Shown: one piece after another, positions 1 to 50,474 of the stretch | Layout: each line of letters opens with the position of its first letter | Position numbering within the stretch: position 1 is the stretch's first letter | Source of the DNA: Myxococcales bacterium | GTDB taxonomy: Bacteria > Myxococcota > UBA727 > GCA-2721815 | Direction: 5' to 3' | Length of the DNA stretch: 50,474 nt | NCBI GenBank assembly: GCA_002721815.1 | Contig: PBLQ01000013.1 | Span: 1 to 50,474, forward strand | Notes under the pieces: generated by a model | What the model saw: the letters and a program-made list of their open reading frames with translations, nothing else | What the model was told of the DNA's origin: nothing | Database searches by the model: none | Position numbers and translations under genes: made by a program

Positions 1-2
1 TA

Positions 3-119
3 GCCGATTGCCCCGCCAACGCCGATGGCGCCCCCAACTGCCAATGCGCCGAAGGCTACAACGGCGAACTGGGTTGGGACGAAAATGCCCAAACCTGGAC
101 TGGGGAATGCACCGAGTAA
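3..119 (+). CDS. C-terminal fragment of a Cys-rich, EGF-like secreted protein; the gene starts upstream of the window
   Basis: Frame 3 reads ADCPANADGAPNCQCAEGYNGELGWDENAQTWTGECTE and stops at TAA 117-119. The CxC..GYxG spacing is EGF-like. The stop is convergent with the MATE gene stop at 133. Confidence 0.3.
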   Translation, partial: ADCPANADGAPNCQCAEGYNGELGWDENAQTWTGECTE

Positions 120-132
120 GCCAAGGGCAGCG

Positions 133-1491
133 CTAAACCCGAAAATCCCCCACCGGCCGATGCTGTGCGCGATAAAAGGTCGCCAAGTAAATGAGCGCCA
201 CGGTGCCGAGGCCCGCGGTGAGGCCCCACCACAGGCCTTGGATGCCGATGTCTAAAACGTAGGTGAGAATCAATCCGGTGGGCAACCCCACGCCCCAATG
301 GCCAATGATGTTGGCGTAAAAGGTGAGCTTGGTGATGCCCAAGCCGCGCAACACCCCCGCACCAGAGGTTTGCAACCCATCGCCCAACTGGGAAAAACCC
401 GCGATGAACACCAGGCTGCCCGCCATGGCAATGACGCCTTCTTGGTTGGTGACAAACCGCGCGATGTGCAGGGGAAACACCCACATGATCACGCCGCATA
501 CGAGCATGAAAACGGCGGTGATCAAAAAGGTCGACCAGCCACTTTCCACCATGTCTTTGCCGTTGAGGCTGCCCACGGCACGACCCACCTGAACAGAAGC
601 AGCAGCACCAATTCCGACGCAAATTGAGAAGCTTAGGCTGGTGATCTGAAGTGCCACTTGATGCGCAGCGGCGGCCGTGGTGCTGTGGCGGGCCATGAGC
701 AAAAGCACGATGCTGAAGCTCCCCACCTCCAAAAGCAGTTGGCCACTGATGGGAAAGCCGAGCCGATACAAATGTTTAATGGTGGGCAAGTCCAGCTTGG
801 GAACCTGAAAGCCTTTTGAGGCCATTTTGGTGGGCCAAAACAACCAAGCCATTTGCACAAACCCCGCCACGGTGCTGGCGGCGGCCACGCCCCAGGCATC
901 GAGACTCATGGCGCCGGGCGGCACGATCCATTGCCAGTTCTCGGGCAAAACGGCGCCGCACAACCACACATCGCCCACAAAGTTCACCACATTGGCCACG
1001 ATGGCGCTCACAAAGATGGGCTTGGTGAGATGATGGGATTGCAAATAGCTTTTGAGGTTCATGGCAAAGAGGAAAAACGACAGCGCCGGCAAACGCGCCT
1101 CCACGTAGACCAAGGCGTTTTCGTAAAGGCCTTGCTCGATGTCCATGAAGCGCAGGGCATAGGCGGCACACCAGGTGAGGGCGGTGAGAAAAATGGCATT
1201 CACCCCGGCGGCATAATGCCCTTGCCACAAAGCGTGGTGGGCCTTCTTTTCATCGCCGCTGCCAATGGCCTGGGAAATCACTGGGTCTAAGGCGAGGGCA
1301 ATGCCCAACCCCAACAGGCCGCAGGTGAAAAACACCGTGGTGCCCAAACCCACCGCACCCAAAATGGTTTCGTTGATGCGACCGGACACCAAAACGTCCA
1401 CAAACCCCATGAAATGCAGGCTCAGCTGGGTGGCCGCCAAGGGCACCGAGAGCGTGATGATTTTCTTGAGATTGTCTTTGGGCAGGCGCAT
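133..1491 (-). CDS. MATE family multidrug/oligosaccharidyl-lipid efflux transporter (NorM/DinF-like)
   Basis: The 556-aa ORF has 12 predicted TM segments and typical MATE sequence (LSVPLAATQLSLHFMGFVDVLVSGRI...). I trimmed the start to the internal ATG at 1491 (MRLPKDNLKK), giving ~453 aa. The longer upstream extension is Ser/Gly-rich with no TM. Confidence 0.8.
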   Translation of the reverse strand: MRLPKDNLKKIITLSVPLAATQLSLHFMGFVDVLVSGRINETILGAVGLGTTVFFTCGLLGLGIALALDPVISQAIGSGDEKKAHHALWQGHYAAGVNAIFLTALTWCAAYALRFMDIEQGLYENALVYVEARLPALSFFLFAMNLKSYLQSHHLTKPIFVSAIVANVVNFVGDVWLCGAVLPENWQWIVPPGAMSLDAWGVAAASTVAGFVQMAWLFWPTKMASKGFQVPKLDLPTIKHLYRLGFPISGQLLLEVGSFSIVLLLMARHSTTAAAAHQVALQITSLSFSICVGIGAAASVQVGRAVGSLNGKDMVESGWSTFLITAVFMLVCGVIMWVFPLHIARFVTNQEGVIAMAGSLVFIAGFSQLGDGLQTSGAGVLRGLGITKLTFYANIIGHWGVGLPTGLILTYVLDIGIQGLWWGLTAGLGTVALIYLATFYRAQHRPVGDFRV

Positions 1492-1579
1492 GGGGCCCCT
1501 TTTTGGGTGGGCAAAGCTTTTTTGGGTGCTTTTTCCCTTCGTGATTGGCATAACCATCCGGGAAATAAAAGGAGCTTGC

Positions 1580-2758
1580 ATGGGCATGCCAAAAGAAATG
1601 CGTCGTTTGTTGATCACCGTTTTGGGGGGCTTGGCGCTCATGGCCACCGCCTGTGGGACACCCGCCGAACCGAACGAGCCCCAACCCGAAGAAGAAGAAG
1701 AAGTGGTTCCCGATCGTGTCACCGGCTGCGATGGCGCTGCCTTTTTAGACCCGGTGGGGGCTTTGTCTGAAGATGGGCCTTGGCCGGTGGGTGCGGTGAA
1801 CACCCAAGTGAACTACAGCGAGACCGAAGTGTGGTACCCAGCGGTCCGGGGCAGCCAATCGGGGCAAGACAAACTCATCTACGACATTCGAGAGGTGATG
1901 CCCGATGCCGAAGGCGCCAAAATCGCCGACGCAGAAAACCCCTGGCACCATTGCAACTGCTACCGCGACTTGCCCCTCGACGAAAACAACGGTCCTTACC
2001 CGGTGATGATCTTCATCCACGGCACGGGCGGTTACCGCGGGCAATCCCTCAAACAAATGACCCATTGGGCGTCCCACGGGTACGTGGTGGTGGCCATGGA
2101 CCACCCGGGCCTCAACTTGGGTGACTTACTGGCGTTGCAAACGTCGCAAAACCTGGAGCGAGATGTGTCCAACCTGTTGGTGGCCCTCGATGCCCTCGAA
2201 GAGGATTTGGCATTTTTAAAAGGGCACATCGACATGAACCATTTGGCCATGAGCGGTCACAGTGCGGGGGGAACGGCCGTGGCCACCGAAGGCGACCGTG
2301 CCAAGGTGTTGATTCCCATGGCGGCCGGTGGCGCCCAAGCTGGGGACCGGTTGGCCTTTTCCATGGTGTTGGCCGCCCAAGACGATCAAATCGTGAATTA
2401 CGCCAGCACCCAAACCGCGTACGACCAAACACCAGCGCCCAAACTGTTTGCGGGTTTCGCCAGTGCGGGGCATCTGTTGTTTTCCGATATTTGTGAACTG
2501 GGCCGCGGCGGCGGTGGCCTGGTGCAAATCGCCATCGATAATGGCGTGTCCAACGCCTTTTTGGCGGCCGGGCTTTACGATGGCTGCAACGCGGGCCAAC
2601 TGTATTCCGATGTGGGGGCGCCCATCATCAATCACCTCACCACGGCGGTGCTCGACAACATTCTCAAGTGTCGCAGCGAACCCCACGACCTACAAGCCAT
2701 CGCCGACAGCTACAGCGAAGTGATCGACTTTAGTTTGGATAACGGCACCTCCGAATGA
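1580..2758 (+). CDS. Secreted alpha/beta-hydrolase lipoprotein (dienelactone hydrolase / PAF-acetylhydrolase-like lipase/esterase)
   Basis: ATG at 1580 follows an AAAGGAG RBS 7 nt upstream. Signal peptide with lipobox: MRRLLITVLGGLALMATAC. A GxSxG nucleophile elbow is present (MSGHSAGG), plus a VMIFIHGTGG oxyanion-type segment. The larger ORF 1265..2758 extends through the MATE gene on the opposite strand and is unlikely. Confidence 0.75.
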   Translation: MGMPKEMRRLLITVLGGLALMATACGTPAEPNEPQPEEEEEVVPDRVTGCDGAAFLDPVGALSEDGPWPVGAVNTQVNYSETEVWYPAVRGSQSGQDKLIYDIREVMPDAEGAKIADAENPWHHCNCYRDLPLDENNGPYPVMIFIHGTGGYRGQSLKQMTHWASHGYVVVAMDHPGLNLGDLLALQTSQNLERDVSNLLVALDALEEDLAFLKGHIDMNHLAMSGHSAGGTAVATEGDRAKVLIPMAAGGAQAGDRLAFSMVLAAQDDQIVNYASTQTAYDQTPAPKLFAGFASAGHLLFSDICELGRGGGGLVQIAIDNGVSNAFLAAGLYDGCNAGQLYSDVGAPIINHLTTAVLDNILKCRSEPHDLQAIADSYSEVIDFSLDNGTSE

Positions 2759-3651
2759 TCGCCATCGCCGGTGCCTTTTGCGCTTTGGGGTCGGCCGCGG
2801 GCTGGGCTTTGGCCACGGTCTACCTCACCAAGGGGGGCGACCGTTTTTCGGCCTTGAGCATCAACTTTCTCAAGGGCTTTTTTGCGTTTCCCTTTTTTCT
2901 TTTACTGCTGCCTTTCGTTCCCTTTAATTTAATCGAAGCCGCCCAAGCGCACCCCGACGCCCTGGGTTATTTGGTGTTGAGCGGTCTCATTGGCATGACC
3001 TTGGGCGACACCCTGATTTTGAGTTGCTTTTTAAAAATCGGGCCCCGCATCACCTTGGTGGGCATGGCTTTGGTGCCGTTTTTAACCAGCGTCATGGGCA
3101 TTTTTGTGCTCAACGAAAGCGTGTCGTGGGTGGGGGCTTTGGGGTTGGTGTTCACCATGCTCGGGTTGGTGGTGTTGCAGCAGCACCAAAACAAAAGCGC
3201 CGAGGGCCCACTCAACGGCGCGGCACTGTGGTTGTTGTTGGGGGCCATCACCTGTCAAAGCGCGGCCCACATTTTCACCAAACTGGGGCAAACGCCCTTT
3301 ACTTCTTTCGAAGTGAGCATGGTGCGGTTGGGCGTGGGGGCTGGGGCTTTGCTGTTGGTGCCGCCGGCGGTGCGCGCTTTGATCACGGACTTTAAAAACA
3401 AGACCCCCAGTAAAAAAGCCATGGGGCAAGTGGCTTTTGCCGCTTTTTGGGGCACCTTTGTGGCCTTTTGGTTGGTGCACCAAGCCTTTGCGTGGACCAA
3501 AGCGGGTTTGGTGGCCACGTTGTCTGCCACCAGTCCTTTATTTGTGTTGCCCTTCAGCTACTGGATCGAAAAGAAACCCATCGCCAAAGAAGAATGGCTA
3601 GGTGCATCGCTCGCCTTTGCAGGGGTGGTGCTTTTGGTGGGGTTTGGCTAA
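2755..3651 (+). CDS. EamA/DMT-superfamily transporter
   Basis: 298 aa with ~10 TM helices and the two-fold EamA repeat architecture. The ATGA start overlaps the previous gene's stop, indicating translational coupling. Confidence 0.8.
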   Translation: MIAIAGAFCALGSAAGWALATVYLTKGGDRFSALSINFLKGFFAFPFFLLLLPFVPFNLIEAAQAHPDALGYLVLSGLIGMTLGDTLILSCFLKIGPRITLVGMALVPFLTSVMGIFVLNESVSWVGALGLVFTMLGLVVLQQHQNKSAEGPLNGAALWLLLGAITCQSAAHIFTKLGQTPFTSFEVSMVRLGVGAGALLLVPPAVRALITDFKNKTPSKKAMGQVAFAAFWGTFVAFWLVHQAFAWTKAGLVATLSATSPLFVLPFSYWIEKKPIAKEEWLGASLAFAGVVLLVGFG

Positions 3652-3657
3652 CGCCTC

Positions 3658-4446
3658 TCAGTCGTCGTCTTGCTTGAGAATATTGGTGGCCACCATGGCA
3701 TCGATAAATTTTTGGGCCAGGTAGGCGTGGCCTTCATCGTTGGGGTGACCATCGTTGCCGTTCCATTCGGGGTGGGGCACGTTCATGTCTTCGATGGGGG
3801 CGATGACCAAAAAGTCGTAATCATCCTGCATACCTTTGATGACATCCCCTTTGGCTTTGAGCATGTCGTGGTCTTCTTGGCTGTAGCAACCGCCAGGCCC
3901 TTCGCCCACGCCACAGATGAGCGCTTCAGAAACGAAAAGGCGTCCCCACAACACCGTGACATCGTAGCGGGCCAGTTCATCCAGCAAGGCACGGGCGTGT
4001 TCTTCGAATTGTTCGGTTTGTGTGTATACGTAGTCGGTGAAGGGCAAAATGGTCACCAGCGCGGTGTCAGAAGTGGAAATGGCAATGAGATCGCTGGGCA
4101 TTTGCATGAGCCGGCGTCCGCCCAAGCCTCGGTTGTCCAGGGTGATGTCTGTGTAATCATTCCCCAGGTTGTTGTGAAGCAGTTGCACGTATTGCAGGGA
4201 TTCCGCCGAAGCACCTGCACCTGCAGTGGAGGAAGAGCCCAGGGCCAAGTAAAGGTTGTAGTCTTTCACTTCCACGGCTTTGTCCTTGGGCAGGAAGTCA
4301 TTGGATTGGGCGATGGGGGCCGCACTCAAACAACCCACGAAGGGGAGCAATAACAAAACTGGCGGCACAATCCATTTCACGGGCAATCCTTTGGTTCCGC
4401 TATGGTGTAGGATTTTTAACCTTCCGTCACAAGCACCTTGGCCCAT
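3658..4446 (-). CDS. SGNH/GDSL-family hydrolase lipoprotein (lipase/esterase)
   Basis: Lipoprotein signal: VKWIVPPVLLLLPFVGCLS. Block I LYLALGSSSTAG carries the GDS(x) Ser. The C-terminal DGHPNDEGHAYLA carries the catalytic DxxH. The true start is probably the GTG at 4378 (VKWIV...) rather than the upstream ATG at 4446. Confidence 0.7.
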   Translation of the reverse strand: MGQGACDGRLKILHHSGTKGLPVKWIVPPVLLLLPFVGCLSAAPIAQSNDFLPKDKAVEVKDYNLYLALGSSSTAGAGASAESLQYVQLLHNNLGNDYTDITLDNRGLGGRRLMQMPSDLIAISTSDTALVTILPFTDYVYTQTEQFEEHARALLDELARYDVTVLWGRLFVSEALICGVGEGPGGCYSQEDHDMLKAKGDVIKGMQDDYDFLVIAPIEDMNVPHPEWNGNDGHPNDEGHAYLAQKFIDAMVATNILKQDDD

Positions 4447-4541
4447 TGGGTCTTTTGTTGTGTGCTGGCGCCTTTTTCTTTCCCTCAGACCCCATCTTGG
4501 TTACCTTAAAGCAACCCCAGCGGCACAGGAGCAAAAGCCAC

Positions 4542-5174
4542 ATGGAGCCCGGCATTCAGAAATTTCCCAGCTATCACCAGCCCCAAGATTACCCGGGCCC
4601 CAAAAATTTCAAGGCATGGGCGGGTTCGGTAATTTTAAGGTTTTTCGGGTGGCGGGTAGCGGGCCAACTGCCAGACGTTCCCAAATGGGTGGCCATTGGT
4701 GCCCCCCACACCAGCAATTGGGACTTTCCCTTTATGGTGGCGGCCTCTTGGGTCATGGGGGTACGCTTACGCTGGCTGGGGAAAGCGGCCTTATTCAAGG
4801 GCCCGTGGGGGGGCATGATGAAAGCCCTCGGCGGGATTCCCGTGGACCGCACCCAAAGCAATGACATGGTTCAAGACATGGTGGATTGGTTTGAGAAATC
4901 AGACCATTTGGTGGTGGCCGTGCCGCCTTCAGGCACCCGAGCGTTTCGCGATCACTGGAAAACCGGTTTTTACTACATCGCCCAGCAAGCGGGGGTGCCC
5001 GTGGGGTTGGGCATCTTAGATTTCAAAGAAAAAGCCGCTGGTTTCACCGGCCTGTTGGTGCCCAGCGGTGATATTGAAAAAGATTTTGAGGCGTTGCGTG
5101 AGTTTTACGCCCCCATTGGCGCCAAATTCGCTGACAAGGTGAATACCGTTCAGTTGCGTCCCAAAGACCCTTAA
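4542..5174 (+). CDS. 1-acyl-sn-glycerol-3-phosphate (lysophospholipid) acyltransferase, PlsC family
   Basis: The HxxxxD acyltransferase motif is present (APHTSNWDFPF), along with a GIPVDR-type block and a PSGTR block. Start ATG at 4542 (MEPGIQKF) has a GGAG RBS ~11 nt upstream. The longer ORF from 4446 has a non-coding-looking N-terminus. Confidence 0.8.
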   Translation: MEPGIQKFPSYHQPQDYPGPKNFKAWAGSVILRFFGWRVAGQLPDVPKWVAIGAPHTSNWDFPFMVAASWVMGVRLRWLGKAALFKGPWGGMMKALGGIPVDRTQSNDMVQDMVDWFEKSDHLVVAVPPSGTRAFRDHWKTGFYYIAQQAGVPVGLGILDFKEKAAGFTGLLVPSGDIEKDFEALREFYAPIGAKFADKVNTVQLRPKDP

Positions 5175-5258
5175 ACCCACCTTTCACCAGTGCTTCATGG
5201 CTTTTCTTGCCCCCTATAATGGTGTTATGGTCCCTCGAATCACTCATTGGGGACCATT

Positions 5259-7217
5259 ATGAAAACTGCTTATTTGACCTTTGTGACCACCTTGCTTCTG
5301 GCGTTTACCGCCAACGCCAACCCGCGCGTGTATTTACCGCCCGTGACTTTGGCGGATTCTGCCAAGGGCATCGAAACCGATGGCCTCAACCTTGAAATGG
5401 CGGCTGCGGTGGGGGCCACTTCGGGCATGGACGTGCTCACCGAAAAAGACATTCAAACCTTGCTCAGTGTGGCGGCGGGCCAAGAGATGCTGGGCTGTGA
5501 CAGCATCAAGTGTCAAACCGACACGGCCAAATTGCTCGAGGTGGATTTTGTGTTGCGCTTTGAAGTGGCCATGGTGGAGAACAAACCGTTGCTGGTGGGC
5601 GTGCTCATGTCGCCGTCAGAAGGGCGTGTGATTCGTCGTGAGATGGTGCGTTTACCCCAAGATGTGGCGGCGGCGCGCGGGGTGCCCATTTTGGCCACCC
5701 AGGTATTCACGGCAGGCGGCGGTTCGTCAGTGGCCACGGCGGGTTTGAACACCGGTGAAGCACCCGATGGGGAAGCGGTCACCCTCGAAGAAAACAAAGA
5801 CCCTTTGGTCACCGGGTCGATTCTGGTGATGTTGTCTCGAGAAGAAACGAGCCTGCTCGACGAGGCAGGGTATGGCGCGGTGGAACGCATGGCTGCCGAG
5901 GCCTTGGGTGATTTGGCCAACATCACGGTGATCAGCAGCCAAGAGGCCCGCGATTTGGTGATTCAAGAAGCCAACGCCACCAACATGGGACAAGAGTCTT
6001 CGGGCGTTTTGGCCAAAGTAGGCGCTGCCCTCAAAGCCGACTACGTGGTGGGTTTGACCATTGGCGACTTGGGCGGCGCGGCGGCCGTGACGGGGTCATT
6101 GGTGCACGCCGAGTCCGCCGAAGTGATCACCCGTGGCTCCATCACCATGATGGACACCACCAACCTGGGGCCCGCGGCACAAGTGGTGGCCTTACAATTG
6201 TTGGGCATTGAAAAAGAGTTGCCGCCATCTCCCGCCGAAGCCAATCGCTTCGATGTGAAAATGAAAAAGCTCGCCGAACAAGTGGCCAAAACCTGGGCCG
6301 ATGGTAAACCTTCGGCTTTGAGCCGGTTGGCGGTGATGCCTTTTGAAGACGTGGCCGCCGAAGCCAAGGTGAATGGCATTGGCAAAGAAGCCAGCGAATT
6401 TGTGAAACGTGAGTTGGCCGGCACCTTAGAAAAACAGTTGGTGTCCGCCAAAAAACACGAAGAACTCTTCTCCATGAAAACCAAACCCATCGGCGAATGG
6501 GCGGAGGCCGATTTCAAAGAGAGCGCACGCTTTTTAGGCGCCTCTCACATTTTGACCGGTGAAGTGAAAAAACTGGGCAACGACTTTTTGCTGCGGGCCT
6601 ACATTTACGACGACATGACCGGCGAGAAAAAGGGCGCGGGCCACGTGTTCTTTCCCATGGGTGACCCGTCTAAACTCATCACCAAAGCGTTTGTGGTGCG
6701 CACCAAAGAAGAGGCTATCTTTCGTTCGTTGGTGCCCGGCTTTGGCCAGTTTTATAACGGGCCCAAGCATCGCGTGAAAGGGTTTGCTGTTTTGGGCGGG
6801 ACACTTTTGGGCTTGGCTGGGGCTGGGTATGCCGGTTACACGGGGTTTGAGGTCGCCCAAGAAACACGCATTTACGATGCGACATGGGAGCGCAATGGCG
6901 CATTTTCTCAGGATGTGGTCGACAGCATTGCCAATGAGTACAACAACTCAACGGCCTCGACGGACGAAGAATTCGCTGCGCTAGATAAAGAAATCGGTGA
7001 CAAATACGGTCTGCCGTTTCTGAGCTTGGGATGTGGTGGCGCCGATACGGATGCCAATCAGCCCTGTAAAGACCGCATAGACGAAATCAATGCCGAGGCT
7101 GGACAATGGTACATGATTGCTGCAGTCAGCGGCGGCGTCGCAGCTGCTTTTTACGTGTGGGGCATCGTAGACGCCTACATCTACGGCGAAGACTACTCCT
7201 CCATCATGGAAGAATAA
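5259..7217 (+). CDS. Hypothetical secreted/membrane-anchored protein (653 aa) with three LpoB/CsgG-like subdomains and a C-terminal TM hairpin
   Basis: Signal peptide MKTAYLTFVTTLLLAFTANA. Three segments share the pattern l..lkADyVv.G.i..lG....v.a.l.d (for example VGAALKADYVVGLTIGDLGG and ARFLGASHILTGEVKKLGNDFLLRAYIYD). Two C-terminal TM helices are present (FAVLGGTLLGLAGAGYAGY; WYMIAAVSGGVAAAFYVWGIV). No family assigned. Confidence 0.6.
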   Translation: MKTAYLTFVTTLLLAFTANANPRVYLPPVTLADSAKGIETDGLNLEMAAAVGATSGMDVLTEKDIQTLLSVAAGQEMLGCDSIKCQTDTAKLLEVDFVLRFEVAMVENKPLLVGVLMSPSEGRVIRREMVRLPQDVAAARGVPILATQVFTAGGGSSVATAGLNTGEAPDGEAVTLEENKDPLVTGSILVMLSREETSLLDEAGYGAVERMAAEALGDLANITVISSQEARDLVIQEANATNMGQESSGVLAKVGAALKADYVVGLTIGDLGGAAAVTGSLVHAESAEVITRGSITMMDTTNLGPAAQVVALQLLGIEKELPPSPAEANRFDVKMKKLAEQVAKTWADGKPSALSRLAVMPFEDVAAEAKVNGIGKEASEFVKRELAGTLEKQLVSAKKHEELFSMKTKPIGEWAEADFKESARFLGASHILTGEVKKLGNDFLLRAYIYDDMTGEKKGAGHVFFPMGDPSKLITKAFVVRTKEEAIFRSLVPGFGQFYNGPKHRVKGFAVLGGTLLGLAGAGYAGYTGFEVAQETRIYDATWERNGAFSQDVVDSIANEYNNSTASTDEEFAALDKEIGDKYGLPFLSLGCGGADTDANQPCKDRIDEINAEAGQWYMIAAVSGGVAAAFYVWGIVDAYIYGEDYSSIMEE

Positions 7218-7223
7218 AAAGAG

Positions 7224-8102
7224 ATGAACCCATCGTCGCAACACCCTTGGCTCATGGTGTTGGGCACTGCGCAAGATGGCGGGGTGCCCCAAACCGGTTG
7301 CCAAAAAAGCTGTTGCGAATGGGCGCGGGCCCAGCCAAATCGTCGCCGCATGCCTGCGTGTTTGGCGTTGATCGACCCCCAAAACAAAATGCGTTGGGTC
7401 ATCGACTGCACCCCCGATTTTCCGGCGCAGTTGGCGCTTCTCAACAACGCCACCGACCCCTCATGGGGCTTGGGACTGCTTTTGACCCACGCCCACATGG
7501 GCCATTATGTGGGCTTGGTGCACCTGGGTCGCGAAGTCATGGGCGCCGACCGCATGCCCGTGTATTGCATGCCCCAAATGGCCGTCTTTTTGAAATCGGA
7601 TGCGCCGTGGCGTCAATTGGTGACGCAGGGTCATATCGAGATTAAAGATTTGGTGCACGAACAAAGCGTGCAGCTCTCTTCCAACTTTACCATCACGCCC
7701 ATTCAAGTGCCGCACCGGGGTGAAATCTCAGAGGCGGTTTGTTTTAAAATCGAAAGTGGCACCCAAGCGGCACTGCATTTGCCCGACATCGACAACTGGG
7801 AGCAATGGGACAAAAACATTGAAGAGGTGTTGACCCAAGTGGATGTGGCGTGGTTGGACGGTACTTTTTTCAACATGGCCGAAGTGGGGCACCGCGATGC
7901 ATCGGTGATTCCCCATCCATCCATCGAAACCAGCTTGGCCCGTTTGGCGCCCCTAGATGCCGCGCTCAAGGCAAAAGTGCGTTTCACCCATCTCAACCAC
8001 ACCAACCCCGCGTGCAATTCAGCCAGTGACGCCTATGAACAGATCTTGGCGGTTGGCTGCCAGGTGGCCCAAGAAGGGGAAACTTTTGCGTTGGCTACTT
8101 AG
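7224..8102 (+). CDS. PqqB-like MBL-fold metallo-hydrolase (orphan; no pqqACDE nearby)
   Basis: N-terminus LMVLGTAQDGGVPQTGCQKSCCEWAR closely mirrors PqqB (KVLGSAAGGGFPQWNCNCxNC). The MBL HxHxDH-type block is present (LLTHAHMGHYVGL). An AAAGAG RBS precedes the ATG. Confidence 0.75.
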   Translation: MNPSSQHPWLMVLGTAQDGGVPQTGCQKSCCEWARAQPNRRRMPACLALIDPQNKMRWVIDCTPDFPAQLALLNNATDPSWGLGLLLTHAHMGHYVGLVHLGREVMGADRMPVYCMPQMAVFLKSDAPWRQLVTQGHIEIKDLVHEQSVQLSSNFTITPIQVPHRGEISEAVCFKIESGTQAALHLPDIDNWEQWDKNIEEVLTQVDVAWLDGTFFNMAEVGHRDASVIPHPSIETSLARLAPLDAALKAKVRFTHLNHTNPACNSASDAYEQILAVGCQVAQEGETFALAT

Positions 8103-8836
8103 GCAGCGCTCATGAGAATGGTGACGGCGAAAAGCAGTTGCGCACCGAAGTAAAAGGGCAATCCCCAAAACTTGTTGAAAAAGCCGGCTTGCTTGAAACG
8201 GTCCCGTGCCACCGAAATATCAGAAAGCCAAAATAAGGTGGCCGCCACAGGCATGAGCATCAGGTCTGTGGATTGAACGGCCACCCCAATGGACAAGGTG
8301 ACCATGGCGGTGATGACCACCACGTAACCGAGAATGGGTTTTTGCAGTTGGGCGGGCACATCTGGACGCAGCCAACGGTACACGCCCAGGGCAATGGCGA
8401 TCATGGGAATGGCGGCCACCAAAGCGCCCATGGGGCTGATGCCCACAAAAAAGAACGCGACGGTATAAGCCACGTGCGCCAGTAAAAAGGCGGCCACGCC
8501 ACCCAAAAACACTTTGCCCGAACCCTGGGGAATGAGACACAGGTCACCAACCACCGACAACACCAATCCCACAAAGACACAAAGGCCATAACCGGATCCG
8601 AAGGGGGCCGTGAACCAGCCGGCCAACAAGAATCCCAGGCAGGCCAAGGGTTTGAAGGTCCAACGGGCCCATTGCCAGTTGGTTTTTTCGGCCACCAACA
8701 GACCCAACACCCCCACCGCCGTGAGGGCCAGGCCGGTCCAAAAGCCGTTGGGAAATGGGTTTTGAGCCGGGCTGATGGGGCCATTGGTGAGGCCGGGCAG
8801 ATGGGCGCAGAGATTTTCTAAGCTGCTGATTAACAT
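8099..8836 (-). CDS. YhhN-family lysoplasmalogenase (TMEM86-like integral membrane hydrolase)
   Basis: 245 aa with ~8 TM helices. Sequence is characteristic of YhhN: GDLCLIP...FLGGVAAFLLAHVAYTVAF...ATLFWLSDISVARDRF. Convergent with the pqqB-like gene, overlapping by 4 nt. Confidence 0.8.
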   Translation of the reverse strand: MLISSLENLCAHLPGLTNGPISPAQNPFPNGFWTGLALTAVGVLGLLVAEKTNWQWARWTFKPLACLGFLLAGWFTAPFGSGYGLCVFVGLVLSVVGDLCLIPQGSGKVFLGGVAAFLLAHVAYTVAFFFVGISPMGALVAAIPMIAIALGVYRWLRPDVPAQLQKPILGYVVVITAMVTLSIGVAVQSTDLMLMPVAATLFWLSDISVARDRFKQAGFFNKFWGLPFYFGAQLLFAVTILMSAA

Positions 8837-9153
8837 GGACTTTTTCTTTCGGCGGGGAGTTGCTGCCCCCGTGTGGCGCGAACCCCCTGAGAGGGCTGGC
8901 CCCAGTCATCTTCTAAACCCCTAGAATATCACTGTAAAATAAAAACACGTTGGCCTGAAGATTCCTCCAAAAACTGCATTTTTTAGGGTCAAAAACGCCC
9001 CTAATTGGGGCAATGCCGGGACGCGCCGAGAGCGGCGGAAATTCTTCTAACACCTTGAAACTCTTGGGCGGCATGAAAGTCCATTTGGTGCTATACGATC
9101 AAGGTACTGCACGTTTGCGATCCATGCGCAGGCGTGTCGCTTGGGAGAATCAC

Positions 9154-12100
9154 ATGAGAAGCATTTGGGGTGCCCTGTTGGGCCTTTTCGTTTTTGTTGG
9201 TTGCCAGCCTACCACTCAAGACACGCGGGCAGACACCCGTGCGGCCGTTTCGGGTCGTGTGGTGTTGGCTGACACGCCGGGTGTGAGCGATATGAGTCGC
9301 GTGCGCGTTGAAATCGGTAAAGGAGAGGGGGGCTCCACCCCCGAAGAAGACGGCATGTTTCAAATGACCGATCTCGAACCAGATGTGTACGAAGTGCGTG
9401 TGTTGTACATTGGTGGCCTCACTTCAGACGCCACCGAAAGTGCATACCAAGAGTTCACCCGACGGGTTTTGTTGCAAGAGGGCGGCAATGTGGATTTGGG
9501 CGACATCAAACTCGAAGTGGGCCTTGGGGTGGTCACCGGTGGTTTGGTGCTCACCGATGAGAGCTCTACCGATGGGGCCATCGCCCGTTTGACCAACGAC
9601 ACCCTCGTGCGCGAAGCCCCCGTGGTGGATGGGGTATACACTTTTGCCGATGTGCCCATTGGCACCTACAACCTTCAGGTGGAAAAAGAGGGCTACACCC
9701 TGGCGCAAGAGGGCAGCATGTCTGGCTCGTCTGTCGACGACGAAGAGGGTGGCGAGAGCAACGACGCTGAAGGCACCGAAATGGGCGACCTGGGTTGCAC
9801 CCAAAATACCGTGGTGGGTTTTCACAGTGAGAATGTCGCCGCTGCAGATTTCCGTTTTACCCCCACCAATGTGTCGTTATTGCCCGGCATGGGCGAAATC
9901 CAAACCACGCGTGGCAGCCAATGGATTCTATCCACCGAAACCGAAACCCTCACCGCCAATGTGGTGGGTGGGTTTATCACCCACGCGCGCATGTGGACCG
10001 AAAACGCCACACCAGGGGCTTGGGAACCCTTTGCCAGTGGTGCAGGTTTTGAAATTGCGGTGAGCGATTTGATCGAGGGCAACAATGCCATTTATTTTCA
10101 ATTCGCGGGTTGTCGCTATGAATCACCGGTGACCACCTTAAACGTGTTGCTCGACAAAACCGCGCCTTCCGTTGAATCCTTTGAAGTCCGCGGCCGCACG
10201 CCCGCTGATGACGGTGGGTATTGGATAGCCACCGATGCGGCCACCCTCACGGTGGATTTTCTGGCCGATGATGCCCATTCCTCCATTGCGGGGATTGCGG
10301 TGGTGCACACCCAAGACAACGAAGCACCGGCCTTGGCCGATCTGGTCTTCGATGATGTGTCGGCAGGCGACGGCCTCATGATGGGGTCTCGACAAGTGGG
10401 GCTCACAGGCGGCGATGGTGAAAAGAAAATCTTTCTTTTCTTAAAAGATTTGGCGGGCAACATCACCGAATCGGCTTACGGCGACCTGAGTGTGCATGTG
10501 GATACCGAAGCGCCCGTGCCAGGGTCCTTGCTCATTACCGGCAAAGACGCCGCAGGTGAGGCCAGTACCGACGTGACGGCCACCCAAGAGGTGACCTTGA
10601 CCCTGAGCGCTGAAGGCGCCAGCCATTATCGCGTGGGGTACGATGAAACCTTCGGTGGCCAAGCGTGGAACGATTTTGATGTGAGCAGCCGAAGTTGGAT
10701 GTTGATGCCCGGTGATGGCACCAAAACCGTGTATGTGCAGTACAAAGATGCGGTGGGCAATGTCACTTTGCCCATTAGCGCCAGTATCGTTCTTGACACC
10801 CAACCACCATCATCGACCTTTATCAGTCTCAACGATGGTGATGACTTTACCAACAGCACCGCAGCGACAGCCACCTTGAGCGCCACCGATGCCACCCACA
10901 TGCGTTTGAGCGTTGATGGCCTTTTCGATGAGGAGCCCTGGGTGGCATACGACATCTCCCACGAGGTGACCTTGTTGTCCGAGGAAGGTGAGCAACGGGT
11001 GGATGTGATGTTCCGCGATGCGGCTGGCAATGTGTCCATGGTGAAATCAGATGTCATTTATCTCGATATGACCCCACCAGAATTGAGGTCCATGGACCTG
11101 CTGTCCATTGCAGCCGCCAGTGATGGAACCCTGTGGGTGACCGAAGAAAATGCCACTTTGGCCGTGGATATCATGGCCGATGACGGGGCCAGTGGCGTGT
11201 CCGCCGTGGCTTTGGTGGAGGGCATGACCGAACCCAATGCCAATGACGTGACCTTTAATGCGGTTTTCGCCAGTCCCGGCTTATTCTTAAAAACCGAATA
11301 TGTCACACTGAACACCGCCGAGGGACCCACGAATGTGTATTTGTTCCTCAGAGATGCCGCTGGCAACACGTCGGCCATGGCCGGCAGTTTTGCCCTTCAA
11401 GTGGACGCACAAGCGCCCGTGTTTGGTGACCCTGCCATAACGGTCACCAACAAGTCCGGTACGCAAATATATGCCGACCAGGCGGAACTCCAAATTCAAA
11501 TTGCCGATGAAGAAGACCCTGTGATGATGCGTGTTGGATTGCAGCCGCTTACCTCGGCCACGCAGAAAATTCCTTACCAAAGTGAGGTTGCGGTAGGTCT
11601 ACCCTCCCAGACTGGGCTGCCGGTGGCCTTTGAAGTAGAGGTCTTTGACGCGGCCGGTAATATGACCAGTGCCACCAAAAGTGGTTTCGAGGTAAACCGC
11701 AGCGGCTGGCTGCGCGGGAACATCAGCTTAGAAGCGCGACAGCCCGCCCATGTCACCATGGATACCGTACTCAAACTGTTTGATGCGGGGGCAGACTTGG
11801 CAACGACGCCACGTGACATTGAATACGTGACGCCCAGTGGCGAATTCGAGTTTGCCGAAGTGCCTGAAGGCGCGGGGATGACCCTGGTGGTGGAACGCAT
11901 GGGATATAAAACCCAAACCCTCGCGGTTCCGACGATTCAAAGTGGGCTCACTTCCACTTTGGGTGATGTTGAAATGGAGGTGGCACGGGGCTATCTGAGC
12001 GGGCGTATCATGCTCGAGGATTTGATGGACAGCGAAGAAGAAGGGCACAGCGGAATACGGGTGATGGCCCAACTGGTGAGCAGTGCTACCAGCATGACGG

Positions 12101-15100
12101 TGATGGAAGCTTACACCCAAAATGACGGCACCTTTGATTTTCCTTACCCAGGCCTGCCGGTGAATGTGGAAGGAGAAAGCTACACCATTTTGGCGCAACT
12201 CACCGGGTATTTTGCCGAGAGCTTTGAGGGCCAAAATGTGGTGGAAGGCGATGTCACTGAGATGGAGCCCAGCCGGGGTGAACTGCGACCGGTGTCTGGC
12301 GATTTCGATTTGTGTGACCCTTCAACGTTTGGCGACGGCGACTGTCAGCCTGCTGCCTATACTAACCTTGACGCAGTGGGTGTCCGGCTGAGGGTGCGCG
12401 AAGGAGTGACCCAAATACGAGCCATGGTCGGGGACACGCCTTTTGACCCCGAAGCTGCAGAGCCAGCCTGGGAAGATTACCCCACCAATGCGGTACCACA
12501 GGTGGACATACAAAGCGTGGCGGAAGGTATGATCAAAGTCTTTGTTCAAGTCAAAGATGCTGCGGGTAACGCTGGCTTGGTGATGAACAGCCAAATCCTA
12601 GTTGACCGCACCGCGCCCCAAATGCGGGCGCTCACCCTTAATAAATCGGAAGATGCGCTGCGCAGTGACGTGACCAAAGAAAAAGCGGTCAATGTGACGG
12701 CTGAAGCGGAGCTTGAAACAGCGGATTATGCCGCACCTTTGGCTCGGTTTGAAATGGCTTTTTCGGACGAAAGTGCGCCGGATGATGCGAGTCCATTTGA
12801 TGGCTCCGTTCGTAACTGTCCCATTAACAGTGCCTGCGAGGTTTCTTTGCCTCGCTCCATCGGCGATTCGGTGGAAGAAAAACGCCACGTCCTCAACGCA
12901 CGGGTTTGTGACAAAGCGGGCAATTGCTCCGCGGAGTTCGAAACTGCGGCGGTCCTTTACGATAACACACCGCCCTGGATTCAGTCGGGGACGTATGTGT
13001 TGAACCCCGAAGACGCGCAAATGCACGATGGCGTGCACTATGCGCGAACCAATCTTTACTCGATTTTGCTCAACACCGGGACGTCGATCAATACGGCTGA
13101 AGCAGAAATGATGGACCCTGCCTACGAGAGTGACGATATTGACGCGGTGGCTTTGGCCGATATCTACGGTTGGCGTTTGGGTTTTGAGTCCAACCTCATT
13201 GGTGAAGAGTGGCAAACCTTTGATTCAACGCCCCAAGCCGATTATCAAGTGTCGGTGCGCGGCTTGGGCTTGCCCTTTGGATCAACCGAAGAAGAAGTCT
13301 TTATGCAATTTCGAGATGCTGCCGGTAACGTGACCAGTGTGCCCAGCGATTACGCTTTCACGGTGGCACTGGACACCGAAGCCCCGGCGGCCTCCTTTGT
13401 GCTGAATGAGGGTGCAAAATACATTGTGCAGCCGCCCCCCAATCCCTTAGTGAGCCTCATCCCGATTACCTCAGTCGATCTGGGCTTTACCACCACCAGT
13501 AACGATATTTCTGAGGTCCAAGTGAGCCTGACCGGGCTCTTCGACGACACCCAAACCTTTCCATTTTCGGCCTCGGGTATTTCAGTGGATTTGGCACACA
13601 ATGTCATGGTCGAAGATGGCGAACACCATGTCTATGTGCGGTTGGAGGATTGGGCCGGTAACATCACCGAACGCTCCGACAGCATCATTTTAGACCGCGC
13701 GCCCCCCGACATGGGGGCCGTCAGTGTTGATGACGGCAGTGGCTACATGTTGAATTACAACGCTCAAGTGACGGTGAACTGTTACGATGCGCTGGCCAAC
13801 GATGGTGAGTTGCTTTTAGATGTTTCGGTGGACGGTGAAGGTGGACCGGCGCCCGAAGGAACGGGCTACAACGGCCGCTACGGTAACTTAATTGAGTTGA
13901 GTGTGGGCGAAACCCAAGAAGTGAAAACCTTAAACGTGACCTGTACGGACCCTGCTGGCAACAACAGCGAAGTCGTTTCCATACAAGCCACCCTCGATAG
14001 CGAGGCGCCCACCTTTGCCGCGGCCCCCGAGCTGCACCATGGCCTCAACGAGACCAACAACCCCTTGGTCTCGGTGAAGGTTCAGGTGAGCGATGGTGTC
14101 AGCGGGCTGGACATGCTGGCTTTCTCCGAAGCCGACAGTTGCGATAACGTGGCTTTTGTGGAGCCACCGCCAGTACCAAGTTTCTGCGCCAACGACAGTT
14201 CAGAAGAATGCACCTCCGATTCGGATTGTTGTACGGACGATGATGGCGCTGACTGTTTTTGTAACGTCATGGATTTTCGGTACTTGTTGTCTCCGAACGA
14301 TGGCCTCAAACAGGTCTACGTTTGTGCACGGGATATGGCCGGCAACGTTTCAACACCTCGGGAAACCAACACGGTCCTGCTCGACACGAACCCACCCACG
14401 AACCCAGCTTTAAGTTTAACGGGGGGTGAATGGCAGACCAGCAGCTTGACCACGGCGAATTTGTCAGCGGTGGGTGCCTCTCACATGCTGATCGAAGGCG
14501 ATGTGGAAGAAGGCCCGAATACATTTGATTGGATTGACTACGCCACGTCGGTTCCGAATCTAGAACTTTCAGCCGGTGATGGTTTAAAAATCGTACGCGC
14601 CAAATTTAAAGATGAGGCCGGTAACATCACCGATGCGGTGAGTGCCCAAACGAGCGTTGATGAGACCCCACCGGTGGTGAACAGTGCCTCTTGCAGTTCT
14701 TGTCAAACCGTTGAAGGGCAGTTGTATGCGCCAGAGCGTACCATTGCCTTTGATGTCCTGGGCTCTGATGAGGGCGGCTCGGGGGTTGAATGGGTGAAGA
14801 TCAGCTTGGCCGATGGAAGTGCTGAGGCAACCATCTCGTATGGGAACGTGCTTGAATACACTTTGCCAAACAGTGGCACGAGTTTCGATCTGGTGGTTTG
14901 GCTCGTTGATTACGCGGGGAACACCTCCGATGGGAGCGACGATGCGTATAAACAGGAGTTCAATATCCAGCTCGACGATGCGCCGCCTGTGATTCATAGC
15001 TTTTTGGTTACTTCCGCTGCATCGGGCTATGTGACCGATCCTCAACTGGAGATTAAATTGGAAGTCTCTGATGATACGGCGTTCTACCGAATCTCAAATA

Positions 15101-18100
15101 CAGGTGCCTTTACCGGTGAACCGGTGGTGTTTGTCAACGAAAACGATACCAACGGGTACCCTTACGTGTCTTTGCTGCATACGGTGCAAGCGCCTACGGA
15201 AGACGAATCCAAAACGGTCTATGTAGAGGTGGGGGACAATGCAGGAAACACGGCACAGCAATCGGTATCAGTGATTCTTGATACCACCATCCCTGTAGGA
15301 ACCATCGAACTGGCTGGCGGTGCCGACTATGCCACTGTCAACAGGGTGGATGTGGTGTTAACCTATCCCGCTGATGCCACCCATTATGCGGTGCAAAATG
15401 GCCTCATGGATTGTACCACGCAGGACCTCTCCAGCTTTAATTCTGTGGCTACATCGCCACAATCCCTTGAAGACCATCACCTTGGATACGGCGATGGCAC
15501 TAAAACGGTTTCGGTGTGTTACGTGGATGCCGCGGGCAATGTGGCAGGAGCGTCTGACAATATTATTTTGGATACGCAAGGCCCCACTGTTTCGATGGTG
15601 ATCGAAAACGATGCCGCCTACACCCAAACCCGCACCGTCAATTTAAATTTAACGAAGGACGAGGAGATCGATAAAATTGTAATTCTCAACGAAGGCCCGG
15701 GCTGTGATTCTTTAGATTTCGATAATGACGGGGTGGGGTATGAGGATACCAAAGGGCATACGCTTTCAGAGGGTGATGGCACCAAAGAGGTGTTGGTGTG
15801 TTTTAGGGATTTGTCGGGGCAGGTGACAGGGGCCACAGATACCATCGAACTCGACAGCTTGGACCCCAATTCGACATTGACAATCAACGATGATGTGCCG
15901 TACACCAACCAGCGCAGTGTGGCTTTGACCATGGGGCCCAACACGCCAGGGGCGGCAGATTTTACCGATATTGTCAGCATGGCGGTAGATGCTGCCGATT
16001 GTGACACCGCCACCTACACCCCCTTTGTGACCTCTCTGACGTGGCTGCTTGGTGAAACCGAAGGGGACCACACCTTGGAGGTTTGTCTGAAAGACGCTTC
16101 TGGCCGCACCGCCAAAACGCCGGCTGCCACGGTTCATCTGGATACCATTTCACCGGTGCCCACAGTGCTCATTGAAAATGATGATGCGTATACCACGTTC
16201 AAGAAAGCCACCGTCTCTTTTACCTTCCCCGATGATGCCACGCACTACCATGCCGCAGGGGGGGCAGTGAATTGTGAGAATGTCAGCATCACAGATCAAG
16301 TGCCTGCTGACGTTAGTTCGGTCACATTGTCTAACTTTGATTTGCCCAATGCAGAGAATGAAGGCGAGAAAATGGTGACGGTTTGTCTGAAAGACAACTC
16401 TGGCTTGATAGGCTCGTCATTTGACACCATTTATTTCGATAACAACGCACCGACCGTATCGGTGACCATTAACAATGGGGACACTTACAGCCGCTCCACC
16501 AGTGTGGACCTCACCTTGAGTGCTTCTGAGAACATTGCCGCCATTGCTATCGGTGATAAAATGCTCGATTGTAACTCTGAGAGTACCGATTACAGTGTGT
16601 ACGATTACGATGTGTCCATCCCCAATTACGACTTGGGCTCCGCGCAGGGCGAGCGACAGGTGAAGGTGTGTTTTCGGGATGATGCCGGAAACCTTTCATC
16701 GGATGTAGGTTTAATTATTGTGGATACCCTTAACCCGGCCGCGACCCTCAAAATCGGCGATGACGCTGACTACGCCACCCAACGCCAAGTCTCTTTAAGC
16801 CTGTTGGCGGTGGAGGGCGAAACCAACAAGTTCGACGATATCAAATCCATGGCCGTGGCCAACGCTGTTTCGTTGGACTGCGACACTGCCGTGTACCTGC
16901 CATTCACCGCCACCCAAGAACACTTGTTGTCCGATGGGGACGGAGAAAAACAAGTGGTGATTTGCCTGAAAGACCATGCCGGGAACTTTGCATCAATTGG
17001 TCCCGCTGTCATTGAATTGGATACCCAAATCCCCAACGGCGCCATCGAATTGGCAGGCGGCATTGAATTTTTGGGACACGAGTCTTCGGGGGCCCCTCGA
17101 ATCGAGGGGACGCTGACTTTCCCAGACGATACGCTGAAGTACCGAGTGCAGAACGGGTACATGGACTGCACGGCTTCAACGATGGTTGATTTACCTGATA
17201 ACCACGGCGGTACATACACGGTGGAAAACCATTCGTTGTCCAGCGGGGAAGGCGAGAAATTGGTGACGGCCTGCTTTGAAGACGCAGCGGGACTGATGGC
17301 CAGTGCTTCAGCTGCTATCTATGTTGATCAAAGCCCCCCCAATGGCACCATTGTTCTCAACAGTGGCGCTTTAGTGACCGATGATGCAAATTTATCGGTG
17401 ACCATGAGCCCGCCGGCCGATGTGACCCACTATGCCATCGGTGAAGGGTTGGATTGCGATGGCAATGTGAGTTTTATCGCTTACGATGGCGAGAGTATGA
17501 CGGATTACCTCGTGGACCCGGCCATCAGCGGTTTATATACCATTGATGTTTGTTTTAAAGACAGGGCTGGCCTTACCGCAAAGACCACCGCCTCCATCAT
17601 ACTCGATGTGGACGCACCGGTGGTGAACAGTGTGACCATCACAGATGCAGACGGCAATGCCATCGATTACGCCAAAGGGGTGAACGTCTATGTCCAAGTC
17701 AACATCACCGATTTGCCTGACCTCACGGGAGACAGTGGGTCTGATGGAGATCCAGGTGGCGGGAGCGGTACTGGTGGCGGCGGCGGCGGCTCGGGAGGAC
17801 CGGACACCGAAACAACCTTAGATGTACCCAATCTTGAAATGATGATTTCTGAAGACGCTGGTTTTGCCAATGCCGAATGGGTCACTTTCAAGGCATTCAA
17901 ACCATTTACGTTTTCCACCGCCAATGGGCCCAAAAATGTATATGTGAAGGTTCGTGACGGTGCTGAGCAAGAGAGTAACGTTGCGTCAGATGCCGAGGGT
18001 GTGATCTTGGACACTGAGTCGCCCACCATTACCAGTGCGACATTCATTGAATCCAGTCCCAATGCCTTGCCAGGCCGTGTCAACCCAACAGACCTCGCAG

Positions 18101-21100
18101 AAGATACGGAGTTTTGTCCAGGGGGTAATGCCTCGACCGATCCCAAGAAACGGTTTTTGTCCATTGAGCTTGAGACCAATGATAACTTGGCGGGGAGCTT
18201 GACCGCGAGCGTGGGTTTGGGCAGCTCTTGCGGGGACAACTATTCCCCCTTGTCAGGAAATACGGTCACCGTTGAAGTGGGCTGTGAAGATGATGGCATC
18301 CACTGGGTGGGCATCTGTGTCAAAGACGCGGCCGGCAACAGGTACACTCATCCGTCAATCATGCTGATCCTAGACCGCCAGGCGCCAGAACAAGTGAGTA
18401 ACGTGACTGCGGTGGGCGGGAGCCGTCAGGCGATGATCGATTGGCAAGAAGCCGCAGATCTGGGGGATTCTGGAATACAGGGTTATGAAATTAGATATGC
18501 AAGTTTTGCAGAGCTCGACGGCGTGGGGACCGTCAGTGTTGGGGACATCACCTCTTACAGTCTCACGGGACTCCAAGATCGGGCCACATACTATTTTCAA
18601 GCAGCGGCAAGAGATGCTGCGGGCAACCTCGGCGAATTCTCGGCCATGAAGAGTTTTACCACCGGATTCGCACAAACCGTGCCGCGTTCTGATGTGACTG
18701 ACGCCATTATCGCTGATCCAGATCGCCGCTTTGCTCAGGCAACGGTCTTTGAGGCCATGGGCCAGTTGTACGTGTTTAGCTATCCCACTTACGAGGCAAA
18801 CCCCATTTTGAAAGTTAAAACCTGTGCCTACCGGACAGACAACTGTCGCGACCCTCAGCAGTGGACCGAGTTTGACCTGATTTTAGGTGACATTGATAGG
18901 GAAACCACTTGCGTCGCTGATGATGAATGTGGCGGTGGTCGGTGCCACGAGGGATTTTGCTACCAAAATGTTTGGTCGTTTGGTGCAGAAAATGTCCGTG
19001 CTTTGGCCACTTCCTATCGCATATATATCGCGGCAATGACCAATAAAGGGCCGGCGTTGTTCACCTGCGACAGAGGTTGTACGGCCGCGGCCACACAATC
19101 TGCCGATGGTTTAGGTTTTTCGCTCACATATTTGGAACGGAACAATGAAGATGGTTGCAGGATTGATCAAGGTGGCGCCAGCTGGCGTAGCATTGATATC
19201 GCTGAGACCACGGCCGGTATTCACGTGGCCTATAATGCGACTGAAGGAGACATTTGCGTCGCCAGTTGCGGGAAGGCGTATGAGGCCGTTCCAAACACGG
19301 GTATGGACGTTGGGCCGGGGTGCCAACTCAACCAAAACTGGTTTCACGTCAATGTGAGCGATGTTGATTCTAAGCCTGCATTTGACCTTGCTGACCGCGG
19401 ACCTTTAGACTTGGAGGCCTGGGATGACAGGATTGTGCTGGCCTACGAGTCAGAAAATGAGGGGATCGAAGTCATCTCTTGCTATACCGGGTCTGGGTGT
19501 ATCAATTCGGGGAATTCTACGGGCTGGGATCGGTTTGACGCCAATGCCACTTCAATGACTTTTGCGCCTCTCAATCCGGCCGGAATCGAGTACAATTCGC
19601 CTCGTATCATCTTAACCCAAGACTATATTTATACCCTTTGGCGTAAAATCGGGAGTTATTCCACCACCAAAATCAACCGGTGCGCTCGCGACGCTTGGAT
19701 TGCCGATAATGACGCATGTTATCCCGCCGACAATGAAGATGGAACTCAAGGTTCCTTCACCCAGTTGTGGGGACAGATCGAAGGCGGTGAAATGCTGAGC
19801 TTGTTCAAGGGCGCAGGTGCCTTACACCAGGTTTGGTGGAACAAATCGCAATCTCGCGTGAAATACGCGGTTTGCGAAAACCCCAACGCGACCGATTGCA
19901 GTGATGGGGATAATTGGGATCGTGTTGTTCTTGCCAATGAAGTGCCCAGTCGCACCATCCCTCACGTGGTCCAATATGGACAGAATGTGCTGGCATCTTG
20001 GATCGATGCCAACGCACACGTTCACCTGGCCTTGCCCATGGTCCCTGCACCCGATGGTTTTGTGGTCTGGCCCAGTGCGCAATCCTTACGTGCGAGTTGG
20101 AACCCCGTCAGTTACGTCGATGGTTATGACCTGTGGTACCAGAATGCCAGGGCTTATGGGGCGTCTTTAGACACCAACCTTTGGGAACAACGCATTCCGT
20201 TAAACGATGCTTTCGTGAATGAAGTGAGTATGTCTTTGGATACAGGCGCGTCTGACGAGCTTATGACCTACAACACGTGTATCCGTGCCTACGGTAATTC
20301 AGGCGAAGAATCTTCGGATGGTGATATGTATCAGGTGACCGCTTTCGTTGAGGAAACGCTTTCCAGTGACATCCCCGGGAATTTCTCTAGCAGAACCTGT
20401 GCCGCTGACAACACTTGCAGCAATTATGGGGCTGATGGTTGGGGGAGTAACGTGGGGTATGCGTACACCATCAACAATGATGGGGTGTATGTGGCGCTTC
20501 AGGGGCGCCCTGAAGTACGGTTGGCCCTCCCGAATGATGCCACTGCCGGTATTTTAGATGTGCTACTGACGCCCCAATCGTCAACCCGTTTGGGTGATTA
20601 TGATAACGGTTACTTTTTTGTGGTGACTGGCATCAACCATCGGAACGCGATACCCGAAACCATCGTCATGAATGTCTGCCAGTTTAATTTGGGGCAAGGC
20701 AGAGATTGTTCTTTTTCGGACGCATGGCATTCTTACGAGGTCGTCGATAACGATACCTCAAATTTGGGCAATGCTAATGATGGTAAAACCACCGCGCAGT
20801 TGGTTCATGATGGTGCCGATCGGGTATTCTTGGCCTACCGCATGAGTGACCGTGATCAAGCTACGGCCAACAAAGTGGCTTTTGTCTCCTGCTTTTTAAC
20901 GACCTACGCTAACGGTGAAACCACCGGTTGTACGGAGGAGAGTCAATGGCTCGATTATACCTTCGGGGGTCCCCATTGGAAGGGCATGAAAACCATCCCC
21001 GGGCGCTTCAGTATTGCCGCGGGCCAAACCCAAATCACCAATCAATCCGGTGCTGTGGAAGACAAGGGGGTCGTTTTTCTGAGTTACCACCGGCAAGACA

Positions 21101-21768
21101 CAAATCATGCAGGCGCCACCATTTACCACGTGGATGTGCATGGGGCCACCTATGATGCGGCGGATGATAATGCCTCTGTGTTCTATGCCCACGACCAAGC
21201 AACCTTGTTAAATGATTACGGCAATGATGTTCATGACTACTTGATTAAAACGGATGTGAGTTCAGATATGAGCGTGGTTTTACTCGCCACAGGTCGTCAG
21301 ACCTCTGATTTATTGGCCATGGAACTGTTCATTTGCTCTGAGAGCCCTGTTTACTGCACCCAAGGTGATTTTGGTGGTGCGCCGGGGAACAACGTCCTCG
21401 ATCATTGGGGGCGCGTGAAGCTTGGGGCACTGGACACCACAGGGTCGGTGGGTATGGATTTGAGAGTGACCGATGACGGGCAAATCTACGTGGGGTACAC
21501 GCACCGCAATCAAGTGAGAATGGCCCATTGTGCCGAAAATTGTACCGATATCGCCCAGTGGCGCGATGGCGTGTTACACATCGACCCGGTGGTCTCTCCA
21601 GCCATGTATAATAACGGCGTATTTTGGTTGACCGAAGAACCCAGTTTGAGTGAAGGCATACCTGCGAAAATCGGTTTTGTTTTGGGGAGATCTGCCGCGT
21701 TTGATGATGAAACCAGAAAGTTGAAAGCTTTCACGGGTGGTGAGTGGCTACCGCTCAAGGTTTACTGA
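9154..21768 (+). CDS. Giant (~4205 aa) cell-surface lipoprotein/adhesin: two CarbD-like domains, ~24 Ig-like LDTxxP repeats, Gly-rich linker, FN3, Cys/Trp-rich blade-repeat C-terminal region
   Basis: A single uninterrupted ORF. The start was chosen at ATG 9154 (MRSIWGALLGLFVFVGCQ, lipobox) with a GGGAGA RBS. The track ORF begins at 9013 but that part lacks a signal peptide. Domain content was read from the translation. Confidence 0.9.
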   Translation: MRSIWGALLGLFVFVGCQPTTQDTRADTRAAVSGRVVLADTPGVSDMSRVRVEIGKGEGGSTPEEDGMFQMTDLEPDVYEVRVLYIGGLTSDATESAYQEFTRRVLLQEGGNVDLGDIKLEVGLGVVTGGLVLTDESSTDGAIARLTNDTLVREAPVVDGVYTFADVPIGTYNLQVEKEGYTLAQEGSMSGSSVDDEEGGESNDAEGTEMGDLGCTQNTVVGFHSENVAAADFRFTPTNVSLLPGMGEIQTTRGSQWILSTETETLTANVVGGFITHARMWTENATPGAWEPFASGAGFEIAVSDLIEGNNAIYFQFAGCRYESPVTTLNVLLDKTAPSVESFEVRGRTPADDGGYWIATDAATLTVDFLADDAHSSIAGIAVVHTQDNEAPALADLVFDDVSAGDGLMMGSRQVGLTGGDGEKKIFLFLKDLAGNITESAYGDLSVHVDTEAPVPGSLLITGKDAAGEASTDVTATQEVTLTLSAEGASHYRVGYDETFGGQAWNDFDVSSRSWMLMPGDGTKTVYVQYKDAVGNVTLPISASIVLDTQPPSSTFISLNDGDDFTNSTAATATLSATDATHMRLSVDGLFDEEPWVAYDISHEVTLLSEEGEQRVDVMFRDAAGNVSMVKSDVIYLDMTPPELRSMDLLSIAAASDGTLWVTEENATLAVDIMADDGASGVSAVALVEGMTEPNANDVTFNAVFASPGLFLKTEYVTLNTAEGPTNVYLFLRDAAGNTSAMAGSFALQVDAQAPVFGDPAITVTNKSGTQIYADQAELQIQIADEEDPVMMRVGLQPLTSATQKIPYQSEVAVGLPSQTGLPVAFEVEVFDAAGNMTSATKSGFEVNRSGWLRGNISLEARQPAHVTMDTVLKLFDAGADLATTPRDIEYVTPSGEFEFAEVPEGAGMTLVVERMGYKTQTLAVPTIQSGLTSTLGDVEMEVARGYLSGRIMLEDLMDSEEEGHSGIRVMAQLVSSATSMTVMEAYTQNDGTFDFPYPGLPVNVEGESYTILAQLTGYFAESFEGQNVVEGDVTEMEPSRGELRPVSGDFDLCDPSTFGDGDCQPAAYTNLDAVGVRLRVREGVTQIRAMVGDTPFDPEAAEPAWEDYPTNAVPQVDIQSVAEGMIKVFVQVKDAAGNAGLVMNSQILVDRTAPQMRALTLNKSEDALRSDVTKEKAVNVTAEAELETADYAAPLARFEMAFSDESAPDDASPFDGSVRNCPINSACEVSLPRSIGDSVEEKRHVLNARVCDKAGNCSAEFETAAVLYDNTPPWIQSGTYVLNPEDAQMHDGVHYARTNLYSILLNTGTSINTAEAEMMDPAYESDDIDAVALADIYGWRLGFESNLIGEEWQTFDSTPQADYQVSVRGLGLPFGSTEEEVFMQFRDAAGNVTSVPSDYAFTVALDTEAPAASFVLNEGAKYIVQPPPNPLVSLIPITSVDLGFTTTSNDISEVQVSLTGLFDDTQTFPFSASGISVDLAHNVMVEDGEHHVYVRLEDWAGNITERSDSIILDRAPPDMGAVSVDDGSGYMLNYNAQVTVNCYDALANDGELLLDVSVDGEGGPAPEGTGYNGRYGNLIELSVGETQEVKTLNVTCTDPAGNNSEVVSIQATLDSEAPTFAAAPELHHGLNETNNPLVSVKVQVSDGVSGLDMLAFSEADSCDNVAFVEPPPVPSFCANDSSEECTSDSDCCTDDDGADCFCNVMDFRYLLSPNDGLKQVYVCARDMAGNVSTPRETNTVLLDTNPPTNPALSLTGGEWQTSSLTTANLSAVGASHMLIEGDVEEGPNTFDWIDYATSVPNLELSAGDGLKIVRAKFKDEAGNITDAVSAQTSVDETPPVVNSASCSSCQTVEGQLYAPERTIAFDVLGSDEGGSGVEWVKISLADGSAEATISYGNVLEYTLPNSGTSFDLVVWLVDYAGNTSDGSDDAYKQEFNIQLDDAPPVIHSFLVTSAASGYVTDPQLEIKLEVSDDTAFYRISNTGAFTGEPVVFVNENDTNGYPYVSLLHTVQAPTEDESKTVYVEVGDNAGNTAQQSVSVILDTTIPVGTIELAGGADYATVNRVDVVLTYPADATHYAVQNGLMDCTTQDLSSFNSVATSPQSLEDHHLGYGDGTKTVSVCYVDAAGNVAGASDNIILDTQGPTVSMVIENDAAYTQTRTVNLNLTKDEEIDKIVILNEGPGCDSLDFDNDGVGYEDTKGHTLSEGDGTKEVLVCFRDLSGQVTGATDTIELDSLDPNSTLTINDDVPYTNQRSVALTMGPNTPGAADFTDIVSMAVDAADCDTATYTPFVTSLTWLLGETEGDHTLEVCLKDASGRTAKTPAATVHLDTISPVPTVLIENDDAYTTFKKATVSFTFPDDATHYHAAGGAVNCENVSITDQVPADVSSVTLSNFDLPNAENEGEKMVTVCLKDNSGLIGSSFDTIYFDNNAPTVSVTINNGDTYSRSTSVDLTLSASENIAAIAIGDKMLDCNSESTDYSVYDYDVSIPNYDLGSAQGERQVKVCFRDDAGNLSSDVGLIIVDTLNPAATLKIGDDADYATQRQVSLSLLAVEGETNKFDDIKSMAVANAVSLDCDTAVYLPFTATQEHLLSDGDGEKQVVICLKDHAGNFASIGPAVIELDTQIPNGAIELAGGIEFLGHESSGAPRIEGTLTFPDDTLKYRVQNGYMDCTASTMVDLPDNHGGTYTVENHSLSSGEGEKLVTACFEDAAGLMASASAAIYVDQSPPNGTIVLNSGALVTDDANLSVTMSPPADVTHYAIGEGLDCDGNVSFIAYDGESMTDYLVDPAISGLYTIDVCFKDRAGLTAKTTASIILDVDAPVVNSVTITDADGNAIDYAKGVNVYVQVNITDLPDLTGDSGSDGDPGGGSGTGGGGGGSGGPDTETTLDVPNLEMMISEDAGFANAEWVTFKAFKPFTFSTANGPKNVYVKVRDGAEQESNVASDAEGVILDTESPTITSATFIESSPNALPGRVNPTDLAEDTEFCPGGNASTDPKKRFLSIELETNDNLAGSLTASVGLGSSCGDNYSPLSGNTVTVEVGCEDDGIHWVGICVKDAAGNRYTHPSIMLILDRQAPEQVSNVTAVGGSRQAMIDWQEAADLGDSGIQGYEIRYASFAELDGVGTVSVGDITSYSLTGLQDRATYYFQAAARDAAGNLGEFSAMKSFTTGFAQTVPRSDVTDAIIADPDRRFAQATVFEAMGQLYVFSYPTYEANPILKVKTCAYRTDNCRDPQQWTEFDLILGDIDRETTCVADDECGGGRCHEGFCYQNVWSFGAENVRALATSYRIYIAAMTNKGPALFTCDRGCTAAATQSADGLGFSLTYLERNNEDGCRIDQGGASWRSIDIAETTAGIHVAYNATEGDICVASCGKAYEAVPNTGMDVGPGCQLNQNWFHVNVSDVDSKPAFDLADRGPLDLEAWDDRIVLAYESENEGIEVISCYTGSGCINSGNSTGWDRFDANATSMTFAPLNPAGIEYNSPRIILTQDYIYTLWRKIGSYSTTKINRCARDAWIADNDACYPADNEDGTQGSFTQLWGQIEGGEMLSLFKGAGALHQVWWNKSQSRVKYAVCENPNATDCSDGDNWDRVVLANEVPSRTIPHVVQYGQNVLASWIDANAHVHLALPMVPAPDGFVVWPSAQSLRASWNPVSYVDGYDLWYQNARAYGASLDTNLWEQRIPLNDAFVNEVSMSLDTGASDELMTYNTCIRAYGNSGEESSDGDMYQVTAFVEETLSSDIPGNFSSRTCAADNTCSNYGADGWGSNVGYAYTINNDGVYVALQGRPEVRLALPNDATAGILDVLLTPQSSTRLGDYDNGYFFVVTGINHRNAIPETIVMNVCQFNLGQGRDCSFSDAWHSYEVVDNDTSNLGNANDGKTTAQLVHDGADRVFLAYRMSDRDQATANKVAFVSCFLTTYANGETTGCTEESQWLDYTFGGPHWKGMKTIPGRFSIAAGQTQITNQSGAVEDKGVVFLSYHRQDTNHAGATIYHVDVHGATYDAADDNASVFYAHDQATLLNDYGNDVHDYLIKTDVSSDMSVVLLATGRQTSDLLAMELFICSESPVYCTQGDFGGAPGNNVLDHWGRVKLGALDTTGSVGMDLRVTDDGQIYVGYTHRNQVRMAHCAENCTDIAQWRDGVLHIDPVVSPAMYNNGVFWLTEEPSLSEGIPAKIGFVLGRSAAFDDETRKLKAFTGGEWLPLKVY
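10141..17650 (+). repeat. Array of ~24 tandem ~95-105-aa Ig-like domains, each ending in an [IV]xLD[TR]xxP boundary motif and carrying a DAAGN/DxAGN strand
   Basis: Recurring boundaries include VLLDKTAPS, VHVDTEAPV, IVLDTQPPS, IYLDMTPPE, ILDTQGPTVS, IELDTQIPNG and ILDVDAPVVN. Copies are divergent (protein-level only), so this is not an assembly artefact. Confidence 0.7.
17752..17806 (+). repeat. Gly-rich low-complexity linker (GDPGGGSGTGGGGGGSGGPD) encoded by a GGC/GGT-rich simple repeat
   Basis: ggtggcgggagcggtactggtggcggcggcggcggctcgggagga read directly from the sequence. Confidence 0.6.
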
Positions 21769-21872
21769 TGCGAGCCTAAATAAGTCATTGGAAAAATAGA
21801 AATATACCGAGCATGCTTTACTGAAAAAGTGCTAATCTTTTGGCTCGTATTGATACTTTTCTTGGGGGGGGC

Positions 21873-24800
21873 ATGCGTCATCTTATCCTTCTTATTTTTT
21901 GTATTTCTGGGGTTTTAGGCGGTTGCCAACCCGTCACCAACGACACCCGCGCCGATGTGCGCGCTGCCATTTCTGGGCGTGTCGTCTTGGTGGACGAAAA
22001 CGGCTTAAACGATGTCAGTCGCGTCCGGGTTGAGCTGGGCAAAGGAGAGGGGGGGACCACCCCTGAAGAAGACGGCAGTTTTCAACTCTCGGACTTAGAA
22101 CCCGATGTCTATGAATTACGTGTCATCTATTCTGGCGGCTTAACGCCTGACGCCTCGGAGAGTGCGTACCAACAATTCAGTCGCCGTTTGCTGCTCCAAG
22201 AGGGGGGCAACCTGGATTTGGGTGATGTGGAGCTCCAGTTGGGTGTGGGGTCGGTGTCTGGTCAGCTGAGCGTCGAAGAAGGCCTCGATATCTCTTCTGC
22301 AACCGTGAACCTGTCGCGCATCACCTCATCGGACAAATCGCTGCGCCGCGTGGGCGACACCACCTACAGCCAAGCCCTCGAAGAAGATGGCAGCTTCACC
22401 TTAGAAAACGTTGCAGTGGGCTCTTATTATATGGTGGTTGAAGGCGATGGCATCTCTGCCACTTCAGGCTCTGCTTGCTTAGAGGTGGTGAGCGTTGACG
22501 AAGATTTACAAGTTAAAGAGGCCCCTTCTTTTTCATTGGCTTCCACCGCAGTGCGTTTTTCTGCCGGTACCGACCAAGTGATTGGCTTAGACACCTCAAG
22601 CCGTTGGTTGCTTTCGGGCGAGGGTGTCACCGTGCACATTCAAGCTTCTTTTGCCTTTGCCCAAAAAGTGTGGACGCAAGGCGAAGAGATGCCGGCTGAA
22701 TTTACAGATATTGACGAGGCAGACCGAGCAGACATCGTTCATATTTTTGAAAATATCGAAGAAGGTGAAAACGAAGTCTACTTTCAATTCGCAGACCCCT
22801 GTGGCTTTGAAAGCGAGGTGCTCACGCTGACTTTGGTGCGCGATATCTCACCTCCAGAGATTTTAAGTGCGCATTTGAACAACGAAGTGGCTTACAGCAC
22901 TGCAAGTACGGTGGCGCTCACGGTGGATGCCGTGGACGTGTTGTCAGACACCTTAGAAATGCAATGGGGCGTGTGTTTGTCGGGCGAGAGTGATTGTACG
23001 CCTTTAGACAGCGATGCCTCCAGCTGGACGCCTTATGTGCCTTATGTGAGCGTGCCTTTGGCCGAGGGCGATGGCACCTATCGGCTCGGTCTTCAACTCC
23101 GTGATGCATCACAGAACGCAACGGCCGTGGTGGAACGCAGCGTGACGTTGGATACGGTGGCGCCCACAGACTTAAGTTTGACCATCGGGGATGGGTCGGC
23201 CTTCATCACCGAGGCGAGTCAAATCTTGCGTCTGACGGGTGAGGGCATTTTTGAAATGCAGATCGGGACAGACTTGGCCGACGCCCCTTGGCAACCCTAT
23301 CAAGAGTACAGCAGCTACACCTTTTTGCCCTCTAGCGTCCCCGTGACATTGTATGCCAAAGCCCGTGATGAAGCGGGCAATATGACCGAATCCGTGGAAG
23401 CCAGCGTGACCTTAGATGCCACGGGGCCACAGGCACCCAGTGTGGTGCTCAACAATGGTGAACTGTTCTCCAATGGCCTAGCCGCTTTGGCTGATACAGA
23501 TGCTTCAGTACAAGGCGTCCGCATTGCCTTGAGCGTTGCCGGGGGCGAAGCCGGTGGGCAGGTCTTGATTGCAGGTGATGTTGAGGAAGCGGGCGCTTAC
23601 CCGTGGCCTGATCACCCCACTGAAGTGACTTTTGAGCGTGAAGAAGGAGAAAAAGAAATCAAAGTCGTACTGAGCGATGCGGCGGGCAACCACTCTGCCG
23701 TCACCAAGAGCACCGTCATGTTTGACTTTACCCGTCCAGTTTTAAACAATCTTCGTTTAAATGGTGATCGTGGTTACGCTCAAAGCGGCAATGTGAGTCT
23801 TGGATTGAACGCCACAGAGTTACATTTGAATCATCTCCAAATGAAGGTGGCCTTGTGTGTCTTGTCTGAAAACCCCCAAGACCACCTCAATCCCGCCGAG
23901 GAAATGACGTGCACGCCCTCACTTGAAGAACTGGAATGGGCTTCTTTTGCCGCTTTCCAAAATTTGAGCTTCCCTGAGGGAGACGGGGCGAAAGGCGTGC
24001 AAGTACGTTTGCGCGATGGTGCGGGCAATGAGAGTGAGGCCACGCTCATGAGGGCCTTTGTGCTGGACAGCACGCCACCCCAAAACGTGAGTCTGACCAT
24101 TGGTGATGGGTCGGCTTTTATCACCCAATTAACGCAAACAATCACATTGACTGGCGAAGGGATTGCAGAAATGAAGGTGGGCACTGACTCAGCCGGCGTC
24201 ACTTGGCAGCCTTACCAAGAAAATTTCATGTATACGTTTTCGCCTTCTGACGTGCCCGTGACGCTTTATGCCAGAGCCCATGATGAAGCGGGCAATACCA
24301 CAGATTTCGTGGAGGCCATGGTCACCTTTGATGCCACAGCTCCCCAAAACGCACAGGTGACGCTGAACGATGGCAGTCTTTTTTCAAACAATGATGCCTA
24401 CCAGGCGAATCTCAGCATTCTCGGCGGCGAAGAAGGCGGCCAGGTCATTCTGTCCGGTGACCTTGTTGAGGCGGGTGCCTACGATTGGCCCAATTACCCA
24501 TCCGAAGTGACCTTTGTGGCGGGCGAGGGCGACAGAGAAGTTCAAGTGGCCTTAAGCGACAGCGCTGCGAACTTTTCAGACTTTGTTTCGGCCATTGTCA
24601 TTTTTGACCTTACTGCGCCGGTGAACAATGTGGCATCTTTAAACCAAGACGATTTGTATTCTCAATCCGAGGTGGTCTCTTTGGTGCTGAATGTGACCGA
24701 GGCCCATGAAGATGGCTTACAAATGCGTGTGGCACAGTGCAGTCTTCCCAGTATGCCGCGAGACCACTTGAATCCTGCTGATCCAATGACCTGCGACCCT

Positions 24801-27800
24801 GTTTTAGAGGACATCCCGTGGGCACCTTACGCATCTTATCAAAATCTTATTTTTAATGAAGATGGGGCTAAGGGGGTACAAGTGCAAGTGCAGGACGGAG
24901 CGGGCAACCTTAGTGGTGCTGTGCAAAGGGCCTTTGTTCTCGATCGTCTGGCACCCCGCAGCATCAGTATCGCCATTGGTGATGGGAGCGCTTACGTGAC
25001 ACAACGGACGCAGGTGGTGTCCATTCAAGATGACAGACGTGAAGCCACGCACATGAAGATTGGCTTGGTGGAGGGGCTGCCTGGGGTGCCATGGCAAGCT
25101 TTTCAAGATCAAATTGAAGTCACATTTTCAGAAGAAGAAGGCGAGAAAACCGTCTACGCGCAGTTCCGCGATGCAGCAGGTAACGAGACACCTTCAACCA
25201 GTGCGTCCGTCACGTACACCACTTTGGGCACCATCACCGGCAAAGTGGTGGCAGAAGATTTACAAGATTTGAGTTTGGTGGAAGTGAGTGTGTTGGGCGG
25301 GAGTGGTTCGGTTTACCCTGAAGCCAACGGTACTTTTACCATCAGTGACATTCCTGAAGGCGTTTACACCGTCCAAGCCCAAGTCACGGGGCCCTGGGCC
25401 AGCAAATACAATGTGGCGCAATATGGCGTGGCGGTGGAGGCGTTACAGACCACCAGCATGCCAGACATGGTTTTAAACCTGGCGCGTGGCAACGTGAGTG
25501 GAGCCATTGATTTAGAAGCGCAAAACCACAATGGAGGCGTGGTGGTGCAACTCTTGCCGCTGTCAGTTGCTGACCAAGGCATGGCAGATGGTGGCGTCGC
25601 CAATGAAACTTGGGACGGTGGTGAGGCCGAAGACGATGGCTTCATTTATACCACCATCACCACCGATGAGGGTGCATTTGCCATCAACGGGGTCGTTGTG
25701 GGCCAATACCAGCTGAAGGCTTCAAAACCGAATTACGTGAGTCAAACCTTTGCGCCAATAGGGGTTTTGGCGAACGAAATGGCAGAAATCCCAACAATTT
25801 ATTTAGAAGTACAAAAAGGAGATGTCAGCGGTGTTGTTCAGGTAGAGGCCTTTGTCGGCAGCATGGACGATGGGAACGATTCAGACGGTGGCACCAACGA
25901 TTTGCGCACGAGGGTTTCTTTCTTGAATCTCAATTCACAGTTGACAGTTTCGCCCGGAGAAGCATTTACGTTTGACGGGGTGGCTTTGGGCCCCCAGACC
26001 ATGCGTTTTGAAGTGTTGCCCCCGTATGACGACTTGTATGCCCCAGTGGAGAAAGCTGTTGAAGTCACCGCAGGCCTCTCTTCGGTACCACAGGTTTATA
26101 TGCCTTTGTTGCGGGGAAGTCTCTCCGGCAGCGTTGCCAATGAAAACACCCTGCCAGTGATAGGGGCGTTGGTGTCGATTCAAGAGCTGGATCTCGTGAT
26201 GGTGTCGAATACCAACGGTGAGTTTGAGTTTCTGTCGGTTCCAGTGGGAGTTTACACCCTGAAAATCAACAGTGCGGGATATGGGGAAGAGACGCTGACG
26301 GCCCAAGTGCAGGCAAACACCAACACCGATCTCGGGCTGCAGACACTCGTTCGGGAGAAGGGGAATGTGCAGGGTTTGGTTAACATCGAAGGCGGTTTAT
26401 CTCCCAATAACGTTGCGGTATCTGTCGTCGGTGGCAGTCAAAGTGCGCAAGCGTCAGAGACAGAACCAAACAGCACCAACGGCAGTTTTCTTTTAGAAGG
26501 GGTCGACCCGGGACTGCAAACATTGCGTTTCGAGGTCACGGGTGGCGATGCCGTCAACTATTTGGCAAAAGAGCTCGATGTTGTGGTGCAGGCGGCTCAG
26601 ACCATAGAAGTCAATGGTGGTCAGCCTTTGACCGTTCTAAAGGCAAGAGGTTCTATTTCAGGGACCGTCCTGCTCGACAATCACAATGGTGATGTTGATG
26701 TCTTGGTGCAAATACCCTCTGAGTCGGAAGCCGTGTTGACCAATGCGGATGGTTCATTTGTTTTTTCTGATGTGCCGGTTGGGCAATACAATCTTACGTT
26801 TCAACGATCCGGTTACCAGGCAGCCACTGCGAACAACCAATTGGTGACCAACGGCGGCATCACCATTGTAGACACCCTCACTTTGCCAGAGTTGCTGGGC
26901 AGTATTTCGGGGCAGGTGGTCCTCGAGGAGGGTTCCGATTTTTCGGGCATTGAAGTCAGTTTGACGGGGACCAACCATTCTGTCACCACAGACATCGATG
27001 GCAACTTTAACTTGCCTGATATACGTCCTGGATTTTACAACGTGCTCATGCGCAATGACGGCTTTCAGGATTTACGTGAAAATGGTGTTTATGTTCAGGC
27101 GCTCGTTGATAACGATTTGGGCGGTTTTGTGCTCACGCGTGCGCGCGGCCTTCTTGAAGGCGTGGTTCGTTTGGAGGGGCTGGAAAACCATTTGGGCATC
27201 AAGGTCGAATTCCCAAATACGGGCTACACCACCTATTCTGCTGTGGACGGCAGCTTTGACCTTAATGTGCCGGTGGGCAACTATCCTGACTTAACCTTCT
27301 CGAAGACCCATTACGGTACGGTGGTTTTGGCGGATACCATTACGGTGACCGAGTACGGCACCTACGCGGTGGAGCCCGTTGATTTGGTGCAGGTGAGTAA
27401 ATCGGTCACAGGCTCGGCATTTTATCAGGGCATGGATGACCACCAAGGCATTTTGGTCCAAGCCTATGGCCTAAACGCGGGGGGGACTGAAACGTTGGTT
27501 GACGAAACCACCACCTCAACTGCAGGGACCTACGGTTTTGAATCTTTACCGCTTGGCCAATACCGTTTCCGATTCTCAAACCCGTTGGCCAATACCAGTT
27601 GGTCAAGGCCTTTCTTTCAGGTTGCCCTAGAGGTGGGTGCTGCCGAAGAAATGCCATCTGTTTTTCTGCAGAATATGTTTGTCTTCATTAACGATGATGA
27701 TTTGGCCACGAATAATCCAGTGGTGACATTAAATGTGGGGGCCATGGGTTGTGATACCATGCGTGTGGCGAATGAAGGCGATGACCTCAGCGCTGCGCCA

Positions 27801-30800
27801 TTGGTGACTTGTCCGCAAAGCCAACAACTTTCAGACTGGTCTTTGAACGACGTGAACCAAGGCGAAGAAGAAGAGCGTAAAGTCTTCGCGCAATTTTACG
27901 ATGCACAGGGGAATGAGCTGGGCCCTCCCGTTTTTGATTCGATTTTACTCGATAAGAAACTTGAAATCGATACCGATTTTGAATGGGGTGGGAGTTCTTG
28001 GCTACCAAACGAAACCGGGTATTTTACCATGATCGATTTTGCCGTTGGGGTGCCCATCGGGGAGACGGTGGATAAAGTTTGGGTGGATATGGGCGCATAT
28101 CAGCCGGAACTGCTGCTTTTGTATGACGGCGAAGCGCGTTTGAACCCTGCGAATGAAGCAGAGCCTGTTCTGCAAGTGTACCGACGAAGTTTTACAGTGT
28201 TGGACCGTACCGATGCCCATAATGTGGAGGTTCAATTTAAGGTACAAGATGCTGCTGGTAATATCGCCACCTCGGTGTTGGGGACCACCAGTTTTGTCTT
28301 CCCTCCCGAAATTTTACAGCAAACCATTGTGGCAGATACGGCTGCAGGAACGGCAACCTTGTTTTTGCAAACCGACGAGATCAGCTCGGGAACCGTCGCC
28401 TGGGGCAATACGCTGGATTACAATGAACCGTTGATTTCCCTTTCAGCAGATACGCAGCACGAAACGATTTTTACAGGGCTGGTACCTGGCGAGCCCTATT
28501 ACGTTAAAATCGATATTGAGGATTTATCGGGTAACGCCCTTGATTCCATTTACAAAATATTCTTTTTAAGGCCCGCTGCGCCCGTAAGGGTGGTGGCCAT
28601 GGCTGGGGATGGCCGTGTGGACGTGCGGTGGGAGATGCCGGGTCGTTATGTTGGCAATGGGTACGAACAGAATCGTGACCAGTTTGACGTGCCGGTGCAG
28701 TGGAACATCCGCGGGTATGAAATATATAAGGCCACAGATAACGGTGATAATGTTTGCGACGAAACGGATACATTTACTCCTGTCAGTCCGGCAGGGGGTT
28801 ACGACCATCCAACCTTGTTGTACCACGACCAAGATGAAAATGGTGTCCATCAAGTGAGCAACGGCATTTTGTACTGTTATCGGGTTGCTGCTTTAGATGA
28901 GAATGGCATCGAAGGTGATTTGAGTGACATTGTTGAGGCCCGGCCAACTCTTAACAACGGCGGCACATACGTGGGCTGCGATACTTACGTTGATGAGACT
29001 GGGGCGACGCAGAACTGTGATATTACATCGGGCGCTTTTTTGACAAATACCGTTTGGACTTCAGCAGGAAGCCCTTACCACGTCAAAGCATCCTTGGCCT
29101 TTCTTGAGAATGTGGCTTGGTTCGTCGGTCCAGGAACCGAAATTATTCTGAGTCCGGGCGTCGAATTGGATATCTATCATCAGTTTGGTTTTTATGGACA
29201 AACGTCTGATGTGTTGTTCGAGCTGGATGATGACGGCCACGCCCAGGTAGATCCGGAGGGAATGGTGCATTTGCACGGGGTCGAGGGTGAGGCCGATTGG
29301 AAATGGCTGAAGTTGCATGGTGGTGCACCGCTCGGTCGGGTCAATATCGGGGCGAACCCGCGTTTCTTTGCGGGCAACATGATCTTTAGGACTCGAGTTT
29401 CCAATGCAGATCGCGCCCTCTACCTCAACGGTGGCGATTTGGTTATGTTAAACAGTTGGTATCACGACAACAAAGCGTTCGATCCTGTCACTGGAAGTGC
29501 CTTGAAATGGGGGCAAGGCAACTTGATTGAAGACAGTGGCTTCGGCACTTATGAGTACGATTTGAATCGTTTTGAAAATCAAGTCCACCGTAACAGTGAG
29601 TTTTCCGCCGAACATGGTTTCACCCAAAACATGGTGATAATGTGCGACAGTTACTGCTCGCATCAAACTTTCATTGATGTTGCATCCATATACGATTCGC
29701 AGAGCGAGAGCGTGGTTCATTATGGTGGTGAAATCTATTTCTCCGTTTTGTCAGATATCACCCTTGGTACTTATGCGCATTGGCATAACAGCCACGGCTA
29801 CGGAAATAAATTTTCGAACCATGGTACTGTATACCATTCGCTCATGGATGGGGTGGTCTTTACCGGTACCCAATTTCATCCTGGATTGACGAACAGTTGG
29901 TTTGTTGAGCCGCCAACAGCATGGTCCATCTATCGGGGCATCAACAACAATAAATATGCCGCTTTTCATCACAACAGTTTTTTTGATAGCGGTATTGCGT
30001 CTTCCATTGATTCCATAACGGCTTACGGTTGGTACTCAAATACGCCCACCACCCATCTGGACGCTAATTTCTACGGGGCAACTCATACCCTAGAGTTGGA
30101 CGCTGCCGACGCTTCCACGGATGTGTCTTTTCTGAACGACGTCTTCGATGATGCCGAAAAACCGCGTTTCGTTTGGGATGATTATCTCAGCGAGCCGACA
30201 CCCGTGATCCAAATCCAGGGCCCGCTCATGCTGGCAGAGTTACAAACGCAAAAACCTTATGACCTCACGGCACGTGTGGCTCATGGGGCTGAATATATCG
30301 CAGAGGACGCCGTGTTTGAATGGGTTTGGGAGGCAAGTGATGATAGCGAAACGGTTTCAGTTGGGTCGGTATTCACGGTGACGCCTCCTTCGAGGTTTAT
30401 CAACACATGGGAGCATGTGATTTTGGAGGCGCATGTGCGTATCATGACCACTGGCGGGTTTTATGTTTACGCCAGCCACACCATCAAAGCGCTCGAGAAC
30501 AACCAGTATCACAGTGGTTATCAAGTGATTCCTGAAGGGATTGTATGGCCGGTAACGCAAGATTACACCTTTCCTCAAGGCGCCCATTGGTTGCACGGGC
30601 CATCGTTGGTATCGCCCCCGGACAAGCCTGCCATCGCAAAGATGGTGTGTGGTTACGCGGACTGCGTGATGACTTGCTTCTTAAATGAGGAACCGCAAAT
30701 TTGCGATCACGGTGTCTGGCACGCGCGTTTGGATGAGGGTGCGTATACTTTACGGGTGGAGGTTCATGACAGTGAGGGCCTTGAATTGCAGACGCCGTTG

Positions 30801-31241
30801 ACGCGCGCTTTTACCGTAACATCAAATTTAGCAGAAACCGCGACGGCAGATGCAAATCACAGTTGGGCCACTGCCTACGGACCTTCACGTGTGCTGGATG
30901 GAGATACAGATACGTTTTGGTGGTCGGATGATATGGCAGCGAGCAATGTCCCCTCGGCTCAATTGACGGTTACGCTTGCGGAGGAGCGCTCCATTAATCG
31001 GATAAGAATTGTGACGGGTGAAAGGTTTTTGCAATCGTTTGATCTGGAAGTTTCTACTGATAACCAGAATTATGAAATACTTGGCAGTTATTCTACGGAT
31101 GCTTATGGTGTCAAGATGATAGAATTTGAGCCGACCGATGCAAAGTATGTTCGTTTGAATCAAATTACGGCCCAACCCAATGAGTACAATCGGGAAATAT
31201 GTGGCATCTTAGAATTGGGTGTCTACGAAAACCAAGAGTGA
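21873..31241 (+). CDS. Giant (~3123 aa) cell-surface lipoprotein/adhesin, paralogous at its N-terminus to the upstream giant; Ig-like domains, tandem 303-aa units, ~9 CarbD-like domains, FN3, His-rich beta-helix-like region, C-terminal discoidin (F5/8 type C) domain
   Basis: Start ATG 21873 (MRHLILLIFCISGVLGGCQP, lipobox). Residues ~30-170 align with giant 1. Giant 2 reads RADVRAAISGRVVLVDENGLNDVSRVRVELGKGEGGTTPEEDGSFQLSDLEPDVYELRV. Giant 1 reads RADTRAAVSGRVVLADTPGVSDMSRVRVEIGKGEGGSTPEEDGMFQMTDLEPDVYEVRV. C-terminal ...FWWSDD...RIRIV...YVRLNQI... is discoidin-like. Confidence 0.9.
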   Translation: MRHLILLIFCISGVLGGCQPVTNDTRADVRAAISGRVVLVDENGLNDVSRVRVELGKGEGGTTPEEDGSFQLSDLEPDVYELRVIYSGGLTPDASESAYQQFSRRLLLQEGGNLDLGDVELQLGVGSVSGQLSVEEGLDISSATVNLSRITSSDKSLRRVGDTTYSQALEEDGSFTLENVAVGSYYMVVEGDGISATSGSACLEVVSVDEDLQVKEAPSFSLASTAVRFSAGTDQVIGLDTSSRWLLSGEGVTVHIQASFAFAQKVWTQGEEMPAEFTDIDEADRADIVHIFENIEEGENEVYFQFADPCGFESEVLTLTLVRDISPPEILSAHLNNEVAYSTASTVALTVDAVDVLSDTLEMQWGVCLSGESDCTPLDSDASSWTPYVPYVSVPLAEGDGTYRLGLQLRDASQNATAVVERSVTLDTVAPTDLSLTIGDGSAFITEASQILRLTGEGIFEMQIGTDLADAPWQPYQEYSSYTFLPSSVPVTLYAKARDEAGNMTESVEASVTLDATGPQAPSVVLNNGELFSNGLAALADTDASVQGVRIALSVAGGEAGGQVLIAGDVEEAGAYPWPDHPTEVTFEREEGEKEIKVVLSDAAGNHSAVTKSTVMFDFTRPVLNNLRLNGDRGYAQSGNVSLGLNATELHLNHLQMKVALCVLSENPQDHLNPAEEMTCTPSLEELEWASFAAFQNLSFPEGDGAKGVQVRLRDGAGNESEATLMRAFVLDSTPPQNVSLTIGDGSAFITQLTQTITLTGEGIAEMKVGTDSAGVTWQPYQENFMYTFSPSDVPVTLYARAHDEAGNTTDFVEAMVTFDATAPQNAQVTLNDGSLFSNNDAYQANLSILGGEEGGQVILSGDLVEAGAYDWPNYPSEVTFVAGEGDREVQVALSDSAANFSDFVSAIVIFDLTAPVNNVASLNQDDLYSQSEVVSLVLNVTEAHEDGLQMRVAQCSLPSMPRDHLNPADPMTCDPVLEDIPWAPYASYQNLIFNEDGAKGVQVQVQDGAGNLSGAVQRAFVLDRLAPRSISIAIGDGSAYVTQRTQVVSIQDDRREATHMKIGLVEGLPGVPWQAFQDQIEVTFSEEEGEKTVYAQFRDAAGNETPSTSASVTYTTLGTITGKVVAEDLQDLSLVEVSVLGGSGSVYPEANGTFTISDIPEGVYTVQAQVTGPWASKYNVAQYGVAVEALQTTSMPDMVLNLARGNVSGAIDLEAQNHNGGVVVQLLPLSVADQGMADGGVANETWDGGEAEDDGFIYTTITTDEGAFAINGVVVGQYQLKASKPNYVSQTFAPIGVLANEMAEIPTIYLEVQKGDVSGVVQVEAFVGSMDDGNDSDGGTNDLRTRVSFLNLNSQLTVSPGEAFTFDGVALGPQTMRFEVLPPYDDLYAPVEKAVEVTAGLSSVPQVYMPLLRGSLSGSVANENTLPVIGALVSIQELDLVMVSNTNGEFEFLSVPVGVYTLKINSAGYGEETLTAQVQANTNTDLGLQTLVREKGNVQGLVNIEGGLSPNNVAVSVVGGSQSAQASETEPNSTNGSFLLEGVDPGLQTLRFEVTGGDAVNYLAKELDVVVQAAQTIEVNGGQPLTVLKARGSISGTVLLDNHNGDVDVLVQIPSESEAVLTNADGSFVFSDVPVGQYNLTFQRSGYQAATANNQLVTNGGITIVDTLTLPELLGSISGQVVLEEGSDFSGIEVSLTGTNHSVTTDIDGNFNLPDIRPGFYNVLMRNDGFQDLRENGVYVQALVDNDLGGFVLTRARGLLEGVVRLEGLENHLGIKVEFPNTGYTTYSAVDGSFDLNVPVGNYPDLTFSKTHYGTVVLADTITVTEYGTYAVEPVDLVQVSKSVTGSAFYQGMDDHQGILVQAYGLNAGGTETLVDETTTSTAGTYGFESLPLGQYRFRFSNPLANTSWSRPFFQVALEVGAAEEMPSVFLQNMFVFINDDDLATNNPVVTLNVGAMGCDTMRVANEGDDLSAAPLVTCPQSQQLSDWSLNDVNQGEEEERKVFAQFYDAQGNELGPPVFDSILLDKKLEIDTDFEWGGSSWLPNETGYFTMIDFAVGVPIGETVDKVWVDMGAYQPELLLLYDGEARLNPANEAEPVLQVYRRSFTVLDRTDAHNVEVQFKVQDAAGNIATSVLGTTSFVFPPEILQQTIVADTAAGTATLFLQTDEISSGTVAWGNTLDYNEPLISLSADTQHETIFTGLVPGEPYYVKIDIEDLSGNALDSIYKIFFLRPAAPVRVVAMAGDGRVDVRWEMPGRYVGNGYEQNRDQFDVPVQWNIRGYEIYKATDNGDNVCDETDTFTPVSPAGGYDHPTLLYHDQDENGVHQVSNGILYCYRVAALDENGIEGDLSDIVEARPTLNNGGTYVGCDTYVDETGATQNCDITSGAFLTNTVWTSAGSPYHVKASLAFLENVAWFVGPGTEIILSPGVELDIYHQFGFYGQTSDVLFELDDDGHAQVDPEGMVHLHGVEGEADWKWLKLHGGAPLGRVNIGANPRFFAGNMIFRTRVSNADRALYLNGGDLVMLNSWYHDNKAFDPVTGSALKWGQGNLIEDSGFGTYEYDLNRFENQVHRNSEFSAEHGFTQNMVIMCDSYCSHQTFIDVASIYDSQSESVVHYGGEIYFSVLSDITLGTYAHWHNSHGYGNKFSNHGTVYHSLMDGVVFTGTQFHPGLTNSWFVEPPTAWSIYRGINNNKYAAFHHNSFFDSGIASSIDSITAYGWYSNTPTTHLDANFYGATHTLELDAADASTDVSFLNDVFDDAEKPRFVWDDYLSEPTPVIQIQGPLMLAELQTQKPYDLTARVAHGAEYIAEDAVFEWVWEASDDSETVSVGSVFTVTPPSRFINTWEHVILEAHVRIMTTGGFYVYASHTIKALENNQYHSGYQVIPEGIVWPVTQDYTFPQGAHWLHGPSLVSPPDKPAIAKMVCGYADCVMTCFLNEEPQICDHGVWHARLDEGAYTLRVEVHDSEGLELQTPLTRAFTVTSNLAETATADANHSWATAYGPSRVLDGDTDTFWWSDDMAASNVPSAQLTVTLAEERSINRIRIVTGERFLQSFDLEVSTDNQNYEILGSYSTDAYGVKMIEFEPTDAKYVRLNQITAQPNEYNREICGILELGVYENQE
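23152..25215 (+). repeat. Internal tandem repeat of a ~303-aa (~909-nt) two-domain unit, ~2.3 copies (units begin ~23152, ~24061, ~24936)
   Basis: Unit A reads VTLDTVAPTDLSLTIGDGSAFITEASQILRLTGEGIFEMQIGTDLADAPWQPYQE...VTLYAKARDEAGNMTESVEASVTLDATGPQAP. Unit B reads FVLDSTPPQNVSLTIGDGSAFITQLTQTITLTGEGIAEMKVGTDSAGVTWQPYQE...VTLYARAHDEAGNTTDFVEAMVTFDATAPQNA. A partial unit C reads FVLDRLAPRSISIAIGDGSAYVTQRTQ... Copies are diverged, roughly 55% aa identity. Confidence 0.75.
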
Positions 31242-31253
31242 TTGCGGGGCGAC

Positions 31254-32546
31254 TTAGAGGCAATTTTGAATGATAACCCCGTCCGTGTTGGTCGTGCATG
31301 TGCAGCTGGGATCTTCGTTGTTAAATACGCCAGTGCTGAAAGAGCAGATATCGCCTCGTGACTTGACCTGGTCACGCAACTGGCTGAACATGCATTGGGC
31401 TAAGGCGTAGTTTTCAAAAATCGCAAAGGCAGTATGAGAGTCGGCATCTACCCGCGACAGATTTCTTAAATCGTATCCCGTGAGTAAAGGGCAGCTGTTG
31501 ATGAGGAGGCTGTTGACTTGTTCGAGGACCGGGGCCGAAAAAGAGGTGATCACATCGCTGCGGTAGACAAAGAAAGCGCCGCCGACTTCACGAAGTTTGG
31601 GCACGGAAAAGGATGTGAGAATATCTGCATCTTCAATGCGAAAGGTGCCGTCCACTTTTTCAAGGTTCGGTAATTCGAAGTAGTCTAAACTGTTGTTGAA
31701 CATGAGGTATAAGTCGCCGGTGATGGCGGTGCAGTGCTGGATGTCTTCGATGCGAACATTGCGGGTGACAGGCATGCCGCCATCGTTAGACGTGAGACTC
31801 ATGCCCGCATCGGTCACGCCAAAAGCAGAGGTGGTGGGGCCGCTATCGGTGATGACAGGTGGTGTTGCTGCGCCCGCGTCGGTCACCGCTGGCGGGGGCT
31901 GGTGGCCCGCATCATTGGCCATGGCTGAGGATTGCCCGCCATCCACAGCCATGTGGTTGCTGCCCCCATCACGGTTGAGCGCTGCAGGTGTGCCGCTGTC
32001 GGGCATGTCTGGGCTCTCGATGTAATAGGTGCCCTCACAGATGACATCATCCACTGTTTCGGTGTGTTCGACCACATATTCCGTGTCGCAGGGCTCCTCA
32101 CTGGGATTTGAAGGGCCCGCGTCGGTTTCGTCGCCGGGTTCTGCCTCAAAAGTATCAGCGCGGTCATCGTATTTACAGGGCGGGACACCATCGTCCTCCA
32201 TGGGGGCGTCAGGGCCGATGGTGAGGCTGCACTGGGCCGTGAGCGTGCGGGAGGTATTCAGGACGTAAGGGCTCGCGTAGGTGGCCGTGAGAATGACCCG
32301 ACCGTTTTGATGGGCAGTGACCAAGCCTGCTCTGAGAAGCGTGTCGGGTGGCAGAACAGTGGTGTCTTGGTTGATGGAAGCGATGGCTGCATCCGAGCTG
32401 CTCCATGTGATGACTTCGGGTTTGACCAACCGTCCATTTTCGTAATGTCGAAAATAAAAGTCGGGGACCAATTGTCGGGTTTCACCCACGGCCATGTTGC
32501 CAGTGGTGTTCTCCATGGCCACCAGCTGAAGGTCGTATAAACCCAC
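31254..32546 (-). CDS. BIG2 (bacterial Ig-like group 2) domain + Asp/Thr/Gly-rich linker + receptor-L-domain/LRR-like C-terminal domain protein; probably the body of a frameshifted lipoprotein gene
   Basis: BIG2 signature VGETRQLVPDF...ITWSSSDAAIASIN. The C-terminus has L-domain-like repeats (CTAITGDLYLMFNNSLDYFELPNLEKVDGTFRIED...LREVGGAFFVYRSDVITSFSAPVLEQV). The ORF starts at GTG 32546 with no signal peptide. A lipoprotein signal lies immediately upstream in another frame. Confidence 0.7.
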   Translation of the reverse strand: MGLYDLQLVAMENTTGNMAVGETRQLVPDFYFRHYENGRLVKPEVITWSSSDAAIASINQDTTVLPPDTLLRAGLVTAHQNGRVILTATYASPYVLNTSRTLTAQCSLTIGPDAPMEDDGVPPCKYDDRADTFEAEPGDETDAGPSNPSEEPCDTEYVVEHTETVDDVICEGTYYIESPDMPDSGTPAALNRDGGSNHMAVDGGQSSAMANDAGHQPPPAVTDAGAATPPVITDSGPTTSAFGVTDAGMSLTSNDGGMPVTRNVRIEDIQHCTAITGDLYLMFNNSLDYFELPNLEKVDGTFRIEDADILTSFSVPKLREVGGAFFVYRSDVITSFSAPVLEQVNSLLINSCPLLTGYDLRNLSRVDADSHTAFAIFENYALAQCMFSQLRDQVKSRGDICSFSTGVFNNEDPSCTCTTNTDGVIIQNCL

Positions 32547-32905
32547 GTGGAATCGAGGGTGTCATCTAAAGTGCCAGCGTCGGTCGTCTGGTTGTCGTCG
32601 GTTGGGTTCGCTTGGCCGCCGTCTTCATGGATGGGAGGCGGTGTGGTCGTGATTGCACCTGCATCAAGGGTCGTGTCATTGTTGGGTGGGGGCTGAAAAA
32701 TGGTTTTATTTTTTGTGGTGCCGTCTGTTGGTGCATTGTTGTCTTCTGGACATCCAATGACCAGTGCTGAAATGCTGGTCGCAATGATGATTTTAAAAAT
32801 AAGGTGCTTGGTTGATTTCAATGGTTTTGCTTTCTTTTGGGGTTGTGCAGGTGCCTGTTGAACCAGCGAATGTGGCGTGAAAAATTGGCGATTAAAGGTC
32901 GTCAT
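32547..32905 (-). other. Out-of-frame N-terminal segment (lipoprotein signal LIFKIIIATSISALVIGC + T/P/D-rich linker with TDAG repeats) probably belonging to the BIG2 gene downstream; apparent frameshift near 32546-32565
   Basis: ORF 32258..32905 has ATG 32905 and an alternative TTG at 32821 (MKSTKHLIFKIII...IGC). Its linker TLDAGAITTTPPP...TDAGTLDDTLDS matches TDAG-type linker repeats inside the 430-aa ORF. The meaningful sequence ends where the BIG2 ORF begins. Confidence 0.35.
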
Positions 32906-33386
32906 CGCAATCGTTCGTGTTCTGTGGCCCTAAATCGACCGCGGCGCAGGTTGGGTAGGGTGGACAAAATTCGTTGGCACCAAAAATGAGGGCGGAAATG
33001 TCTTCGAGGTCACATAAGCCATTGGGAATGACACCCGACAGTTCGTTGCCGTGCACCCACAGGTACCGTAAGTTGCTGAGTTCGACATAGCTCTCAGGGA
33101 TGGGACCGGTAAAACCGTTTTGGTCAACTTTAAGCGTTTCGAGGTCGCTGAGGAGTGAGAGGTTGGCGGGGAGTTCACCGGAAAGATTGTTGTCGCTCAC
33201 CGAGAGCAAAGTGAGGTTGGAAAGTGCACTGAGTTCAGGGGGAAGCGCCCCCGATAAGGTATTGAAACCCAGTTGCAATTGGTTGAGTTGGGCCAGGGTG
33301 GCGATGCCCAAAGGGATTTCTCCCGCGAGACTGTTGTTTGACAAAACCAAATTAATGAGTTGGGTTGACCAGGCTGTCCGAACCAT
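32892..33386 (-). CDS. Plant-specific-type leucine-rich-repeat protein (LxxLxxLxLxxNxLSGxIP repeats) with a Cys-containing C-terminal cap; probably the body of a frameshifted lipoprotein gene
   Basis: Five 24-aa repeats, for example LINLVLSNNSLAGEIPLGIATLAQ, LNQLQLGFNTLSGALPPELSALSN, LTLLSVSDNNLSGELPANLSLLSD and LETLKVDQNGFTGPIPESYVELSN. The C-terminus is CPPYPTC...NDCDDDL. Confidence 0.7.
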   Translation of the reverse strand: MVRTAWSTQLINLVLSNNSLAGEIPLGIATLAQLNQLQLGFNTLSGALPPELSALSNLTLLSVSDNNLSGELPANLSLLSDLETLKVDQNGFTGPIPESYVELSNLRYLWVHGNELSGVIPNGLCDLEDISALIFGANEFCPPYPTCAAVDLGPQNTNDCDDDL

Positions 33387-33438
33387 CGCAGGCCATGAGC
33401 CCGGTGAATAAAAAGGGGATGAGCAACGTCTTTTTCAT
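33352..33438 (-). other. Out-of-frame lipoprotein signal peptide ORF (MKKTLLIPFLFTGLMAC|DGSDSLVNPTH*), probably the true N-terminus of the LRR protein, separated by a 1-nt frame difference
   Basis: ATG 33438 with an AAGGA-like RBS, followed by a classic lipobox LMAC. The ORF stops 34 nt inside the LRR ORF, whose first repeat (TQLINLVLSNN) begins exactly there. Confidence 0.35.
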
Positions 33439-33688
33439 GAGGGAGTCCTTTTTTTTGAGAGGTGATGATGGGCAGACACGCAGCTGTCCCGAAAGGTAAA
33501 CCGCCAAGCCAGGGTGTTTTGGGCCGACGGCTGCCATTTAGGAGACGAAGCCTGTTTAAGCCATTGAAAAGAATAGATTTCTGATTTAAGGGAACGAAGA
33601 CTTGGGGAATAAAAAAAATTGTTAAATCCACGCCACATGGGTGGGGTTCCCCATATATAAGGGTGTACAGCCAACGACGGGGCATAGA

Positions 33689-34342
33689 ATGCGAATGAAA
33701 CTAAAATTATTGATAATGGCTTTGACCGTGACCTTTTCTGCCGGCTTAATGGCAGCAGATGCCAACAAGCCTCACGAGCACCAAGGTTTGGTAAAGCCCA
33801 TTAAAGGCGCCCCGCCAGAACTCAAGCTGACCGCAGCCGATCAGGCCAAATTGGCCAAGGGGGAGCCGGTTCGTAAACGCATCACCATCGGTGACACCGG
33901 GGGGCGCGGTGTGGTTGTTCAAGACATCCAAGCCCCTAAAGATGTGGTGATGGGTCGTATTTTGGATTTCAACAATTATCCCAAAATGGTGGACAAGGTG
34001 AAACTCACCAAAAACTACGAGACCAAAGGCGGTCACGTGAAAACCCATTTCATCATCGGTAACTTTGCGTTTGAAATGGAATACTTCATTGACCACGTCG
34101 TCAAAAAAGATAAGGGCTACGTCACCTGGACACTGGATTACAGCCGCAACAGCGATTTGGTAGACTCGGTGGGTTTTTGGCACGCCAAAGTACATCCTAC
34201 AAAACCGGGCTGGACGCGCTTGGTGTACTCCGCAGAGATTCGACTTTCTTCTTGGGTGCCCGGTTTCGTAGAAAATTATTTTGCCGAAAAAGGCCTGGTG
34301 AACGCCACGGCTTGGGTGAAGAAAGAGTCGGAGAAACGCTGA
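33689..34342 (+). CDS. Secreted SRPBCC (START/Bet v1-like, polyketide-cyclase-like) family protein
   Basis: Signal peptide MRMKLKLLIMALTVTFSAGLMAA. The ~150-aa mature domain has an SRPBCC-like beta-grip pattern (VVVQDIQAPKDVVMGRILDFNNYPKMV...WTLDYSRNSDLVDSVGFWHAKVHP...). Start chosen at ATG 33689. Confidence 0.6.
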   Translation: MRMKLKLLIMALTVTFSAGLMAADANKPHEHQGLVKPIKGAPPELKLTAADQAKLAKGEPVRKRITIGDTGGRGVVVQDIQAPKDVVMGRILDFNNYPKMVDKVKLTKNYETKGGHVKTHFIIGNFAFEMEYFIDHVVKKDKGYVTWTLDYSRNSDLVDSVGFWHAKVHPTKPGWTRLVYSAEIRLSSWVPGFVENYFAEKGLVNATAWVKKESEKR

Positions 34343-34593
34343 CGCGAAAACACCGGGTTTCAAATGCAAAAGATTCCCACGTCATATCTGATCCAACTTG
34401 TGAGGCCGCTCACACCTGTGAGACCTGAAAAACAGAAGAGCACTCGCTTAAGTTCATGAAAAAAAAGGTTTTTAGGGCTCTTCCAGCACAAAGAGTGGTC
34501 GAGCCCCCTTGCTTAAATAGGAAGAATTGAAGAGCCTTTTGTGGTAGAAATCCAGAGTTGGTTTGTATCCGCGACACATGAGGGGACTTCACA

Positions 34594-36117
34594 TTGGTAT
34601 CCGTGGTTTTGGCTTTTATTATGGCGTTTTTGACCGCCTTAACGGTGACCCCACCCGTACGGGTTTTGGCCCGTCGCCTGGGCGCCACCGACGATCCAAA
34701 CAAAGCACGTAAGGTACACGATCGCGTTATCCCGAGAATGGGTGGCTTGGCCATCGCAGCAGCTTTCTTTTTCCCCTTGGTAATTTTGTGGGGCATTGAA
34801 ACGGAGGTGGCCAAGGCCTTTATTGCCGACCGCAAACAAATCGTTATCCTGGCCTTTGGTGGGTTAATGATTTTGGCGCTCGGGGTTTACGACGACCGGC
34901 GGGGCGCGAGAGCGAGTACCAAGTTGGCCATCCAGCTGCCGGTGGCGGTGCTTTTGGTCCTTTCGGGTTTCACCTTCGATGCCAATGTTTCATTTCTTGG
35001 CTTTGATTTTGGGTTGGGTGTGTTGGCACCAGCGGTCACCATTTTGTGGATTGTGGGCATCACAAACGCCATGAATCTTATCGACGGGCTTGACGGTCTG
35101 GCAGCGGGTATTTCATTGTTGGTGGTTCTTACGCTCTTTGTGCTCTCCCTCGTGAACCAGCATTACGTCGGGGCCATGTTAAATGCTTGCTTGGCGGGCG
35201 CATTGGTCGGATTCTTGGTGCATAACTTTCATCCGGCCACCATTTTCATGGGTGACACGGGCAGCCTTTTTATTGGTTACATGATTGCATCCATTGCGCT
35301 CCTCACCTCCAGCAAGGGCACCACCACTGTGGCATTCCTTGTCCCGGTGATTGCATTGTCTGTGCCTATCATGGACACCACGCTGGCCACTTTTCGTCGA
35401 TTGCTTCGCAACCGGTCTCCCTTTTCTGCCGACCAGGAGCACATGCATCACAAGCTGTTGCATTTGGGGTTTTCGCATCAACGGGTGGTGCTCATTATGT
35501 GGGCATTTGCATTGGCCACTTGTTTGACCGCCTTGGGTGTTGCTTTTGTGCGCGGAACCCAGGTGTGGTCGGTACTGGTGATTTATTCGGTGGTCGTCTT
35601 TGTGGTGGTCAAAAAAATGGGTTTCATTCGGGTCGATAACTGGCAGGGTGAATTCAAGGCCGGTCGCAACCTAAAACAAAAGCGAAAGAAACAAAGCAAA
35701 TCCATTGAGCAAATGCAAAACACTTTCAAGTTCATGGAACACCCTGACCAGTTGCCGGGGTTACTCCTGCCGCTTCACCAGTTACTGAACTACGCAGCCA
35801 TGCAGGTCCAATTGAGCGACTCTTTTTTGGTGACCCTGGGGAGCACGCAGGGGCGGTATGTTTGGCCAGGCTTGGATGACCCGTCCATATGGTCTCAAGG
35901 GCGCAGTGTGACTTACCCATTAGAGGGCCGGTATGGCCCCATTGGTGAAGTGACCTATGTGTTCCTCAGTGAGAAGGCCATCGACGTGGAAGAAGAGCAA
36001 CTCTTAGATCGCGTACATCAACTGATGATTGAGGGACTTGAGCGCATTCAACGGGCCAACTCAAATATTGGTCTTGCCGGCGAAGAAGCTAAAATCAGGG
36101 TTTTACCCTCTGCATAA
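34594..36117 (+). CDS. Polyprenyl-phosphate sugar-1-phosphate transferase of the MraY/WecA (GT4) family (WecA/WbpL-like) with a ~150-aa C-terminal cytoplasmic extension
   Basis: Conserved WecA blocks are present: DDPNKARKVHDRVIPRMGG, NAMNLIDGLDGLA, FMGDTGSLFIGY. ~10 TM helices. TTG start at 34594 follows a GAGGGGA RBS. Residues ~360-507 have no TM segments and no obvious homology. Confidence 0.8.
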   Translation: MVSVVLAFIMAFLTALTVTPPVRVLARRLGATDDPNKARKVHDRVIPRMGGLAIAAAFFFPLVILWGIETEVAKAFIADRKQIVILAFGGLMILALGVYDDRRGARASTKLAIQLPVAVLLVLSGFTFDANVSFLGFDFGLGVLAPAVTILWIVGITNAMNLIDGLDGLAAGISLLVVLTLFVLSLVNQHYVGAMLNACLAGALVGFLVHNFHPATIFMGDTGSLFIGYMIASIALLTSSKGTTTVAFLVPVIALSVPIMDTTLATFRRLLRNRSPFSADQEHMHHKLLHLGFSHQRVVLIMWAFALATCLTALGVAFVRGTQVWSVLVIYSVVVFVVVKKMGFIRVDNWQGEFKAGRNLKQKRKKQSKSIEQMQNTFKFMEHPDQLPGLLLPLHQLLNYAAMQVQLSDSFLVTLGSTQGRYVWPGLDDPSIWSQGRSVTYPLEGRYGPIGEVTYVFLSEKAIDVEEEQLLDRVHQLMIEGLERIQRANSNIGLAGEEAKIRVLPSA

Positions 36118-36135
36118 TTTGAACGCACCATTGGG

Positions 36136-36819
36136 TTAGGGCGTGGTGGCTTCCTGTCGTGCTTTGTCGATGGCAGCCTGGACCTTTTCGGGTTCTAACC
36201 CACTAATGCTCGCCACTTGGTTGCCCTTCGCATCAAACACGAAAACATGGGGCAATTTTGACATGTATTGACCGTATTTTTTGGCCAATGGAGTTTCCCA
36301 GGTCACGATGTTGAGCTTGCGTACTGCTACATCACTTTGGGTTTGTAAGATTTTGTTGAGATGCTTATCGAGTATCCGGCATGGTCCGCACCAGGGCGCA
36401 TAAAAATCGACGACCGTTATTTTGCCTACTGCCAAATGCTCCTTCACCTCAATGGCTTGACCCTCTAATGCAAGCCAGGAGACATCGAGCCCTTCATCGT
36501 AACGTTCAGGAGGCAAATAGTTACCTTGGCCAGCGCCCAGTACAATCTTGTACCCCGCGGTGCTGGCTTGCTTTTGAAGCGTTTCTGGTGTGGTTTTTTC
36601 CGGATTGTAGTCCACCGAGAGTTCCGCGTTCGCATAGTCAAACTTGGCCTCTTTCACGTGTGGGTTTTTTTGGAGCGCCTTAACCGCTTTGCCGCCACAA
36701 CTTGCACAGCTTAATTTCTGCATGGACAAAACCACGTTAGCGGTCTCTCCGTGTGCGCATCCTTGGAGTAAAAACCAACAGAGGACAACAGACAGCGTAT
36801 AAAGCTTTTGTAATTGCAT
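36136..36819 (-). CDS. Lipoprotein fusing an N-terminal heavy-metal-associated (HMA, CxxC) domain to a C-terminal thioredoxin domain (WCGPC)
   Basis: Lipobox LLQGCAHG. HMA motif MQKLSCASCGGKAVKAL. Thioredoxin active site FYAPWCGPCRILD. Strong AAGGAAAC RBS. Confidence 0.8.
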   Translation of the reverse strand: MQLQKLYTLSVVLCWFLLQGCAHGETANVVLSMQKLSCASCGGKAVKALQKNPHVKEAKFDYANAELSVDYNPEKTTPETLQKQASTAGYKIVLGAGQGNYLPPERYDEGLDVSWLALEGQAIEVKEHLAVGKITVVDFYAPWCGPCRILDKHLNKILQTQSDVAVRKLNIVTWETPLAKKYGQYMSKLPHVFVFDAKGNQVASISGLEPEKVQAAIDKARQEATTP

Positions 36820-36955
36820 AAGGTTTCCTTATTTCGGGTGCGCTTTGGGCATATCACAAATAACGGGCTGACTGGAGGGGGAATCGACAAAAAGAGATGT
36901 GCCTGTAAATCCACCTTTGAGAATTGGTATTATTTGGTGGTAGCTTAATAATTGT

Positions 36956-39124
36956 ATGAAAGTAGGAGGTTTTTTGTCTCTTTCCACGCCTTCCGCAAAG
37001 AGCTGTACCCTTGGCGCTTTTGAGCTGCGCTGGACTGCGCCTCGCTTTGAGATCCTTTGGAAAAACAAAGTGGTTTGGAAAACCCCCAACCAAGGCGCTT
37101 TTCTTAAGGCCTTTGAAAATGAGCTGGAGGCCAAAGAGAGCCGTGGCTTTTTTAGAATGAAAGAGCGGTTGAGCGCGCGTTGGGTTGACTGCAATATTTT
37201 GAGTTTGGAAGCAGCCGGCGATGGGGTGGTTTTACAGGGAGAGCTCCTGGGCGATACGGTTTTGTCTTGGTCGCTTCGTTTTACCTTGGTGGATGGTGAG
37301 CAATTGGCGTTTCATGTCTCATTTTTAGAGGATGGTCAGCGCCAGCCCACGTGTGTCATCATGAACTGGCAAATGGACAAGAATGAGCGTGTGTTCGGAC
37401 TGGGCACGCAGTTCACCCACGTGGATTTGAAGGGCAAAAAGGTTCCCATTTTGAGCCAAGAGCCTGGCATTGGTCGGGGCGTTCAGCCAATCACTTGGAT
37501 GATGGAAACGTTTTTTGGCGCCGGTGGAACCACGGTGAATTCCAATGCACCCTCCACGCACCTGCTCACCTCTGGATTAAAGTCACTGGCCTTAGAAAAC
37601 AAAGAGTACGCCGTGTATGACTTTCGTTCCGCTGAAATGATGTCTTTGCAAATCTATGCCACAGAAGTGAAGGGCCGTCTCTTTTTTGGTGAGACGCCTT
37701 TGGATTGCCTAGAGGTTTCTTCGCGCTTAATTGGGCGCATGCCGCCTTTGCCATCTTGGTTGCAGCAAGGTGCCGTGATCGGCATGCAAGGAGGACGGGC
37801 TTTGGTGGAGCAACGGTTGGAACAACTGAAGGCCCATCAAGCATCAGTGGCTGCTTTTTGGTTGCAAGATTGGGTGGGGGCGCGCAAAACAGCGGCCGGT
37901 CACCAGCTGTGGTGGAATTGGGAGCCTGACGAAGACACCTATCCTGAATGGGGGGCGTTCGTTCGTCGTCTGAAGTCGGCGGGCATTCGGGTCATGGCTT
38001 ATGTGAATCCGTTTTTAGTGAATGTGGCTTCCCAAAAAAATGTGAAACGAAACTATTACCAAGAGGCGCTTGAACACGGGTATCTCATCAAGAACCAAAA
38101 GGGCGCGCCTTACGCCATCATGAATACGTCTTTTTCGGCCGGTCTGTTGGATTTGTCGAATCCTAAGGCACGCCAATTTGTCAAAGACATCATCAAAGAA
38201 GAAATGCTGTCGACTGAAGTTTCGGGGTGGATGGCTGATTTTGGTGAAGCACTGCCTTTCGATGCCGTTTTACACGGTGATGTCGAGGCTTCTGAGTATC
38301 ACAATGCCTATCCTGAAGTTTGGGCCCAAGTAAACCGAGAAGTGATTGCAGAGGCGGGCCTCGAAGGCGACGTGGCTTTCTTTATGCGTTCAGGGTTTAC
38401 CCAATCTCCAGCAAGCGCCACGTTGTTTTGGCTGGGTGACCAACTCACCGGTTGGCGTGCCGAAGATGGCATCAAAAATGCGGTGACAGGGTTGCTGTCT
38501 AGTGGCATGTCAGGCTTTGCACTGAATCACAGTGATATTGGGGGTTATACAGCGACGACGCTGCCGCACGTGCCTTTCCCATTATCTGCTGTGGGCCATT
38601 GTCGCAGCCGGGAACTTTTGTGGCGGTGGATTGAACTCAATGCTTTCACTGCGGTGTTTCGTACGCATGAGGGCAATCAGCCTGCCAAAAATTATCAGAT
38701 CTTCGATGACGAACAGACTTTGGCGCATTTTGCCCGGTTTTCGCGAGTGTATGCGGCCTTTTCCCACTACCGAAAAAGCTTGTGCGAAGAGGCGGCACAA
38801 AAAGGTTGGCCCTTGGTGCGGCATCCTTGGTTGCATTACCCAGACAACGACACCCTGCGGGGTTTAGAATACCAAATGATGTTGGGGCCTGATGTGATGG
38901 TGGCCCCCGTTTTGGAGCCCAACCAAAGGAGCCAAAGGGTTTATTTGCCACCGGACCATTGGACCCATCTGTGGAGCGGAGATGTCTTCAAGCCTGGGGG
39001 CGACGGGGAGTGGGTAACAGTGGATGCACCACTTGGGACACCGCCTGTATTTCTTCGTTCCCATGGTCGATCCACGTGTCAGATTTTAGAAAAGCTAAGT
39101 GAAAACAAATGCTTGGGCGGGTAA
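36956..39124 (+). CDS. Glycoside hydrolase family 31 enzyme of the YihQ-like clade (alpha-glucosidase/alpha-glycosidase; sulfoquinovosidase-related but probably not an SQase)
   Basis: WLQDW block; nucleophile region VSGWMADFGEALP; acid/base region LNHSDIGGYTA; QLWWNWEPD block. The position equivalent to YihQ Arg301 appears to be Gln (HQLWWNW versus KRVMWNW, which I recalled from memory). Confidence 0.8.
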   Translation: MKVGGFLSLSTPSAKSCTLGAFELRWTAPRFEILWKNKVVWKTPNQGAFLKAFENELEAKESRGFFRMKERLSARWVDCNILSLEAAGDGVVLQGELLGDTVLSWSLRFTLVDGEQLAFHVSFLEDGQRQPTCVIMNWQMDKNERVFGLGTQFTHVDLKGKKVPILSQEPGIGRGVQPITWMMETFFGAGGTTVNSNAPSTHLLTSGLKSLALENKEYAVYDFRSAEMMSLQIYATEVKGRLFFGETPLDCLEVSSRLIGRMPPLPSWLQQGAVIGMQGGRALVEQRLEQLKAHQASVAAFWLQDWVGARKTAAGHQLWWNWEPDEDTYPEWGAFVRRLKSAGIRVMAYVNPFLVNVASQKNVKRNYYQEALEHGYLIKNQKGAPYAIMNTSFSAGLLDLSNPKARQFVKDIIKEEMLSTEVSGWMADFGEALPFDAVLHGDVEASEYHNAYPEVWAQVNREVIAEAGLEGDVAFFMRSGFTQSPASATLFWLGDQLTGWRAEDGIKNAVTGLLSSGMSGFALNHSDIGGYTATTLPHVPFPLSAVGHCRSRELLWRWIELNAFTAVFRTHEGNQPAKNYQIFDDEQTLAHFARFSRVYAAFSHYRKSLCEEAAQKGWPLVRHPWLHYPDNDTLRGLEYQMMLGPDVMVAPVLEPNQRSQRVYLPPDHWTHLWSGDVFKPGGDGEWVTVDAPLGTPPVFLRSHGRSTCQILEKLSENKCLGG

Positions 39125-39256
39125 GGCGGGGCTCGAGCCGTGCAGGTCCATACTGAGCCCTGGGGCATTTTCCCCCTTCGTTTTGCGCCAAAATCGTGGC
39201 TTGCCTATTATATATAGAGGTAAGCATTCCTCTTAGCCCATGAGCACCCCATCACG

Positions 39257-39868
39257 ATGACCCCCTCTGCCGAAGAAAACATCAACGTTCAGGAACTGCC
39301 AGAAAACGTGGCGTCTACATCGCAGACAGCCCTAAAAATTTTGATTGGCTTCGCCACAGTTTTTCTATTGGCGGTCTTTGGCAGCATTTATCTCAAAGAA
39401 TTTTTCACGACCGTGGGCGTTTGGGTGGTTGAGAATTTAGGATTACCAGGATTGTTTGGCATGTGGGTTTTGATCGACACCGTCCCCACGCCCATGAGCT
39501 ATGCACCGATTATGTTCCTTTCGATCAAAGGTGGTTTGAACCACTGGGTCATCTTGGCGGTGGCTTCCGCCGCGAGCATGACCGGAGGAATGATTGGTTT
39601 TTCCCTTGGGCATTGGGTGGGTATGCCCCAAAAGGTACGCGCTTGGTTCGATGAGAAATACCCGGGCAAGTATGATATTTTACAGCGCCACGGCGCGTGG
39701 GGCATCGTGATCGTAGGCCTGTTGCCCATGCCTTTTGCTCTGGGCACTTGGACGGCTGGGGCCATGCGAATTCCTTTTTGGCAGGCGGGCTTGGCGATGT
39801 TCGTTCGCATTCCGAAGACGGGTATTTATGTCGCCCTCATCATGAGTGGCTTAGCGGTAGGTGGCTAA
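39257..39868 (+). CDS. YqaA/DedA (VTT-domain) family inner-membrane protein
   Basis: C-terminal LPMPFALGTWTAGAMRIPFWQAGLAMFVRIPKTGIYVALIMSG parallels E. coli YqaA MPVVGDLLCLLAGWMRISWGPVIFFLCLGKALRYVAVAA. 4-5 TM helices. Confidence 0.65.
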   Translation: MTPSAEENINVQELPENVASTSQTALKILIGFATVFLLAVFGSIYLKEFFTTVGVWVVENLGLPGLFGMWVLIDTVPTPMSYAPIMFLSIKGGLNHWVILAVASAASMTGGMIGFSLGHWVGMPQKVRAWFDEKYPGKYDILQRHGAWGIVIVGLLPMPFALGTWTAGAMRIPFWQAGLAMFVRIPKTGIYVALIMSGLAVGG

Positions 39869-40665
39869 TGAATAAGAAGAATCTTTTGGGTCTGGTCTTT
39901 TTGTCTGCATTGCTCAGTTGTGCCGAGCCGGCACCCGAAGCACCTGATGATATCGAAGAGCTGATGGGCTTTTTGTACGAGCACTACGAGGATGAAGACG
40001 ATGGCGCTTTGTACAATGGTCTCACCAAGTTGGGTGAATGGTTGGCCGATGATGACAATCGGGCCGCTGCCACCGAAGCCTTTACCTTTACCGAGCTGCC
40101 CGAGACCGCAGTCGATGACTTGGATGAACGCGAACGAAAAACCGACAAACTCAAAGGACATGGCGTTCTTACATTAAGCCCCCACAAGGTAGAAGACATC
40201 GCCACCTTGTTGGGCTCTAAAGAATTCGAAAATCTCTATAAAGACAAATATGACGAGTATGAGCGTCACTTTGAAATGGATACCGACTGTTTTGCCGATA
40301 AAACATGCGATCGTGTCACAGGAACCATTCATGCGGTCTCCAGTTGGTTGGGAGGGGCCGTTTCCATGACCACCGACCTTGAGGTGGGGGTTCGATGGGT
40401 GGAGACCGATGCGGGCTGGATGGCTTTAAACCGCTCTTGGTTGCTCAGGCCAGCTTTTGGCAGCTGCTGTGATTTTGTGCTTGAGGCGAGCTATTATATT
40501 GCTGCCATTATGCCAGATGGTAACGGGGCCATGCGCATGCATGCCTCTTGGGCAGAGCTTGATTATGGTTCAGTACCCATTCCGGAGGAAGAGGCGGCCA
40601 GTCGGGCTTTGCAAACCACCATCGATGATTCGGCCAATACCGACGAATACCTCTCCAACCGCTAA
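39868..40665 (+). CDS. Acidic hypothetical lipoprotein (265 aa)
   Basis: ATG 39868 overlaps the upstream TAA (TAATG). Signal peptide MNKKNLLGLVFLSALLSCAEP. Asp/Glu-rich, no recognisable domain. The longer track ORF (39697) lacks a signal peptide. Confidence 0.6.
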   Translation: MNKKNLLGLVFLSALLSCAEPAPEAPDDIEELMGFLYEHYEDEDDGALYNGLTKLGEWLADDDNRAAATEAFTFTELPETAVDDLDERERKTDKLKGHGVLTLSPHKVEDIATLLGSKEFENLYKDKYDEYERHFEMDTDCFADKTCDRVTGTIHAVSSWLGGAVSMTTDLEVGVRWVETDAGWMALNRSWLLRPAFGSCCDFVLEASYYIAAIMPDGNGAMRMHASWAELDYGSVPIPEEEAASRALQTTIDDSANTDEYLSNR

Positions 40666-41912
40666 AAAGGGTGGTTGACGATGCCGTAGACCCCTAAGAT
40701 GGGTTCACGGTTTCGAGCCTGAGTCCCCACCGGGTCTTGAGGTGTGGTGTAGTCTTCGAATGCCACGGCCACGTCGAGGCGAATGACGAACAGGTCGTTG
40801 TAGCTGAGCCGCGGTCCCGCACCAAAAGACGCACGGACGTTCAAGGGCTCGTTCTGAAACTCTTCTAAGAGCCAAACCCGACCGAGATCGGTAAAGGCCA
40901 CGGCGTACACATCCACTTGTTGCTGGAATAGGTGGAAGGTAACGGGCAACCCCCGCATTTCGAAATTGCCAAACGCAGTGAGATTGCCTCGGTACCGCCC
41001 ATTTGGAAAACCGCGAAAAGCGAGATTGCCACCAACATCTACCCATTGGCTGCCGCCCAAGACGTGCTGGTGAAAGAAGGGTATGTGACCGGTTTGGTAG
41101 TCGAGCCCGAGTCGGTAGGCGAAAACCAATCGCCCCTGTTCAAGGATAGGGACCCATTGGCGGTGGGTGAGATTGGCGCCCCAGTAGGACCATTGGGAGC
41201 CAAGAGACGGGTGGCTCAGTCGCATGGATAACTCACTAAAAATACCGTGATGGGTATTGGGCTCTTTGTTTCGGGTGTCCACCATGAGCCCTGCAGCGCT
41301 TAAAAAGAGCAGACCGCCTTCGATGCCCGAAGGTTGATCCATCTCGAGTCTCGAGCCAGGGTACGCGCCCACCTGGGTGTTGCGAAAGGTGTTCCCCCAA
41401 TACAACTGCCATTGGGGGGCAATGGGAAACCTTAAGGTGGGAACGACCCAAAGACTTTGAATCTCCGATTCGTAAAACTGCTCAGGGGTGTCTTCTTGCG
41501 GCAGGCGTGGGGTGGCATCGCCCAGACCAAAATACCAAGCGCTGTCCCAGGTTTCGTAGCCCGAAACGATATCCAAGCGGACCCCACTGTTAAACATGTT
41601 GGGGAAGTCGAAGAGCAATTTGTGAAAGGCATAGTCGCCAGTGGTTTGGTAAAATTGCGCCCCGACGGACATCCAGTAAGGTTGGCGTTCGGAGTGACCA
41701 TCCCCATGAAAGAAAGTCGCGGCGTAAGCGCCGTAGCCAACCCCTCGGTCCGTGGTGAAATTGAGTAAAGGAAGTGCCGCAAAATCCCAACCGGTGGGTC
41801 CGGGCACTTCTTGACTCACAGGGACCGTCTCATCGGTTTGTGCGTGTCCCACGGAGGCAAAAAGCGCCAAGCTAAAAAGCAGGGGGCACATGTGAAGTCT
41901 TCGATGGTCCAT
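40662..41912 (-). CDS. Outer-membrane beta-barrel protein (Omp85/bacterial-surface-antigen-like barrel without POTRA domains, or other OMP)
   Basis: Signal peptide MDHRRLHMCPLLFSLALFASVGHAQ. Alternating amphipathic beta-strands rich in Y/W/G. C-terminal ...GIVNHPF carries the OMP terminal aromatic. ATG 41912 overlaps the upstream gene's TGA (TGATG). Confidence 0.6.
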   Translation of the reverse strand: MDHRRLHMCPLLFSLALFASVGHAQTDETVPVSQEVPGPTGWDFAALPLLNFTTDRGVGYGAYAATFFHGDGHSERQPYWMSVGAQFYQTTGDYAFHKLLFDFPNMFNSGVRLDIVSGYETWDSAWYFGLGDATPRLPQEDTPEQFYESEIQSLWVVPTLRFPIAPQWQLYWGNTFRNTQVGAYPGSRLEMDQPSGIEGGLLFLSAAGLMVDTRNKEPNTHHGIFSELSMRLSHPSLGSQWSYWGANLTHRQWVPILEQGRLVFAYRLGLDYQTGHIPFFHQHVLGGSQWVDVGGNLAFRGFPNGRYRGNLTAFGNFEMRGLPVTFHLFQQQVDVYAVAFTDLGRVWLLEEFQNEPLNVRASFGAGPRLSYNDLFVIRLDVAVAFEDYTTPQDPVGTQARNREPILGVYGIVNHPF

Positions 41913-42874
41913 CAATCTGCAATCTGGGCAGTTTCGTAAAGCCCGCGGATGACCGTGCCATCCTCAAGGGTAACGGTGGCGTGGTAAGTGGTGGTGGTCG
42001 GATCGCCAATCCAGGGCTTGGCGAGTTTACCTAAGAGCCCGTAATCGGCCACGGGTCGGTAACGGTGAAGAAGTTTAGAGGTTTTCAGCCGTACCGTGGT
42101 TTTGCCATTGTGAAACTGTAGTTCGGTGGGTTGCGCACGTGTGCCGCCTTGGAGTTTTGGGCTTTGCAGCGCCGTGGGACGATTGGCATGGGCTTCCCAG
42201 TGCCAACCGGTGATGGTTTGCTTGCCCGGCGGAAAATGAAATTGAAACAAATAGGGATTTTTTGGGTCCAGACCGCGAAAGCGTATCCAGCGGTTGGCAA
42301 TATTGGGTACGAGGCAGTTGGAACGACTGTGATCGATGTAACCATAGCCTTTCACCGCTTTTGTATAGACGGGCGAGGCGACGGACCCTGTGACTTTGGC
42401 CCAGGGCACCAAAATGTCCACATGAAAAAAATCGTTGCCTTTCTTTTTCGGGTAACGCGGCAGGGGGCTGGGTTGAGCGGTACGGTGCAAGGTCAAGTCA
42501 GCTTTGTATTTTTTTGTTTGCACTTTGAAGGTGAGGGACTTGGGTCGTTCTTGAAGTACGCAGTCACCAACTTTGAGCGCTTTAGCTTGGCTGTCGTACG
42601 ACCATTCATCGCGGTCGAACTGGGCACCCTCATTAAAGCCTTTGCCGGTGGGGGGCACGATCAAACCTCGGCATCCCGCTTTTTCATCGCCTAAGCCGGC
42701 ATTGGTAAAAAGATATTGAAGCAAGACATAACTGCCATCGTCGAGGTCTGCCAAAAGCGTGAAGCTTTCGCTGTAGGCTTCATTGCCAGTGGAGCGGGGC
42801 AAGAGAGGGTCTTGTGCGAGGATAGGTTTGCTCAACCCAAGAGACACGCATAAAAGTATCAGGGAGCGCAGCAT
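41912..42874 (-). CDS. Hypothetical secreted protein (321 aa)
   Basis: Start at ATG 42874 (MLRSLILLCVSLGLSKPILAQD, signal peptide). No recognisable motif. Its stop overlaps the start of the OM barrel gene, indicating translational coupling. Confidence 0.5.
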   Translation of the reverse strand: MLRSLILLCVSLGLSKPILAQDPLLPRSTGNEAYSESFTLLADLDDGSYVLLQYLFTNAGLGDEKAGCRGLIVPPTGKGFNEGAQFDRDEWSYDSQAKALKVGDCVLQERPKSLTFKVQTKKYKADLTLHRTAQPSPLPRYPKKKGNDFFHVDILVPWAKVTGSVASPVYTKAVKGYGYIDHSRSNCLVPNIANRWIRFRGLDPKNPYLFQFHFPPGKQTITGWHWEAHANRPTALQSPKLQGGTRAQPTELQFHNGKTTVRLKTSKLLHRYRPVADYGLLGKLAKPWIGDPTTTTYHATVTLEDGTVIRGLYETAQIAD

Positions 42875-42881
42875 GTGACCC

Positions 42882-43859
42882 TCACGACTTCGCAATGGAG
42901 GCCAATACCCGTCGCTCGCCTTCGAAAGGGCGTCTGGCGTGCAGCACCAAACTGTTGTCAATCCACACCATATCACCTTGCCGCCAATTGATATTCACAC
43001 ATTCTTCATCCATGGCCTGGGCGGTGGCCAAAATGGCTTCTCGATTCATGGGAGACCCATCGCCGCACACCACTGCTTTTGAGGGGTCGTTACGGGCATC
43101 CACCCAGCCGGTGTAGGCGGCCACCATGGAGTTAAAAAAGGTTTTTTGGCCCGTTCTCGGTTCGGTGCGAATGGCGGGCAGGGTCGCCGTTTCGGTGCGC
43201 AGATTACCATTGTCGAGCCATTCCCAAGTGGTACCGGCATTTTGCATCTTGGCCTCGGCTTCTTTGGGGTCGTCGGTCAAAAAAGTCGATTTCCAAGATC
43301 GGCCAATGGCAGAAGAAGGGTCGTCTTCAGGCGGCATAATTCGAATGTAACGAACACCGTGGGCTTCCACATGGTTAGCAAAATCCGCGTCGATGTCTCG
43401 AAACCGTTGGTAAATACGCGGTGAAAATAAAATAGCTGTTTCGCCACCTTGCTGCGCAGGCGTATGGCAATAAAAGAAAATATAAGCCGGCGGATTGGGC
43501 ACTTGTGCCATCTCGTGATGAAAGGGGATGGGTTCGCTGGAGGGAGAGTTGTTGGAGGTGAGCACCCGCTTAGAGGTGACTTTGTCTCGAGGCGCGGCAC
43601 CGCCCACGTAGGGCATGGCTTCGAACTGACCGGATTCAATGAGCGCTTCAAAATCTTCTGGTTGTTGGATGGGGAAGTTTCTAAATAGAATGGCCCCGTG
43701 GTTTTTGAGTTGCTCTTTGAGTTCAATGCTGTTTTCTGAAATCCAATTTTGAAAATCCGCCAAGGTGAAGTCTTCGTTGGCCTGTGGTTGCAGCACCAGC
43801 GGAAAGGGCGTGCCGTCCATGTCTTTTTGAATGGGGTCTGAAACGGATACAATCTTCAT
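42882..43859 (-). CDS. TauD/TfdA-family Fe(II)/2-oxoglutarate-dependent dioxygenase
   Basis: HxD/E...H facial triad context (IPFHHEMAQV...VLHARRPFEG). Size and sequence are typical of TauD/SyrP-like enzymes. AAGGA RBS. Confidence 0.75.
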   Translation of the reverse strand: MKIVSVSDPIQKDMDGTPFPLVLQPQANEDFTLADFQNWISENSIELKEQLKNHGAILFRNFPIQQPEDFEALIESGQFEAMPYVGGAAPRDKVTSKRVLTSNNSPSSEPIPFHHEMAQVPNPPAYIFFYCHTPAQQGGETAILFSPRIYQRFRDIDADFANHVEAHGVRYIRIMPPEDDPSSAIGRSWKSTFLTDDPKEAEAKMQNAGTTWEWLDNGNLRTETATLPAIRTEPRTGQKTFFNSMVAAYTGWVDARNDPSKAVVCGDGSPMNREAILATAQAMDEECVNINWRQGDMVWIDNSLVLHARRPFEGERRVLASIAKS

Positions 43860-43868
43860 GGTGTTCCT

Positions 43869-44780
43869 TTAGGGAAGCGGTTCGCCTTGAGCGGCCACCA
43901 AAATCGCATTCCACTGGGTGCGCGACAGTGTCACGTCTAAGGCGCCAGCACCTTCTTGAATACGCTCGGGCCTTTGAGTGCCTAAAATAGGAATGGGTTT
44001 GGCAGGATGTTGCAACACCCAGGCCAAAGCCAATTGGGTGCGGGTTTTACCTTGTTCTTCAGCGATTTGGTCCAAAACCTTTAAGAGATTTATAAGGCGG
44101 TTTTTATCGGGACCATCCGCCAAATCCCCCGTCGTTTGCGCTAAACGACCCCCACCTAGGGGACTCCAGGCCAGTGGCGTGACGCTGAGCTCGAGGCATT
44201 GATCCAATATTCCGTCGCGTAGGGGCTCGTGCGCCCAACAGGAGAATTCCGGTTGGTGACTGGCAATGGGAAAGGACAAATGGGCTTGTAGGGCGCGAAA
44301 CTGTGAGGGGGTGTAGTTGGACACACCCACTTCTTTGATTTTGCCGCGGTTGCGCAGCTTGGTGAGCGTGGCGGCGATTTCTTCGGGGTGTCCTAAAAAG
44401 TCGGGCCGGTGGATTTGCCAAAGGTCGATGACATCCACGCCCAAGCGTTTCAAAGAGTTATCCACCGCTTGCTCAATATAGGCGCCACTGGAATCGTAGG
44501 GCACACCCAATACAATGCCGCCCTTGGTGCCCAAAACCATTTGGTCACGCAGGTGCGGCGCTTCTTGTAGAACCTTACCAAAGAGCAACTCGGCATCACC
44601 AAACTGGCCGCCCCCGTCCACCCCATAAATATCAGCGTGGTCCATAAGGTTGATACCCATTTCTAAGGCGGTTTCTACTTTTGTTCGTGCGGTTTTAACG
44701 TCAGTGCCACCAAAGCGCCAAAACCCGTAAGCGATGGGAGAGACTTGGAGTCTAGATTTACCTAAGTTATGTTTTTTCAT
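43869..44780 (-). CDS. Aldo/keto reductase (AKR) family NADP-dependent oxidoreductase
   Basis: MKKHNLGKSRLQVSPIAYGFWRFGG...INLMDHADIYG... shows the AKR catalytic tetrad context. Start trimmed to ATG 44780. The track ORF begins at 44873 with a non-conserved extension. Confidence 0.85.
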   Translation of the reverse strand: MKKHNLGKSRLQVSPIAYGFWRFGGTDVKTARTKVETALEMGINLMDHADIYGVDGGGQFGDAELLFGKVLQEAPHLRDQMVLGTKGGIVLGVPYDSSGAYIEQAVDNSLKRLGVDVIDLWQIHRPDFLGHPEEIAATLTKLRNRGKIKEVGVSNYTPSQFRALQAHLSFPIASHQPEFSCWAHEPLRDGILDQCLELSVTPLAWSPLGGGRLAQTTGDLADGPDKNRLINLLKVLDQIAEEQGKTRTQLALAWVLQHPAKPIPILGTQRPERIQEGAGALDVTLSRTQWNAILVAAQGEPLP

Positions 44781-44799
44781 TAGGAGCCTTTCCGGGGGG

Positions 44800-46644
44800 C
44801 TAGGGGATTTCTCGCACGCAGAATGCTTCGGCGGTGCCGTAACTTCCAGTAGAACTTTGTTCCCGAAGCTCAACGCGCATTTCGGACAACACCAGTTTCC
44901 ACTTGCGACGTGGTTCGTTGTAGCCGCTGAGCGGGTCAGAACTGCGATTCATCCAATAGATGCCGCCCGTAATCTCATCGGTAAAATTCAAGTAGGGCGG
45001 TTGGGAACGGCTGTAATCGGCCAGCGAGAATAACTCGGCATAAGTCGCCAACCGCCAGTTGCCGGTGCCGTAAGACAAGTCTTCGCAGTGGTCTTCTTGA
45101 TCGTCAAAAGGCTGACCAAACGTGTATCGATCTTCGTAGCGTTTCCATTCAAGCCCGGTGAGCGAATCTTCAAAGTGATTTCTTAGACAGTAGGTGTTGT
45201 TGTCGAAGAAGCTGTCGCTGCAGCTGGTTTCTAGGTGGGTTGTGATGCACCGAGGCGTGCTTTGAATCAAGTCCGCTTCTGGGGTTTTGCGTGCGCACCG
45301 AACGGCGCCACGGTCTGTGTATTCAACCACTCCTGTGGCCAAGCTGACGCTCCATCGTGGATTGACGGTGTAATTGAAGGTTTCTGGAACCACGGAGCCA
45401 CTGAGCAATTTGACGGTGCGACCCAAATCGTCGGGCAAAACACGACTGCTTGGGAAGCTGCTGCTTCTAAAAATTCCCTCATCGTTGGTCACCCCACGGT
45501 CGTCGATCATGGTGGCCAAGATTTCCATGGGAATCAGTTCCCAATCGTCATAGCCGGCGAGGGTTAAATCGGCACAATAATCATCCGCTTCCGCATCGTC
45601 CATTTGGTCCAAGTCCCCCTCGTGGCACCAGGAACCGGTTTTGCCCACCATGCACTTTTGGATCATGTAGCCAGTCACCGAATCGATCACGACCCCTGGT
45701 TCGCCGGGGTCGGTGTCCAACATACTGTACCGGGAGCTCGAAGGGTCGTCGAAATAAAAGGCGTAAGAGGGCCGACTGCAATCGCCACCATTACCGTTGT
45801 TAGAATTGCCTTCTTCCTCGCAACCCGTTCCTGCTTCGTTGACAACGTAACCCTCGTCGCAATAGCATCCCCCTTCGCCACCAACCTCGGCGTAGGATGA
45901 GTTGGGCGGACAGCTCACATCTTCACATTGACTTTGGTTCAGGGTGCAGTCGCTGTTACAGGTGAGGGTGCCTGTATCAAATCCCAAGGAGGTACAGCTT
46001 TGGTTGTTCAAGTTACTGCCATCACATGCCTCGCCATTGTCGATTTGGCCGTTGCCACAGGTGTCACAAGGGCCACAATCCAAGGTACCACCACAATTAT
46101 CGCTGGCCGTGCCACAGTCGAGGCCTAAGCTCTCGCAGGTGTCCGGCACGCAGGCGTCTGCAACGCACACCGGAGGGGAGGCACCCTCGTTGCAGCTGAA
46201 ACCGGCTGCGCAAGCACCACAGTCCAAAACGTTTCCACATCCGTCAGAGATGCTGCCGCACTCCGCTCCTGCTTGAATGCAAGTGGTGGGGGTGCATTCG
46301 CCTTCACCGCATTGGTTTGGCCCCGCAGCGCCACACGTGAGACCGGATTCGCAAGTTCCACATTCGAGGGTGTTGCCACACCCATCGGGAATATTTCCGC
46401 ATTCGGCATCCTGGTCGTCACAGGAGGTGGGGACACAAGGATCGTCTTCAAGGCTGACGCAGTTGTAGTTGCTGGCATCGCTGGGGTTGGCCCAGGTATA
46501 GCCCTCTTTACAGTTGCTTTCGCCATTTTCAGCGTTATAGACGCAGTGCTCGGCCGTTTCGCAGGGGTGCTCGTTGGTGGGCGGCTGGGGCACCAAACAT
46601 CCCGCCACTATTGTAAGTATCCAGATTGTATAGTATTTTTTCAT
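44800..46644 (-). CDS. Lipoprotein with tandem Cys-rich repeats (myxobacterial-type CxxCGxxxDGCGxxLDCGxC repeats) and two C-terminal DUF1566 (Lcl-C-terminal-like) domains
   Basis: Lipobox MKKYYTIWILTIVAGC. Four or more repeats such as CDDQDAECGNIPDGCGNTLECGTC and CIQAGAECGSISDGCGNVLDCGAC. DUF1566-like DDWELIPMEILATMID and GNWRLATYAELFSLADYS. Confidence 0.7.
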   Translation of the reverse strand: MKKYYTIWILTIVAGCLVPQPPTNEHPCETAEHCVYNAENGESNCKEGYTWANPSDASNYNCVSLEDDPCVPTSCDDQDAECGNIPDGCGNTLECGTCESGLTCGAAGPNQCGEGECTPTTCIQAGAECGSISDGCGNVLDCGACAAGFSCNEGASPPVCVADACVPDTCESLGLDCGTASDNCGGTLDCGPCDTCGNGQIDNGEACDGSNLNNQSCTSLGFDTGTLTCNSDCTLNQSQCEDVSCPPNSSYAEVGGEGGCYCDEGYVVNEAGTGCEEEGNSNNGNGGDCSRPSYAFYFDDPSSSRYSMLDTDPGEPGVVIDSVTGYMIQKCMVGKTGSWCHEGDLDQMDDAEADDYCADLTLAGYDDWELIPMEILATMIDDRGVTNDEGIFRSSSFPSSRVLPDDLGRTVKLLSGSVVPETFNYTVNPRWSVSLATGVVEYTDRGAVRCARKTPEADLIQSTPRCITTHLETSCSDSFFDNNTYCLRNHFEDSLTGLEWKRYEDRYTFGQPFDDQEDHCEDLSYGTGNWRLATYAELFSLADYSRSQPPYLNFTDEITGGIYWMNRSSDPLSGYNEPRRKWKLVLSEMRVELREQSSTGSYGTAEAFCVREIP

Positions 46645-46767
46645 TTTGTATCCCAAAAACTTCGAAAAGACATCCTATATATGCACCATTGATGGGGTTT
46701 GGTCATCAGATAACCCAGGTGATGTGAAAGGTGTCATCTTCTGTGAAGAGTGATACATTCTGTCACC

Positions 46768-47307
46768 ATGAGCCATGAAGTTATCAAAGCACTGCACATT
46801 ATTGGGTTTACCTGTTGGTTTGCTGGGCTTTTCTATGTGGTGCGCTTGTATATTTATCATGTTGAGGCTTTGAGCGAAGGGACCGACACATCATCAGCGC
46901 TCTCGGCGCAATTGGCGGTGATGCAGCGAAGGCTGTGGCTCGGCATCACTTGGCCAGCCATGGTGTTCACCTTGGTGTTTGGCGGTTGGTTGTTGGTCTC
47001 TTACATCCAGCTGCACGGGGAAATGCATGGTTGGCTGCACCTCAAGCTGACCTTGGTACTGTTTTTGGTCGGGTATCATTTGCTCCTGGGTCGCATCCGT
47101 AAGGCATTGCTCAACAACGCGTGTAGATGGTCGCCCAAATCACTTCGCATTCTCAATGAAGTCGCCACGGTCTTTTTGGTTTTTATCGTATTTGTAGGGG
47201 TGCTTAAAAACACGTTCACCTTGCAGATGGCTTTGATGGTGGGTGGCGTATTGGGGGCTGTTTTGATCTTGGGGTTTTGGGCCTATCACCGGCGAACCGC
47301 GGGCTGA
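46768..47307 (+). CDS. hemJ: Protoporphyrinogen IX oxidase HemJ (UPF0093/TIGR00701 family)
   Basis: KALHIIGFTCWFAGLFYVVRLYIYHVEA and WLHLKLTLVLFLVGYH match the conserved HemJ N-terminus (FHIIxxxxWFAGLFYLxRLFxYH) and the second-helix HxxK motif. 4-5 TM helices. Confidence 0.75.
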   Translation: MSHEVIKALHIIGFTCWFAGLFYVVRLYIYHVEALSEGTDTSSALSAQLAVMQRRLWLGITWPAMVFTLVFGGWLLVSYIQLHGEMHGWLHLKLTLVLFLVGYHLLLGRIRKALLNNACRWSPKSLRILNEVATVFLVFIVFVGVLKNTFTLQMALMVGGVLGAVLILGFWAYHRRTAG

Positions 47308-47323
47308 AAAGCTTTTCGCAGAC

Positions 47324-47355
47324 AAAAAAAAACCGACCCATGAGGTCGGTTTTTA
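47324..47355. terminator. Bidirectional intrinsic terminator (8-bp GC-rich stem, 5-nt loop, flanked by an A-run and a T-run) serving hemJ (+) and tRNA-Gly (-)
   Basis: aaaaaaaaaCCGACCcatgaGGTCGGttttt. Stem 47331-47338/47344-47351. A9 upstream and T5 downstream read directly. Confidence 0.6.
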
Positions 47356-47430
<75 letters not shown>

Positions 47431-47543
47431 ACCGTGGTAAGTGAAGGGCGTTATAAAAGGACCCAGTTGGAATCGTCAACCCTTAATTCGATGAATTGAA
47501 AGGGAAAAAACGCCAATTGTTGCCAGAAGGGGAGAAAACCCGG

Positions 47544-48371
47544 CTATTTACCGTATTTTCCCAGATCCAGCATGAGTGGGGGCACAGCACCGGAATCCCC
47601 ATTGACCACCAGGACTTGGGGAAGTTTCACGCGCCCAGAGGCCAGGGCACTGACCCATTCCCGTTGAATCACCAGATTGCCACCCGCCGCCTTAAGGGCC
47701 TCTGCTTGGAGTCGTTGGGCCTCGGCTTCACCCTTGGCGCGGTTCACCAAGGCAAGGGCCTCTTGTTCTGCTCTGGCCGCTTCATACACGGCCTTTTGGG
47801 CATCTTGCTCAGCGATTTGCTTGCGCTCCACTGCGTTGGCGAACTCTTCGGAGAAGCGCAAATCCACCACAGAGGTATCCAAGACCACAATGCCGTAAGC
47901 CGTGAGCCGGCTCACCAGGGCTTCGTCAAAATCTTTTTTGAGCTTGGGACGTTGGGTGATGGCCTGCTCAGCGGTGAGCCGGGCTGCAGCGATCTTAAAG
48001 GCCTCTTGGGTTTGTGGGGTGATCACACGGCCCACCAAATTATCGAGCGTGCCTTGTTCGCGGCGAATTTTCACCACTTCAACGGGGTCGACCCGGAAGT
48101 TCACGGCAAAGGTGGCGGTGAGTTCTTGCAAGTCTTTGGATTGGCCCGAGGCTTTAATTTGATACTTCTGAACTTTCACGTCGTAGCGATGAACCCGAGC
48201 GATGAATGGCGGCTTGAAATACAAACCTTCGTTGAGGGGCTCTTCTTGAGCTTTACCCAAAACGATCATCACGCCCACTTCACCGGGCTGAATCACCACG
48301 TAGGTTTGAAAAAGTGTGACAAATACGACAAGAGCGAGAATTCCGCCGATAACCTGTTTGACTTGAACCAT
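47544..48371 (-). CDS. SPFH/band-7 (prohibitin/HflC-like) membrane protein
   Basis: N-terminal TM anchor (GILALVVFVTLF), then an SPFH core (VIQPGEVGVMIVLGK...YFKPPFIARVHRYDVKVQ) and a coiled-coil Ala/Glu-rich tail. GGAGG RBS 8 nt upstream. Confidence 0.85.
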   Translation of the reverse strand: MVQVKQVIGGILALVVFVTLFQTYVVIQPGEVGVMIVLGKAQEEPLNEGLYFKPPFIARVHRYDVKVQKYQIKASGQSKDLQELTATFAVNFRVDPVEVVKIRREQGTLDNLVGRVITPQTQEAFKIAAARLTAEQAITQRPKLKKDFDEALVSRLTAYGIVVLDTSVVDLRFSEEFANAVERKQIAEQDAQKAVYEAARAEQEALALVNRAKGEAEAQRLQAEALKAAGGNLVIQREWVSALASGRVKLPQVLVVNGDSGAVPPLMLDLGKYGK

Positions 48372-48445
48372 TTTTTCCTCCGAACGAAAAGACAGCGAAC
48401 GCTACCAAATAGCGAACGGCAAGGGAAGGGCTATCAAGATAGCAT

Positions 48446-49243
48446 TTAGCCACGCAGAATCTTGTTTAGGTTGCGATCGAGCCATGCATCGGCTTCTTCG
48501 GCACCCACAAACTGGGCCTCTGCTTCCAAAAAGGTCTTGTGGTGAACCATGCGGCGGCCAGAGGGGCTACGTTGTGCGGGATAGACGTGGTGGCACATTT
48601 CGTGGTGAACAATTCGGGCCACACACATTTCGGGAATGAAGGCTTTGTCCAAAGAGGGATGAATGGTAATGCGTTGAACCCGCGCATCGTACGAGCCGAG
48701 TTGGATACTGCGTCGACCACGTTTTTGTCGTCGAGGACGACCCCATTGGATGTCTAAATTTACTTTGCCGTTAAAGTAAATGCGACTGAGGGCTTCTTGA
48801 ATGACGTGCAGATCGTGGTGTTCGCCCTTGCCAGTGTTTAAGGGCAATGACCCCTCGTGATGCATGAGAAGGTGGCTGTGCGCTTTGATGAACGTGTCCA
48901 CCAGCTGACCGCTTGGTTTATGGCCGGTTTTAAAATATCGGCCAATGGCCACAATGACTTTTTCATCGGCCTCCATGAACATTTGATGCATGCGGAAAGT
49001 GTGTTTGTTTTTGCCCGATCCTTGGGAGAGCAACACAGATTTGTTGTCCGTCCAGACCAGTTGCGTTTTTGGGCCAAGGAATTGTTTCAGCGTATCTTGG
49101 ACCATCTTGGAATGACTGATGGTGTTCGCGGTTTTTTCTTTCGCGGCCGTGGTGCCTTTTGCGGGCGGTGGCGGATCCTTATCCTCCAACCGGGTGGTGG
49201 TGGTACCAAAAAGACTTAGTTGGGTTTCAGATGGGGGGATCAT
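48446..49243 (-). CDS. DUF45/YgjP-like (SprT/WLM-type) zinc metallopeptidase, HExxH motif
   Basis: C-terminal ARIVHHEMCHHVYPAQ...HHKTFLEAEAQF...WLDRN matches the YgjP/DUF45 HExxH...H...W signature. The N-terminal ~50 aa are low-complexity, so the true start may be internal. Confidence 0.65.
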   Translation of the reverse strand: MIPPSETQLSLFGTTTTRLEDKDPPPPAKGTTAAKEKTANTISHSKMVQDTLKQFLGPKTQLVWTDNKSVLLSQGSGKNKHTFRMHQMFMEADEKVIVAIGRYFKTGHKPSGQLVDTFIKAHSHLLMHHEGSLPLNTGKGEHHDLHVIQEALSRIYFNGKVNLDIQWGRPRRQKRGRRSIQLGSYDARVQRITIHPSLDKAFIPEMCVARIVHHEMCHHVYPAQRSPSGRRMVHHKTFLEAEAQFVGAEEADAWLDRNLNKILRG

Positions 49244-49367
49244 ATGCGCAACATACTGAAAATTATCACCTTTGCCCAGCCCCCGCGGTTACCCCTTGAA
49301 AAGAAGGGGTGGCTGTATTCAAAGGGTCCTCTCAGCACACACTTTTGAAGGATTTAGGGTCACATTT

Positions 49368-50474
49368 ATGAACGCTGCACTGTTTGACATCAACCGATGG
49401 GTGGCTGCCCAGGCCAACCCGCTTGCCCCCACCAGTGGGGATATCGTTGGGCTCATTTTTTTGGGCGCCTTCGTCGTTTTGTTCGCTTGGATGGCCTACA
49501 AGTTTCTGTCGGTCCAAAAAAAAGAGCGTTTAGAAGCACTGACCAAGATATCAAATGAGGCCGCAGCGGAAGCTGCCCGAGAACAGGCACAGGCCGAGGC
49601 AGCGCAAGCTCAACTGGGCGCGCCTGAAGCGATTCCCGTTCCTGTGGCGGAGAAAACAACTGCGCCTGAGATTCCGGCGACCCTGCTCAAAGAGACCACC
49701 GCTGAGCCCCAAAAGGAACCCGTCGCGGCCAGCGAACCGCCACCTCCAGAAACGGCCACCGCGCCTGAGCCTTCCACCACGGCCCCGGCGACACCCGTTG
49801 AAGAAGCGCCCAAGAAAAAGAGCCTTTTTGCGGCGTTGAGTTCAACGCGGGCTGGATTTGTGGGCAAGTTGTCCCAAATTTTGACGGGTAAAGGGGAGAT
49901 TGACGAAGAGACCCTCGAAGACCTCGAGGCGGCACTTTTCTCCGCAGATATCGGTGCACAAACGGCGGACCGGTTGCTGGAAGCGGTGCGTTCCAAAGTG
50001 AAAAACAAAGATTTGAGTTCTGGCGCTGCAATCACCGATGGGATTAAAAATGAAATTGTGGAAATCCTCTCGGGCGTTTCGTCGGCGCCACTCAAGGTCA
50101 ACGGCCAAGGGCCGGCTGTGGTCATGGTGGTGGGTGTGAACGGGGCAGGAAAAACCACCAGCATTGGTAAGTTGACCCACCAACTCCAAAGCACGGGTAA
50201 GAAGGTCCTGCTCGGCGCTGGAGATACCTTTAGAGCGGCTGCGGTCGAACAACTTGAAATTTGGGGGGAACGCAATGGTGTCTCTGTGATCAAGGGCAAG
50301 GAGGGTGCCGACCCTTCTTCAGTTCTTTTTGATGCAGTGGATAAAGCCAAGGAAGAGTCCGCAGATGTCGTGCTGTGTGATACAGCGGGCCGATTGCACA
50401 CCAAAACCAATCTCATGGAAGAGTTAAAAAAAGTTCATCGTGTTTTAGGCAAGGCCCATGACGGGGCGCCACAC
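49368..50474 (+). CDS. ftsY: Signal recognition particle receptor FtsY (5' partial; continues beyond the window)
   Basis: N-terminal TM anchor IVGLIFLGAFVVLFAWMAYKF. An acidic/Ala-Pro-rich A-domain follows. NG domain shows VVMVVGVNGAGKTTSIGKL (G1), VLLGAGDTFRAAA and VLCDTAGR (G3). No stop before the window end. Confidence 0.9.
   Translation, partial: MNAALFDINRWVAAQANPLAPTSGDIVGLIFLGAFVVLFAWMAYKFLSVQKKERLEALTKISNEAAAEAAREQAQAEAAQAQLGAPEAIPVPVAEKTTAPEIPATLLKETTAEPQKEPVAASEPPPPETATAPEPSTTAPATPVEEAPKKKSLFAALSSTRAGFVGKLSQILTGKGEIDEETLEDLEAALFSADIGAQTADRLLEAVRSKVKNKDLSSGAAITDGIKNEIVEILSGVSSAPLKVNGQGPAVVMVVGVNGAGKTTSIGKLTHQLQSTGKKVLLGAGDTFRAAAVEQLEIWGERNGVSVIKGKEGADPSSVLFDAVDKAKEESADVVLCDTAGRLHTKTNLMEELKKVHRVLGKAHDGAPH

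Follow-up and report, generated by a model that had tools for sequence, protein, structure and literature searches.

A conserved transthyretin-like head next to the lipobox of giant Myxococcota lipoproteins

Two neighbouring giant lipoprotein genes and their surroundings

The whole stretch of DNA analysed here, hereafter the window, spans 50,474 nucleotides of a marine myxobacterium and carries, according to the ORF list, two neighbouring giant lipoprotein genes designated A and B (Table 1). As opened, the ORF of A covers positions 9013-21768 (4251 aa), and an RBS-like GGGAGA precedes the likely start codon; the corresponding shorter version, starting at M48, is also the gene call of one public assembly. 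The ORF of B opens at TTG 21840 and runs to 31241 (3133 aa). Both precursors exhibit the positive n-region, hydrophobic h-region and lipobox ([LVI..][ASTVG][GAS]C) of lipoproteins, with the layout MRS-IWGALLGLFV-FVGC in A, which recurs as an n-h-lipobox arrangement in homologues, and MRH-LILLIFCISGV-LGGC in B, the lipoboxes ending in FVGC and LGGC, respectively.

Table 1. Features of the window discussed in the text
Feature	Positions	Strand	Basis and remarks
Syntenic 652-aa uncharacterised protein, possible accessory factor	5259..7217	+	Homologues upstream of head-bearing giants
Giant lipoprotein A	9154..21768	+	ORF list; 4204 aa from likely start ATG 9154
A type II signal peptide MRSIWGALLGLFVFVG and lipobox Cys	9154..9204	+	Sequence; Cys codon 9202-9204
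A head	9202..9543	+	72% identity to B head; head HMM 214.8 bits; PF13620 21.2 bits
A second CarboxypepD_reg-like domain	9526..9780 (approximate)	+	Second PF13620 stretch, mature residues 143-169
Giant lipoprotein B	21873..31241	+	ORF list; likely start ATG 21873
B type II signal peptide MRHLILLIFCISGVLGG and lipobox Cys	21873..21926	+	Sequence; Cys codon 21924-21926
B head (tether and transthyretin-like domain)	21924..22265	+	Head HMM 213.9 bits; PF13620 25.4 bits
B second CarboxypepD_reg-like domain	22248..22510 (approximate)	+	Two PF13620 stretches in N-terminus; EMC7_beta-sandw match, mature residues 145-173

The N-terminal 650 aa of A and B consist of collinear soluble-type domains, and the repeats matched by Pfam in the two proteins are Big_13, Big_3_2, Big_6, fn3 and CarbD_reg, with Big_13, Big_3_2, fn3 and CarbD_reg in A, and at least six CarbD_reg domains in B, one of them internal at residues ~1427-1498. 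B also has an F5/8 type C (discoidin) domain at its C-terminus (residues 3004-3114). In addition, models of OmpL47-type leptospiral surface-protein domains give weak matches in A and B, and the TonB-transporter-related TIGR04056 of NCBIfam gives a partial 20.6-bit match restricted to the N-terminal CarbD part of that model. Regarding other envelope systems, Pfam found in A and B neither a Plug (PF07715) or TonB_dep_Rec barrel, nor the 12-strand inverse autotransporter barrel that stands before Ig repeats (PF11924), nor HemolysinCabind, and the C-termini are devoid of an RTX motif. Their last 160 aa contain no hydrophobic tail, and no MYXO-CTERM-like C-terminal sorting signal or TM helix was detected, NCBIfam giving no match either.

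Upstream of A lies the gene of a 652-aa protein with a signal peptide, two or three alpha/beta modules with an internal repeat (d1~d2, hhalign 96%) and a C-terminal DUF5683-like hydrophobic region containing the motif PGFGQFYNGP. The DUF5683 match is weak, no sequence match was obtained in PDB or NCBIfam, the AF2 model reaches a pLDDT of 31, and a literature search returned no description of DUF5683 function. Homologues are encoded directly upstream of head-bearing giants in loci L007, L008, L017 and L018, the one of L007 being 30% identical along its entire length (E 8e-76), so that the gene stands upstream in 5/5 partner-linked loci, with tandem giants in all four that could be checked. It was not found within 8-10 kb upstream of 7 single giants, and the head consequently needs no partner encoded in cis; a comparison of single giants brought out no conserved neighbour gene. 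The 652-aa protein, adjoining tandem arrays, is a possible accessory factor.

Extent, fold and family of the head

An earlier note on this DNA, made from the sequence alone, had pointed to a stretch with a common motif immediately after the lipobox Cys of both proteins, and had held it to be conserved far beyond the rest. The stretch and its motif are indeed present in both, and the pairwise alignment gives 72% identity over the first 114-115 aa after the Cys (179 bits, E 4e-63), while a BLASTP comparison extended to 174 aa, counted from the Cys, returns 57% (E 4e-69). In sliding windows, identity is 0.70-0.78 in the head and 0.10-0.45 beyond; the rest of the collinear N-terminal 650 residues is ~25-30% identical and the best full-length HSP reaches 31% over 864 aa. 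At the DNA level, the conserved block is sharply bounded: it opens about 13 nt ahead of the Cys codon and closes about 317 nt beyond it (~9189-9520 in A and ~21911-22242 in B), with 63-80% identity inside vs. 30-47% outside, the upstream DNA being 27-47% identical. The second CarbD-like domain expected after the head was confirmed by Pfam, with two PF13620 stretches per N-terminus. Given the bounds of the block, the head ranges first proposed, reaching 9700 and 22420, overshoot by ~180 nt into this second domain, which is poorly conserved (0.25-0.37 identity between A and B).

The A head is built from a tether, CQPTTQDTRADTR (about 13 aa), followed by a ~95-aa transthyretin-like (TTR-like) beta-sandwich with a conserved E-F loop insertion, GGLT..A..SAY. 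On isolated heads, PF13620 aligns over profile positions 2-81 of 82 and stays below its gathering threshold of 32.3 bits, and N-termini with the second domain included reach 38-42 bits. The AF2 model of the head, of moderate confidence (pLDDT 67), contains beta strands only, six of them of at least 3 residues, and Foldseek relates it to the TTR domains of teneurin, carboxypeptidase D and the SusC NTE (9hfj) with a probability of 1.0 and TM scores of 0.48-0.58; on such a model, the head would conform to the seven-strand transthyretin-like beta-sandwich. Taken together, the sub-threshold PF13620 match, the AF2 model and the Foldseek hits indicate that the head is not a new fold; it is a divergent member, ~95-100 residues long, of the known CarboxypepD_reg/transthyretin-like fold. 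Invariant positions comprise polar loop residues (D30, R33, E42, D57, S80 and Y82) and many Gly or hydrophobic residues, which are typical fold determinants. The conserved glycines and hydrophobics may reflect only fold stability beside the membrane. The conserved loops read GLND.SR, GRGEGG, EPD and GGLT..SAY.

The head had also been suspected to be undescribed, which holds for the domain and not for its fold: no model in Pfam or NCBIfam is dedicated to it, the literature search found no description, and public annotations of members read "carboxypeptidase regulatory-like domain-containing protein" or "hypothetical". That it could be a generic CarbD repeat is ruled out by the profile built on it, which scores 214-215 bits on the A and B heads, 110 bits on a giant from a Myxococcota MAG and at most 19.5 bits on the internal CarbD domains of A, B and a third family member.

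The family census relied on an exhaustive HMMER profile search of 1.84 billion representative proteins, which was necessary since a word-indexed protein search returned only 4, then 8 short metagenomic fragments and no giants, even with the giants' own heads in the query alignment. Besides, a narrow-clade alignment scan of genome contigs gave one locus only (L002) and a 10-sequence alignment scan of metagenomes gave 4 loci. Full-length heads were found in ~59 clusters at 56-222 bits, the next domains, which are internal, scoring at most 30 bits, i.e. a gap of at least 26 bits. An upstream lipobox Cys with [GAS] at -1 is present in 57 of the 59 heads, the other two being N-terminally truncated, and 55 of the extracted head sequences begin at this Cys. 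The head lies within a few residues of the lipobox Cys in almost all members, with the exception of P0076, P0084 and P0085 (22-65 residues past the nearest one); the tether measures 11-17 residues in 50/55 members and the +2 residue is never Lys. A LapG-type cleavage motif (TAAG-like) in the tether was considered and dropped, as "RAA[VI]SG" is confined to the marine clade, the motif in the wider family being TRA[STV]ISG.

Most members are giants, 43/59 exceeding 1000 aa (median 2193, maximum 4521), so that the idea that such heads always sit on giant proteins stands for their N-terminal position and for the majority, but the family also includes a few genuine short proteins, of 304, 397 and 744 aa. 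All members with a name belong to Myxococcota MAGs, and at least 7 giant paralogs occur in assembly GCA_040752415.1. The C-terminal tips vary among giants (discoidin, Lcl_C, FGE-sulfatase and FG-GAP domains). Four loci, window included, contain tandem pairs, and many members are dispersed single genes.

Selection on the head and its history apart from the bodies

Across the family, the head is the best-conserved part of the proteins, with a mean pairwise identity of 0.52-0.63 in its core and 0.40-0.43 at its edges vs. 0.03-0.37 over the next 530 collinear residues; in orthologue pairs, head and rest are 81/70, 74/54 and 81/45% identical. Between the A and B heads, identities at codon positions 1, 2 and 3 amount to 72, 90 and 43%, with a dN of 0.22, a dS of ~2 (synonymous sites being saturated) and a dN/dS of ~0.1. 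The head is thus under strong purifying selection, acting on the protein.

Regarding its history, the A and B heads are mutual best matches (179 bits vs. at most 129 for others), whereas over residues 118-650, among about 45 matches, B ranks 12th-13th for A and A ranks 32nd-33rd for B. In the tandem pair of L008, dS is 0.66 in the head (CI 0.43-0.93) vs. 2.2 in the body (1.5 to saturated), and an 80-95% identical nucleotide block starts at the Cys codon to end about 290 nt later. Head identity within tandem pairs is 72% in the window, 89% in L008, 79% in L018 and 54% in L007, where the body is 40% identical. Heads of one genome are strongly alike in the window pair and in L008, only weakly so in MAG305 and not at all in L007; the median rank of same-genome pairs is 8 in the head vs. 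12 in the body (p 0.012, the pairs not being independent). The history of the head is decoupled from that of the bodies and, at least once, the head alone was replaced or homogenised between tandem paralogs. Recent gene conversion as sole cause in the window was rejected, given a dS of ~2 and a 4-fold identity of 31% in the head vs. 39% in the body. Two separable causes underlie the likeness of heads, namely purifying selection and occasional head replacement between tandem paralogs. The earlier note had deduced a specific shared function, such as docking or sorting, from the excess conservation; such functions are plausible, and elevated conservation and constraint are real, but part of the A-B excess stems from a more recent ancestry of the heads than of the bodies, via 5' recombination or gene conversion.

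Possible role of the head and comparison with known systems

On balance, these sequence patterns favour the reading of the head as the family-defining, membrane-proximal domain of mostly giant Myxococcota lipoproteins, kept constant for the sake of shared envelope components; in other words, it is probably a docking or handling module common to the giants on the membrane side. The giants would be surface-exposed fibres anchored by a lipid at the N-terminus, with an Ig-like stalk and a C-terminal tip that both vary, the tip of B being a discoidin domain; surface exposure is suggested by their size, acidity and distal binding domains. The head alone would be required of all paralogs for contact, at the membrane surface, with envelope components that they share, candidate components being the apparatus by which lipoproteins are carried or flipped to the surface and retained there; this would keep the head constant, and similar among the paralogs of one genome, as stalks and tips diversify. 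In a more specific and unlikely version, a dedicated, undescribed Myxococcota route would recognise giants by the head as a handle, deliver them to the surface and retain them there, with the DUF5683-like 652-aa protein as one component; if true, a single route common to all paralogs of a cell would keep heads compatible within the genome.

Other accounts of the conservation have to be weighed. That it lies on the nucleic acid, be it through folding of the 5' mRNA, a regulatory element or a second gene that overlaps, would agree with the sharp bounds of the DNA block, but its likelihood is next to nil, being refuted by the codon-position pattern, and the block begins about the Cys codon rather than in a 5' UTR, with dissimilar DNA upstream. 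Highly improbable as well, and largely refuted already, is an ordinary CarbD_reg repeat of no special function, whose A-B likeness would be a 5' gene-conversion footprint as in Leptospira ligA/ligB. The TTR-like fold, the sub-threshold PF13620 match, the direct evidence of head-limited conversion in L008 and the LigA/LigB precedent (PMC7821625) speak for it, yet the window pair retains its amino acid identity with saturated synonymous sites, the head is the best-conserved region across the clusters and between orthologues, it is N-terminal in all clusters and directly past the lipobox in almost all, and its scores are clearly separated from those of generic domains.

Two further accounts grant the head a role of its own. 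It could act without protein partner as a passive pedestal, i.e. a rigid first domain resting on the membrane or LPS and setting the exit angle of the stalk, the conservation arising because the lipid or glycan surface that it touches is invariant and because it folds beside the anchor. The short tether of constrained length, the abundance of invariant Gly and hydrophobic residues and the single giants lacking a conserved neighbour gene agree with this fairly unlikely but credible possibility, which leaves unexplained both the unit-wise replacement of heads in co-resident paralogs, with sharp domain boundaries, and the invariant polar residues of the loops (D30 to Y82). Alternatively, heads of co-expressed giants, such as tandem A and B, could associate with each other into hetero- or homo-oligomeric bundles through edge strands, as transthyretin-like domains can do, so that co-resident heads would have to stay compatible. 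The recurrence of tandem pairs and the unusual likeness of their heads in the window, L008 and L018 point that way, but the divergent heads of the L007 pair and the many dispersed singles make it quite unlikely.

With the docking or handling module as preferred reading, what is new is a previously unnamed family of giant Myxococcota lipoproteins, the fold of the head being already known. Lipoprotein transport to the diderm surface is known in few lineages and is essentially unexplored for proteins of 2,000-4,500 residues. Together, the lipobox, the tether of ~13 residues and the specialised TTR-like head provide a searchable marker for a whole family of giant lipoproteins, probably displayed at the surface, in Myxococcota that are for the most part uncultured; an abundant marine lineage found in Tara Oceans assemblies is among these. 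Besides, narrowing the constant part of the giants to ~100 residues offers a concrete construct for localisation and partner finding, and concerted evolution limited to one domain makes the head a case comparable to LigA/LigB. Should the head be only a structural pedestal, a useful family definition and little more would be left.

In giant RTX adhesins such as LapA and MpIBP, the Ig-repeat fibre, of which stalk and tip vary, is fastened to the envelope by a conserved module at the N-terminus; these proteins are type I secretion substrates without signal peptide, and carry RTX repeats as well as a secretion signal at the C-terminus. A and B resemble them by a constant N-terminal module anchoring a giant Ig-repeat protein to the envelope, but possess a type II signal peptide with its lipobox, and Pfam gives no RTX match in them. 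CarboxypepD_reg domains (PF13620/PF13715) and the NTE of Oar- and SusC-type TonB-dependent transporters, the function of which is unknown (PMC6434023; PMC7782687), share the fold of the head and the position as first domain of an envelope protein. The head differs from CarboxypepD_reg by scoring below the Pfam threshold and by a GRGEGG loop and the E-F loop insertion of ~10 residues; as for the NTE, it follows a plain signal peptide and precedes a TonB box, plug and barrel, whereas the head follows a Cys predicted to be lipidated and precedes Ig-like repeats.

According to two papers, recognition of the T2SS-dependent surface lipoproteins PulA and Acinetobacter InvL needs folded parts of the substrate (PMC9245377; PMC12802150). 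These lipid-anchored Ig-domain adhesins or enzymes of the diderm surface can, to that extent, be likened to A and B, which have no sequence relation to them, and no T2SS genes occur within the window. In Leptospira, the surface adhesins LigA and LigB are encoded by tandem genes of Ig-like-domain lipoproteins, the shared 5' part of which is kept alike by gene conversion (PMC7821625). Like them, A and B are tandem lipoproteins of Ig-like domains with variable C-terminal parts; with a lipobox but no Big_2 domain in Pfam, they fall outside the Lig family as defined by a lipobox and a Big_2 array, their repeats being Big_13, Big_3_2 and CarbD_reg rather than Big_2, and they are 2-4 times larger. 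While the shared Lig block, which is nearly identical, takes in the promoter besides ~1.9 kb, that of A and B coincides with exactly one domain (~300-330 nt), leaves out the signal peptide and the upstream DNA, is ancient in the window, as dS is saturated, and is conserved across a phylum-wide family.

The head of the giant lipoproteins and its family

The two neighbouring giant lipoproteins of the window, A and B, most likely start at ATG 9154, with GGGAGA 7 nt upstream, and at ATG 21873, respectively, the former matching one public gene call in which A counts 4204 aa; given these starts, the lipoboxes FVGC (A) and LGGC (B) end short type II signal peptides. Both proteins are strongly acidic, A contains 70 Cys over its whole length, and no C-terminal sorting signal was found in either. 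Directly after the lipobox Cys, both translations carry the motif quoted in the earlier note, i.e. the head, and a second CarboxypepD_reg-like (CarbD) domain follows as described there. The conservation of the head, well above the rest of the proteins, is borne out by pairwise alignment, with 72% identity over the first 114-115 aa (179 bits, E 4e-63), 57% over 174 aa from the Cys (E 4e-69) and 31% over 864 aa in the best full-length HSP, the sliding-window identity being 0.70-0.78 in the head vs. 0.10-0.45 beyond. The head lies where the earlier note placed it (9220-9700 and 21930-22420) but the true block is somewhat shorter, since DNA conservation sets in at the Cys codon and ends some 320 nt past it (63-80% identity vs. 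30-47% outside).

Rather than a generic CarbD domain, the head is a distinct, family-defining domain, judging from profile scores. With a head HMM, A and B score 214.8 and 213.9 bits and the N-terminus of a 3038-aa Myxococcota MAG protein 110.2 bits, vs. at most 19.5 bits for the internal CarbD domains of these three proteins, so that the refuting condition set in the earlier note does not hold. Searched exhaustively with HMMER, 1.84 billion representatives yielded 165 hits (E 1e-3 or better); domain re-scoring placed a full-length head in about 59 clusters (56-222 bits), separated by a gap from generic internal domains (30 bits or less); a word-indexed protein search returned no giants, nor short proteins with the heads in the query, and its negatives are uninformative here. 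A lipobox Cys, with [GAS] at -1, precedes the head in 57 of the 59, the remaining two being N-terminally truncated, and the head follows it directly in almost all members, except P0076, P0084 and P0085, where it begins 22-65 residues further on. The distance from the Cys to the first strand is 11-17 residues in 50/55, and Lys at +2, which in M. xanthus is reported to retain lipoproteins in the inner membrane, never occurs in the head family. Most members are giants (43/59 exceed 1000 aa; median 2193, maximum 4521) but the suggestion that heads elsewhere always precede giants is too strong, because at least three short members (304, 397 and 744 aa), on long contigs, look genuine, besides several short hits that are fragmentary and come from contigs with low coverage or frameshifts.

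Regarding structure, the isolated heads align to Pfam PF13620 (CarboxypepD_reg) over profile positions 2-81 of 82, at 21.2 and 25.4 bits, under the gathering threshold of 32.3. An AF2 model based on nine aligned sequences (pLDDT 67) contains beta strands only, six of at least 3 residues, and Foldseek matched it in the PDB to transthyretin-like (TTR) domains (TM ~0.5-0.58), namely the teneurin TTR, a cellulosomal X-module, a SusC N-terminal extension (NTE; 9hfj), the carboxypeptidase D TTR domain and EMC7, while a profile search of PDB sequences with the head gave no match below E 0.005. From this alignment and these matches, the predicted fold is an already known, transthyretin-like one. Specific to the head are an E-F loop about 10 residues longer than in the generic domain (GGLT..A..SAY), a conserved GRGEGG loop, a GLND.SRV motif and a tether of about 13 residues with (D/E)(T/S)R at its end just ahead of strand A. 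The claim that the module is undescribed thus stands for the head itself, with no NCBIfam model and no description found in literature searches, but not for its fold. Source names are restricted to "carboxypeptidase regulatory-like domain-containing protein", "FG-GAP-like repeat-containing protein" or "hypothetical", and the named source organisms are Myxococcota or Polyangiaceae MAGs; the window itself belongs to a "Myxococcales bacterium" MAG of marine origin and is found again in at least 10 assemblies, Tara Oceans included. Undescribed in the databases and literature searched are the head subfamily, its strict lipobox coupling, its conservation across the phylum and the concerted evolution limited to this domain.

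Constraint and exchange

Codon comparison points to purifying selection at the protein level as one of two separable causes of head conservation. Between A and B, codon positions 1, 2 and 3 of the head are 72, 90 and 43% identical, dN is 0.22, dS is saturated (~2) and 4-fold sites are 31% identical, which excludes both a recent gene conversion in this pair and a nucleic-acid-level element. Among 45 full-length members, collinear over their first ~550-630 residues, pairs average 0.52-0.63 identity in the head core, 0.40-0.43 at its edges and 0.03-0.37 beyond; in orthologue pairs of the marine clade, head and next-domain identities are 81/70, 74/54 and 81/45%.

The history of the head is decoupled from that of the bodies. 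The head of A has its best match in that of B and vice versa, 50 bits ahead, yet over residues 118-650 B ranks 12th-13th among A's matches and A 32nd-33rd among B's, of ~45, and the B body scores 193 bits against distant-lineage proteins vs. 112 against A. In the marine "CQP" clade, bodies fall into A-type and B-type yet all heads are 70-81% alike, a pattern implying a single replacement of the head, or a single 5' conversion, close to the base of the clade. A more recent exchange is directly visible in locus L008, with two giants in tandem, 2669 and 2951 aa long, whose heads share 89% aa identity in a block running from the Cys codon to ~290 nt downstream; dS is 0.66 in the head (bootstrap 0.43-0.93) vs. 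2.2 in the body (1.5 to saturated), and 4-fold identity 57 vs. 24%, the block being a clean, domain-limited gene conversion tract covering exactly the head. Homogenisation is episodic, since the L007 tandem pair lacks it (head 54% vs. body 40%) and the rank gain of same-genome pairs, which are not independent, is modest (median 8 for head vs. 12 for body, p 0.012).

Genomic surroundings and variable tips

Features of the window and of related loci
Feature	Location	Strand	Remark
ORF A	9013-21768	+	4251 aa
ORF B	21840-31241	+	3133 aa; adjoins A
Conserved head block of A	~9190-9520		
Conserved head block of B	~21910-22240		
F5/8 type C (discoidin) domain	30849-31181	+	end of B
652-aa protein	5259-7217	+	uncharacterised, secreted or membrane; signal peptide
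MBL-fold hydrolase gene	7224-8102	+	between 652-aa gene and A
YhhN-family gene	8099-8836	-	between 652-aa gene and A
652-aa homologues	L007:1264-3153; L008:16-486; L017:8245-9997; L018:5-766		
L008 conserved head block	L008:568-870 vs. L008:8711-9010		~300 nt, 80-95% nt identity, sharp edges

The head family is strongly expanded in some genomes, such as GCA_040752415.1 (loci L002 and L019-L022), with at least seven dispersed head-bearing giants of 1703-4503 aa plus the 397-aa short form, and tandem giants occur in the window, L007, L008 and L018. The tips are variable, as C-terminal domains differ among members: discoidin in B, and Lcl_C, FGE-sulfatase or FG-GAP domains in others; no Pfam match covers the C-terminal ~1000 aa of A (residues ~3210-4251, nt ~18640-21765). 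Directly downstream of B, on the opposite strand (31254-33685), are a 430-aa ORF with a weak receptor-L-domain match and then overlapping LRR ORFs (32258-32905, 32892-33386, 33197-33685), which may be fragments of one LRR protein. Further on the minus strand are an Omp85-family gene adjoining an unannotated 354-aa ORF (40662-42976) and a 618-aa Lcl_C protein (44800-46656) sharing a short 51-58% motif with a giant neighbour in L007. In the marine-sediment relative L003, a 1439-aa IMPa/M60-like metallopeptidase with EGF and TNFR Cys-rich domains (L003:5431-9750, +) directly precedes a B-type giant.

In the 652-aa protein, alpha/beta modules are repeated (d1~d2, hhalign 96%), and the hydrophobic C-terminus, which bears an invariant PG.GQFYNGP motif, weakly resembles DUF5683; the structure predicted for the protein reached pLDDT 31, and no relatives were found in the PDB or NCBIfam. 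In five lineages it is encoded upstream of head-bearing giants, directly adjacent in four (L007, where identity is 30% over full length, E 8e-76, L008, L017 and L018). Its occurrence follows the tandem arrays rather than the head itself, since the 8-10 kb preceding each of seven single giants lack it. The MBL-fold and YhhN genes, found at this site in the window lineage only, appear to have been inserted into an operon-like unit, because the 652-aa gene abuts the giant in L017 and L018.

Possible role of the head and known systems

Established here are a specialised, lipobox-proximal TTR-like head on a short, length-constrained tether, constrained at the protein level and exchanged as a unit between paralogs, on variable Ig-like stalks and variable tips. 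Judging from their size, composition and distal ligand-binding domains, the giants would be surface fibres held by their N-terminal lipid, and the head the one module obliged to fit common membrane components, i.e. transport, flipping or retention machinery; such partners would explain both its constancy and its likeness among co-resident paralogs. This docking or handling role, close to the docking or sorting module proposed in the earlier note, is as a whole slightly favoured; its part concerning the identity of the head is near certain, while the partner-docking step is tentative and stays somewhat short of even.

Among the alternatives, a pedestal without partner, the head touching the membrane or LPS, is rather unlikely, and head-head oligomerisation of co-expressed giants more doubtful still. 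Gene conversion without any special function, for which the L008 tract might speak, is largely refuted by the saturated synonymous divergence of the A and B heads and very improbable, and the codon-position pattern refutes a nucleic-acid-level element, left with hardly any probability.

By fold, the head groups with CarboxypepD_reg domains. RTX adhesins are anchored via an N-terminal retention module, a logic the giants resemble. The domain search placed A and B outside the RTX adhesins, Lig and the Oar/SusC transporters, and they show no sequence relation to the T2SS-dependent surface lipoproteins. The NTE of Oar/SusC transporters, whose defining features are missing from A and B, is the nearest positional analogue of the head, and its function is also unknown (PMC6434023, PMC7782687). 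In behaviour, the giants are like the Lig-type or T2SS-dependent surface lipoprotein adhesins (PMC7821625, PMC9245377, PMC12802150). Leptospira ligA/ligB, tandem lipoprotein Ig-repeat adhesins with a 5' 1.9 kb held identical by gene conversion (PMC7821625), offer a precedent for a gene-converted 5' part in tandem lipoprotein genes.

Follow-up and report, generated by a model that had tools for sequence, protein, structure and literature searches.

The question raised by this locus is what the Cys- and Trp-rich end of a giant protein forms, and for what purpose it is carried at the end of a very long chain. The ORF, here called giant 1 (4251 aa; 9013..21768), is encoded on the forward strand of contig PBLQ01000013.1 of a Myxococcales bacterium, of which a stretch of 50,474 nucleotides (hereafter the window) was analyzed. 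The feature under study was its C-terminal head, aa 3220-4251, comprising the final 1032 residues; all the features of giant 1 described below lie on the forward strand. The reading that we favor, and that we hold to be on the whole likely, is that giant 1 is a giant fibril with a lipid anchor, whose C-terminus forms a head stapled by disulfides and probably binding a ligand. The rival readings (an enzyme, a structural cap, or beads on a string) are less likely.

A signal peptide ending in a lipobox of the form [LVI..][ASTG..][GAS]C, as expected of a bacterial lipoprotein, was found in giant 1 with a PROSITE-style regular expression. The putative true start, M48, and the lipoprotein signal with lipobox Cys64 (ALLGLFVFVGC) were located at 9154..9204, and the same expression matched the neighboring giant gene (giant 2) and homologues P0005, P0007, P0009, and P0015. 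Residue numbers in the first-pass annotation of this DNA were about 47-50 lower than in the ORF numbering; although they do not agree with the ORF, they are consistent with a start at M48, just before the lipobox. M48 is the probable true start of giant 1. The longest ORF begins 47 codons 5' of this more plausible methionine (window 9013-9204), and gene calls of 4251 aa on related contigs likewise use the start 47 codons before M48; M48 itself runs straight into the lipoprotein signal, MRSIWGALLGLFVFVGC. Near-identical ENA/TARA Oceans contigs, reached via the neighboring YhhN gene, also encoded a 4251-aa protein.

The stalk of giant 1 (aa 1-3219) matched the Pfam families Big_13, Big_3_2, and CarboxypepD_reg. 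Pfam showed neither RTX nonapeptide repeats nor a C-terminal T1SS signal, whether in the stalk (aa 1-3219) or in the head. Surface exposure of the protein was inferred because some 4,200 residues of tandem beta-sandwich domains are unlikely to be periplasmic. The FN3 domain that had been placed directly upstream of the head was recovered at aa 3128-3210 (18394..18642), with a Pfam fn3 match at E 1.2e-8 (35.4 bits vs. a cutoff of 25) and matches to titin and contactin FN3 domains in the PDB. Two local peculiarities of the stalk were also observed: an isolated acidic Cys cluster at aa 1724-1750 (window 14182-14262; FCANDSSEECTSDSDCCTDDDGADCFC) and a Gly/Ser-rich low-complexity linker at aa 2906-2931 (window 17728-17805; GDSGSDGDPGGGSGTGGGGGGSGGPD).

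Amino acid composition was clearly different in the head than in the stalk, as had been proposed from the sequence downstream of the FN3 domain. Cys was about twice as frequent (2.81% in the head vs. 1.27% in the stalk; Fisher P = 0.0017) and Trp about three times (2.42 vs. 0.75%; Fisher P = 6e-5). Nearly all Cys of the head occurred in close pairs, followed by a Trp: the pattern C-x(2-12)-C-x(0-25)-W was present 13 times, as compared to 3.7 ± 1.9 in 2000 shuffled sequences, none of which reached 13. The five strings quoted as examples of the repeat in the first-pass annotation were all present in the protein (5/5); the repetition that it described held, whereas its count of about 12 repeats did not, the predicted structure having 14 blades (7 + 7). 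A Cys pair conserved in the family was found in 10 of these 14 blades of giant 1. Of the 29 Cys of the head, all but C3756, in the FN3-like domain described below, could be paired locally; C3382 and C3415 are additional Cys that can be paired only by guesswork. No tandem repeats were found at the DNA level in the head, and BLASTP of one half of the head against the other was not significant. The blades are old and divergent.

The fold was predicted with AF2. On the single sequence no fold was obtained (pLDDT 32), whereas with a 15-row alignment (alignment A1) the model reached a pLDDT of 60.6 and a pTM of 0.62. Local pLDDT values were 70-87 in the strands of the first propeller and the FN3-like domain (range 67-87 for the latter) and 35-73 in the second propeller. 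In the DSSP string, two series of seven four-stranded units flanked a seven-strand sandwich (aa 3681-3776). When Cys and Trp were placed on this string, their arrangement was constant: the first Cys closed the third strand, the second lay in the next loop, and the Trp stood just before the fourth strand. In the model, repeated four-stranded antiparallel sheets are predicted around an axis, as in beta-propellers generally. Foldseek returned 144 matches against the PDB at E <= 1e-3, and the best 50 listed of the 144 were almost all propeller proteins; among those listed were the ROS1 ectodomain, DDB1, CPSF160, EMC1, integrin alpha-V, LGI1, and prolyl oligopeptidase, together with sialidase-like and other glycoside hydrolase propellers and GH74. 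The top match was of ROS1 type (9pwq_A; E 4e-10, 9% identity). Comparison of the propeller-1 profile with the propeller-2 profile by hhalign gave a probability of 99.0% and E 3.8e-18 over 303 columns, and because of this profile-profile comparison propeller 2, the less well modelled of the two, was taken as a homologous duplicate of propeller 1. Two seven-bladed propellers separated by an FN3-like domain are thus very likely, as far as a predicted model of medium quality can tell. The predicted fold, the Foldseek propeller matches, and the paired Cys all support the earlier suggestion of a beta-propeller or of a repeated disulfide-stabilized domain.

Beta-propeller 1, with seven predicted blades, spanned aa 3228-3675 (18694..20037) in the predicted structure. 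Blades 1-6 carried the Cys pairs 3271/3278, 3352/3356, 3419/3437, 3490/3496, 3557/3569, and 3621/3629, respectively; in blade 3 the conserved pair was C3419/C3437 and not C3415/C3419, as it had been read at first. Blade 7 had no Cys pair, nor did the seventh blade of the other half. In the model, strand 3228-3233 at the N-terminus of the propeller might complete the ring. The most conserved stretch of the whole family, ALHxxWW-x8-Y-x2-C-x2-P-x3-DC-x5-W, corresponded to blade 6 of this propeller (19819..19917) and was defined by conserved columns in alignments A1 and A3; its DNA pattern occurred once in the window.

Between the propellers, aa 3681-3776 (20053..20340) were predicted as an FN3-like beta-sandwich of seven strands (pLDDT 67-87), with conserved residues W3696, G3704-Y3705, and W3724 and with the sole unpaired Cys of the head, Cys3756. 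A second FN3-like segment had been proposed at this place: the sandwich fold agreed with the proposal, but a Pfam fn3 match did not appear even at E 10, and no Pfam family matched aa 3681-3776 or three homologous segments at E <= 10. Beta-propeller 2, delimited by AF2 strand groups with lower model confidence, comprised seven predicted blades over aa 3796-4251 (20398..21765). Its Cys pairs were 3796/3802, 3889/3899, 3960/3973, 4108/4115, and 4173/4177; the pair of blade 4 was present in homologues and lost in giant 1. The C-terminal tail, FTGGEWLPLKVY (21733..21765), matched the homologue tails WDGKAVPLE, FGGKAVPLE, and WDGKAVPRP. The protein ended 2-5 residues past the conserved Pro of the tail, and homologues likewise ended a few residues after it. 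This tail could be a ring-closing strand or a sorting/recognition tag.

When 1.84 billion representative proteins were scanned in full with HMMER, 15 matched (10 at E <= 1e-10). Of these, 14 were true relatives; P0013 was rejected, as it matched via FN3 repeats alone. Six of the relatives were fragments (37-52% identity), which traced to ENA marine assemblies in those cases whose source was consulted; two more were longer but still partial (26-27% identity), and the remaining six were complete, with 631-2708 aa (28-31% identity). Names given at the source were 'Ig-like domain repeat protein [Myxococcota bacterium]', 'hypothetical protein [Deltaproteobacteria bacterium]', and 'fibronectin type III domain-containing protein [Pseudomonadota bacterium / Myxococcales bacterium]'; the named relatives are Myxococcota-type MAG proteins. 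All ten homologue clusters looked up were singletons (10/10). Scans of GTDB genomes with the protein and with the degenerate blade 6 DNA pattern gave 14 matches, of which only the P0009 contig was real, the others being rejected as chance by tblastn. Nothing was found in a JGI metagenome scan. A word-indexed protein search with the sequence and with alignment A1 gave no match, which is not evidence of absence since relatives sit in that collection.

Full-length homologues shared one plan, formed by a lipobox, CarboxypepD_reg-like/Ig-like repeats, FN3, six repeats, an FN3-like domain, six more repeats, and the tail. Their repeat, C-x5-7-C-x5-W every 53-58 aa and six per propeller, was more regular than in giant 1, and their tail followed a [WF]-x-G-K-A-V-P-L-E-like consensus. 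The blade period was 64-81 aa in giant 1 vs. 53-58 aa in distant homologues; the giant 1 lineage has longer loops, and the Cys pairs and the x5-W spacing are conserved. Alignment A1 had almost solely Cys, Trp, Gly, and Pro in its columns of >= 80% conservation, and conservation was strongest in blades 6-7 of propeller 1 and at the start of the FN3-like domain. The homologue heads contained 26, 26, 18, 26, 24, 28, 24, and 18 Cys, an even number in all cases (8/8). Disulfide stabilization is supported indirectly by these even counts and by the conservation of ten Cys pairs as pairs. An N-terminal segment similar by eye to that of giant 1 was noticed in P0005. P0015 (MCC6805980.1; 631 aa, on a 66.5 kb contig) had its own lipobox but began inside propeller 1 (blades 5-7), followed by the FN3-like domain and propeller 2. 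Either the gene is truncated or mis-called, or P0015 represents a head that has no stalk.

Loops and one Cys-rich insertion varied strongly between lineages. In the alignment, the 4-Cys insertion TTCVADDECGGGRCHEGFCY occupied aa 3298-3317 (C3300, C3306, C3311, and C3316; 18904..18963), between blades 1 and 2. A disulfide-knot-like motif had been placed at the start of the region; the motif was indeed present, but about 80 residues further in. The insertion was found only in giant 1 and in the 44%-identical fragment P0001, where the spacing differs and the sequence reads ACPLPSGDDPCTPPSQCVAGYCRY, and was absent from seven distant homologues, in which blade 1 joins blade 2 directly. Pfam gave sub-threshold matches only (DUF7107, E 0.07, and spider-toxin families). 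Assignment to a disulfide-knot family was rejected given these matches and the lack of the element in distant homologues. The insertion is instead a lineage-specific decoration of an inter-blade loop and not a family-defining element.

From these results the following organization is proposed for giant 1. Residues 3220-4251, preceded by an FN3 domain, would form a distal head made of a seven-bladed propeller, an FN3-like sandwich, and a second propeller, the latter an ancient duplicate of the first. In most blades, a Cys would end the third strand, a second Cys would follow 3-17 residues on in the C-D loop, and a conserved Trp would open the fourth, outermost strand. Each Cys pair may then form a short-range disulfide stapling the C-D hairpin, with the Trp packed into the blade core, and the insertion in the blade 1-2 loop (CxxxxxCGGGRCxxxxC) would add two further disulfides. 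Such staples would keep the head rigid in an oxidizing extracellular (marine) setting. The N-terminal lipobox would anchor the protein in the envelope, and about 3,000 residues of Ig-like/CarboxypepD_reg repeats would hold the head far from the cell.

Giant 1 is separated from giant 2 by a gap of 71 nt without a terminator-like site, for which reason the two genes look co-transcribed. Their N-terminal base modules (lipobox plus CarboxypepD_reg-like; window 9154-10200 in giant 1 and 21873-22900 in giant 2) were paralogous (E 4e-75): identity was 41% over the aligned 347 aa, and by eye far higher in the first ~120 aa of the alignment. The other end of giant 2 was an F5/8 type C (discoidin) domain (aa 3004-3114; window 30849-31181; Pfam E 1e-14), and the ~700 aa before it were rich in His, Trp, and Tyr and had no Pfam match, so that giant 2 bears a different head, likewise unassigned. 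Together, these features point to paired fibrils whose tips are interchangeable. Elsewhere in the window, on the reverse strand, genes were found for an HMA-thioredoxin fusion protein (36136-36819), an Omp85-family protein (40662-41915), and a protein with an Lcl_C (DUF1566-type) domain (44800-46656). The Omp85 gene indicates a diderm organism. The first of these proteins could be relevant to thiol/disulfide chemistry in the envelope and the Omp85-family protein to the export of surface proteins.

The adjacency of the two giants, their common base module, and the lack of a terminator between them would also fit a head without any specific external ligand, acting as a structural cap or, through self-association, gathering fibrils into bundles or a surface lattice, perhaps jointly with giant 2. 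Conservation in the head was purely structural, and its peak, in blades 6-7 of propeller 1 and where the FN3-like domain begins, could correspond to an interdomain interface. Tandem propellers at the tips of extracellular proteins, however, usually bind ligands, as those of integrins, ROS1/sevenless, and PLL lectins do, and both the loops and the knot insertion vary between lineages, as expected of a surface that adapts to ligands; we thus regard a structural cap as improbable.

Searches of Pfam, NCBIfam, and PDB sequences with the head of giant 1 and its homologues detected nothing beyond the first FN3 domain. The WD40, YWTD, and YVTN-NHL signatures gave no Pfam matches at E <= 1 in giant 1 or in four homologues, and regular expressions for Asp-box (S-x-D-x-G-x-T-W, even relaxed), FRIP, YWTD, FG-GAP, and WD motifs found none in the head. 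BNR had no Pfam match in the head; neither had FG-GAP, and no FG...GAP or D-x-[DN]-x-[DN]-G-x-x-[DE] calcium-binding motif was present there. The first-pass annotation could not assign the region to a known family, and this was upheld, as the BNR/sialidase or YVTN match that would have contradicted it was not seen in the Pfam, NCBIfam, and PDB sequence searches. An idealized protein of six consensus blades was also compared: against Pfam it gave spurious summed scores (TDP-43_N, BNR_4, and others) with no stretch passing alone, and against PDB sequences a single non-significant match (E 1.2); both results were discounted.

The same negative results bear on the possibility that the propellers are catalytic, of glycoside hydrolase/lyase (sialidase, GH74, GH145) or CylK-like type, and are borne on a stalk for the degradation of distant polymers. 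The sequence matched no enzyme family and contained neither Asp-box nor FRIP; its conserved columns were Cys, Trp, Gly, and Pro, with no acidic/basic cluster besides the D of the 'DC' motif; and the structural matches to enzymes, at 7-12% identity, were no better than those to non-enzymatic propellers. We give this enzymatic reading little credence. Still more remote, and judged very improbable, is an arrangement of the repeats as independent small disulfide-stabilized domains, like beads on a string, and not as closed propellers, even though every repeat has its own local Cys pair, the single-sequence AF2 run yielded no fold, and BLAST between the halves was not significant.

Returning to the ligand-binding head, a binding and non-catalytic function was inferred because no catalytic-type residues were conserved and the Asp-box, FRIP, YWTD, FG-GAP, and WD signatures were lacking. 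The propellers would then serve attachment to particles, prey, or hosts, as a module that is lectin-like or binds proteins. Ligand binding as such is proposed tentatively, at slightly less than an even chance. A more specific version, which we consider rather unlikely, is that the tandem propellers are an undescribed lectin-like recognition module in which every blade has one disulfide staple. The module would occur only in giant lipid-anchored fibrils of Myxococcota-type bacteria (uncultured marine ones included), recognize prey cells or marine particles, and have its specificity tuned by the 4-Cys insertion.

Annotation of giant surface proteins in uncultured marine bacteria mostly stops at 'Ig-like repeat' or 'FN3' and leaves the functional tips blank. 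One such tip is delimited here, with 14 true relatives among 1.84 billion representative proteins, none with the head annotated, and with a structural model of two predicted seven-bladed propellers and probably about 13 local disulfides. A Pfam-type model could be built from the simple signature C-x5-7-C-x5-W, repeated every 53-80 residues. Should the head serve as a lectin or in prey recognition, it would open a way to study the attachment of Myxococcota-like bacteria in the ocean. The advance in concept is modest, because both the fold and the placing of a head on a stalk are known already; the region looks like a rare binding head that has gone unannotated at the end of a long stalk, and not like a new kind of biology.

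Compared with known systems, giant 1 shares with the ectodomains of ROS1/Sevenless the alternation FN3 - propeller - FN3 - propeller. The propellers of the latter carry the YWTD motif, absent from giant 1, and YWTD propellers are six-bladed; the likeness is an architectural analogy only. Six-bladed propellers of BNR/sialidase type were matched by Foldseek with TMt 0.51-0.54 (4irt and 5muk/5mul/5mvh/5mum). Giant repeat adhesins such as Marinomonas MpIBP, LapA, and SiiE are RTX/T1SS substrates held by an N-terminal plug. Like giant 1, they have an Ig-like stalk of several thousand residues with special domains placed distally, whereas giant 1 has no RTX or T1SS domains and has a lipobox at its N-terminus. 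The propeller of integrin alpha subunits is of FG-GAP type; giant 1 differs in having no FG-GAP, calcium-binding loops, or partner beta subunit, and in its bacterial origin. The PLL lectins (PLL 5c9o, BP39L 6gxr, and CV39L 6gxs) are seven-bladed, as are the predicted propellers of giant 1, but identity with the head was 8-11% with no detectable sequence homology, the W-motif register of PLL, PHL, and BP39L was not found, and none of their sugar-binding residues could be mapped onto the head. These lectins, of ~40 kDa, occur as free proteins; their disulfides join subunits, and their fucose/galactose sites lie between blades, with CH-pi stacking on Trp (PMC6943638). In giant 1, by contrast, the propellers form part of a lipoprotein of 4251 aa, and the Cys pairs lie within blades of 64-81 aa. 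As a working comparison, the head of giant 1 recalls the seven-bladed propellers of lectins or integrins, here borne at a stalk tip; the most fitting description is that of a new and rare sequence family whose fold is well known and whose architectural role is familiar.

Follow-up and report, generated by a model that had tools for sequence, protein, structure and literature searches.

Bacterial genomes have a deletional bias, and bacterial pseudogenes can arise by internal deletion. Three described systems are close to the locus reported here. In deletion pseudogenes, a loss of sequence breaks the reading frame that intact orthologues keep, what remains of the 5′ and 3′ parts can still be recognised, and a functionally linked neighbour gene is also degraded. 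In programmed frameshifting, of the dnaX type (-1) or the prfB type (+1), the full-length product needs two frames. In phase-variable surface lipoproteins with slipped-strand repeats at the 5′ end, the gene is switched off by a frame change shortly behind the signal peptide. The locus shares each of these features. It differs from such deletion pseudogenes in that its remnants show neither further decay nor rate acceleration, and both scars lie directly behind the signal peptide. A literature search found nothing of relevance.

The analysed window is a 50,474-nt stretch of DNA from an uncultured bacterium, listed as 'Myxococcales bacterium' in NCBI. On its minus strand lie two adjacent lipoprotein genes, here called gene 2 (upstream, with leucine-rich repeats, LRR) and gene 1 (downstream). 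Comparison with intact orthologues makes it likely that each was broken by an out-of-frame internal deletion and that they form a recent pseudogene pair. The features of the locus are as follows.

33352..33438, minus strand: signal-peptide remnant of gene 2 (translation, lipobox rule, SD-like motif)
32892..33392, minus strand: LRR body of gene 2 (Pfam, tblastn against the LRR protein of L001)
32562..32905, minus strand: 5′ remnant of gene 1, frame A (translation, lipobox rule, tblastn against P0002)
32558..32564, minus strand: junction 1, the putative deletion scar (tblastn and translation)
32258..32561, minus strand: continuation of frame A beyond junction 1, out of frame with the Big_2-like domain encoded there (translation)
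31254..32558, minus strand: body of gene 1, frame B (Pfam, 100% identity to P0001, tblastn against P0002)

Three-frame translation of the minus strand places the start of gene 1 at ATG 32905, with TTG 32821 as an alternative. The ATG aligns with ATG 1938 of the orthologous contig L001 and is homologous to the start of the orthologue. Frame A encodes a K/H-rich n-region, a hydrophobic core, the lipobox VIGC with its Cys codon at 32752-32750 and, behind it, a T/P/D linker containing DAG motifs (PEDNNAPTDGTT...TLDAGAITTTPPP...NQTTDAGTLDD). Signal and linker run in this single frame to about 32562, as an earlier preliminary description of the locus had read them. The PS51257-type lipobox rule (positively charged n-region, hydrophobic core, lipobox [LVI..][..][AGS]C, Cys at residues 15-35) is satisfied from TTG 32821 (MKSTKHLIFKIIIATSISALVIGC). 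Since this rule alone has a chance background of about nine hits per shuffled window in six frames, the weight rests on position and orthology. Beyond about 32562, frame A turns into W-rich nonsense that is homologous to nothing and stops at 32260-32258. The openness of this tail is uninformative, because the alternative frame has few stops through a large share of the initial part of ORF B.

The body of gene 1 follows in the -1 frame just past TGA 32564-32562, where the sense of the linker ends; the change of frame claimed earlier is thus borne out. The first body codon homologous to the orthologue is CCT (the P of PRFHVGL) at 32558-32556. After the TGA, frame B reads HPRFHVGLYDLQLVAMENTTGNMAVGETRQL... 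and is open until TAA 31256-31254, with GTG 32546 and ATG 32516 as candidate starts. NCBI annotates it from GTG 32546 as a hypothetical protein of 430 aa (MBL91237.1, CMH56_05410), which lacks a signal peptide, in agreement with the preliminary description. The retained motif HPRFHVGL is followed by a Big_2-like domain (~32489-32280), a Cys-containing middle region, the internal TDAG-type linker that had also been noticed before (~31964-31752; ETDAGP, ANDAGH, VTDAGA, ITDSGP and VTDAGM) and a C-terminal Recep_L-like domain, whose Pfam match covers 31736-31554 and which continues to the stop. The names BIG2 and receptor-L proposed earlier are in line with weak Pfam matches, but ORF B itself falls under both cut-offs. 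Big_2 (PF02368) scores 14.6 bits (E 0.033; gathering threshold 22.8 bits), and its scores in relatives (12.2-16.8 bits) are likewise under this threshold. Recep_L_domain (PF01030) scores 19.9 bits (E 8e-4; threshold 21.8) on ORF B and 28.0 bits, above the threshold, on the intact orthologue P0002; over 1300 proteins have a match to the C-terminal module. Pfam thus weakly supports the names of both domains, and 'Big_2-like' is the best name for the first.

Gene 2 starts at ATG 33438, with the SD-like motif AAGGA 8 nt upstream, and also satisfies the lipobox rule (MKKTLLIPFLFTGLMAC). Its remnant reads MKKTLLIPFLFTGLMAC-DGSDSLVNPTH, with the Cys codon at 33390-33388, and ends at TAA 33354-33352. 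Relative to this signal, the LRR body is shifted to the +1 frame, the junction being somewhere in 33392-33356. Behind the lipobox Cys, the mature domains of both genes are therefore out of frame, in the -1 frame in gene 1 and in the +1 frame in gene 2. The LRR body comprises six or more LRRs of the plant type, 24 residues each, and a C-cap containing Cys, and it scores above threshold with LRR_1 (48.9 bits, cut-off 20.6) and LRR_8 (36.9 bits, cut-off 27). Gene callers, here and in other assemblies, report it as a 164-aa ORF from ATG 33386.

An intact version of the pair is present in L001 (GCA_902624725.1, contig CACNYZ010000052.1), where a 344-aa LRR lipoprotein is followed by the 679-aa lipoprotein P0002 and, on the opposite strand, by the C-terminus of a giant protein. 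This arrangement is syntenic with the window: gene order, orientation, the convergent giant-protein neighbour and the 14-nt overlap between the gene 1 start codon and the LRR gene's end are the same. In contrast to the window, each L001 gene occupies a single frame, the LRR gene contains aa 25-181, and P0002 contains a segment (aa 91-263) that we call domain X. In tblastn, P0002 aa 3-90 match frame A at 32821..32564 (33% identity, E 1e-4) and aa 264-679 match frame B at 32558..31257 (68% identity), while the ~173 residues of domain X match nowhere in the 50-kb window. Similarly, aa 182-342 of the L001 LRR protein match 33392..32901 with 72% identity, and aa 25-181 (~157 residues: linker, N-cap and first repeat) are without counterpart in the window. 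The preliminary description had held that an intact single-gene homologue would place the break elsewhere. Such a gene exists, but the break stays where it had been put. What had been missed is that the break appears to be the scar of a ~173-codon deletion and not a small indel, and that a scar of the same kind lies in the LRR gene next to it.

Domain X of P0002 is Cys-rich and all-beta and lies between the N-terminal linker and the PRFHVGL motif. The order domain X then Big_2 is also found in a single frame in P0010 (643 aa, 40% identity), P0089 (27%) and L012 (84% to P0002), and the boundary motif PF[KH]xRFH[VS]GL is conserved. L012 also shows an apparent 1-nt break at about 1376-1394. Because outgroup relatives carry domain X, it is ancestral, and the change is polarised as one in which the window lineage lost the domain. 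The neighbours of P0010 are not syntenic, so this protein is usable only as an outgroup for domain architecture. For gene 2, the long LRR form was seen in one other lineage only (L001 and the 92% relative P0159), and the direction of loss therefore rests on the frame break and on the analogy with gene 1. Searches of Pfam, NCBIfam and PDB sequences gave no name for domain X. Structure prediction was of low confidence (mean pLDDT 43.5 for P0002, 55 for domain X plus Big_2). Foldseek with the low-confidence model of the orthologue's domain X plus Big_2-like segment, aligned with the window's own Big_2-like segment, gave weak matches to CUB/C-CPE-like jelly rolls for domain X and to LigA and Big_2 structures for the domain that follows; both serve as hints only.

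The following course of events would account for both genes. In a near-clonal, widely sampled marine population, each of the two co-oriented surface-lipoprotein genes would have lost an internal segment just past the signal peptide, of a length not a multiple of three. Removal of ~173 codons (domain X) would have joined the signal and linker of gene 1 to a body in the -1 frame, and removal of ~157 codons (linker, LRR N-cap and first repeat) would have joined the signal of gene 2 to a body in the +1 frame. Ribosomes beginning at the original start codons would make a signal peptide and then nonsense. The bodies are Cys-rich, of extracytoplasmic type and without a signal peptide, and so they should not reach their compartment. 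We infer that function was lost, and recently, and that the two events were ordered and coupled, the second gene being lost after the first of the pair had been inactivated. The step from frame A to frame B is a -1 shift and corresponds to the loss of 3n+1 nt; in L001 coordinates the flanks of junction 1 are 526 nt apart, which is 3x175+1. In a microhomology search in L001, ACCACCGATATC and AACCCCGGTTTC, 526 nt apart, match at 8/12 positions, and junction 1 of the window resembles both at 8/12. About 0.4% of 12-mer pairs at this spacing match equally well. As the pair was chosen post hoc, microhomology is a hint at most.

The form without domain X might also be older, or the deletion might originally have been in frame, with a separate 1-nt indel arising later at the junction; the outcome would still be a pseudogene. 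The boundary between linker and domain is a natural site of domain gain and loss, and only a few relatives are known, which leaves some room for this course. An older short form, however, is at odds with the presence of domain X in the outgroups P0010 and P0089. A later indel would have had to fall in the 5 nt between TGA 32562 and codon 32558, out of ~1.6 kb, and the same coincidence would be required again in the LRR gene. We therefore regard this sequence of events as improbable.

The window derives from a metagenome-assembled genome and its linkers are repetitive at the motif level, so that an assembly or sequencing artefact, in which the missing segments of intact genes were skipped or collapsed, had to be considered; a sequencing or assembly indel was also among the causes named in the preliminary description. 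Region 33600..31254 is matched by eight independent assemblies with ~99.9% identity, 1-2 mismatches and no gaps. These are a Tara MEGAHIT assembly, Tara scaffolds from two samples, SPAdes NODE_328, JGI 3300020430, the MAG GCA_002298025.1, Logan SRR5324508 and CEUV01, and the population contigs were reached through the cluster members P0006 and P0007. They come from differing samples, assemblers and projects and are identical and gap-free across both junctions. This clearly indicates that the frame break is not an error, and the ttt/ccc runs suspected earlier are not its cause. No intact allele was found among the 90% clusters. Furthermore, neither junction is flanked by a long repeat able to collapse ~500 nt. 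The two neighbouring giant ORFs (4251 and 3133 codons, ~22 kb) are uninterrupted and the other checked genes are intact, so the window is not error-ridden. An artefact is thus very unlikely.

The same assemblies bear on phase variation, that is, reversible on/off switching by slipped-strand mispairing. Both surface-lipoprotein genes are broken just past the signal peptide, the typical location of a variable tract. Unlike phase-variable lipoprotein genes, the locus has no homopolymer, short tandem repeat or other repeat tract at either junction and no length variation in the eight assemblies, and the loss of more than 150 codons is irreversible, beyond repair by slippage. Switching of this kind is close to inconceivable here.

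Programmed frameshifting had been proposed as a further cause. With a -1 shift near 32560 and a +1 shift near 33360-33390, ribosomes would again make full-length lipoproteins. In favour of this, signal and body adjoin each other, frame A is open beyond the junction, and what is left of the signals is undamaged and conforms to the lipobox rule. Unlike dnaX-type and prfB-type sites, however, neither junction has a slippery site, a stimulatory RNA structure or an Rfam match. Frame A (GAC ACC CTC GAT TCC ACG TGG GTT TAT) contains no X XXY YYZ heptamer, the sole GGGTTTA is in the frame B register, and the folding of the 106 nt downstream is not more stable than that of shuffled sequences (z = 0.07). 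Opposite shift directions would be needed in the two genes. The two-frame layout is not conserved and sequence is missing at the junction: the orthologues are single-frame with 157-173 extra residues exactly there, which makes the layout a deletion scar and not a conserved recoding site. Recoding is thus a highly improbable explanation.

Of the causes proposed earlier, a pseudogene is the one favoured by the missing segment and the intact single-frame orthologues. As expected of pseudogenes, an intact orthologue exists, the window genes are frame-disrupted, and the disruption is not a sequencing or assembly error. Relaxed selection or decay was not found in the remnants, which for pseudogenes is compatible only with a recent event. 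No further stops or frameshifts are present in the 1290 + 495 nt of the bodies. Relative-rate counts of 6 vs 6 (outgroup P0011) and 15 vs 21 (outgroup P0010) show that the window lineage is not accelerated. Like the low dN/dS against the orthologue, these results by themselves suit continued function of the truncated ORFs just as well as a very recent loss. Bodies free of lesions and of faster protein evolution imply that the loss is recent, the event probably being very young, or, less likely, that the truncated ORFs still work. No closer relative by which to date the deletions was recovered by genome-contig scans (P0002, alignment A1) or metagenome-contig scans (A1, A3).

If the truncated ORFs were functional, the LRR body would be made from ATG 33386 and the gene 1 body from GTG 32546 or ATG 32516, and both, lacking a lipoprotein signal, would either work in the cytoplasm or be exported by some other means. 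Both bodies are intact, their dN/dS against the orthologue is 0.05-0.09, with 0.09 for the body of gene 1, and the arrangement is fixed across many samples. However, dS is saturated, so that the low dN/dS chiefly records evolution that preceded the deletions. The population is near-clonal (2 differences in 9.2 kb), so the truncated form could become fixed without being selected for, and the two SNPs inside the two genes are both non-synonymous. Neither body has an N-terminal hydrophobic segment, both are Cys-rich modules of extracellular type, and the LRR lacks its N-cap. The candidate body starts are without a well-spaced SD-like motif, which several clear genes in the window have. Continued function is thus rather unlikely.

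A related reading is that, in this globally sampled clone, the precise loss of the segment behind the signal in both neighbours marks a shared adaptive step and not two accidents, the lipoproteins now being signal-less but still made and selected, or rescued by recoding. Such a step, for example the shedding of exposed domains that phage or grazers target, seems unlikely. The case is one of ordinary genome dynamics as long as no expression of the truncated ORFs comes to light. Loss of the pair by deletion, the reading we prefer, would mean that an abundant and uncultured marine lineage has recently lost two conserved surface proteins encoded side by side. The two genes are 73-75% conserved at the aa level between lineages, vs 37% for the C-terminus of the adjacent giant protein, so that one would not quite expect a successful population to have inactivated them.

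The annotation of the locus would change accordingly. CMH56_05410 and the 164-aa LRR ORF, deposited as ordinary hypothetical proteins, would be the 3′ remnants of broken lipoprotein genes, and the 375-nt 'intergenic' gap between them would be what is left of the signal and linker of gene 1. Where a linker meets a domain, a frame break can mask the loss of a whole domain, which is revealed only by comparison with orthologues. A check of further overlapping ORF pairs in the window for splits pointed to ordinary genes with over-extended ORFs.

The preliminary description placed the signal and linker of the multi-domain lipoprotein gene in one frame (frame A) and its BIG2 body in another (frame B), and three-frame translation showed exactly this arrangement. 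The features of this gene, of the adjacent LRR lipoprotein gene (33438..32892, minus strand) and of the giant ORFs beside them are as follows:

33438 to 33352, minus strand: signal remnant of the LRR gene, from ATG 33438 to TAA 33354-33352, reading MKKTLLIPFLFTGLMAC-DGSDSLVNPTH and stop (translation)
about 33392 to 32892, minus strand: LRR body, +1 frame relative to the signal, 72% identity to aa 182-342 of the 344-aa L001 protein
ATG 32905, alternative TTG 32821, minus strand: signal and start in frame A (three-frame translation)
32564 to 31254, minus strand: frame B (-1 relative to frame A), TGA 32564-32562, then HPRFHVGLYDLQLVAMENTTGNMAVGETRQL..., open until TAA 31256-31254 (three-frame translation)
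9154-21768, plus strand: giant ORF of 4251 codons, lipobox start ...FVFVGC
21873-31241, plus strand: giant ORF of 3133 codons, lipobox start ...GVLGGC

In the three-frame translation, frame A contains a lipoprotein-type signal, KSTKHLIFKIIIATSISALVIGC, whose Cys codon lies at 32752-32750. A T/P/D-rich linker comes next; it carries two DAG motifs and ends with ...NQTTDAGTLDD at ~32562; past this point the frame yields W-rich nonsense up to the stop at 32260-32258. The start TTG 32821 satisfies a PROSITE-PS51257-style lipobox rule, which alone is not decisive, because its chance background is ~9 matches per shuffled window. The ORF in frame B scores 14.6 bits for Big_2 and 19.9 bits for Recep_L_domain, both below the Pfam gathering thresholds, so that Pfam lends weak backing to these domain names in the window. 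The Recep_L match of P0002, the 679-aa orthologue, reaches 28.0 bits, above threshold. About 84 nt (32899-32822, minus strand) separate the conserved ATG 32905 from the signal core and encode TFNRQFFTPHSLVQQAPAQPQKKAKP. They are absent from the orthologous locus L001, contig CACNYZ010000052.1 of GCA_902624725.1, where the signal peptide lies directly 3′ of the ATG. Either the n-region is unusually long or the start has moved to TTG 32821.

The ORF in frame B is 100% identical to MBL91237.1 (NCBI; MAG: hypothetical protein CMH56_05410 [Myxococcales bacterium]), and its 90% cluster has members from Tara, JGI, ENA, Logan and another NCBI MAG. Eight contigs from varied samples and assemblers align to window 33600..31254 with 99.91-99.96% identity and zero gaps. 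The assembly comparison revealed only two differences across 9.2 kb. Two SNPs fall within the two genes, 32252 (S/A) and 33092 (S/R), both non-synonymous. The neighbouring 4251- and 3133-codon ORFs are uninterrupted. The gap-free assemblies and these intact ORFs therefore show that the break is a true feature of a near-clonal natural population and no indel error. The sequencing or assembly indel that had been suggested as its cause is thus excluded by eight independent assemblies. On the minus strand, position 32252 is T in the window MAG (Ser99 of the frame B ORF) and G in the other assemblies (Ala; 8/8), which is either a variant specific to the MAG or a consensus error. Other suspicious ORF overlaps in the window, considered as split genes, proved to be ordinary genes. 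Phase variation would require a switchable tract; neither junction has a homopolymer or short tandem repeat, and the assemblies show zero length variation. Programmed frameshifting, also named as a possible cause, would restore the products by recoding. An X XXY YYZ heptamer is absent from frame A (GGGTTTA sits in the frame B register), the 106 nt 3′ of the junction fold no more stably than shuffled sequence (z = 0.07), and an Rfam search of 30800-34000 gave zero matches. Recoding would moreover need opposite shift directions in the two genes, and the orthologues are single-frame.

P0002 is the sole close homologue outside the window population (67% identity in the initial search). L001 has the same gene order as the window: a 344-aa LRR lipoprotein, the 679-aa protein and an opposite-strand giant-protein C-terminus. 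The lipoprotein P0002 runs in one frame from its signal and DAG linker into domain X and a Big_2-like domain, then through a middle region and a second DAG linker to a Recep_L-like domain. In tblastn, its aa 3-90 match window 32821..32564 in frame A and aa 264-679 match 32558..31257 in frame B with 68% identity; aa 91-263 have no match anywhere in the 50-kb window. The latter segment corresponds to domain X, ~170 Cys-rich residues predicted to be all-beta. It has no sequence match in Pfam, NCBIfam or PDB, and Foldseek with a low-confidence model (pLDDT 55) returned weak likeness to CUB/C-CPE-like beta-sandwiches. The boundary sequence is ...LPFKPRFHVGLNRL in L001 and TGA-HPRFHVGLYDL in the window; the six codons of PRFHVG are common to both, with differences confined to third positions. 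The relatives P0010 (643 aa, 40% identity) and P0089 and the contig L012, a third lineage, likewise have domain X immediately ahead of the Big_2-like domain, with the motif PF[KH]xRFH[VS]GL. Because these outgroups carry it, domain X is ancestral and was lost in the window lineage. The lost length is 3n+1 nt, because the flanks now lie in different frames; in L001 coordinates it is 526 nt. A separate 1-nt indel, as an alternative source of the frame break, would have to land within 5 nt. An imperfect 12-nt direct repeat (8/12 match) flanks the deleted segment in L001 at 2199-2210 and 2725-2736, 526 nt apart, and window junction 32560-32549 matches each copy 8/12. This statistically weak repeat may be a trace of microhomology-mediated deletion.

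The adjacent LRR gene carries the same kind of defect. Its signal is lipobox-compliant, with AAGGA 8 nt 5′ of ATG 33438. The linker, N-cap and first repeat of the L001 LRR protein (aa 25-181) have no counterpart in the window, so ~157 residues of the 344-aa orthologue are missing. P0159 (344 aa, 92% identical) bears out that the L001 lineage has the long form; a search for an independent outgroup found none. Of the proposed causes, a pseudogene is the one supported, rather than a sequence error or recoding; the preliminary description had missed the whole-domain deletion and the similar defect in the LRR gene. The type of event is well known and the window pair is a new instance, of some worth for annotation. 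In all assemblies, gene callers report only bodies of 164 aa and 420/430 aa and leave the signal remnants 'intergenic'.

We consider it probable that the two genes are recent pseudogenes. Between window and L001, dS is saturated and dN/dS is 0.09 for the frame B ORF and 0.05 each for its Recep_L-like domain and for the LRR body. Protein identity is 73-75% for the two broken genes and 37% for the C-terminus of the adjacent 3133-codon giant ORF. Relative-rate counts (window-unique:L001-unique) of 6:6 with outgroup P0011 and 15:21 with outgroup P0010 (p = 0.4) show zero acceleration in the window lineage, and both bodies are free of acquired stops and further frameshifts. Such clean remnants fit genes that were inactivated very recently, in a population whose clonal spread came afterwards. 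The undecayed bodies and low dN/dS are also compatible with continued use of the truncated ORFs, but this is unlikely: both bodies are Cys-rich extracytoplasmic-type modules without an N-terminal hydrophobic segment, the LRR body has no cap, and the internal starts lack a well-placed SD-like motif.

Two further contigs carry P0002-like sequence. The L012 orthologue (JGI 3300060270) is 84% aa identical to P0002 in the body and retains domain X, but a 1-nt frame break at 1376-1394 interrupts that domain (HLPPNCPV and stop in one frame, LPSVEVQTF in the following one). The gene immediately upstream is not of the LRR type. As it is seen on a single contig, the break may stem from a read error or mark a second, independent inactivation. 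L013 1-1350 (ENA BPAM22-1 scaffold_52074) contains only the C-terminal Recep_L-like module (~150 aa, 81% identity to P0002), with no homology upstream of nt 659, an altered C-terminal end and an adjoining mraZ-like ORF; it is either a truncated copy or a chimeric contig.

Of the intact pair, one member is an LRR lipoprotein; the other is a multi-domain lipoprotein with a C-terminal module that giant proteins contain in up to 14 copies. The 3133-aa giant protein contains CarboxypepD_reg repeats and an F5/8-type-C domain. The intact pair, next to its two giant lipobox-bearing neighbours, probably serves in binding or adhesion at the cell surface. Further ORFs, at window 1598, 36819, 39868 and 46644, open with lipobox-compliant signals, and this part of the genome appears to be very rich in lipoproteins.

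Follow-up and report, generated by a model that had tools for sequence, protein, structure and literature searches.

How the plant-type leucine-rich repeat (LRR) gene on the minus strand of this Myxococcales DNA came to lack a signal peptide, with a short lipoprotein-like reading frame directly upstream of it in another frame and a second split surface-protein gene next to it, is the question raised by this locus. The candidate causes range from one miscalled base to the loss of kilobases. Throughout, the window refers to the whole analysed stretch of 50,474 nucleotides.

Open reading frames at the locus

The earlier note described a lipobox-bearing open reading frame (ORF) that starts at ATG 33438 and ends after 28 codons, and an LRR ORF that opens in a different frame 52 nt downstream; both are present. 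The 28-codon ORF (33438-33352) encodes MKKTLLIPFLFTGLMACDGSDSLVNPTH and ends at the TAA at 33354-33352, and it overlaps the 164-codon plant-type LRR ORF (33386-32892), whose ATG is 52 nt downstream of ATG 33438 in the +1 frame, both ORFs being on the minus strand. In a three-frame view, a TGA at 33437-33435 closes the LRR frame, which is open from 33434, and removal of one base anywhere in 33434-33355 formally fuses the two ORFs. The 28-codon peptide has a predicted lipoprotein signal (MKK-TLLIPFLFTG-LMAC, with the lipobox cysteine at Cys17; by pattern match only), after which just 11 residues precede the TAA, with no in-frame mature domain. An AAGG motif lies 10 nt upstream of ATG 33438. No Shine-Dalgarno (SD) sequence precedes ATG 33386, and because SD use in this genome is patchy, with about half of the good genes here also lacking one, its absence is uninformative and internal initiation is possible.

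The neighbouring gene is split as well, with a 215-codon ORF (32905-32258; lipobox SALVIGC and a low-complexity linker) followed by a 430-codon ORF (32546-31254) in the -1 frame. Two giant ORFs, at 9013-21768 and 21840-31241 on the plus strand, are adjacent and uninterrupted at 4251 and 3133 codons (12.7 kb and 9.4 kb); the second codes for many CarboxypepD_reg-like repeats and a C-terminal F5/8 type C domain (Pfam matches recorded for identical contigs).

Recurrence of the junctions

The window junctions recur unchanged in 11 contigs, which align without a gap across as much as 20,684 bp and come from at least eight assemblies, representing several ocean samples: ERZ908613 (ERR599160), ERZ842040, ERZ2782931, ERZ2782943, JGI 3300020430, GCA_002471515.1, ERZ11848495 and SRR5321427. 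These are Illumina-type assemblies, made with different assemblers from different samples, and the exact 164-aa product and its neighbourhood recur in contigs of all eight. Identity to the window is 99.85-100% over up to 20,684 bp, and in the 2.5 kb spanning both breaks the recovered contigs are 99.92-100% identical to it and gap-free. Since these gap-free contigs differ in their SNP haplotypes, they are independent reconstructions of slightly different strains. The identical junctions in 11 contigs with different SNPs exclude a systematic indel error, so that of the two causes offered in the earlier note, real decay and systematic error, only decay stands, and the gene breakage is real. Both scars occur in every recovered assembly of this oceanic population and appear fixed in it; the sequence and its reproducibility are matters of direct observation.

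In the 3133-codon gene, 12 substitutions that distinguish the window from contigs L001 and L002 are clustered in 53 nt (24846-24898), in a comparison where the difference elsewhere in 20 kb is about 0.1%; the cluster resembles a recombination or repeat-conversion patch.

Intact relatives and locus variability

The first protein search with the LRR remnant gave a best match of 41% identity and missed the true orthologue, which was reached through the neighbouring gene. The 430-aa ORF falls in only two clusters of a 5.8-billion-protein collection, its own (a "Myxococcales bacterium" MAG, CMH56_05410) and that of P0022, a 67% identical protein of 679 aa. P0022 is encoded on contig L092 (GCA_902624725.1), which has three tandem lipoprotein genes, here called g1, g2 and g3. 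The L092 g1 gene runs off the contig at its 5' end and reads FLFTSFVACDGSDSLLSYEPE... followed by DxDxDG EF-hand loops; contig L095, 96% identical to L092, contains a complete g1 (273 aa, MKKTLFIPFLFTSFVACDGSDSLLSYEPEAG...), g2, and the start of g3. Intact g2 (L092/L095) encodes a 344-aa LRR lipoprotein that starts with a signal of its own (MIPKYKKTLFLTMAAISLLLLSAC) and continues through a Pro/Thr/Asp-rich linker, an N-terminal cap region and six repeats to an FCPPYPTC cap, and intact g3 (L092) encodes a 679-aa lipoprotein. Alignment to orthologues, which the earlier note had proposed, reveals three longer intact genes in L092/L095 and a kilobase-scale loss in the window.

The 35-kb scaffold L093 is collinear with the window (AKR, TauD, Omp85, VTT, GH31, Trx-HMA and SRPBCC genes; 81% nucleotide identity over 5.8 kb) and has a full-length g1 beside the SRPBCC gene, where the window has a 23-codon stub; g1 is also adjacent to SRPBCC in L096 and L098. 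Between g1 and the giant gene there are g2 and g3 in L092/L095, a 1109-aa lipoprotein gene in L093, and another lipoprotein gene in L097, while in L098, a contig of 0.86x coverage with many frame breaks, g1 directly adjoins the 3' end of the giant gene, without g2 or g3. These differences would fit a dispensable, fast-turnover island extending from g1 to the giant gene. The ancestral state of g2 and g3 is represented by a single outgroup only (L092 and L095, 96% alike); scans of metagenome contigs with P0022, and with a P0022/P0021 alignment, gave no matches.

Some further features of the region are recorded here. In L098, both g1 (1476-2430) and the 3' end of the giant gene (2606-3432) look frame-broken, possibly through errors at 0.86x coverage. 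A GT4 gene (34594-36117; WecA/MraY-like, 507 aa) lies between the Trx-HMA and SRPBCC genes of the window and is absent at the matching position of L093 (L093 8376-9729 against window 33641-36819); a scan of genome contigs with the GT4 protein yielded only relatives of at most 48% identity and no useful synteny. The g2-g3 cassette of the window shares 74% amino acid identity with that of L092, and the last 516 nt of g3 have 81.6% nucleotide identity, whereas the C-terminus of the giant gene (L092 3994-6453 against window ~28700-31241) shares about 37% amino acid identity over 775 codons; the contrast points to very fast evolution of the giant protein or to an exchange of the cassette between lineages.

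With the orthologues as reference, the window locus is partitioned as follows.

33439-33479, minus strand: intact 5' UTR and ribosome-binding region (AAAGGA) of g1, aligning with the region upstream of g1 in L097, L095, L098 and L093.
33370-33438, minus strand: first 23 codons of g1 (MKKTLLIPFLFTGLMAC DGSDSL), comprising the predicted signal peptide, lipobox Cys17 and six mature residues, matching the N-termini of P0023-P0027.
33352-33369, minus strand: junction of putative deletion 1, from the three-frame view, local alignments to L092 and L095, and a multiple alignment.
32892-33365, minus strand: 3' remnant of g2, with repeats 2-6, the C-terminal cap NEFCPPYPTC...QNTNDC and the stop codon, by the L092/L095 orthologue and Pfam LRR matches.
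32562-32905, minus strand: 5' part of g3, with signal peptide, lipobox ..SALVIGC and low-complexity linker, matching residues 3-90 of the 679-aa P0022.
32558-32561, minus strand: junction of putative deletion 2, with ~0.53 kb missing and the downstream part in the -1 frame, from P0022 and L092 alignments.
31254-32557, minus strand: 3' remnant of g3, with an Ig-like region, linker and receptor-L-like domain but no signal peptide, open for 434 codons and matching P0022 residues 264-679.

The g1 stub and the first junction

Residues 1-23 of the 28-codon ORF match the N-termini of g1 orthologues P0023-P0028 (e.g. MKKTLFIPFLFTSFVACDGSDSLLSYEPE), which are 55-96% identical to the L092 g1; P0023-P0027 are full-length EF-hand lipoproteins of 271-289 aa. 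The lipobox is at the matching place in the orthologues (FVAC, FIGC, FTAC, LIAC, IIAC). The match is beyond chance: in five other lineages there are full-length orthologous genes to whose 5' ends the ORF, together with its 5' UTR, can be aligned. The DNA alignment to L097 extends from 33479, in the 5' UTR, to 33370, ending exactly after GACAGCCTG (Asp-Ser-Leu), and in a six-way alignment the window departs from all g1 orthologues at the column after 33370. Ser20 is encoded by TCG in the window but by AGC or AGT in L095, L096 and L098; as the serine is kept via different codons, it was the g1 frame that selection acted on. Judged by these alignments, the lipobox peptide, which the earlier note had taken for the LRR protein's own signal, is the start of the EF-hand lipoprotein gene g1, and the g2 orthologue has a different signal. 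Directly upstream of the AAGGA motif of the g1 stub there is an A8 run (33456-33449, minus strand), which has six A's in L097 and is interrupted in L095, L096 and L098.

The g2 remnant is 74% identical in amino acid sequence to residues ~187-342 of the 344-aa L092/L095 orthologue. Firm DNA homology spans 33353-32900, with 33353 corresponding to L092 position 1490 and g2 residue ~191, and homology at the protein level begins at about 33365 (TQLINL vs SKLVNL) and continues to the stop codon. The 16 bases at 33369-33354 are assignable to neither g1 nor g2, and the right-hand breakpoint is placed within 33369-33353. Relative to L095, ~1.43 kb is missing, consisting of g1 codons 24-273, a 117-nt spacer, and ~187 codons of g2 that include its own signal peptide, linker, N-terminal cap and repeat 1 (the last two at orthologue residues ~140-186). 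There remain 23 homologous codons of g1, against 273 aa in the orthologue, and ~157 of g2, against 344 aa. The junction has a net +1 offset, and the g1 frame meets the TAA at 33354-33352. Breakpoints were read from local alignments; a MAFFT global alignment of the window with L095 misplaced the deletion. A tandem duplication at the junction was also considered and is unsupported.

Without the 13 nt CCAACTCATTAAT (33363-33351), the sequence would read in frame as ...DSLVN/LVLSNN, identical to g2 KLVNLVLSNN, and an earlier in-frame g1-g2 fusion that was later disrupted is conceivable in place of a single out-of-frame deletion; ~1% of random window 9-mers match the TTGGTAAAT segment equally well, and the likeness may be due to chance.

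The second junction

The 5' part of g3 aligns with P0022 residues 3-90, and window positions 32581-32562 correspond to L092 2175-2194 (DAGT.D.). Directly after the TGA, the downstream g3 frame reads HPRFHVGL, against KPRFHVGL in P0022 (residues 262-270), with seven of the eight residues identical and the shared codons differing only at synonymous third positions. The loss from g3 is ~0.53 kb (residues ~91-262) with a -1 offset, and the 3' remnant has 73% amino acid identity to P0022 residues 264-679. What is left of g3 amounts to 115 and 434 codons in two frames, compared with 679 aa in the orthologue; the Pfam Recep_L_domain match is weak in the remnant and 2.5e-6 in P0022.

Judged by these breakpoints, the two breaks are separate deletion events and neither is a 1-nt indel, with opposite frame corrections needed. 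The earlier note was right that two neighbouring genes are both broken, but the first break is a kilobase-scale deletion, not a 1-nt indel at the junction between signal peptide and mature domain, and the second is a ~0.53-kb internal deletion.

The alignment to P0022 starts at residue 29 of the 215-codon ORF, and TTG 32821 (minus strand), taken as the start, would yield MKSTKHLIFKIIIATSISALVIGC, which looks more like a typical lipoprotein signal than does the product of ATG 32905; the ATG 32905 start overlaps the LRR stop by 14 nt.

Proposed history

We propose that the ancestor carried g1, g2 and g3 as tandem lipoprotein genes, flanked on one side by the SRPBCC-like gene and on the other by the 3' end of the gene for the giant surface protein, and coding for an EF-hand calcium-binding protein of ~273 aa, a plant-type LRR protein of ~344 aa and a protein of ~680 aa, respectively. 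Deletion 1 (~1.43 kb) would have removed g1 from codon 24, the g1-g2 spacer and about the first 187 codons of g2, joining the g1 promoter, ribosome-binding site and signal peptide to LRR repeats 2-6 with a +1 offset, and translation from the g1 start would halt after 28 codons. Deletion 2 (~0.53 kb) would have removed g3 residues ~91-262 with a -1 offset. We put the probability of this history, with a three-gene ancestor, two out-of-frame deletions, and leftover ORFs that are most likely recently formed pseudogene remnants, at roughly 85%. The orthology and the breakpoints are plain from the alignments; deletion as opposed to insertion we infer, and the window state would be the derived one because a 23-codon stub at an out-of-frame junction could not have been the original state, and at least five lineages carry g1 at full length.

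Loss of function and recency are likewise inferred, from the remnants. On their structure, g1, g2 and g3 are most likely all inactivated; the remnants have no export signals, yet contain Cys-rich modules suited to an extracytoplasmic location. Relative to L092, where dS is saturated, dN/dS is 0.06 in the g2 remnant and 0.09 in that of g3; these values mostly reflect selection before the deletions and cannot separate a pseudogene from a functional remnant. Both remnants are stop-free, which in a neutral-substitution simulation has a probability of 0.09 at 5% divergence and 0.02 at 8%, so that the deletions would be recent relative to the divergence from the L092 lineage, except if selection still acts on the remnants; a persisting function would likewise agree with the low dN/dS and the unbroken remnant ORFs. 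The population SNPs within the remnants number two, both nonsynonymous (33092, Ser to Arg; 32252, Ser to Ala), against about 17 synonymous to 10 nonsynonymous in the flanking genes, a contrast that points weakly to relaxed constraint and is far from significant.

Alternative explanations

Two adjacent frame breaks within 1 kb are suspicious at first sight, but a true genome with an intact lipoprotein-LRR gene and one base miscalled in sequencing or assembly is extremely unlikely given the gap-free recurrence of the junctions on distinct SNP haplotypes in 11 contigs from at least eight assemblies. The 12.7-kb and 9.4-kb ORFs are unbroken, the look for similar frame breaks elsewhere that the earlier note proposed gave no further split genes among the gene calls on other contigs of the same population, and a one-base correction would leave ~187 g2 codons and ~250 g1 codons missing. 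A genuine single-nucleotide mutation parting an LRR lipoprotein from its own signal peptide is very unlikely. Taking out one base in 33434-33355 does fuse the ORFs, as the earlier note foresaw, and two distant homologues, P0002 and P0003, combine a lipobox, LRRs and this C-cap, but the orthologous signal peptide is the one in the EF-hand lipoprotein, the true orthologue of g2 has a different signal and 160 more residues ahead of where window homology starts, a full g1 is at the matching position in L093, L096 and L098, and the actual break is the scar of a ~1.43-kb deletion. Equally concerned with frame, a phase-variable contingency locus switched on and off by slippage of simple repeats might be entertained for surface lipoprotein genes in a variable locus, with the A8 run lying upstream of the g1 start; it is scarcely credible, since both junctions are free of homopolymers and short tandem repeats, the A8 run is noncoding and shows no length variation among the 11 contigs, and slippage cannot restore missing kilobases.

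A functional or nascent chimera, in which the LRR fragment is exported via +1 frameshifting or the remnants function from internal starts, is unlikely, even with the g1 5' UTR and ribosome-binding site retained, the remnant ORFs intact and their dN/dS low. Its frame might once have been continuous: removal of the 13 nt at 33363-33351 restores it, and the chimera may have been in frame before a 13-nt change there. Against it, neither a CUU-UGA motif of the prfB kind nor any other recognisable +1 site is present in 33372-33352, the CAT codon in the P site ahead of the TAA is unable to re-pair in the +1 frame, the two breaks require opposite shifts (+1 and -1), and the intact orthologues are unshifted. 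The fragment has no N-terminal cap, its four-Cys cap would be cytoplasmic if made from ATG 33386, and the nonsynonymous nature of both remnant SNPs, weak and not significant as that is, leans the same way. The narrower version, that the junction is a nascent chimeric gene with the promoter, ribosome-binding site and signal of the EF-hand gene upstream of a five-repeat LRR module, is distinctly unlikely; if such a chimera were expressed, or once had been, whether by reinitiation, by reversion or by an occasional +1 shift, it would capture, in nature, domains being shuffled among tandem genes for surface lipoproteins.

Two out-of-frame deletions in a three-gene ancestor remain our preferred reading, and they carry a caution for annotation. 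Where a domain follows a lipobox peptide out of frame, the arrangement resembles a 1-nt frameshift or sequencing error, but the scar here brings together parts of two distinct genes, and a "repaired" frame would code for a fictitious protein. The stretch from g1 to the giant surface-protein gene varies and decays as a lipoprotein locus, in marine Myxococcales whose population is nearly clonal and spread across the globe. Small lipoproteins with plant-type LRRs are also documented here in bacteria; no question of long standing hinges on the locus.

The LRR class and comparison with known systems

The LRR ORF encodes five 24-residue repeats, the first being LINLVLSNNSLAGEIPLGIATLAQ, and a Cys-rich C-terminal cap (Pfam LRR_1, 1e-13; LRR_8, 3e-9). 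Plant-specific (PS) LRRs have the consensus LxxLxLxxNxL(t/s)GxIPxxLGxLxx (PMC2946307). Repeats such as LNQLQLGFNTLSGALPPELSALSN and LTLLSVSDNNLSGELPANLSLLSD fit this consensus, and the best PDB sequence matches of intact g2 are plant LRR-RK ectodomains (GSO1 6s6q, MIK2 8web and FLS2 4mn8); by sequence the window repeats thus belong to the PS class, as the earlier note had recognised. The window remnant is not a complete solenoid, the C-cap being present and the N-cap and repeat 1 deleted. The C-cap, N-x-F-C-P-P-Y-P-x-C...Q-N/D-T-x-x-C, is common to the metagenomic proteins P0002-P0005 and P0009 and is not found in the plant matches. PS-type LRRs in bacteria have reportedly been described earlier by Miyashita, Matsushima and co-workers; our literature search on bacterial PS-LRRs returned the class definition only, and to our knowledge the marine bacterial PS-LRR family with the FCPPYPxC cap is undescribed as a family.

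The likeness to plant PS-LRRs (the receptor kinases GSO1, MIK2 and FLS2, and PGIP) lies in the 24-residue repeats and the same consensus, whereas the bacterial protein differs from the plant LRR receptor kinases in being a small lipoprotein with six repeats and neither kinase nor transmembrane segment. The g1 orthologues, with a lipobox and repeated DxDxDG loops (Pfam EF-hand_1/6/7, 3e-9 to 5e-7), resemble bacterial EF-hand lipoproteins; in contrast, the window keeps only the first 23 codons of g1 and no EF-hand. The arrangement of a short upstream ORF ending at a stop with a downstream ORF in the +1 frame is reminiscent of prfB-type +1 frameshifting, but there is no slippery CUU-UGA-type site, and the orthologues are unshifted and much longer. 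The closest parallel is with deletion-formed bacterial pseudogenes, which share the intact orthologues elsewhere, the truncated and out-of-frame remnants, the missing export signal and the fixed scars. Deletion-generated remnants in an accessory surface-protein locus are a well-known kind of phenomenon; this one differs from usual deletion remnants in that the promoter and lipoprotein signal of a different gene now immediately precede the remnant, with the frame off by one base, a chance juxtaposition that mimics a simple frameshift.
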